Below, piece by piece: positions 1-32,000 of a stretch of 32,000 nt of DNA. Each line of letters opens with the position of its first letter. Position 1 is the stretch's first letter. The stretch spans positions 2,190,001 to 2,222,000 of the forward strand of contig NZ_LT549890.1 of NCBI RefSeq assembly GCF_900079115.1, in the 5' to 3' direction. The stretch comes from Saccharolobus solfataricus (lineage in GTDB: Archaea > Thermoproteota > Thermoprotei_A > Sulfolobales > Sulfolobaceae). The notes below the pieces were generated by a model. It searched no databases. It was not told where the DNA came from and saw only the letters and a list, made by a program, of their open reading frames with translations. Position numbers and translations under genes: made by a program.

Positions 1-1292
1 TCATATGTGAATGCTGGTATATAAACTACGTCATTAGTAACAGGATCTATATCAATTATTTCGTCAACTTCAACCACTCTTCTTATTAAATTGCCTTTTT
101 TATCGTATAGTGCGGTCTGAAATAGTGCTATATTAAGGTTATTAATATAACTTTTAGGCACCTCTATAGGATAACCAGTAAGCCTTTGTACAAGCGTTCT
201 TATATTTGCTGCATGAAAGGTTGCCATAACTGAATGACCAGTCTGCATTGCTTGGAATGCTACGTTCCCTTCCTTATCTCTTATCTCGCCTACTAAAATA
301 TAATTAGGTCTTTGCCTTAAAGCAGCTTTAAGTAAGTCGAATAATTTTACACTTCCCTCACCACCTGTTTCTCTAGTAACTTCTGCTACCCAATTAGAGT
401 GCGGTACTGTAAGTTCTGGAGTATCTTCTATTGTTACTATTTTTAAATTTGGAGGGATGAAAGCAGTAATTGCGTTGAGGGTAGTTGTCTTTCCGGAGGC
501 AGTTTCTCCGCATACGAACAAGTTCATTCCCTCGTCTAACATCATCCATATATATGCTGCAAGAAGTGGAGACAATGTACCGAAGGAGATTAACTGAGTT
601 ACACTGATTGGTATTTTACTGAATTTTCTTACAGTTAAATTAGAACCTCTTCTACTTATATCAATTCCATAAACGAAGTTAACTCTTGATCCATCTGGCA
701 AGCTTGCATCAATTATTGGCCTGTTATGAGATACTGGTCTATATGTTTTCTCGCTTAAAGAAATTATTAGATTGTCTAGCTCCTCTTCATTCTCAATTAA
801 TAATGATGTCCTCATAGGGCCGAATACCTTGTGCACAATGTAAATGTGACCTAAGCCTGGAATCGATATATCCTCGATAAATGGATCCCTAATTAATGGC
901 TCTAATATGCCTGAATATAATTTATCTCTTACGAAATGATAAATTGCGTATTCCTTTGGTACAGATATTCTTATCTTAGTTAGTATTTTATCTAAAACTC
1001 TCCTCATAAGTATCTCCTTTTCTTCGACAGTAGGTGGTGGCTCTGTATTACCAATGGTTTTTGCGAATTTCTCCTCTATTTCTTCTATTTCTTTAGGTTT
1101 CGGTCTCGGAGGTTCTATCACCGTATATTGGTTATAACCATCCTCTGCCTTTGTACTCTGAACATGAATGTAAATGTATTTATCTACTTTATAAATTGCA
1201 TTATAATTCTTACTACCTTTCAGTTTATTCGGGTCATCAATCATTACTGGTTTTTCCGGAAATCTAGATAAGTAATCTTCAATAAAGCTCAT
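1..1292 (-). CDS. flaI: Archaellum assembly ATPase FlaI/ArlI (VirB11/secretion ATPase superfamily); its 3' end runs off the window
   Basis: Open minus-strand frame from ATG at 1292 to the window edge. It is absent from the ORF track because there is no stop in the window. My translation starts [21 protein letters not shown] and contains Walker [17 protein letters not shown] and [14 protein letters not shown]. It starts 2 nt after the flaH stop, in canonical operon order. Confidence 0.9.
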
Positions 1293-1294
1293 GG

Positions 1295-1999
1295 TTAAGC
1301 CCTCGATAGGGATAGTGGTACGACCTTTATTCCTAAAGCTGGGTCTATATCGAATGAAATAGCATCAGCTCCTTGTATACCACCTATTGTTTTAATTCTC
1401 TCTAGGACCTTTATTCTTCTTCCTCCTATGCTTGTTGCAGAAAGTTTAAAATAAACGTCGACTATGCTTGTGATTCTACTCTTTAGTTCCTCATTAAACA
1501 CATCTGGGTGGACGGTAAATAATATAAGCTTTCCTAGATCAACTAACACTCTAGCATCTTTCATGAATTGCAAAATTTGCTTTATTTCTGCGAACGTGGC
1601 AACTATTGACAAACTATCGATAATGATGAAGTCCATATTCTTCCTCCTTTTTATGAAGTCTATGATTATCTCAAGTATTTTATTTGCTAATCTTGAATTC
1701 CAATTAAATTTATTCGTGTTTAACGGAGCAATTCCTAAGACGCCTTTTAAGAAAAACGGTATTAGATCAATTTTTACATCTTTCATCTTTTTCAAATAGT
1801 CTTTACTAGTTTGTTCTGTCGTTATTATATAACCCTTTTTCCCACCTATTAGTAGTCCATAACAAAATTGTGCAGATAAAACACTTTTACCAGTTCCATG
1901 ATCTCCCTCAATCATGATTAGTGCGGGAAACGGCAATCCAGATAATCTTCTATCTAAATCCTCATTTCCGGTTTTTATTATCACAGTATACCCCTCCAT
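1295..1999 (-). CDS. flaH: Archaellum protein FlaH/ArlH, RecA/KaiC-like ATP-binding protein
   Basis: 234 aa with Walker A GDHGTGKS and a KaiC/RecA-like fold pattern. It overlaps the flaF end by 19 nt and sits between flaF and flaI. Confidence 0.88.
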
Positions 2000-2469
2000 A
2001 TTGCTTCTGGTCCATAATTAGAGGCAACTACTACAGTAGCCATAGTATTAGGGTATGGAGGATATGGTAAATCAGCTATAAATGTACCTACCATGTTTGG
2101 ATTAATTAAAACGGTATTTGAGACCCATTTATATGGGCCTAAGTTTGTGGAGTAATTATAGTTAGAAATTATAAGAGTAGATATGTTACTTATATTTGCA
2201 TAATATTTAATAATTATTGCGAAATCCCTAAAATCAAATAATGCAGTAGATCCATTATTGGTTATTGTTATATATAATAAGTTACCATTTATCGCTATAC
2301 TCTTTATGAATATTCTAGTGTTAAGTTGATTTAGTTCCATGTTTTGCCTTAAATTCTCTGCATGCAATAAGAGTTGCTGACTTTTGATATACGCTTCTAA
2401 AGCAATTAATCCCAGCGAAATTGTAATGAAAAATATTAGCACATATGCTACTACTTGCGAGACTCCCAT
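1981..2469 (-). CDS. flaF: Archaellum stator/S-layer-binding protein FlaF/ArlF
   Basis: 162 aa with an N-terminal TM helix (VVAYVLIFFITISLGLIAL) followed by a beta-rich domain. It is the second of the FlaG/FlaF pair in the crenarchaeal order flaB-X-G-F-H-I. Confidence 0.8.
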   Translation of the reverse strand: MGVSQVVAYVLIFFITISLGLIALEAYIKSQQLLLHAENLRQNMELNQLNTRIFIKSIAINGNLLYITITNNGSTALFDFRDFAIIIKYYANISNISTLIISNYNYSTNLGPYKWVSNTVLINPNMVGTFIADLPYPPYPNTMATVVVASNYGPEAIWRGIL

Positions 2470-2640
2470 ATCTAACTCGCCTCAAATGTATAGCTGACTG
2501 AGTATCCATTAGGGGTAACCAACTGAACTGTATAATATTGCGTAGTGGATAATGGTGAGGATAAATATATGATAATTTTAGCTACAGATCCAGGATATAA
2601 TGTATTAGTATTAACAACCCAATAGGGTAATGTACTAGAG

Positions 2641-2648
2641 TTATATCC
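2641..2648. repeat. Target-site duplication (left copy) TTATATCC
   Basis: Identical octamer at 3822-3829, immediately outside both TIRs. Confidence 0.9.
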
Positions 2649-3821
2649 GGGAGTGTTCTCATGCAGTCATCTTATTCGATATCATATAGTAAAATTAAAT
2701 CAGGCTAGAAATTTTCACAATTAGTCGTTTCGATCGAGATGCAGCCAATGAATTAGAACATGAAAACAGCCTCTGAAAAAGCTTATGTGCGAGGGTTGCG
2801 AGATTTTTTGTGAGGGTTACCAGGATGAACCTCGTAACCCTCGCACAATTAATACTTATGATTCTAAGAAATTTAAATCTTAAGCCGAGAAAGTACGAGC
2901 TAAAGGATATTGCATTAGCATTAGCAGCCTACTCCTTGGGAGTTCAAATCACGAAAACGGGAATCCCACCATCAACCCTATACTACTATTTGAGGAAAGT
3001 AGGGATAAGGAGGAGAAGAGAAAGCAGACCAACATGCCCATCATGTAACTCTAACAGAGTAGTGAAGAACGGCTCATCTAGAGGGAAAGCAAAATACAAG
3101 TGTAAAGCATGTGGAAAGACGTTTTACGACGTCACAAGTCATAGAATGGATAGGGAACAGAGGGAGAGAATCTTAAAGGAGTACTTGAACAGGATGAGCA
3201 TGAGGGCAATATCAAGAGTTGAAGGTAAACCATTGACTACTGTTTACAGCCTAGTGAGGAGGATTGGGATAAGGGCCTTTACGAATCTAACGATCTTGAA
3301 GGGTGAGCTCAAGAATTTCACAGCTAAGTCTACGGTGTTTGACGAGTTCTGGACTTATTTCCGTGTTAGGCATGGGGTGATGAGGGAGGATTTGTGGATT
3401 TGGACTGCTCTTGCTGATGGTGTGCCTTTCTATGAGTTTGGGGATAGGAGTTATGGGACTTTTCGTTATCTCTTGGGTTGGTTACCTAGGAGTGAGGTAA
3501 ACTATACTGACTACTATTGTGTTTATCAAGTTCTCGATAATCGTGTAGCGGGTAAGAAGTATACTTATCTTGTGGAGAGCCATAATTCTTGGTGTAGGTC
3601 TCATTTGGCGAGGCTGGCTAGGGATACTAAAGCTGTTACTAGGAGTGGGAGGATGACGGAGTACAGTTTGGCCTTGTTGAATGTAATGTACCCTCACGTA
3701 TTCTCAAGGGAGAGAACTCCCTTAAATGAGGCATACTTGAAGGGAGTACAGTATATTAGAGAAAACTTGATATAATTTTACTATATGATATCGAATAAGA
3801 TGACTGCATGAGAACACTCCC
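2649..3821 (+). mobile_element. Intact IS1-family insertion sequence of 1173 bp. The length and host fit Sulfolobus ISC1173 (name from memory).
   Basis: Perfect 49-bp terminal inverted repeats GGGAGTGTTCTCATGCAGTCATCTTATTCGATATCATATAGTAAAATTA at 2649-2697 and 3773-3821. Perfect 8-bp direct repeats TTATATCC flank it. It carries a single full-length transposase ORF. Confidence 0.93.
2810..3775 (+). CDS. IS1-type transposase (InsA-like zinc finger/HTH fused to an InsB-like DDE domain)
   Basis: 321 aa with the zinc finger CPSCNSNRVVKNGSSRGKAKYKCKACGKTF followed by HTH-like and DDE regions (DEFWTYF...). The start may be the ATG at 2825. The stop TAA 3773-3775 lies in the right TIR. Confidence 0.9.
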   Translation: MRVTRMNLVTLAQLILMILRNLNLKPRKYELKDIALALAAYSLGVQITKTGIPPSTLYYYLRKVGIRRRRESRPTCPSCNSNRVVKNGSSRGKAKYKCKACGKTFYDVTSHRMDREQRERILKEYLNRMSMRAISRVEGKPLTTVYSLVRRIGIRAFTNLTILKGELKNFTAKSTVFDEFWTYFRVRHGVMREDLWIWTALADGVPFYEFGDRSYGTFRYLLGWLPRSEVNYTDYYCVYQVLDNRVAGKKYTYLVESHNSWCRSHLARLARDTKAVTRSGRMTEYSLALLNVMYPHVFSRERTPLNEAYLKGVQYIRENLI

Positions 3822-3829
3822 TTATATCC
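3822..3829. repeat. Target-site duplication (right copy) TTATATCC
   Basis: Identical octamer at 2641-2648. Confidence 0.9.
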
Positions 3830-4109
3830 TATCTGCTGTAGATTTCCTTGCGGGCCAAAGTATAATACACTATTTTTTAAGTTAAAAATTATCGATTCTC
3901 CTATATTATGTAGGTATACTATTACAGTTGTAGAACTGGAATTCGTAACATAATCTATTTGAAGATCAGTAACCAATCTTTGGGATTGTAACATACTATA
4001 TGATACCATATTAGTAGAAATTGACGATACTACGGAAAAAACCGAACCTGCAAGCACTCCTACCAATGTAACTGCTACGATTAGCATTATTGTCTCGCTA
4101 ATCACTTCA

Positions 4110-4868
4110 CTAGCCATTCTTCCCAACCTCCAATACCAATAGATACTTTTTCATTTCTGCAGTCACGGAGGAGTAACTTTCGGCAACACTCATTGCAATA
4201 TTTGCTAAATCTTTTGCTCTTATCTTTCCATTATTAGTCCTAATATAAGATTGTATCTTGTTAACAATGAACATATCATCTGCAGAGATATAACCTAGTT
4301 CATATAAAGCTGTCAACTTAGAATCCTCATAGTCTAAGATTTCTAGCAATACACAATTTCTAATGAAAACGCTCAAATCTATATTCGATGTTCCAACAAT
4401 TTCCGCTACAGCCTTTAATTCTTTACTACCTTCTGGCCTCTGTTCGCCTTTAGACTGCTCTGATATGATATTGAAAGGTGATGATGAATCAGCTTGAGCA
4501 GATTTTAGAGATAAAACGGCATCTTCAATAGAAGAATTTAATTTCTGTAAAGTCTGCTTTAAATCTTCTATAGATGTATTTAGAACATTTACTAGATCAT
4601 TTTGATATTTATCCATTCTACCTATTAGGTTCTTAAGAAGTTCTTCAATCTCCTTGGTAGAATTACTCGTAACTCCTTGTTGTTGCTGATTTTGTGTAGT
4701 AGAAGCAGTTTGAGTTGTTTGTATATTTTTAGGCCTAGTTATTCTTGGCAATACTATCTTAAAAAAGGATATAAAGAATGCTGCCAAGGGTATGCTTATG
4801 CTAATCAGTAAAATAAATAGTGGAGACTCCACTAGTTGTTGCAATTCAGGTAAGTTTATGTTTATCAT
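4110..4868 (-). CDS. flaX: Crenarchaeal archaellum protein FlaX/ArlX
   Basis: 252 aa with an N-terminal TM helix, a Q/T-rich linker and long coiled-coil-like segments. It lies between flaB and flaG. A GGTGAGG Shine-Dalgarno-like motif sits just upstream of the ATG, and the gene overlaps the flaG start by 17 nt. Confidence 0.8.
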   Translation of the reverse strand: MININLPELQQLVESPLFILLISISIPLAAFFISFFKIVLPRITRPKNIQTTQTASTTQNQQQQGVTSNSTKEIEELLKNLIGRMDKYQNDLVNVLNTSIEDLKQTLQKLNSSIEDAVLSLKSAQADSSSPFNIISEQSKGEQRPEGSKELKAVAEIVGTSNIDLSVFIRNCVLLEILDYEDSKLTALYELGYISADDMFIVNKIQSYIRTNNGKIRAKDLANIAMSVAESYSSVTAEMKKYLLVLEVGKNG

Positions 4869-4895
4869 CCCTCACCTCACGAATGCTATAAATGG

Positions 4896-4902
4896 AAAAA
4901 AA
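4896..4902 (-). terminator. Oligo-T tract (T7 on the minus strand) downstream of flaB; a possible partial terminator
   Basis: An A7 run on the plus strand about 40 nt past the flaB stop. Archaeal terminators are oligo-T tracts. This fits the known excess of monocistronic flaB mRNA in Sulfolobales. Confidence 0.3.
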
Positions 4903-4942
4903 GATGAAATACCTTTTTCTTACCTTTTTTAGCACTTTAATC

Positions 4943-5866
4943 TCACCCTATTACTGATACGCTACCCTCTGGCTGGTATATATATTCAGATATTGTGAGA
5001 GGAGATCCTATATTTGGTGTAATTTGTATTGTTATTGTCTGATATTGAAATACATGACTTCCTAGATCTGGTCCAAACAAAAGTATTACTCCTATTACTG
5101 ATCCGGCGGGGGCGATAGCACTCCCTATTAACGGATCTCCTGCCACTGGATATGTAAATGCAAATGTCTGATTAACAAACACATAGTAAGTAACTAGTTT
5201 GCCGCTTATATTGAGAGTGAAAGTAAAACTATTGTCATTCTTCAACCATGATGGAAGGCTAGATAGAGATAGAATGCTACTATTAATAAATATTGGTGAT
5301 GGTGTTTTTGTACTAAGATAATAATTATATAGTGTGTAATTAAGTGCTAGTAACGCATAGTAAGGATTAGGATAATATACATATGTTTGACCTGCACTTG
5401 TCTGCTGATTTACGAGATCTAAGTACTGTCCATTCGCGTATACGACATTCGCTAGTTCAGATGGGGATACTGTTAATAAGGTGTATTTATATATATTTGA
5501 GTACGTCACTCCTTCTGCAGATGCAGTAAACGAGATGGCTGTAGTAGTGGGCGACAATTCCACGCTAGAAACTCCAGAACTTGGAGATACTGTAAAGTAT
5601 ATCCAGTAGCTTCTAGTATTTAATGGATAGTTAACAGCATATAGGACAGAGCCGGATAGTGTTAGTGCTGTTGACGCTGTCTCCTCTCCTTTATTTATAG
5701 TGGATTTGGCTTTCTGTGTCACAAATAATCCCATATTTATAGCCACGTAAGCTAATACTGATGCAGTTATTATAAATGCTATTAATATTATTGCAGTGTC
5801 TAATCCCGCTAATCCTTTCCTTTTCACTTTTTTGTTGTATTCCTTTAACATCTTTTTGGAGTTCAT
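4943..5866 (-). CDS. flaB: Archaellin FlaB/ArlB
   Basis: 307 aa with a class III (type IV pilin-like) signal peptide, ...KRKGLAGLDTAIILIAFIITASVLAYV. It has a Ser/Thr-rich beta domain with many N-x-S/T sequons and is the first gene of the operon. Confidence 0.9.
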   Translation of the reverse strand: MNSKKMLKEYNKKVKRKGLAGLDTAIILIAFIITASVLAYVAINMGLFVTQKAKSTINKGEETASTALTLSGSVLYAVNYPLNTRSYWIYFTVSPSSGVSSVELSPTTTAISFTASAEGVTYSNIYKYTLLTVSPSELANVVYANGQYLDLVNQQTSAGQTYVYYPNPYYALLALNYTLYNYYLSTKTPSPIFINSSILSLSSLPSWLKNDNSFTFTLNISGKLVTYYVFVNQTFAFTYPVAGDPLIGSAIAPAGSVIGVILLFGPDLGSHVFQYQTITIQITPNIGSPLTISEYIYQPEGSVSVIG

Positions 5867-5902
5867 TTTTTGGTCACTTGCTGAAATCCGTTTCTCAGAA
5901 CA

Positions 5903-5913
5903 CTTTTAAAAAT
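5903..5913 (-). promoter_or_regulatory. Candidate flaB TATA box (ATTTTTAAAAG on the minus strand)
   Basis: A/T box about 38 nt upstream of the flaB ATG. An SD-like GTGAC follows it. Confidence 0.4.
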
Positions 5914-5988
5914 CTCTCTCTGATTTTCGACTACAGGTCGACATAACTTTAGGCTATTTTTTAAGTAACTGTTAGCAAGTAATATTTA

Positions 5989-6474
5989 ATGGCTCCTATC
6001 TTTCTAGAATACAAGGTTGTACATGATAATATTACATATTATATTATTTATGTTTTTATATATAATTTATCATTAAAGTTAGTAACAATGTATACAATAA
6101 ATCCAAGTTCTCATACAATTCTTAACTATAATGTATCTTTAGAGCCCGAACAAATTTTTTCAAATATCACTGGAGTATCTACATATTATAGCTTAGATGG
6201 AAAAAAGATTCTTGCTTACGAAGACAACAACGGTAGTATAATCGTAGCATATAACGGGTTAATTCTGAAAAAGGCTAGCAATAACTCTGTTCGTTATCTC
6301 ATAGCTGCTAACTATCCTGGAATTGATAACAGTAAATTTCCTAGTCTTTATAAGCTAGCTGAAATCTCCATTTTTGATTCTAATATAAGGGTCCTAGTTT
6401 TAGGGGTTTTACTAACTATTTTGTCATCCTTCATCCTAAAGGTTATGGTGGGACGATATGATAAGGTTAGATAA
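5989..6474 (+). CDS. Hypothetical protein with a C-terminal TM anchor; paralog of 9610-10098
   Basis: 161 aa with a C-terminal hydrophobic helix (VLVLGVLLTILSSFILKV) and 6 N-x-S/T sequons. A TATA-like ATTTTTTAAG lies about 28 nt upstream, so the mRNA is probably leaderless. Local similarity to 9610-10098: N[LV]S...SH.I.L.Y.V and G[VI]ST. Confidence 0.55.
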   Translation: MAPIFLEYKVVHDNITYYIIYVFIYNLSLKLVTMYTINPSSHTILNYNVSLEPEQIFSNITGVSTYYSLDGKKILAYEDNNGSIIVAYNGLILKKASNNSVRYLIAANYPGIDNSKFPSLYKLAEISIFDSNIRVLVLGVLLTILSSFILKVMVGRYDKVR

Positions 6475-7927
6475 ACGTAACTTCATTCCTTGGATTTCTA
6501 TAGTTCTTTTATTATGTGCCTACTCCATAGGGACTGGCCTGTATATAACTATACAGCGTGTTACGTATTATCCTATATTTGAATCTAAAATTGTTTCAGT
6601 ATTTCTTACAATATTCTCATCATCCTTGATTACTTTTTACAATTATAAGAAATATGTCTTTCTACTTCCGTTATCTCTATTGTCTTTCTTCTCTGTGTCG
6701 TTAACTCCCCTTATAATATCTATATTTATTTTATATGAGTTAAAGAAAGTTGACCGAACAGTTAGTATTATATTGCTAATAATAAATGCTTCCATGATAT
6801 CATGGCTTATTCTACGTTTACTATTAGGCATTAATACTTACTTTTCTATTCCTCTAATGATTTTAGAAGCGGGAGCACCTACGGTAATTCCATTTATATG
6901 GTTTGTTGGAATAATATTATCTGCTTATAAAAGAAATTTAAGTAGTAAAAGCCAACTATTTATCAATCCCTTAATTCCATTCATTGTGGTACTACTTATT
7001 TCTCTAATCCCTTACCTTCCTTTTATAAATCCTTACAAGTTTCCAGAAACTGTTGATTTCAAATATTACTATTCATGGCTTTTGGCACCCACTTTCAGTG
7101 GATGGTTCTTCGACTCCAGGCCTGTGTATTTGATGCTTTTATATGCGTTGTCACTCATTTTTAAACCGTATACAGTAGCGTACTATGAATTTATATTTCT
7201 CTCACTTCTTTATACATATTCTGCATATAAACTAGCCTCAGCAATAGATAAATCTATAGCTTCCTTATCTGCCTTATTAGCTTCGGTATCTCCTATGCTA
7301 ATGACCTTCCTCTATTCTGGTTTGGAAGCCAATTTATTTTCAATATCATTGATGTTTATCTCAATGTCGTATCTTTTCAAAAAAGAGAAATTAAGTTTAG
7401 CGATACTATTTTCTTTATTATCAATGTTCTCTCACATATACGCTTGGGCTCAATTATCAACTGGAATAACTCTATATTATCTTCTTAAATCAATTATACA
7501 TAGATCCAGACCAGACAACTATACATTAACGTATTTGTCCTTCTCAATTCCTTTTATAGCAATTGGACTCTTTCTTATATTAAGTGGCGTTTTTCCTCTA
7601 CCTATGGAATTATTAAATTATACTCAACTTATATACCAGATAGCGGTAGTGAGTTGGGGATCCAACAACGCCTTGCTTTACTTTTTGTTATCGTCTTTTG
7701 GAAATAGGTATGTTAAGGAAGGAGTTCTAAATTTCGTTTATTCAATTTCGGTATTTGGTATTATCTTTGTATCATCAGCAACCAATTTAATTATCGACTT
7801 ACCTCTTTTCATTCCAGCTGCATATACCATAAGAAACGTTAATAGGCGAAGTACTTCTATACTATTGGTCTTAAGTTTAATATTGTGGGGTATCTATATG
7901 AGCATTAACAGCGTTCCTATGCTATAA
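6458..7927 (+). CDS. Polytopic integral membrane protein (>=12 hydrophobic segments), function unknown. The architecture is GT-C/PMT-like, but this is speculative.
   Basis: 489 aa, almost entirely hydrophobic helices. It overlaps the upstream gene by 17 nt, suggesting translational coupling. Confidence 0.6.
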   Translation: MIRLDKRNFIPWISIVLLLCAYSIGTGLYITIQRVTYYPIFESKIVSVFLTIFSSSLITFYNYKKYVFLLPLSLLSFFSVSLTPLIISIFILYELKKVDRTVSIILLIINASMISWLILRLLLGINTYFSIPLMILEAGAPTVIPFIWFVGIILSAYKRNLSSKSQLFINPLIPFIVVLLISLIPYLPFINPYKFPETVDFKYYYSWLLAPTFSGWFFDSRPVYLMLLYALSLIFKPYTVAYYEFIFLSLLYTYSAYKLASAIDKSIASLSALLASVSPMLMTFLYSGLEANLFSISLMFISMSYLFKKEKLSLAILFSLLSMFSHIYAWAQLSTGITLYYLLKSIIHRSRPDNYTLTYLSFSIPFIAIGLFLILSGVFPLPMELLNYTQLIYQIAVVSWGSNNALLYFLLSSFGNRYVKEGVLNFVYSISVFGIIFVSSATNLIIDLPLFIPAAYTIRNVNRRSTSILLVLSLILWGIYMSINSVPML

Positions 7928-8005
7928 CTATGCTTAACATTATCTCGTTGCTTACATAAAAATTTTGTAAGACGATGCTTTGTTAGCTTGTCAAGAGTGT
8001 TCTCA

Positions 8006-8203
8006 GGGAGTGTTCTCATGCAGTCATCTTAATTAGATAAATGATAGTAAATTTATATTCAGATTGGAGGTGCTCATAATTAGTCATTTTGATCTATGGG
8101 TAGCCGTGGAATTAGAACTTGCAAGGCATTTCTTGAAATATGGTTTATGTTTGAGGATTACGAAATTTTTGTGAGGATATAGCTAAGATAAACCTCCTAA
8201 CTT
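8006..8203 (+). mobile_element. Solo left-end remnant of an ISC1173-related element (~198 bp)
   Basis: It starts with GGGAGTGTTCTCATGCAGTCATCTTA, identical to the first 26 nt of the IS at 2649. It stays recognisably collinear with IS positions 1-~197 (AATTAGTC.TTT.GATC, GAATTAGAAC, ATTTTTGTGAGG, AACCTC.TAAC). No right TIR was found. The 11-nt terminus GAGTGTTCTCA is duplicated in tandem at 7994-8004. Confidence 0.7.
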
Positions 8204-8299
8204 GTATAACTTATTACGACTACGTAAATAAAATTGTTGATTACATCCCATAAACTATAATAGTAAGATTTTTATTTTTCCTTAAGAAGAGATTAATTA

Positions 8300-8701
8300 A
8301 TGATAAGAGAGATATACAAGTTACTATTAGTCGGTGTTATCTCCTTCTTAATAATTGTAACTGTAATATCTAGGCTTTACATTGTTCTCGTTCCTATTGT
8401 GTTGTTTTCGATATACTTAATTAATGAGTCTAGAATACCAGAAATAAAAGATTTAAAATCATTTCATAAATACGTGGAAAAAGTTTATGGAAGAGATTTT
8501 GCAGCCATAATTAAGAAGAGATATAACATTATTCAAGGTGATTTAACGTTAGCTTATTTCCCATCGTCAATCGAAGATAATACCGTAGTTATAGCCAATA
8601 CTCATCTAATCTTGAAGATAAATTCCAGAGTATTTGTATTGAGTAAATATGAGGGTGTTGATTACCTAGTAGATATAATTAAAGGGAATGTTGCGAGCTA
8701 A
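8300..8701 (+). CDS. Hypothetical membrane protein (2 N-terminal TM helices plus a soluble domain)
   Basis: 133-aa ORF with plausible codon usage. No family recognised. Confidence 0.5.
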   Translation: MIREIYKLLLVGVISFLIIVTVISRLYIVLVPIVLFSIYLINESRIPEIKDLKSFHKYVEKVYGRDFAAIIKKRYNIIQGDLTLAYFPSSIEDNTVVIANTHLILKINSRVFVLSKYEGVDYLVDIIKGNVAS

Positions 8702-8783
8702 GGATGTATTCTTTATATAGATAATATAGTTTGGCTAATTATAATCAATATTTAAATAGATCATATCGTAAATAATTAATAGA

Positions 8784-9596
8784 ATGTCTTATAATGTGTT
8801 CGATGTATTAAGGGAGCTAGATTCCATTGTAGATTTTGCTAGAGCTAAATTACAGTGGGATATTTTATTTTTCATAAATTCTAGGGGGCCTTCATCCATT
8901 TCAGAAATAGCTGAAGGTACCAATAACAGCAAAAAAGCGGTAATAGATGCTATAAGGAAACTAGTAGAAAAGGAACTGATTATTAAGGTTAAGTATGACG
9001 TCTATGATTTATCCGAGAAGGGAAAGCAAGTATTAAATAAACTCAATTACTTTACATCTCATACAGTATCTACCCAAAAAAGTGTTGATGGCGATAATAA
9101 TGTATTATCAAATAATGCAGATAACCCTTCACAGAATTACTATTTGTTAGAACTAATAAAGATGTCTTTGCTTAATAACGGTACCTTACCTATTGACAAA
9201 GTGAGTAGAGAATTGGGGATATCTAAACAGACAGTCAAGTACTATCTAGAATTATTCATGAGGAAGAAGATTTTTAAGAAGGTAAACAAGAAGAGCTTGT
9301 TAGGGAAGAGTGTTCAAACTGTTGTACTTACTAGTGAGGGTAGAAAAATAGCTTACAAGGTACCTAGTCTAATTAAAATAAGGAATAACTTATTTCTAAG
9401 ACTACTATTAAAAATAACTTTTAGTATAAGTTATGAATCAGCTTTGATGAAGCTTATGGTTTTCTTCGCATTATCTTCACCCATAATAATATATTATGAT
9501 GGCGATCCACCCGTTCGTATACTTGGCATTGTATGGTTATATATGCTGGTCTTCACCTCACTATTGAGTATATTCGCCTATTTAACAATGAGATAG
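8784..9596 (+). CDS. arnR: Membrane-anchored HTH transcription regulator, ArnR-like (archaellum regulatory network activator)
   Basis: 270 aa with an N-terminal winged-HTH-like region (ISEIAEGTNNSKKAVIDAIRKLVEKELI) and a second HTH (IDKVSRELGISKQTVKYYLELF). Two C-terminal TM helices follow. This matches the published ArnR architecture, and ArnR is encoded next to the fla operon in Sulfolobales. Confidence 0.6.
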   Translation: MSYNVFDVLRELDSIVDFARAKLQWDILFFINSRGPSSISEIAEGTNNSKKAVIDAIRKLVEKELIIKVKYDVYDLSEKGKQVLNKLNYFTSHTVSTQKSVDGDNNVLSNNADNPSQNYYLLELIKMSLLNNGTLPIDKVSRELGISKQTVKYYLELFMRKKIFKKVNKKSLLGKSVQTVVLTSEGRKIAYKVPSLIKIRNNLFLRLLLKITFSISYESALMKLMVFFALSSPIIIYYDGDPPVRILGIVWLYMLVFTSLLSIFAYLTMR

Positions 9597-9609
9597 GTGA
9601 TGGTCACAT

Positions 9610-10098
9610 ATGGAGTTAATTAATGTCAGTCTTCTATATTTGGTAACGGGAAATTATACTCATTATCTTATGTTGATTACTATACTTAATGTAAGCAAAA
9701 ATTTTGCAATTATAAACATGACTGAGATAAGTCATAACATTACATTATCATATGTGGTAGCCTATCCAATTTTCCTTCTTTACATACCAAACGTAACGCA
9801 ACAAAGTATAGTCACTCAGTTCGAGGGAATCAGCACTACCATTGTTAACATACTTAACTTTACGATTTATGTTGATGTATACAATAGCATAGTTGTCCAT
9901 TACATAGGAAACGGAATTAATGTAACTCTAATTGGAGCTACAATTCCCCTAGGGCCAGGAGTCTACAAACCAATCCCTTCCTATATATTAGGTCACCAAA
10001 GAACTGGTAGTACCGTAGAAGAATACGAGATATTTCTTCTTACAATTGTGCTAGTAGTTTCGTTCTACGTTATATTCGAGAGGATGAATAAAAAATGA
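9610..10098 (+). CDS. Hypothetical protein with a C-terminal TM anchor; paralog of 5989-6474
   Basis: 162 aa with 8 N-x-S/T sequons and a C-terminal TM helix (IFLLTIVLVVSFYVIF). It has the same size and layout as 5989-6474. Confidence 0.55.
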   Translation: MELINVSLLYLVTGNYTHYLMLITILNVSKNFAIINMTEISHNITLSYVVAYPIFLLYIPNVTQQSIVTQFEGISTTIVNILNFTIYVDVYNSIVVHYIGNGINVTLIGATIPLGPGVYKPIPSYILGHQRTGSTVEEYEIFLLTIVLVVSFYVIFERMNKK

Positions 10099-10277
10099 AA
10101 ATATATAATCTCGGAAGAGCTTTAGTTTTGACTGGTATAATAGAGTTAATATTGGCTTCTCTTTTTTATTCTGATAAGAAAGTTATTTTATCAGTATTAT
10201 TGGGGGATTATTCGTATTTTTGTCTACTTATCGGTGTTATAGTTATAGCCGTATATGGAGCTATAACTAAGAATTAA
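10095..10277 (+). CDS. Small two-TM membrane protein
   Basis: 60 aa. ATGA start/stop overlap with the upstream gene, and two hydrophobic helices. Confidence 0.4.
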   Translation: MKIYNLGRALVLTGIIELILASLFYSDKKVILSVLLGDYSYFCLLIGVIVIAVYGAITKN

Positions 10278-10460
10278 TGTTTTTGAATTATGGAAACTAT
10301 TTTATTCTCCAATCTTCTACATGTTTTGGGAGTTTGTCGTAATCTTTTATGAGTGTGAGCACAAATTTCATTCATTTGAGACTTAGTTTAAGTTCCCCTA
10401 ATATCACTTTTCCTCAAATGCTTTAATTGCGTAACAAAACTTTTTGAAAAAGTTAAAAAT

Positions 10461-10624
10461 GGGAGATTCAGAGATCCATTGGGAATTCACTTTATTTTAA
10501 AGATTACTACGAAATTAACTAAATGAAGACGATTAACTAGCAGAGATGCATGACTACTAATGTTAACATCTTTACAACCGCATTATTTACAAATTACAAT
10601 TCGCAAAGGAGAACTGAATCATCC
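10461..10624 (+). mobile_element. MITE copy A (164 bp)
   Basis: Termini GGGAGATTCAG... and ...CTGAATCATCC form an imperfect TIR. Perfect 8-bp TSD TTAAAAAT at 10453-10460 and 10625-10632. No ORF. Homologous copies lie at 13175-13339 and 16846-17008. Confidence 0.85.
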
Positions 10625-10910
10625 TTAAAAATTGTTACATCTTCTCTTTTTCAGCATTCAAATCCTATGTTAAATTGAAAATAAACTAATACTTTATAAG
10701 GAATTATACTAAATTAACAAAATTATTGCCCACTCTCTCTTTTATCGTAGATCTGTTAAAATTACGGGTATAATTGATGATATTAATATATGTTTCTAGT
10801 TGTAGATTAGCTATATTTAATTATTATTTAATATATTCTTGAGATAGCGTTTTATAAGTAATAATGAAGACTTATAACCTATAACTAGTAATATCTATAG
10901 GGGATAATTT

Positions 10911-11129
10911 GTGGAAAAGATAGTGAAAGTTAATGATACCACTTATATACTAGAAAATGAACGATCGGTTGTTATAACATTCAAACTAGAAGAAAATAAT
11001 TTGAGTACTGTCGATGAAATTGTGAAGAAATTAGGTTATGAGCATAGGAGCGATTTCATTAGAGATGCCATAGAGAAATATATAAGCTATCTTAAGTCAA
11101 GCAGTAATAACAGTAAAAAGGATTATTAA
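10911..11129 (+). CDS. Ribbon-helix-helix (CopG/Arc/MetJ-type) DNA-binding protein
   Basis: 72 aa with a GTG start preceded by AGGGGAT. RHH pattern: a beta strand (VVITFKLEE) followed by helices (LSTVDEIVKKLGYEHRSDFIRDAIEKYISYL). Confidence 0.65.
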   Translation: MEKIVKVNDTTYILENERSVVITFKLEENNLSTVDEIVKKLGYEHRSDFIRDAIEKYISYLKSSSNNSKKDY

Positions 11130-11254
11130 TGAATAATTAAGTTAAATTAATATAATTTAGTTTAATGAGGTATATATTAAAGAAACATAGACAAGGGAAA
11201 TTAAAAAGCTCCACATAGCTAAGGTATGATTCTGAAAATATAAGAATGGCGCTG

Positions 11255-12275
11255 CTTTGTGGATTGCTTCAGAATTGTACAAAAAGTTTATAGATTATTC
11301 GTTAAGTATTACCTATGGGAAAGAGTAAGTACAAGAGGGACTGGAGCAAGTACGACGAGAACGTCATAACTAGATATAAGTTGATGTTCCCCTTCTACGT
11401 ATTCGAACATTGGTGGGACTTATTAGCAGAGGAGAACAGGAACGCTAGGACAAAGTATAAAGCCTAAAGGAGTTCAACGAATTCCTAGCATTCTTACACA
11501 TCTTCCTACCTTGCAATAGAAGGAGTATTAAGAGCCTTAGAACAATTGAAGATCATCCCCACAAGCCTCGAACAATATGGGAGAGAGTGAGGAACATGAA
11601 CATAACCTTCCCCGAGACAAGTGATGAACTTGAAGTAATTGCAGACGCTACCGGCATTAGCACAAACACGGGAGGACAATACATTGTTGCCAAGTGGGGT
11701 AAGACTAGGGATTCAAAATTCCTCAAGATCGAGATAGTAATGGACAATAACGAATTCAACGTGGTAAACGCTGAGGTCACTAGCAACGAGGTTGAAAGTG
11801 TAAAAACAGTTAAGGATCTTCAAGATAAGGGAAAGAAGTTTTATGGAGATAAGACATATGACGTCAATGAGGTTTACAAGACCGGAGTTGAGGTTGTAGT
11901 TCCTCCCAAGAAGAACGCTTCTACTAAACGCCATCTTGCTAGACGTAAGGCTGTGCGGGAGTTTAGGAAGTTGGGTTATGATCGTTGGAGGGAGGAGAAG
12001 GGTTATGGCGTTAGGTGGAGGGTCGAGTCCTTGTTCTCTGCGGTGAGGCGTACTTTTGGGGAATCGGTTAGGCAAGTTTTGCTGGGCAAGTAGTTGAGGC
12101 TAAGCTCAAGTTCTGGGCTTACGCGTGGATGGTTCACTTGGCGAATTCTGTAGTCGGTAGGACTCAAGCATTAGGGTGTAAGCTTGAGAAGAACGTTGAA
12201 ATAAATATTAATTACTGAAAAAATTAGTGTTATACAATATCGTTTTAATGAGACAAATTGAACGAATCAACAAAG
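11255..12275 (+). mobile_element. Decayed IS5-family-like insertion sequence of ~1.02 kb. It resembles the Sulfolobus ISC1058 type (name from memory).
   Basis: Imperfect TIRs: CTTTGTGGATTGCTTCAGAATTGTAC (11255-) versus the reverse complement of 12252-12275, CTTTGTTGATTCGTTCAATTTGTC. The interior carries a frameshifted DDE transposase. Confidence 0.65.
11315..12218 (+). pseudogene. DDE transposase (IS4/IS5 superfamily) broken by several frameshifts and a stop
   Basis: MGKSKYKRDWSKYDENVITRYKLMFPFYVFEHWWDLLAEENRNARTKYKA stops at 11465. It continues in other frames: KEFNEFLAFLHIF, LAIEGVLRALEQLKIIPTSL, then ORF 11587-12093 (YGDKTYD..., RWRVESLFSAVRRTFGESV), then VEAKLKFWAYAWMVHLANSVVGR to TGA 12216-12218. 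Confidence 0.8.
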
Positions 12276-12333
12276 TAGAATAACGCATAAAATTTTTATT
12301 TTGCAATGGAGAAGAGTTTTGAGGTTTGTAAAT

Positions 12334-13071
12334 ATGGAAGTCGTTTATGTACTTGGAGTGAAAGGCGGTATAGGTAAAACAACCTTCTCTCTTTATTTTG
12401 CTAATCAGCTATCTTTAACGGGTAAAAAAGTATTGTATATCGATCATGATTATTTTTCCTTTGGATCCTTAATATTGGGGCATAATGATCTTGGACTACT
12501 TGAGGAGATCGAAAATAATTTACCAATATTTTCAAGAAGTTTGAAAAACATCAATAATCTCTACATTTTAAAACTTTTTTCAAACCCTTTAGATGCTAAC
12601 AAGGATTATTCTTTATTAAGCAACAGTATTCCTCAAGTTGTAAATAGCATTGCTAAGATGGGATTGGATTATGTTATTTTAGATTCTTCAGTAGGTATAC
12701 TTCCAGATAATGATATTGTGATCGGATTACTAGAAGAGTTAGATGTAGAGAAAAAAGGAGTATTCTTAAGTGATATGTTATCTGTAAATTCTACTATAAA
12801 ATATGCTAAACTGTGGGAAAATGCGATAAAATATAAGATATTAGTTATAAATATGGTTCCGCCAATACCAGAGGACTTATCTGAAGCTATGAAAATTGCA
12901 AATAAAGTCTATGATGATAATAATAGCAAGTTATTCAATACTGTTGTAGTTGTTCCATTTGACGAGAAAATGTATAACTATAAACCATTAGGCAATGAAT
13001 ATGAAAATGAGAGACTCAATACTATATTATCATGTATTGTTAATAGATGTAATACTCTTATAATAAACTAG
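12334..13071 (+). CDS. ParA/MinD-superfamily (deviant Walker A) ATPase, paralog 1
   Basis: MEVVYVLGVKGGIGKTTF (KGGxGKT), A' VLYIDHD and Walker B YVILDSS. I prefer the ATG at 12334 (GAGGT 8 nt upstream) over the track start at 12301. It shares FLSDMLSVNSTIKYAKLWEN..ILVINMV and VPFDEKMYNY with paralog 3. Confidence 0.8.
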   Translation: MEVVYVLGVKGGIGKTTFSLYFANQLSLTGKKVLYIDHDYFSFGSLILGHNDLGLLEEIENNLPIFSRSLKNINNLYILKLFSNPLDANKDYSLLSNSIPQVVNSIAKMGLDYVILDSSVGILPDNDIVIGLLEELDVEKKGVFLSDMLSVNSTIKYAKLWENAIKYKILVINMVPPIPEDLSEAMKIANKVYDDNNSKLFNTVVVVPFDEKMYNYKPLGNEYENERLNTILSCIVNRCNTLIIN

Positions 13072-13174
13072 ATATTGCTAAATTATATGTGTTAAATATC
13101 TATAGGAAAATTTTATTTATGAGAAATGGAATTTATAAGATTATATGCAAAAATATTTGTTCTTTACCACTTAA

Positions 13175-13339
13175 GGGCGATTCAGTTCTCCTTTGCGAAT
13201 TGTAATTTGTAAATAATGCGGTTGTAAAAATGTTAACATTGGTAATCATGTGTCCTCTATTACTCGGTCATCTTCATTCAGTTAAATTCGTAGCAATCTT
13301 TAAAATAAAGTGGATATACAATGGGTAATTGAATCTCTC
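13175..13339 (-). mobile_element. MITE copy B (165 bp), inverted relative to copy A
   Basis: Its reverse complement aligns with copy A along the full length, and the last ~65 nt are nearly identical. Perfect 8-bp TSD CCACTTAA at 13167-13174 and 13340-13347. Confidence 0.85.
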
Positions 13340-13459
13340 CCACTTAAATGTCGAGTTAGATTACGTTTAGCGATTATATAAAATTAAACTTGGTCTCCAA
13401 ATATATATATAATATACTATAAACAAAAAAAAAAAAGAGAGAGATTTTTCTAGAGTAGA

Positions 13460-13466
13460 TTTATAA
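13460..13466 (+). promoter_or_regulatory. TATA box (TTTATAA) for paralog 2, leaderless spacing
   Basis: Centred about 28 nt upstream of the ATG at 13491. Confidence 0.45.
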
Positions 13467-13490
13467 GGTTGTTTACGTTAATAGAAATAG

Positions 13491-14258
13491 ATGATAAGGA
13501 TAAATGTTGTCGGTTTTAAAGGTGGTTCTGGAAAATCTACTATATCATATCATTTAGCCAGACAGCTAAGTGAGTATTATAATGTAGTACTTGTTGATAA
13601 GACATATTCTGGAACTATAAGCCGGATATATAACATAAACAATAATATCTTTTCCTTTCTGAAAGGAAGGAACGAGTTGTTCTATATTAATAAGAATAAC
13701 CTTTCAGTTATAAATATGTCCTTTTTGAATGAGGATGATCTAAATGGTATTGACTTTAACGCATTCAAATACTTATATAGCAAATTAACAAAGGATAGCG
13801 ATATAGTCATTGTAGATCATTCATCTATCCCTCATGATTTCGCAACTGAGATAGAATTGAAGGCATTTATGGAAAATTTTAGAAACTTCGCATATAATAC
13901 AGTACTTGTTCTTAGTGGAGATGAGATTCCAATAAAAAAATATTTAAACTATACCGTACTGTTAAACGATTTTGTAAAGAATTATGCTGAGAAAATCTTA
14001 GGTATTTCTTTACCAACTGATGTAAAATTTCTAAAAATCGTAGCAGTGATTATAAACAAAATTCTTAAAGGTCAAGAAAGTAAGTTGGAGGAGTTCATAA
14101 GAGGAGATGAGATACTGCAAAGATCTGCCAGATTCATAATTCCCTATTATCTTTCTCTCACACAAAGACATTTCAAGGATATTGATCCTCCTAAAGAGAT
14201 AAGTGATATTACAAGATATATATTAGACTTCTTAAGAGAGCCAACCTCAATTTTATGA
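13491..14258 (+). CDS. ParA/MinD-superfamily (deviant Walker A) ATPase, paralog 2
   Basis: MIRINVVGFKGGSGKSTI. The A' box is VVLVDKT, where the second Asp is replaced by Thr. Walker B is IVIVDHS, and it shares TISR[IV] with paralog 3. 255 aa. Confidence 0.75.
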   Translation: MIRINVVGFKGGSGKSTISYHLARQLSEYYNVVLVDKTYSGTISRIYNINNNIFSFLKGRNELFYINKNNLSVINMSFLNEDDLNGIDFNAFKYLYSKLTKDSDIVIVDHSSIPHDFATEIELKAFMENFRNFAYNTVLVLSGDEIPIKKYLNYTVLLNDFVKNYAEKILGISLPTDVKFLKIVAVIINKILKGQESKLEEFIRGDEILQRSARFIIPYYLSLTQRHFKDIDPPKEISDITRYILDFLREPTSIL

Positions 14259-15248
14259 TACTTGTAGCATTATTCTCCCTTCTCTATTTTCGTTCATAAT
14301 CTCTTTTACCGCCTCTACACCTTCATCTAACTTGTAAGTTTTGTGGACTTTTACCTTGCAATCCTTACACAGATTTATTAATTCCATTAGTTCCTTCCTA
14401 GATCCCCCCGTGGTTCCAACTACCTTTATATGCCTTCCGTATAGGGAGCTTAGATTTACCTTCACTTCACTTCCAGTTAAAGTTCCAAAGAACGCCAATT
14501 GACCATCTAAACCTAGAACCTGTAAGCTATTTTCCCACATTGAGGAGCCTAAGGAGTTTATTACTACATCGGCCATTTTCCCATTGGTTATTTCTTTAAC
14601 CTTTTGCACTACATCATCATATCCTACTATGTAATCTGCACCAAACTCTTTTAACCAGTTCTTTCTTGAAACCGCTATAACTGTTGCCCCGAACTTTTTA
14701 GCTAGTTGTACTGCGAAAAGTCCGGTATTGCCACTCGCACCAAATATTACTATAATATCGTTAGGGCCTACTTCTAATTCTTTTAGAGAATGGTATGAAG
14801 TTAGAGCTGCTACGGGTAAGCTAGCGGCGACATCCCAACTCATACTTTCCGGAATTTTGAAAATGTTTTTATCTGGAACCGAAAAGTATTCTGACCATCC
14901 GCCGTTAGTTATGACACTCATTATCCCGCCGTTTCTACATAACATTTCCCTTCCAGATAGGCATAAATCACAAGTACCATCAAATACTCTATTGTACACT
15001 ACTACCTTATCCCCCTTATTTAATCCTTTTACATGATCCCCCACTTTTTCAACTACTCCAGCTAGTTCTGCTCCGGGGATATGGGGCATTGGAGTAACTG
15101 GAATTGCGTTAATAACAAAGTAATCTATGGGGTTTAAACCAGATTTAACTACTCTTATCAAAACGTCATGCGGACCTAATTGTGGTTCTTGAACTTCTTT
15201 TACCTTGAGATTTTCTAAACCACTCTTGTCGAAAACTAGGGCTTTCAT
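14253..15248 (-). CDS. Zinc-type alcohol dehydrogenase / MDR-family oxidoreductase
   Basis: MKALVFDKSG... with HIPGAELAGVVEKVG, the structural-Zn Cys cluster GTCDLCLSGREMLC, and the Rossmann motif IFGASGNTG. I prefer the ATG at 15248 over the track start at 15269. The 3' end overlaps paralog 2 convergently by 6 nt. Confidence 0.85.
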   Translation of the reverse strand: MKALVFDKSGLENLKVKEVQEPQLGPHDVLIRVVKSGLNPIDYFVINAIPVTPMPHIPGAELAGVVEKVGDHVKGLNKGDKVVVYNRVFDGTCDLCLSGREMLCRNGGIMSVITNGGWSEYFSVPDKNIFKIPESMSWDVAASLPVAALTSYHSLKELEVGPNDIIVIFGASGNTGLFAVQLAKKFGATVIAVSRKNWLKEFGADYIVGYDDVVQKVKEITNGKMADVVINSLGSSMWENSLQVLGLDGQLAFFGTLTGSEVKVNLSSLYGRHIKVVGTTGGSRKELMELINLCKDCKVKVHKTYKLDEGVEAVKEIMNENREGRIMLQVS

Positions 15249-15300
15249 AAGAGTTAGTCTTATCTGCAATATAAATCGGTTACTTAACTTTAGGTAACTA

Positions 15301-15660
15301 CTATCCTCTTATTCCTATCTTAGCCTTATTCTTAAAGCTAATATACTCATACGCTAGGCTTACGAAATCTTCATCAGCCTCTTCGCACTTCTTCTTTATT
15401 GTAATGTATCTCAAGGTCTCTAATTCTACAGATGTTAAGTTAGTTATGTATAAAAATATATTTGTTGGCTTGTGTAATAAAATGGCTTCAGCTCCTTTAA
15501 GTACAAATAGGTGGAGTTTTTCTCCATCCTCCTCTTCAATAACCTGTAGATTAATTGGAAAATTAGTTATCTTTTTTATCCATAGGTTCTCTAGCATTAT
15601 TACTTCTTCATTGTCGTTTAACTTTTCAATGTTTTTAACAAATTTCTCAATCACACTCAT
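15301..15660 (-). CDS. Small acidic hypothetical protein (~119 aa), divergent from ATPase paralog 3
   Basis: I prefer the start MSVIEKFVKNIEKL... at 15660, which has a TATATAAAA box about 24 nt upstream. The longer track ORF adds an Ile/Asn-rich N-extension that overlaps the paralog 3 start. An alpha/beta pattern is predicted by eye. Confidence 0.5.
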   Translation of the reverse strand: MSVIEKFVKNIEKLNDNEEVIMLENLWIKKITNFPINLQVIEEEDGEKLHLFVLKGAEAILLHKPTNIFLYITNLTSVELETLRYITIKKKCEEADEDFVSLAYEYISFKNKAKIGIRG

Positions 15661-15748
15661 GAGCGTTATACAATACGTTTTATATACTTTTAAGTTTGAA
15701 GCGGAAAAATTATTAAACGAGATATAGAGTATTACATAGAGAGAATTA

Positions 15749-16369
15749 TTGATAACGAATATCATCAGACTTTTGAGTATTAAAGGAGGTGTTGGTAAAA
15801 GCTCTATAGCTTATGCGTTAGCGAGAATTATCTCTGCTTCTGGGTACAAGGTATTATTTTTAGATATGGACAACCTTCACACTATTTCAAGAGTATTGGG
15901 AGTTAAGGATTGTGAGCTAACATATACAAGAGATTTTTTCGTATTTGCATGTGATGATTTTAGTAAGATTTCGTTTAATAGCTATGAATATGTGATAATT
16001 GATACTTATTCTGGGATCTCTAGTGAAACGCTTTCAGCTATTAGCGGGGATCATGTTTACAATATTTTTATTTCAGACTTTTCTTCTATTGATAATACTT
16101 TAAATTATATAAAGGAGTGGAATGGTAAGAAAACTACTAATTTTTTAGTTGTAAATATGGTCATAAGGGAAGATAATGAGAATGATATTTTATTAAGAAG
16201 GTTTTTCGATTCTTTACTCCTTAAAATTAATGTGGCGATAAATAAGATATTTTTATTTTTCTTTGATGAAAATTATTATGGATCTTATAAAGTTGATCTA
16301 AATCATATAGAACTCTTAGCTAGTTATGTACTAGGTGAAATGAGTGAATCTGATCTAAACTTAGGATAA
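15749..16369 (+). CDS. ParA/MinD-superfamily (deviant Walker A) ATPase, paralog 3
   Basis: TTG start. LLSIKGGVGKSSIAYALA, A' VLFLDMD, Walker B YVIIDTY, FISDFSSIDNTLNYIKEWNG..FLVVNMV. 206 aa. Confidence 0.75.
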   Translation: MITNIIRLLSIKGGVGKSSIAYALARIISASGYKVLFLDMDNLHTISRVLGVKDCELTYTRDFFVFACDDFSKISFNSYEYVIIDTYSGISSETLSAISGDHVYNIFISDFSSIDNTLNYIKEWNGKKTTNFLVVNMVIREDNENDILLRRFFDSLLLKINVAINKIFLFFFDENYYGSYKVDLNHIELLASYVLGEMSESDLNLG

Positions 16370-16626
16370 GTAATACCATTTTTTAGTATTACTACCAAGG
16401 AATCTTTGCCGTCTACTTTCAATTCAACATATTTTTTGACAACTATCAAGGCTTTTAAAAGAACGCAGTGATAATTAGGATATGGGTAATAAAGTTTTCA
16501 CATTTGGTGATATCAGAATTAGGGAAGTTAAGGGAAAGTATTATGTTTACTTAATAGAGAAGGACTCAGAAGGTAAGAGAAGGGATAATTATGTAGGTCC
16601 TTTAGATGAAATCGTTAAAGGGTATA

Positions 16627-16711
16627 TGCGGGGGACGGGATTTGAACCCGTGCAGGCCTTCGCCAGCGGAGCCTCAGTCCGCCCCCTTTGCCCTAGCTCG
16701 GGCACCCCCGC
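16627..16711 (-). tRNA. tRNA-Leu (anticodon GAG), class II with a long variable arm
   Basis: Manual cloverleaf fold. Acceptor GCGGGGG/CCCCCGC, anticodon stem GCGGA/TCCGC, loop CTGAGGC (U33, GAG, G37). Variable arm GGC-GAAG-GCC, T arm ACGGG-TTCAAAT-CCCGT, discriminator A. No CCA is encoded. Confidence 0.9.
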
Positions 16712-16736
16712 ATATCAATACTTTATATTAACTAGG

Positions 16737-16742
16737 TATAAA
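16737..16742 (-). promoter_or_regulatory. tRNA-Leu TATA box (TTTATA at -31 to -26)
   Basis: Position relative to tRNA nucleotide +1 fits the Sulfolobus promoter consensus. Confidence 0.55.
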
Positions 16743-16845
16743 GTTTTACCATAGAATAAGACAGAAGGACTTCAGGAAGTAGATGAATGTTTCAAACTTT
16801 AAGACTATAATTCAAGGAAGGAACGGAGTTAAGAAGCTCTTTTTT

Positions 16846-17008
16846 GGGTTATTCAAGTATTTGTTGATAATTCACTTTATTTCAAAGACGCTATGGATTT
16901 AACTAAATTAAAACGACTGAATAGCAGAGATACATAGTTACTAATATTAACATTTTTTATATCTACATTATTCGCAAATTATAATTCACAAAGAGACTTG
17001 AATCACCC
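16846..17008 (+). mobile_element. MITE copy C (163 bp), a diverged member of the same family
   Basis: GGGTTATTCAAG...ACTTGAATCACCC, collinear with copy A (ATTCACTTTATTT.AAAGA, TTAACTAAAT, AGCAGAGAT.CAT, TTAACAT.TTT, ATTAT.C.CAAA). The flanking duplication is not clean. Confidence 0.7.
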
Positions 17009-17392
17009 TTCTTTTGAAGTGAGAATAACTTAGGTTAATAGGAAGAGATACTCTATGGATCTCATTTCATTTGATAACTAGGTGGATATAGAAAGATTTG
17101 TTCAAGATAGCTATTTGAGCATTAGAGAAATTCTATAAATAAAGAGTTTAAACAAATAGTTATTATTACTCATGATATTAGTATGTGATTCAATGACGTA
17201 GAGATTGATAGGGAAACTTCTATTATTCGAATTTATGGTATCTAATTATCTCTCTACTGCTGCTTAAATTTACAATTGATAGGATGCGGGAACTCCCTCA
17301 TTGGAAAAAATTAATCCGAGTACGATGTAAAAAGTTTTAGCGTGGTCTCTCGCTTAGTTGTTCTTTAAAAGTAAGTTGAAGGTGTAAGGTCT

Positions 17393-18382
17393 TTGGTAGG
17401 CAATAAAGTAAAATCCTTTATGTTACCGATTATTTCGTATGCTGTTCCTACATTTGTGTTAGTTTATCCATCGTTCTTTGTAAGCTGGCTCAGTGAGTCT
17501 ATGCATTTAGCGTATTGGGAGGTGTTCGCAATAGTTGCTTTACCATTTCTAGGCAGAATAATTGGCTCTTTCATATACCAAGTATTCAAAAATAGTGTAA
17601 TTTCTTACTGCTTTCCATTTCTTGGCTTTTTGGTTATTCTTCAAAATTTTTTAGGAGCTTTAATTTTTGTGAGATTTCTAGTAGGGGTAATATTTGGTCT
17701 GTTAACGAGCTATGCTGTTGAGAGTGCAGTTAAAAGTGGTAGAAATGTGTTAGTAGGTTTTACCACCGCAGGTTGGCCTATAGGTTGGGTAATTAGTTAT
17801 GTTGCATATGTTTTACTTAAAAATTGGAATGTAATTAATATAAGTGGAATTTTGATAATGTTATTAGCGCTATTTGAATTAAATGGGAAGGAGTTTGGAG
17901 AGAGAAGTAAGATTTCTGTATCCTTTCCTAGGCTTACCTCAATATTGATTTATGTATCAGCATTAACACCAGCTTTCATTTTGCAAGTCATGCCGAGCTT
18001 TTTGGAGGTGATAAAACTTACTTGGTTAATCCTTCCATCCTATTTATTATCAATTCCAACTTATGTGCTTTTACCTATAATTAGCGAAAAGGTAGGAATT
18101 AGAAAGGTTTTGGTTATTAGTTCCATTATTGTAATACTTAGTTGCGTTATTACCTTTCTTCTATTACCCATGATGGTAATTGTTTTCACTAGTATCGGTC
18201 TTGGTATTTTAGGGATAACACCGAAATATCTTGCAATTAGAGGTGAAGATCCAAAGAGGATGGGTTTGGCCTTGAACATTGGTTCAGTAATGGGTCTTAT
18301 ATTACCAGTAGTGTATGGGCTAATGCCATTTTCATCAGAGTTTTTATTATCCATTTTAATGGTTTTAATGATATTAATATGA
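17393..18382 (+). CDS. MFS-like multi-pass transporter
   Basis: 329 aa with about 10 hydrophobic helices. FLVGVIFGLLTSYAVESAVKSGRNVLVGFTTAGWPIGWV resembles the MFS TM4-TM5 region. The start is uncertain (TTG at 17393 or ATG at 17420). Confidence 0.55.
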   Translation: MVGNKVKSFMLPIISYAVPTFVLVYPSFFVSWLSESMHLAYWEVFAIVALPFLGRIIGSFIYQVFKNSVISYCFPFLGFLVILQNFLGALIFVRFLVGVIFGLLTSYAVESAVKSGRNVLVGFTTAGWPIGWVISYVAYVLLKNWNVINISGILIMLLALFELNGKEFGERSKISVSFPRLTSILIYVSALTPAFILQVMPSFLEVIKLTWLILPSYLLSIPTYVLLPIISEKVGIRKVLVISSIIVILSCVITFLLLPMMVIVFTSIGLGILGITPKYLAIRGEDPKRMGLALNIGSVMGLILPVVYGLMPFSSEFLLSILMVLMILI

Positions 18383-18473
18383 AACGAGATCGGCAGATTT
18401 TTAAGGTACAAGATCTTAAAGACATAATGATTAGGGATGAGTCTTTGACGAATATGCTTTAAATAAGCAGGAA

Positions 18474-19547
18474 TTGAAGGCACTAATTAAGGAATTGAAG
18501 AAATGGAAAGCGCCAGCCACTGTACTTCTGTCTTTATATATACCACCCGGTAGGCCTATTCCCGACGTAGTTAATCTTCTTAGACAAGAGTACTCCATAG
18601 CTCAGAACATAAAGCTCAAGAGAACTAGAGATGCTGTACTTTCCGCAATAGGTGCAGCAATAGACAGGCTTAATAAGATACCGAAGATAGATGGTAATGG
18701 TTTGGTATTGTTTTGTGGCGAAAATTTTGATACTGAGGACTTTAAGTGTTTTATGTTTTCTCCACCTGATAAAGTTCCATTATTCTTTTATAGAACAGAT
18801 AAGGAATTTCATCTAGAATTTTTAGAGGATATGGTGGAGGATACTGCAGTATATGGCCTTATAATTGTGGAGAGGGATGAAGCTACTATAGGTTTGCTTA
18901 AGGGGGCTAGGATAGAAATTTTGGAGGAGATTGAAGGTTTTGTACCAGGTAAACATATGATGGGAGGGCAGTCTCAGAGAAGAATCGATAGAATAATTGA
19001 CGAGATGTATCATAATTTCTTAAAGGAGGTTGGTGAGAAAGTGAATGCGTATTTTATGCCTTTTGTTCAGAATGGTAAGATGAAAGGTGTATTATTAGGA
19101 GGTCCAGGATATGCTAAGGAGGATTTCTATAAAGAAGACTATGTTGACTATAGAATAAAGAATTTAATTTTACAACCTTTAATTGACGTTTCTGACCAAG
19201 GTGAGGTTGGGTTAAGGGAAATGATAATGAAGGCTGAGGATTTGTTAAAGAATCAGCAGTACATTGAGGTAGAGAAATTACTAGAGGAATTAAAGTATCA
19301 TTTGGCTAAGGATGATGGATTGATAATTTACGGGAAGGAACAGATTAAGAAAGCTATGGAAATAGGGGCTATAGAGGCTATAGTAATTCATGAGGACTCT
19401 ACTGATAAAGAATTGGAGAAATTAGCACAAGATGCAGAAAATTACGGTGTTAAAGTTTTTGTTGTTGGTGATGAAGTGCCAGAGGCTGAATGGGTTAAAA
19501 AAACATTTAATGGTATAGTAGGTAAGTTAAGGTATAGGCTATATTAG
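18474..19547 (+). CDS. prf1: Peptide chain release factor aRF1
   Basis: 357 aa with the GGQ motif ([10 protein letters not shown]), a NIK-type motif ([11 protein letters not shown]) and eRF1 domain order. TTG is the only start candidate after the in-frame TGA at 18447. Confidence 0.9.
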
Positions 19548-20180
19548 TCAGACTATTTTTCTTCTTTTCATTTCTGTAAGTATTTTATCTAATGAGATGG
19601 GTGGATTCTCTATGCCATAACTCTCAACAAAATTCCTTTTAAGTTCATTTATATCGATATCTTTAGTTTTCCTTTCTATCAAGATTTTATTCACTAAGTT
19701 GATTTCGTCCTCCCAATAATTCCAAGGATACATAAACCATGCCCAGCTTACTATTTCTTCAGCATAGTAATCTGGTATTATTTTTGCAGCAGGCTTTATG
19801 TATTGTAAGGTCGCTGTTTTTACTTCTGTTGGTCTAAAATTTTCCATTACATATTTCCGGGCTAATTCTATACTATCTCCGGTATCTGTTATATCATCTA
19901 TTATAAGTACGTTCTTATCTGATAGATCAACCTTAAACGGATACTTCACTTTAGCCTCTGGAGTGTGTGATGCTGTTTCTATCCAATGTTCTATCTTTAT
20001 TGATAATATATCAAAAACACCTAAGACGTCAGCCACTAACCTAGCTGGAACCAAACCTCCTCTTGCTATTGCAACTATTACATTGACGTTATACTCATCA
20101 GCTTTAATTTTCTCAGCCAATTTGGTAGAGAGACTTACTATTTCATCCCATGTTACCACTTTCACTGGTATTTTTTGCAA
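19548..20180 (-). CDS. Purine phosphoribosyltransferase (type I PRTase with a C-terminal extension; possibly adenine PRTase)
   Basis: 210 aa with the PRPP loop [14 protein letters not shown] and a TTG start. It is divergent from the MTA phosphorylase gene, which produces adenine. Confidence 0.8.
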
Positions 20181-20264
20181 AATTAACTCCCCAAAAAATC
20201 TCTGTTAAAACTTTATCAATTTTTTGGTTTATACTTTATAAGGTATGTTAGTGTATTTCATCTT

Positions 20265-21077
20265 ATGATTGAGCAAAATGAAAAAGCCTCGATTGGGATT
20301 ATTGGCGGATCTGGACTATACGATCCGGGTATCTTTTCGGAGAGTAAGGAGATAAAGGTGTATACACCTTATGGGCAACCGAGTGATTTTATAACTATAG
20401 GTAAAATAGGGAATAAATCTGTAGCCTTTTTACCTAGACACGGAAGGGGACATAGAATTCCTCCTCATAAAATAAACTATAGGGCCAATATTTGGGCATT
20501 AAAAGAACTTGGTGTTAGGTGGGTGATTTCAGTTTCTGCAGTAGGTAGTTTAAGAATGGATTATAAACTTGGAGATTTTGTTATACCAGATCAATTTATA
20601 GATATGACTAAGAATAGAGAATACAGCTTCTTTGATGGTCCTGTAGTAGCTCATGTCTCAATGGCTGATCCATTTTGTAATAGCTTAAGGAAATTGGCAA
20701 TAGAGACCGCAAAAGAATTAAACATAAAGACGCATGAAAGTGGTACCTATATATGTATTGAGGGTCCTAGGTTTTCTACAAGGGCTGAGAGTAGAACGTG
20801 GAGAGAAGTTTATAAGGCTGATATAATTGGTATGACGCTAGTCCCAGAGGTTAATCTTGCGTGTGAGGCACAAATGTGTTATGCCACTATTGCTATGGTA
20901 ACTGATTACGATGTTTTCGCTGAGATCCCTGTGACAGCAGAGGAGGTTACTAGAGTTATGGCAGAGAATACGGAAAAAGCTAAGAAACTTTTATATGCGT
21001 TAATTCAAAAACTACCGGAAAAACCAGAAGAGGGGTCGTGTTCCTGTTGCAACAGTCTGAAGACAGCACTAGTATAA
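20265..21077 (+). CDS. mtnP: 5'-methylthioadenosine phosphorylase (MTAP II type)
   Basis: 270 aa, [10 protein letters not shown]...[13 protein letters not shown]...GMT. The C-terminal Cys cluster [10 protein letters not shown] matches the CXC motif described for S. solfataricus MTAPII. A TATA box (CTTTATAAGG) lies about 25 nt upstream. Confidence 0.9.
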
Positions 21078-21115
21078 AGAAATTAGTGAGGTTTTTTAAC
21101 ATTAATTTTCCTCAA

Positions 21116-21823
21116 ATGGATTTAATAGTATACGGTCGTGGTTTGGAGCTTCCTGCATTTACTCTTGGAAGAGCTCTTTCTTCCTTGAAGAATAAGATGA
21201 TCAACGTATTAAATATTTACGATTTTCTTTTTATCTGCAACCCCTACATTGAGGTTTCAAACGTTGTGGCATTTACGGGGGACGAAAACGAACTACGTGA
21301 TCTTTTGGATGGTTTGGAAAGTCTAAGGGTAAATGGGCGTATTTATTTTTGCGGCATAACAAATATTAAACCTAGATATAACTTTGTTTCAATTACGAGT
21401 TTTGATAAAAGTTTCTGCGAGATTAATCTATCATTATCTATCTTGAAGATATTGAGTAATGATAATATAAAACGAGAAAAAATGATTTTGGATCAATTAA
21501 ATGATATTTCGGACTTAGATGATTACGTGAAGAACTACGCTAATGTTTTTAGTTTGGATCAGCCTATCCTCTTGTCTCCAATCATGCTCCCGGCCAAGTC
21601 TTTCCTAGAGAGTCTCGGAGTAAATGTTTCAAGTTATTTTGACACTAAAATATTAGATAGCGTGCAGATAGTGTATACTGGTGTCGATATGCATATTATT
21701 AAGAGAGTGATTTTTTCCTTGAGATCTAAGGGGAAGAAGGTTACTGATATTTTGATAGATGCAGACCCGCTATTAGCACCCATATATTTAAGTATGATTA
21801 TGTTTTACTTAAAAAAGAAATAA
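21116..21823 (+). CDS. Hypothetical protein (possible SIS-like fold)
   Basis: I prefer the ATG at 21116 (MDLIVYGRGLELPAF...). The track start at 21038 overlaps the mtnP end. No family recognised with confidence. Confidence 0.5.
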   Translation: MDLIVYGRGLELPAFTLGRALSSLKNKMINVLNIYDFLFICNPYIEVSNVVAFTGDENELRDLLDGLESLRVNGRIYFCGITNIKPRYNFVSITSFDKSFCEINLSLSILKILSNDNIKREKMILDQLNDISDLDDYVKNYANVFSLDQPILLSPIMLPAKSFLESLGVNVSSYFDTKILDSVQIVYTGVDMHIIKRVIFSLRSKGKKVTDILIDADPLLAPIYLSMIMFYLKKK

Positions 21824-21839
21824 AGGAGGTTCAGCTAAT

Positions 21840-22685
21840 TTGAGTATTATAGAGTTCTGGTTAGAGGCTAAAGCTACTATTGACCGTTTAATAGAGCAGT
21901 TTCTAAACTCAAATAGGGATTGGGATCTAGTTGATATAAGTAGTTATATTCTTAAAGATGGTAAACGATTTAGGGGAACTTTAAACATGTTCTTCACTGT
22001 CGCTTTAGGAGGAGACATTAAAGATTCTTATGGAGGGGCTTTAGCTATTGAAATTCTCCATTCTGCTTCCTTAGCTTTGGATGATATAGTTGATCTCGAC
22101 GCGACTAGGAGAGGTGATAAGGCTGCATGGGTTGTATATGGAAATAGAAAAGTAATTTTTATAACGAATTATCTTATTCCTACAGCTCTAAGGATAATTC
22201 AGACTTCTTATGGTGACGATGCTTTAAATACTAGTATTGAGTTATGGAAAGACACCTCAGTGGGTGCTCTAAGGGATATGTATGATAATAGTGATTATAT
22301 ACGAACAATTGAATTAAAAACCGGTAGTTTATTTAAGCTCTCTACGGTACTATCAGCCTACGCTTCTAAACACTATAATACGAAACAACAGATGCTGGAT
22401 GTAGGCAAGTATTTAGGGATAATCTATCAAGTAATAGACGATTTTGTTGACTATAAAACTAAGAAAGTAGAGGAGATAGATGGTAGTGCAAAGCAATTGT
22501 TTAAATATTATCGAGAAGGAAAGTTAGAAGAATATGTTAGGTCAGTATATTTAGAATATAAGCAAAAATATGATGAGTTAATAAGTAATATTCCCTTCCA
22601 ATCTAAATATCTTAGTGAGATAAGGTCACTCCCAGAGTTCTTAGCTAACGGGCTTCTAAAGGAGGCTAACATAGATAAGATTTAA
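21840..22685 (+). CDS. trans-Polyprenyl diphosphate synthase (hexaprenyl-PP synthase-like)
   Basis: 281 aa with the first DDxxD motif LALDDIVDLD and a second, VIDDFVD. The size matches the 281-aa S. solfataricus HexPPS, as far as I recall. Confidence 0.85.
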   Translation: MSIIEFWLEAKATIDRLIEQFLNSNRDWDLVDISSYILKDGKRFRGTLNMFFTVALGGDIKDSYGGALAIEILHSASLALDDIVDLDATRRGDKAAWVVYGNRKVIFITNYLIPTALRIIQTSYGDDALNTSIELWKDTSVGALRDMYDNSDYIRTIELKTGSLFKLSTVLSAYASKHYNTKQQMLDVGKYLGIIYQVIDDFVDYKTKKVEEIDGSAKQLFKYYREGKLEEYVRSVYLEYKQKYDELISNIPFQSKYLSEIRSLPEFLANGLLKEANIDKI

Positions 22686-22714
22686 GAAATTTAAATTCAA
22701 GGTCTTTTTGGTGA

Positions 22715-23608
22715 ATTATTATTAGACTTGCAGTAATCCATGAATCTGAGAAGGTTACTAAGGCTTCTAAGCAACTTTTACTTGAGGTAAAAAGTAGAAA
22801 TCATAGTGCGTATTATATAAGAATTTCCAAACTAAATGCAGAAATAACCGAGCATGGCATAGAATTTACATATAGTGGAAGGAAGGTTGATATAGATGGA
22901 GGACTAATAAGGAACTTGGGCTTCATCTCTACTACTGAGCAGTTCATAAAGAGGTTCGATGTATTAAGGGAGCTAGAAAGAAATGGAGTAGTACTAATGA
23001 ATAGGCCAGATTCGATGTTGCTAGCCAGGGATAAGTTTGCAAGTTTAATGAGAATGAGAAGGGCAGGTATTCCAGTTCCAAACACTGCACTAGTAGAAGA
23101 TCCCTTCGAAGTTATGAGATTAGCAGAAAGATGGGGCGAAGTTGTGATAAAACCTGTAGTGGGAAGTCTAGGTTTAGGATCCGTTAAGGTTTCAGATCCA
23201 GATATAGCGTTTAGAGTAGCTAAGGCTATTTTATCGGTAAATCAGCCAGTTTACGTTCAAAAATATGTAAAGAAACCAGATAGAGATATTAGAGTGATTG
23301 TAATTGGGGATAAAGTTCTAGGAAGCATATATAGAATATCGAAGAGTGGATGGAAAACTAATATAGCCCAAGGCGCTACAGCACAAGTTTTAATTCCAGA
23401 TGCAGAATTAGAAGAAATAAGCTTAAAGAGTGTTAGAGTCCTCGGTTTGGATTATGCTGGGATAGATATTATAGAAGATGTGGAGAACGGTGGTTATAAG
23501 ATAATTGAAGTTAATGCAGCACCTTTGTGGGACGGATTTGAGGCAGCTACAAATATTAATCCAGCTAAATATATTGTCACGCATTTAATAGAAAAGATTA
23601 GGAGATGA
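22715..23608 (+). CDS. RimK/LysX-family ATP-grasp ligase; start codon unresolved
   Basis: The track ORF (22916-23608) holds the ATP-grasp core ([34 protein letters not shown]). The 67 in-frame codons upstream ([14 protein letters not shown]...[13 protein letters not shown]) align by eye with the LysX/RimK N-domain. They contain no ATG, GTG or TTG. Confidence 0.75.
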
Positions 23609-23655
23609 GGAATAGAAAACCGTCTGAAATGTGATGAAGAGCTCTCGCTCCTGAT

Positions 23656-24117
23656 TTAAAGATCGAGCTCTTTCTTGTCCTTTATTGATCTAAGTACAAG
23701 CATTGTATACGTCGAGGTGACTCCATCCATATTTCCTATCTTATCTAAAACTTTTGCTAAATCTTCTCTAGTCGGTACTCTCACTTTCAGTACCGCATAA
23801 TATTCTCCAGTTACATCATAAATTTCGTAGATTTCTTTCATTTCCACTAATTGTTTTAGTATATTATCGTATTTCTTAGGATCAGCTTTTATTAATATGA
23901 AAGCTACAACACTGAGCCCTATCTTATCGAAATCTATTTCAGTATAAAAACCCTTAATCACACCATTTTCTTTTAATCTCTTTATTCTGACATATATTGT
24001 AGCCTCGCTTAAATTAAGCATCTTGGCTAGCCTTGAGAAAGGTATTCGTGAATCTTGTTGTAGTATATTAAGTATCTTTTTATCAATATCGTCAAGATAG
24101 TAAAATGAGGAATTCAA
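23656..24117 (-). CDS. Lrp/AsnC-family transcription regulator
   Basis: 153 aa with the [50 protein letters not shown], followed by a RAM/ACT-like domain. Confidence 0.9.
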
Positions 24118-25112
24118 ATAAGAGACCTCCCAAAGATCTTTATTAAATCAACTCTATTAAATTCGCCTATAGCAAATTTTAAAATTAGTTGAGGATCATT
24201 GTTAAGAAGAGCCTTCGAAAGTCTTGCCGTGCCTGGATCGTTCTCTTTTGTCATTTTTATAATTTTAGCGTGCCAGTTTAATGACCAATATAACTTACTC
24301 TTTTTAAATTCTTTTTTGAAATCTTTTCTATTTAATATAGAATCGGCTAAAATTTTTGAAGAAATAATTGATGGTCTTATTCCCTCCCCAGTTATTGCAT
24401 ATACTGTACCCAAAGCCTCACCAGTATAATTACCGTCTAATCTGTCTTCTATTACCCCGTAATCAGTAACCCTAGCCCCATGAAACGTTCTAATTCTACC
24501 CTTGAGGATTTGTTTCAATCTTTCCTTTAGCTCCGGTACCTCAGCATATCCTCCAATTCCGATTTTAGATCCCTCCCTATCTGGAAATACCCAAGCGTAA
24601 CCCAAAAAGCCAGAGTAAAAATAGAATTCCACAACTTCTTTATCTATTTCGTAGTCAGTAATGTATTGAATAGCTGGTATTGACATAGACTTACTTACAC
24701 TATAATGGCCTGTTGCAAATATCACTTTATCGTGATCTAGTGATTTATCGTTTATGTAGTACTTATCATCTTTTTTTACGACTTTAGAATTAAATTCAAC
24801 ATTTACTTCTTGTGAAAGTCTTTTCAAGAAAAGAGGCTTATCAATTATGTATCCTAACTTATTATCTGTCCTTATATCAAATACAAGTTTATTATCAAGA
24901 TATATTCTAAAACCCCTTATCTCACTAATTATAGTTTCATTGGGTATTGGTATTATATTTTCTATCCCAGTTATTAAGCCCCATGCACAAGGCTTAAGTC
25001 CAGGCTCCGGCATGCTCTCGTAAACAGTTGCCTCAACTTTCCTACTTCCTTTTAAAAAGTAAGCTAAAGATAATCCTGCAGGACCAGCTCCTACTATTGC
25101 TATTCTCGTCAT
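24114..25112 (-). CDS. FAD-dependent oxidoreductase, short paralog of the geranylgeranyl reductase family
   Basis: [14 protein letters not shown] dinucleotide motif and a [11 protein letters not shown] (YxWxFP) motif. 332 aa. ATGA overlap with the lrp-like gene. Confidence 0.75.
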
Positions 25113-25119
25113 ATGTTAT

Positions 25120-25632
25120 TCACTTTTTTCTGAAGTAAAATAAAGCTATAATAGCCAATATTAAAAATCCAGTATATAAGGGCAAGAGTGCGTAAAAGTT
25201 TGTTATGAATACTCTGCCTATTATTGCTCCGACAATTAAAACTAATATAAATGCAAAGAAACCGTTTCCTATATCTAGTATATCTGCCTTTATTAAATTA
25301 GGTAATATCGATTTTAGGACCAGAAATAAGTTATATATGAACGGAATAGATAAGGCTAACGTAACTATTGCAAATTTATACTCATCTTGATATGCCATTG
25401 CGAAGAAAATACCCGCTACATCTGCGAATGTTGATAGTGTTGTAAAGTAGAGGGTGCTAATTGCGGTTTTTATATCGTTGGACCAAGGTTTTTCAGAAAT
25501 TAAAATATACACTGCAATAACGAAGTCTATTATAGCTCCTACTAAAAATCCTATAAATGAATCTATTAACCCTGGAATTACTGGTAAAATAATCATCAAT
25601 ATGGAAAGGGGTAACGTGTAACTGGCTTTCAT
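25120..25632 (-). CDS. Integral membrane protein (5-6 TM helices), unknown function
   Basis: 170 aa, hydrophobic throughout. It lies 7 nt downstream of the GGR-like gene. Confidence 0.55.
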   Translation of the reverse strand: MKASYTLPLSILMIILPVIPGLIDSFIGFLVGAIIDFVIAVYILISEKPWSNDIKTAISTLYFTTLSTFADVAGIFFAMAYQDEYKFAIVTLALSIPFIYNLFLVLKSILPNLIKADILDIGNGFFAFILVLIVGAIIGRVFITNFYALLPLYTGFLILAIIALFYFRKK

Positions 25633-25689
25633 CCTATTCTTAAAGACTATTAATTAGAAAATAAAAATATCTATTCCCAATAGAAGAGT

Positions 25690-26520
25690 GTGAGATATAA
25701 TTTACCAGTACTCGTAGTACACGGCGGGGCAGGAAGTTGGCAAATAGCTGATCAAGATAAGGCAAAATTGACAATAAGCGAAGCGTTAGAAAGAGGGTAC
25801 TATGAATTTAGGAAAGGTTCTGCAATAGAAGCTGTAGTAGAGGCAATATATTATATGGAGGAGTCTGGGGTTTTCGATGCTGGAAAGGGTAGTGTGAGAA
25901 ACTCAGCCGGCTATATCGAAATGGATGCTGGAATAATGGTAGGTAATACACTTCAAGTGGGAGGTATAATGGGGTTAAGAGAGGGCAGTGCGATAAAAAA
26001 GGCATTGGAAATCCTATTCCAAAATAGGCATGTATTGATGATAGGTTCTAATTATAATAGTTCGAATTCTAATAATAGTGCAATTTACGAAAGTAAGGTT
26101 TCTGGAGATACTGTAGGTGCAGTAGCATTAGATCAGCATGGTAATCTAGTTGCAGGAACTAGCACTGGAGGTATAAAAGGAAAATTACCAGGTAGAGTTG
26201 GTGATTCCCCTATTCCGGGTGCTGGCTATTACGCTACGTCTAATGTGGCAGTTTCTAGTACTGGAATTGGTGAGATAATTTTAAGGATATTACCCGCTAA
26301 AGAAGTTGATATTTTGGTCTCATTGGGTTTCACTATTGATGATGCACTAAGGGCGGTAGTAAATAAGGTGACTAAGACTTTCGGAAAAGATAATATAGGA
26401 ATGATTGGATTAGATAAGTATGGAAACGCCTCAGCTTACTATAATACAAAAGGCATGGCTAGAGGTGTTATCTCCTCTGATGGAGTCAAGAAAGTATATG
26501 TCTTCGAGGGTGACATCTAA
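25690..26520 (+). CDS. Plant-type L-asparaginase / isoaspartyl peptidase (Ntn hydrolase)
   Basis: [10 protein letters not shown], autoprocessing site [10 protein letters not shown], and [18 protein letters not shown] start. Confidence 0.88.
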
Positions 26521-27060
26521 ATGAAAATCTTAGTAATGAGCAACATTAGATTCCCCGAGCCTCATGTTGAAAGTACTTTATCAAGTATAATAAAGAAGGA
26601 AGAGCCTGAGGTTATTGTATTGAATGGCGATACTACCCAATGTTATTGGGATTATGAGTGCCCCAGAGTTATTGATGTACTTTATGTTATCAGAAGTATA
26701 GCACCTTGGGCTCAGATAATTTACGTTCAAGGAGATATGGATCCGCATGCGATAAAATGCATAACTGCAGAACCCAGATATAGGGAGGAGATAATTGGTA
26801 CAACTATGTATATTGCAGAAGCAGCTTCTGTCAAATATCACATTATTCATGGGCATCAAGGAGAAATAGATCAGTTAAGGAAAAGTATTGGAGCAGGCCC
26901 ATGGGATTGGTTAGTAATAGGTCAATATAAGAGATTAGAAATAGATAAACTAGCAAGGGTATTATATAGCGGTGGTATAACTAGAGAATTCCCACCTGAG
27001 GCAAGGGGTTACGTAGTTATAACAGACTCCAATTTTTATATTAGAAATCTTAGAACTTAA
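26521..27060 (+). CDS. Calcineurin-like metallophosphoesterase-fold protein
   Basis: [11 protein letters not shown]...VIVLNGD...VQGDMDPH...IIHGHQG. Motif I is degenerate (SNIRF where DxH is expected). It starts 1 nt after the asparaginase stop. Confidence 0.6.
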
Positions 27061-27293
27061 CCACATATTGGGAAATACAATCTTCTGGAAAGTTCTATAA
27101 TTTTCACATCATATACTTCCTCTATAGGATTTAAATCAGACCCTTCTTCCCAAATCATGTAGCCGTTTGCAAATATGCTATTCTTCTCTCCACTATAAAA
27201 CAGTATTTCCTTTATAAACGGTATTTTTCTTAGAGAGTTGATTATTCCTCTTATGTTTTTATCTATTATCCTATACTTGACTACAACAATCAC
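27057..27293 (-). CDS. Small hypothetical protein
   Basis: 78-aa ORF, convergent with a 4-nt overlap. No motif recognised. Confidence 0.35.
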
Positions 27294-27386
27294 ATATTAT
27301 AATTGTCCCTATATTCTCTTAAGATAATTGATAATAATAGATGGTATTTTCATAAACCATTTAAATTTGAGTCTTACTAATAGCTT

Positions 27387-27770
27387 ATGCAACTTGAAAA
27401 TAAGCCCATTATTGTGATCTCTTCAACCAACAGCGAGGAAATACCGAATTTTGTAAGGGCGATGTTTAAGGATTGTAGATTAAACGGGAGTAAGAAGTTA
27501 GTAATAAATTTCGTTTCATCAATCTCATATCCAGAGTTTGTACAAAACGCTAGGGAAGCTCTTTTAGATAATATAGATTTGGGTGTGTACATCTATATAT
27601 GGAAGCCGGAAGAGGTTGACCAAATGATGAGAAGGATTATGGAAAATCATAAGGATATGAAAGGGATGATAATATATTGCGATGACAATAATAAACATAT
27701 GATCGAAAAAATACTTCCTAAGATTCCTAATTCGATAAAGGCTAATATTATAAAGGATTATTGTAAATAA
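27387..27770 (+). CDS. Hypothetical protein
   Basis: 127-aa ORF, longer and more protein-like than the antisense ORF 27377-27592. Confidence 0.5.
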   Translation: MQLENKPIIVISSTNSEEIPNFVRAMFKDCRLNGSKKLVINFVSSISYPEFVQNAREALLDNIDLGVYIYIWKPEEVDQMMRRIMENHKDMKGMIIYCDDNNKHMIEKILPKIPNSIKANIIKDYCK

Positions 27771-27809
27771 TTTTTTATTCTAACGAGAGGAGTAGATAGT
27801 GGTGCTAAA

Positions 27810-29171
27810 TTGAAAAGAGCCGAATATGATGTTTTGATTATTGGTTTAGGAATAGCTGGCGCGTCACTTGCTTGGAAATTGTCCCAATCTAATCTCAAGG
27901 TCTTAGCAATAGACAGTAAACCTTGGAATAGATTTGGGGATAAACCTTGTGGAGATGCTATAAGTAAAGAACATTTTGATAACTTGGGTATGCCTTATCC
28001 TCAAGGTAAAGAGTTAGAGGAAAAAGTAGAGGGTATAAGGCTATACAGCCCCGATATGAAAACTATTTGGACTGTAAAAGGAGAAGGTTTTGAAATTGAT
28101 TCTCCTAGTTACGTACAGAGATTAGCCAAGGAGGCTAGAGATAGGGGAGTTGAAATTTTGGATCTAACAACAGCAATGAAACCTATAGTAATAGGCAATA
28201 AGGTTGAAGGTGCAGTTTTATTTAACAGAAGAACTAACGAAACTATCGAGGCTAAGGCTAAAATTACCGTTGACGCCACTGGATATTCAACTAGTTTCAG
28301 AAATAAGTTGCCGTTTGAATTTCCGGTGACTGAAACATTAGATGACAAAGATGCAGATATCGCTTATAGAGAAGTACTAAATACTAAAGACGAAATTGAG
28401 GAATACCCATATTTAAGGATATTCATAACACAGAAAGCCTCACCAGGGGGATATTGGTGGTACTTCCCTAAGGGACCGAACAAGGTCAATGTTGGTCTAG
28501 GTATACAAGGAGGTATGGGTTATCCCAGTATTCATGAGTTTTACAATAAATATGTTGACTATTATGCTCCGGATATAGATAAGAATAGACTCTTAGTTAA
28601 AGGCGGGGCGTTAGTACCGACGAGAAGACCATTAGCGACTATCGTATGGGATGGTGTAGCAGTAATAGGTGACTCAGCATTTACAGTGAATCCAGTACAT
28701 GGAGGAGGCAAAGGTTCTGCAATGATTTCAGCTTACTGTGTTGGTAAAGCTATACTTAATGCCTTTGAGGTTAATGATTTCTCGGCAAAAGGACTATGGG
28801 ATGCTAACGAATGTTATATAGAGAGATATGGTGCTAAGCAAGCTAGCCTTGACTTGTTTAGGAGATTTTTACAAAGGTTAAGCGACGATGAGATCAATTA
28901 TGGAATGAATAGAAAAGTCATAAGAGAGGAGGACTTATTAGAGGCGAGTGCAAATGGTGATCTCCAACTTTCCACAGCAGAAAAAGCGATGAGAGTTATA
29001 ATGGCTCTAGGGAAACCATCACTACTTTTTAAGCTAAAGACTGTTGCTGAGTATATGAAGAAAGTTAAGGACGTTTACAAACACTTCCCAGCAGAACCTA
29101 AAGACTTAATGAAGTGGAAACATAGCGTGGACTCGATAATTTTAGAATTTAATAAAGCTTTGGAAAAGTAG
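27810..29171 (+). CDS. Digeranylgeranylglycerophospholipid (geranylgeranyl) reductase
   Basis: 453 aa with [27 protein letters not shown] (YxWxFP) and VIGDSAF. The size matches the characterised ~452-aa Sulfolobus GGR. TTG start. Confidence 0.85.
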
Positions 29172-30758
29172 TATAACTATAAGTAAAACATACGGTGTTA
29201 TCAAGGGGATCCAGAACGTTTTTGAAGTGTAATTTCCTACGTCTTCCAGTGCCTTAAGCATAATAGATATTATTTTTCCGAGTATCTTTACACCTTTTAT
29301 TTTAACTACTTTATATTCTACTCTATTTATTTCCTTCATATTCTCTGTAGACCTTTTAATTAGTTCAGATGCAATATTCACAAGATCTTCACAAAAAGTA
29401 GCCGGAGAATATGTGATCCCTAAACTTACTCCAGTACAAGAATGGTCATCTGGCGTGACTAAAATTACCTTGTCCACAATCTGTCTTACTGCATTAGATA
29501 TAGCGTAATTAAGTTCTTTAGTTGAGTTATTAGCGTAAATGTAAACGATGGACACTCTCTTTACTCCATCATCAAATGTGAAGACACGTATACGGTTGTC
29601 GCATAATCCATCACATGCTTTACCTAACTTTCCCTCCGAATATCCTACCATAAGTCTCCTTGTGCTTTTAATCCCTCTTTGATCCGCGATGAAGTCCTTT
29701 AGACTATTTATTTCATGACTATCATATTCTCTTTCTAAGAAAGAGTTATGGCAATCAATAAGGTAATTGTTTGAAGACAACATATATTTCCACAGGGAAG
29801 ATGGTAAATCGTCTATCCCAAACTCTGGTCTCTCCATAAACGATACTCTAAACTTATCGAATTCTAATGATGTAATATCAAAAGTAGAGCGTCTCTCGAT
29901 TGAAATGCCATAAAAAGTCGCTTTATTCCAATCATTACGTTCTATAGTGCTTTTTGAGATAGCTTCTATTACTTTATTTACTTCTGCTGATGAGGGTAAA
30001 TCTAATTCGTGACTACCTGGTCCATGGAATACTGTTACTATGTTATTTCGTAAGGCTTTTTCAATATCGTAGACAAATCTAGAACTACCAACGTTATCGA
30101 AAACTCCGAAATGTATTTGGGGTATCATAAACAAAAAATCGTCCAATTTGTACATAAATACGTTCAGAGTAGTTTTTACAGAGATAAGATTTAGAAAATT
30201 TTCCAAAGGGACCTTATTCTTTTCTGTTATAGCAGTTATGAAGGGAACAGCTACTTGCGTTGATTTTAGCCCAAGTATTTTTACGCCCTTTCGATTAACA
30301 GTATATATATAGAAATGAAATATTAACCCTATAATAAGTATATATAGTAAAAAAATAATCGAATATTTAAAGTAAAATATTATAGGAACATATGATGTAA
30401 TTCCAGATAACACTATTGAAGGAATTTCTTTATAACTACCTAAGAGAATATACGCCATTAAAGGCATGAAAAATCCAAACGCGTAAAATGGAGTTATAGG
30501 TAACAGAGAAAGTAGAAGATAAGGTATCGCAGTTAGATTCATCATAAACAAGGCTATTTTTATTTTATTCTTAAAAATTATTATCAAGAGAATTGAATAG
30601 AGCACAAACGAAAATAGATAATCGAAAGTGAGTTGGAAACTCCTTAACAGTATAAGCAATGATTCTACTGAAAAAGTTGTTGCAAATATTTTTATACTAG
30701 GCAGAGTTTTAAGATAACCATAGTATTTCCTTGTCAAATTTTCAGTATCCATGTCCAT
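29142..30758 (-). CDS. Conserved archaeal membrane protein: N-terminal multi-TM region plus a soluble domain and a C-terminal TM (DUF2070-like, from memory)
   Basis: 538 aa with about 6 TM helices in the first 170 aa and a hydrophilic domain after them. The final helix is [17 protein letters not shown]. Confidence 0.6.
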
Positions 30759-30788
30759 GATAAGTTGATGGGGTGAAATAAAATAGTT

Positions 30789-31079
30789 TTGTCAATTAAT
30801 AAGGAAAAACTAGGTGCAGACAAGGTAATAAAAAATTCGTTAGACTATTGCGATTTATATATCATACAAAAAGGTGATAAAGTGTTTCTTCTATACCTAT
30901 TTGAGAGACGAGGATACTATTATTTCAAAATAATGCCGGAAATTGTCGGAAAATGGGAAGATTGTGAAAACGTAGTCTATACTGCATTTGGGCTTTTTGG
31001 TTTTGTAAGTAACCAAGAAGAATTAGAGCAAAAAATTAAAGAGAAGATTGAGGTGTTAATGCGAAATGTCAGTACTTAA
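30789..31079 (+). CDS. Small hypothetical protein
   Basis: 96 aa with a TTG start. It overlaps the downstream HAD gene by 14 nt. Confidence 0.35.
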
Positions 31080-31860
31080 CGGCTATCAATTAATAATAAG
31101 TGATGTAGATGGGGTAATAGTAAGAGAAGGAGATCCAATATGGGAGAATATTCAAGCGCTAAGGAATATACAAAATAACGGAGTTAAGATCATATTTGTA
31201 ACAAACAACTCTGGTTTTAGTAGGATCTTATTATCTAGGCAGTTATCATACTTAGGCCTTAAAGTTACCCCAGATATGATAATTACAAGTGGTTTAGCTG
31301 CAGCAATTTATATGAAAGAAAAACTCAATGTCAAATCAGTATTCGCAGTAGGCGAAGAGGGCCTTATTGAAGAATTGAAAAATCACGGTTTTTTAGTATT
31401 CTCAAGCGCAGAATCAGAGAGAATTTTACCAGACGCGGTCGTAATGGGATTAGATAGGTTAAGTACCTATGATAAACTGTCGTTAGCCATGAGGTGCATA
31501 AGCAAAGGATCGAAATTTATAGTAACAAATATGGACAGGCTTTGGCCAGCTAAGGATGGATTAAAATTGGGTGCCGGTGCGTTAGCTAGTTCTATAATTT
31601 ACGCGTTAAGAAGGGATCCGGACTTCATAGCTGGGAAACCTAATACTTGGATAGTAGAAATAGCCATGCGGATTTCTAATGTTAAGAAGTTAGATAAGAT
31701 TCTAGTTATAGGAGATCAAATAGAGACTGATATCCAGATGGGGTACAATATAGGTGCCGACACTGCATTAGTCTTAACTGGAATATCAAACGTAGATGAT
31801 GTTGATAGGAGTAATGTTAAGCCGAAATATGTAGTAAATACTTTATTAGACCTTTTGTGA
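31066..31860 (+). CDS. HAD-superfamily subfamily IIA phosphatase (NagD-like)
   Basis: Motif [10 protein letters not shown], motif II FVTNNS, and motif [10 protein letters not shown]. Confidence 0.85.
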
Positions 31861-31907
31861 AATTGTAGAAAGAATACTTAAAAACTATTACGCAAATATA
31901 AACATGT

Positions 31908-32000
31908 ATGGAAAAGATCGAATACGACGCTGTTGTAATTGGAGGAGGACTAGCAGGATTAATGAGTGCACATGAGATAGCCTCTGCTGGTTTTAAAGTT
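31908..32000 (+). CDS. FAD-dependent oxidoreductase, N-terminal fragment (succinate dehydrogenase/fumarate reductase flavoprotein-like)
   Basis: [31 protein letters not shown] contains a GxGxxG dinucleotide fold. It is truncated by the window end. Confidence 0.6.

Follow-up and report, generated by a model that had tools for sequence, protein, structure and literature searches.

Between the archaellin gene arlB and a tRNA-Leu gene of Saccharolobus solfataricus lie three genes for ATPases with a deviant Walker A motif, and the question is whether these are the remains of a captured element or work together with the archaellum and its regulator ArnR. The original prediction entertained both a positioning or cargo-sorting role and an origin of the genes as the partition module of some captured element. 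Here, we analyze the 32,000-nucleotide stretch that contains these genes (the window) and compare it with the corresponding loci of related archaea.

The three open reading frames proposed to encode the ATPases were confirmed, in a region with the locus tags SSO2331 to about SSO2338 (S. solfataricus P2):

12334-13071, plus strand: P1 (SSO2331), MinD/ParA-class ATPase (KGGIGKTT, DHD)
13491-14258, plus strand: P2, divergent ParA/MinD-fold ATPase (KGGSGKST, VDKT)
15749-16369, plus strand: P3, short MinD/ParA-class ATPase (KGGVGKSS, DMD)

Each contains, as predicted, a Walker A box with the signature lysine, an A' box and a Walker B box (IDHD and ILDSS in P1, VDKT and IVDHS in P2, LDMD and IIDTY in P3), and these motifs are invariant within the alignments of the respective orthologs. 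All three match the Pfam family CbiA (PF01656) with 35 to 41 bits and none reaches an NCBIfam cut-off (for example, 13 to 29 bits vs the 202 of minD_arch); no likeness to SegA at the sequence level and no MinD-type C-terminal membrane-targeting helix were found in any of them. Judged by these Pfam and NCBIfam profile searches, the ATPases belong, with weak scores, to the ParA/MinD superfamily and can be placed in no curated family, in agreement with the earlier view that they are far from the canonical ones.

The description of the three genes as clearly paralogous was borne out in part. Profile-profile alignment with hhalign joins P1 to P3 over 174 columns (E = 1.2e-19) and P2 to P3 over 119 columns (E = 9e-11), whereas the P1-P2 alignment is confined to the 39-column P-loop; P1 and P3 accordingly appear as full-length paralogs and P2 as a far more distant relative. 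A triplication is not what the searches indicate: in an exhaustive profile search with P1, a member of the P3 family ranks about 63rd (53 bits), behind about 60 protein clusters that are nearer to P1, including many Sulfolobaceae, Acidianus and Thermoplasmata proteins. Nor are the ATPases orphans. Relatives of P1 at E<=1e-10 number 47, other P1-like paralogs lie in unrelated genomic contexts, and the DxD signature is retained in 49 of the 52 relatives with a recognizable Walker A motif among the top 60. Each ATPase also has orthologs in S. islandicus, S. shibatae, E5-1-F, S. tengchongensis, S. caldissimus and/or A20, and all three evolve under purifying selection (dN/dS 0.23 for P1, 0.10 for P2 and 0.25 for P3), as do the other genes measured. 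Because the A' box of P2 reads VDKT, its second acidic residue is lost, as originally noted; DKT is kept in all orthologs at 33-89% identity, the 33%-identical one reading LIDKT. The loss of this residue suggests that P2 probably acts as a partner that hydrolyses ATP slowly or not at all.

The genomic context of the ATPases begins at the archaellum itself:

4943-5866, minus strand: arlB, archaellin (Pfam Arch_flagellin, E=2e-18)
5989-6474, plus strand: 161-aa protein with a C-terminal TM segment, opening the operon divergent from arlB
6458-7927, plus strand: 489-aa polytopic membrane protein with at least 10 TM segments (dN/dS 0.11)
8300-8701, plus strand: 133-aa protein with N-terminal TM segments, found 3' of the P1 fusion in L008
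8784-9596, plus strand: ArnR, membrane-bound HTH activator of arlB (NCBIfam equivalog NF041016)
9610-10098, plus strand: 162-aa membrane-anchored protein, co-transcribed with arnR after a 13-bp gap
10095-10277, plus strand: 60-aa two-TM protein whose start overlaps the 162-aa gene by 4 nt

The divergent arlB gene and membrane-protein operon share a control region of 122 bp, and the intergenic region beside arlB contains an inverted repeat (TTTCGACTAC..GTCGA) that is kept across species. ArnR scores 444.5 bits against NF041016 (cut-off 400) and has two C-terminal TM segments as well as the YY pair at 153/154 that corresponds to the phospho-Tyr sites of Sso-ArnR (PMC6396743). Orthologs of the 162-aa protein are present in all lineages, as are those of the 161-aa protein (34-90% identity, L008 and L028 included); the latter has no family match in Pfam or NCBIfam, and the 489-aa protein none in Pfam, NCBIfam or PDB.

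The block is syntenic beside arlB/arnR in six Saccharolobus lineages, and such an arlB/arnR-adjacent block was found in S. islandicus, S. tengchongensis, S. caldissimus, A20 and three metagenomic lineages, with a variable downstream flank. In every species examined, it tracks arlB/arnR and not the site of the tRNA-Leu and the integrase fragment int(N). In two distant Sulfolobaceae lineages, an ATPase gene lies directly 3' of the gene for the 489-aa-type membrane protein. The MAG L008 has the tightly packed order 168-490-P2-ArnR-151-(60aa::P1)-143, in which P2 directly follows the membrane protein and the P1 ortholog carries the 60-aa membrane protein fused at its N-terminus. The 60-aa protein is 47% identical over 47 aa to the N-terminus of this fusion protein, P0063 (E=3e-11), and the fusion ORF was found on 7 contigs from independent samples. 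The order in L028 is arlHFGXB | 148-505-ATPase-RHH-(126 on the minus strand)-ArnR-163, and here the ATPase gene runs into its neighbours on both sides, a membrane-protein gene upstream and the RHH gene downstream (4-nt and 13-nt overlaps).

It could be argued that the three are unrelated housekeeping ParA/MinD-like ATPases without a common function, chance neighbours in a variable region beside arl. In Saccharolobus, each has its own promoter outside the arnR operon, P1-like paralogs occur in other contexts, and some species have lost or inverted single members: P1 is missing from the A20 locus and inverted in L013, and P2 of S. tengchongensis carries an in-frame stop, so that individual members are dispensable. 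However, the linkage to arnR recurs in three lineages with just 30-45% protein identity, and the fusion and the overlapping genes favour a shared function, which makes chance proximity unlikely. Against the ArnR link, no such ATPases were found at the ArnR loci of Desulfurococcales. From these comparisons, the ATPases appear as conserved, selected residents of the ArnR neighbourhood and not as leftovers of a captured plasmid.

Traces of mobile elements are nonetheless present around the ATPases, together with an RHH gene:

10460-10627, plus strand: MITE-like copy A, with terminal inverted repeats, about 78% identical to copy B
10911-11129, plus strand: aCcr1-like RHH protein of 72 aa, ortholog of SiRe_0131 (RHH_1, E=1.2e-5)
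11315-12093, plus strand: decayed IS5-family element (transpos_IS5_2, E=1.8e-30, partial match)
16482-16754, plus strand: orphan SSV-type int(N) fragment (PF07935, E=2.9e-15)
16626-16712, minus strand: tRNA-Leu(GAG), overlapped by the int(N) fragment
16845-17010, plus strand: MITE-like copy B, S. solfataricus-specific

As predicted, the RHH gene lies 5' of P1 with the decayed IS between them (transposase remnant at 11587-12093); the IS is missing in L001. In the locus comparison, the int(N) scar, both MITEs and the IS remnant were found in S. solfataricus only. Residues 1-47 of int(N) are missing in S. islandicus and S. tengchongensis, and S. caldissimus and A20 have no tRNA-Leu downstream of P3. 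The int(N) fragment is a strain-specific integration scar outside the module.

These observations bear directly on the suggestion that the locus is a domesticated type Ib-like partition cassette, a small ParA with an RHH centromere-binding protein, left by an ancient integrated plasmid or virus. The nearby scar would fit it, as would the L028 order of ATPase then RHH, which recalls parF-parG, the best NCBIfam match of P3 (ParA_partition, 41.8 bits) and the top Foldseek match of the AF2 model of P2, the Borrelia PF-32 partition protein. However, the score of P3 is far under the cut-off of 180, no plasmid or virus relatives of the ATPases were found beyond generic P-loop matches, and neither centromere-like or iterated repeats nor, as originally noted, a SegB/ParB-type partner were found at the locus. 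The N-terminal segment of the RHH protein has no conserved arginine, and in two distant lineages the ATPase genes sit within the arnR operon. With the mobile elements limited to S. solfataricus, the block syntenic and the orthologs under purifying selection, a captured partition module is effectively rejected; in its domesticated form, this explanation is largely refuted and the least probable of those considered here.

The type Ib pairing of the RHH protein with P1, as in the original prediction, is likewise not supported. The RHH protein is kept in all Saccharolobus loci and in L028, has its own promoter, persists where P1 is missing (A20) or inverted (L013), and belongs to an aCcr1-like clade, although it scores 37 bits against aCcr1_fam, under the cut-off of 60. 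An overlapping ATPase-RHH pair does occur in L028, with a P2/P3-like ATPase. According to the literature, SiRe_0131 (SiL_0120 in LAL14/1) is one of five aCcr1-like RHH proteins of S. islandicus and the sole dispensable one among them; its expression reaches about 5% of the tbp level, it does not bind PcdvA, and its deletion left growth and morphology, the readouts reported, unaffected.

The surroundings of P3 raise two further possibilities:

14253-15248, minus strand: adh-6 (SSO2334), Zn-dependent alcohol dehydrogenase / quinone-reductase-like protein (ADH_N, ADH_zinc_N)
15301-15660, minus strand: 119-aa conserved protein (SSO2337), divergent from P3 with 88 bp between

The predicted divergent pairing of P3 with the 119-aa protein was upheld. 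The length of this protein follows from its true start, its orthologs are 60-92% identical (dN/dS 0.10), no family was found for it, and its AF2 model is unusable (pLDDT 47). The adh-6 gene follows it downstream in the same orientation, and the linkage of P3, the 119-aa gene and adh is unbroken in every Saccharolobus species, surviving even the inversion in A20.

This linkage invites the view that P3, alone or together with P2, belongs among the CooC/HypB/Mrp-like maturation or metallochaperone NTPases and serves the dehydrogenase or some other metalloenzyme, assisted by the 119-aa protein and by a CBS protein. The P3 family does have two invariant cysteines (C55 and C68), the Foldseek matches of P2 include ATPase-type HypB and CooC1, and the A3 profile matches CFD1. 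However, there is no CxxC or CxC metal motif, the Mrp and CFD1 matches are confined to the P-loop, adh is missing from the modules of L008 and L028, and Zn-dependent alcohol dehydrogenases are not known to require chaperones of this kind. We consider this role very unlikely, and adh-6 is probably a passenger of the module.

Alternatively, the ATPases, P3 at least, might serve chromosome segregation or another cell-cycle process under the aCcr RHH network, the adjacency to arnR being incidental. Overexpression of aCcr3 is reported to lower a set of genes that includes segAB, cdvABC and the P3 counterpart sire_0136 (matched by gene count), whose product was described as a ParA family member "potentially involved in chromosome segregation" (PMC13199686). 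In the same experiment, the arl genes went up (PMC13199686), and a fall of sire_0136 as arl genes rise is not the co-regulation expected for a positive archaellum factor. The local RHH protein is an aCcr1 homolog, and a GTA-N-TAC aCcr-type box lies 19-20 bp 5' of P3 in S. solfataricus and S. islandicus. Against this, the box is not kept in S. tengchongensis or S. caldissimus, P1-P3 are unlike SegA in sequence, neither a SegB/ParB-type partner nor repeats were found, and the TM-protein fusion and arnR-operon placement are left unexplained. A segregation role strikes us as improbable.

The archaellum-linked positioning or regulatory set that was originally proposed has strong contextual support, from synteny in six lineages, placement in the arnR operon in two distant ones and the TM fusion. 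We put at about an even chance the view that P1-P3 are three distinct, vertically inherited deviant-Walker-A ATPase lineages of the Sulfolobaceae ArnR neighbourhood that work with the ArnR module as membrane-associated ATP switches. The ancestral module, divergent from arlB, would have comprised ArnR, one ATPase or more, an aCcr1-like RHH protein and four or five small or polytopic membrane proteins (161, 489, 133, 162 and 60 aa). The ATPases may act as ATP-dependent dimerisation switches at the cytoplasmic face of the membrane, with P1 recruited by the 60-aa two-TM protein, P2 working with the 489-aa membrane protein and the RHH protein providing a DNA-binding or regulatory arm. P3 and the 119-aa protein, joined in some species by the CBS protein, would be a Saccharolobus-specific addition. 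The whole set could act on the archaellum or some other surface structure by modulating either its ArnR-dependent expression or its assembly or placement, in a manner likened to FleN/FlhG and MinD4. The ATPases are thus testable candidate regulators or organizers of archaeal motility.

Among known systems, the BY-kinases (CapA/CapB; Wzc) are similar in architecture only, with a small two-TM adaptor and a cytosolic MinD-fold P-loop protein that are split or fused, and with weak matches to the eps_fam and Wzc models; by contrast, the Walker A motif of P1-P3 is of the KGGxGK MinD/ParA type, there is no terminal tyrosine cluster, and the eps_fam score is 23.9 bits vs a cut-off of 108. The type Ib systems (ParF-ParG of TP228; delta-omega of pSM19035) share the small Walker-type ATPase with an RHH protein and the overlapping order seen in L028, but not the chromosomal, arnR-embedded context, and their centromere repeats, N-terminal RHH arginine and mobile-element relatives have no counterpart here. 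The resemblance to aCcr1/aCcr2/aCcr3 lies in the local RHH protein, although SiRe_0131 differs in being dispensable, low-expressed and unable to bind PcdvA. FleN/FlhG are MinD-like regulators of flagellar number and placement, and FleN is an anti-activator of FleQ. Here, too, the gene of a deviant Walker A ATPase neighbours a motility locus and the transcription activator dedicated to it, the best PDB matches of the P3-family profile are FleN structures (5j1j, 8pb9, 8p53; about 31-34 bits), and a similar ATP-dependent dimer logic may be expected. However, P1-P3 score far under the family thresholds and have no C-terminal amphipathic membrane-targeting helix, there is neither FlhF nor FleQ, the machine is an archaellum and not a flagellum, and the putative partners are the membrane-bound HTH protein ArnR, small TM proteins and RHH. 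Makarova, Koonin and Albers reported in 2016 (PMC4858521) that, of the regulators predicted near archaeal T4P/archaellum loci, MinD-like ATPases are the most numerous, those of arCOG00589 (FleN/MinD-like) often being operonic with uncharacterized membrane proteins; the general principle is thus already known, but that survey describes no arnR-linked Sulfolobaceae set, TM fusion, DKT variant or RHH coupling. The archaeal MinD proteins MinD4 (and MinD2) of Haloferax volcanii position archaella and chemosensory arrays (bioRxiv 10.1101/2020.04.03.021790), again tying an ATPase of this class to the organization of the motility machinery. The MinD4 gene is located away from the arl locus and its product, unlike the low minD_arch scorers P1-P3, needs a bona fide C-terminal membrane-targeting sequence, in place of which P1 apparently relies on a TM protein, either separate or fused.

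The three ATPase open reading frames of the original prediction are present in the window exactly at the coordinates proposed for them, and the window translations are identical to proteins of S. solfataricus strain P2. The genes from P1 to the integrase fragment are as follows.

12334-13071: P1, ATPase of the MinD/ParA (deviant Walker A) class, SSO2331 (AAK42485), 245 aa; start at 12334 fixed by orthologs
13491-14258: P2, ATPase of the same class, AAK42486; assigned by protein identity to strain P2
14253-15248, reverse strand: adh-6 (AAK42487), the dehydrogenase embedded in the block; start at 15248 fixed by orthologs
15301-15660, reverse strand: small protein SSO2337, 119 aa; start at 15660 fixed by orthologs
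15749-16369: P3, ATPase of the same class, AAK42489; assigned by protein identity to strain P2
overlapping tRNA-Leu downstream of P3: int(N), fragment of an SSV-type integrase, AAK42490; assigned by protein identity to strain P2

The neighboring 270-aa regulator (8784-9596), previously described as ArnR-like, is ArnR itself, with a score of 444.5 bits against the NCBIfam equivalog NF041016 (cut-off 400) and two C-terminal transmembrane segments. The 489-aa membrane protein of the adjoining operon has no match in Pfam, NCBIfam or the PDB profile search, and the AF2 model of the 119-aa protein, built from a shallow alignment, is unusable (pLDDT 47, pTM 0.33).

P1, P2 and P3 belong to the ParA/MinD superfamily (SIMIBI, deviant Walker A). 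All three pass the Pfam CbiA model (PF01656) with 35-41 bits, and alignments confirm the motifs originally read from the sequence, with KGGxGK[ST], the A' box and the Walker B aspartate invariant inside each ortholog family. Their described distance from canonical ParA, MinD and SegA is also borne out, as none comes near the curated thresholds for MinD, ParA_partition, RepA, BcsQ, Mrp, Get3/ArsA or BY-kinases. Against minD_bact (TIGR01968), P1 and P3 reach 33.4 and 27.1 bits, with no score for P2 (cut-off 212.9), and against minD_arch (TIGR01969) P1, P2 and P3 reach 24.7, 13.0 and 28.7 bits (cut-off 201.75); by simple hydrophobic-moment analysis, the basic amphipathic membrane-targeting helix typical of the MinD C-terminus is absent from all three, the C-termini being neutral or acidic. 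Assignment to the type Ib (ParF/delta-like) ParA ATPases fails in the same way (NF041546 ParA_partition, 28.9, 28.2 and 41.8 bits; cut-off 180). For SegA, structure 7dut is missing from the PDB sequence and profile matches and turns up in a Foldseek search with the P2 model only at rank 36, sharing the general fold; the block contains no SegB-like gene. FlhG/FleN membership was rejected given weak profile matches of 31-34 bits without an MTS, and there is no FlhF or FleQ homolog in the locus.

Profile searches likewise give no placement among iron-sulfur carriers or metallochaperones, the characterized families that would offer a different explanation of these genes. The MrpORP score is at most 36 bits against a cut-off of 450 and covers the P-loop alone, far short of membership in Mrp/NBP35/ApbC; the broader reading as an Fe-S carrier or a CooC/HypB metallochaperone failed the membership test, and no CxxC or CxC motif is found. 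Two cysteines of P3, C55 and C68, are invariant across all 8 P3-family sequences examined and are separated from each other. BY-kinases (Wzc/CapB) were rejected as well, with an eps_fam score of 23.9 bits (cut-off 108) and a Walker A motif of the KGGxGK type; the tyrosines YNY of P1 and NYYGSY of P3 lie inside the fold region, whereas BY-kinases carry their cluster in a terminal tail. Searches with the PADLOC anti-phage defense models returned only P-loop-level matches to PDC-M28B. The nearest PDB entries are MinD for the P1-family profile (38.8 bits) and FleN and CFD1 for the P3-family profile (~34 bits), and the P2-family profile has no match at E<=0.01. The AF2 model of P2 (pLDDT 57.7, pTM 0.68) matches ParA/MinD-fold structures over its full length in Foldseek (probability 1.0, TM 0.5-0.6), a result that supports the predicted fold only and favors no subfamily.

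The three ATPases had been taken as clear paralogs of each other. In profile-profile comparison, this holds for P1 and P3, which align over their full length (E=1.2e-19, 174 columns), and for 119 columns of P2 and P3 (E=9e-11), but P1 and P2 match only over 39 residues of the P-loop region (E=3.5e-8). An exhaustive search of 1.84 billion representatives with the P1-family profile retrieved 531 proteins at E<=1e-3, of which 47 reached E<=1e-10 and 5 reached E<=1e-30. A P3-family member ranked only ~63rd (53 bits), behind full-length relatives in S. caldissimus, Sulfolobus sp. A20 and E11-6, Acidianus brierleyi, A. manzaensis and Thermoplasmata, so that the set is no local triplication of an orphan. 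Nor are the genes orphans individually, since orthologs of every one occur in S. islandicus, S. shibatae, E5-1-F and further species. The genes represent three separate lineages within a wider MinD/ParA-like radiation of thermoacidophiles. One P1-like paralog of the A20 type shares 37% identity with P1 and has radical-SAM and PALP genes around it (locus L021, 8001-12001); two genes downstream, a 714-aa membrane protein has a transmembrane segment resembling the 60-aa protein of the arnR operon (50% over 42 aa), a likeness that we set aside because it is confined to transmembrane segments and may be compositional.

The suspected loss of the second acidic residue from the A' box of P2 is upheld by its orthologs, all of which carry (V/I)DKT, including one at 33% identity. 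By comparison, DxD is kept in 49 of the 52 P1 relatives with a recognizable Walker A motif among the top 60. The residue was thus lost long ago and its loss has been maintained.

Whether the ATPase genes follow the arl operon or the int(N)/tRNA-Leu site was examined by synteny. In Saccharolobus the order is as follows.

first, reverse strand: arlX and arlB
second: genes for proteins of 161, 489 and ~133 aa, then arnR and genes for proteins of 162 and 60 aa
third: the RHH gene, P1 and P2
fourth, reverse strand: adh and the gene for the ~120-aa protein
fifth: P3

The arrangement is shared by S. islandicus REY15A, S. tengchongensis, S. caldissimus and a number of Saccharolobus lineages known from metagenomes. 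A20 has no P1 at the locus, and its P3 is inverted along with a CBS gene; in another locus (L013), P1 is inverted and convergent with the RHH gene. The downstream flank varies by species, with aRF1 in some and a CBS gene plus a tubulin-like cluster in others. In two loci of the S. caldissimus type (L004, 11216-18708; L011, 14630-20816), the block is followed by P3 and the CBS gene and then by a reverse-strand cluster that includes an 882-aa Tubulin_2 (PF13809) protein and proteins of 735, 343, 315 and 232 aa without a family. In S. caldissimus and A20 no tRNA-Leu gene follows P3, and the integrase-specific part of int(N), two MITE copies and an IS5 remnant are absent from all other species compared. 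The block thus tracks arlB/arnR and not the integration scar.

Comparison of S. solfataricus with S. islandicus REY15A gives dN/dS values of 0.23 for P1, 0.10 for P2 and 0.25 for P3; the RHH gene has 0.14 and the 119-aa protein 0.10, close to the values of ArnR (0.13) and the adjoining membrane proteins. Recurrence of a shared block and dN/dS of 0.10-0.25 for the ATPases run counter to scattered, pseudogenized remnants that never co-occur and mark P1, P2 and P3 as functional, conserved chromosomal genes. The S. tengchongensis ortholog of P2 (L003, 7444-8211; 76% identity over the full length) contains one in-frame stop, at codon 211, and is missing from the gene calls; either the gene was inactivated very recently or the stop is an error in the sequence.

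The alternative that these genes are the partition module of a captured element finds a single echo, an overlapping ATPase-RHH gene pair in a distant Sulfolobaceae lineage (L028) that recalls type Ib organization. Intergenic regions of the block in the window, in S. islandicus (L001) and in L028 contain no centromere-like iterated repeats; the block has no ParB-, SegB- or AspA-like gene, as originally noted; and tblastn against PLSDB and INPHARED found no plasmid or virus relatives beyond bacterial P-loop matches, although PLSDB may be poor in archaeal plasmids. Together with synteny and selection, these observations lead us to reject a captured partition module, which corrects the view of P1-P3 as plasmid remnants. 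The window holds no second att copy of tRNA-Leu that would delimit an integrated element. A weak repeat bracketing the block was rejected as an att pair, as it consists of two MITE-like copies with their own terminal inverted repeats, absent in other species; these copies (10460-10627 and 16845-17010; ~170 bp, 78% identical, 11-12-bp terminal inverted repeats each) flank the stretch from the RHH gene to tRNA-Leu.

In two distant lineages of Sulfolobaceae, the ATPase genes sit inside the arnR operon. In the first (L008, a metagenome-assembled genome with proteins 32-47% identical to those of the window), the tightly packed order is 168-490-P2-ArnR-151-[60aa::P1]-143, with uncharacterized genes denoted by protein length. 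Its P1 ortholog, 42% identical to P1 of the window, carries the 60-aa membrane protein as its N-terminus (47% identity over 47 aa, E=3e-11); this fusion, a 328-aa open reading frame, occurs on seven contigs from independent samples and points to joint action of P1 and the 60-aa protein at the membrane. In the second (L028, 23-43% identity), arlH-F-G-X-B on the reverse strand is followed by 148-505-ATPase(185 aa)-RHH(66 aa), a reverse-strand gene for 126 aa, ArnR and a gene for 163 aa. Here, the first 4 nt of the ATPase gene lie within the end of the gene for the 505-aa membrane protein, and the first 13 nt of the RHH gene within the end of the ATPase gene, which connects an ATPase of the P2/P3 type with RHH and with the 489-aa membrane protein. 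Neither lineage has adh, the 119-aa gene or P3, which are therefore additions within Saccharolobus. The ArnR-anchored scan of GTDB genomes used narrow patterns and yielded only 8 loci, all outside Sulfolobus acidocaldarius, Metallosphaera, Sulfurisphaera and Acidianus; none of the Desulfurococcales ArnR loci has such ATPases.

The intergenic region between arlB and the 161-aa gene (5867-5988), common to arlB and the divergent operon, contains an inverted repeat, TTTCGACTAC..GTCGA, conserved in Saccharolobus, and the corresponding region of L028 (4597-4742) has a counterpart with 35-nt arms. This is probably the ArnR-box region, in which case arlB and the module would share their regulation. 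An insertion disrupts the arl operon in this strain: arlG matches its orthologs just to residue ~102 of 154 and is interrupted by an intact IS of ~1.19 kb (2643-3827; 60-bp terminal inverted repeats at 95%, IS1-like transposase ORF at 2810-3775), probably with polar effects on arlF, arlH, arlI and arlJ. A solo copy (89% identity) of the IS terminal repeat at 2637-2674 lies at 7994-8031, between the 489-aa and 133-aa genes; it may account for the 373 bp that separate these genes and for the length of the 133-aa ORF, which has 147 aa in S. islandicus. The arnR gene (8798-8821, VFDVLRELD) and a RimK-like ATP-grasp gene (22954-22977, RFDVLRELE) share an exact 24-nt repeat, GTTCGATGTATTAAGGGAGCTAGA, which is in frame in both and has unrelated flanks.

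Counting genes from sire_0118-0124 (the arl locus of S. islandicus REY15A) equates the RHH gene with SiRe_0131 and P1, P2 and P3 with sire_0132, 0133 and 0136. The RHH protein is not the cell-cycle regulator aCcr1 itself (NF053762, 37.3 bits; cut-off 60) but a paralog of it. SiRe_0131 is one of five aCcr1-like RHH proteins and the sole deletable one; it is expressed at ~5% of the tbp level, does not bind the cdvA promoter (PcdvA), and mutants lacking it show no phenotype in growth or morphology (PMC13199686). Its LAL14/1 counterpart, SiL_0120, represents a conserved branch with a conserved neighborhood (PMC9976892). The ArnR module supplies a context for this 'orphan' paralog. The conserved N-terminal segment of the RHH family looks structured and has no conserved arginine, which argues against a ParG-type activating tail. 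In Saccharolobus, the RHH gene has its own promoter, and in A20 it is kept without P1. Overexpression of aCcr3 lowers sire_0136, annotated as 'ParA family', and raises the arl locus (PMC13199686); a GTA-N-TAC palindrome, the core of the aCcr-type box, lies 19-20 bp upstream of the P3 start (15722-15748; L001, ~9980) in S. solfataricus and S. islandicus only, consistent with this repression. In ChIP-chip experiments, LysM and Ss-LrpB bound Sso2334-2336 in vivo, with weak binding in vitro (PMC3597687, PMC4046817); the bound region falls at 14253-15700 of the window (adh-6/SSO2336-2337).

We favor a membrane-associated regulatory or organizing role for P1-P3 in the ArnR/archaellum module, on the strength of the natural fusion, the gene overlaps, the embedding with ArnR divergent from arlB and the conserved inverted repeat in the control region. 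As ATP-dependent dimer switches of the deviant Walker A type, the ATPases would each engage a binding surface and a partner: P1 would act at the membrane together with the 60-aa protein, P2 is the predicted hydrolysis-impaired partner, and a P2/P3-type ATPase would be coupled to the 489-aa membrane protein and to RHH. This model is weakened by the independent promoters in Saccharolobus, by the loss of single members, and by the opposite shifts of sire_0136 and the arl genes under aCcr3.

A more specific and, in our judgment, improbable version casts the ATPases as a previously unrecognized crenarchaeal control layer acting directly on membrane-bound ArnR. P1, tethered by a 60-aa transmembrane adaptor (split in Saccharolobus, fused in another lineage), would join hydrolysis-impaired P2 in an ATP-gated complex, and this complex would sequester, activate or modify ArnR, much as FleN acts on FleQ, with RHH feeding back on transcription; in a variant, a BY-kinase-like pair of adaptor and P-loop protein would act on the known phospho-Tyr154/155 of Sso-ArnR. 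Were this so, membrane nutrient sensing would be linked to archaellum expression. The module bears on the mechanism by which ArnR senses starvation and the archaellum is switched on in Sulfolobales, and on the control of archaella number and placement in a coccoid crenarchaeon.

The analysis defines a conserved ArnR-centered module in which five uncharacterized membrane proteins are accompanied by an RHH protein and as many as three ATPases of the MinD/ParA class, and within which the natural fusion and translationally coupled genes indicate physical partnerships. Our literature search found no arnR-centered module with a transmembrane-fused ATPase, a conserved DKT variant and an RHH-coupled ATPase; it found only a single mention of sire_0136, made in passing, and the data on SiRe_0131. 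The module genes look non-essential and lie in the tractable S. islandicus REY15A (sire_0125 to sire_0136), so the hypothesis is directly testable.

That archaeal loci for type IV pili and archaella come with FleN/MinD-like ATPases is a published principle (PMC4858521). The archaellum-linked role first proposed for P1-P3 gains from the arnR linkage, the fusion and the overlaps, but not from kinship: unlike FleN/FlhG and MinD4, the three ATPases fall outside those families and carry no MinD-type membrane-targeting helix, so that any likeness to these systems would be one of role, with P1 probably reaching the membrane through its 60-aa partner.
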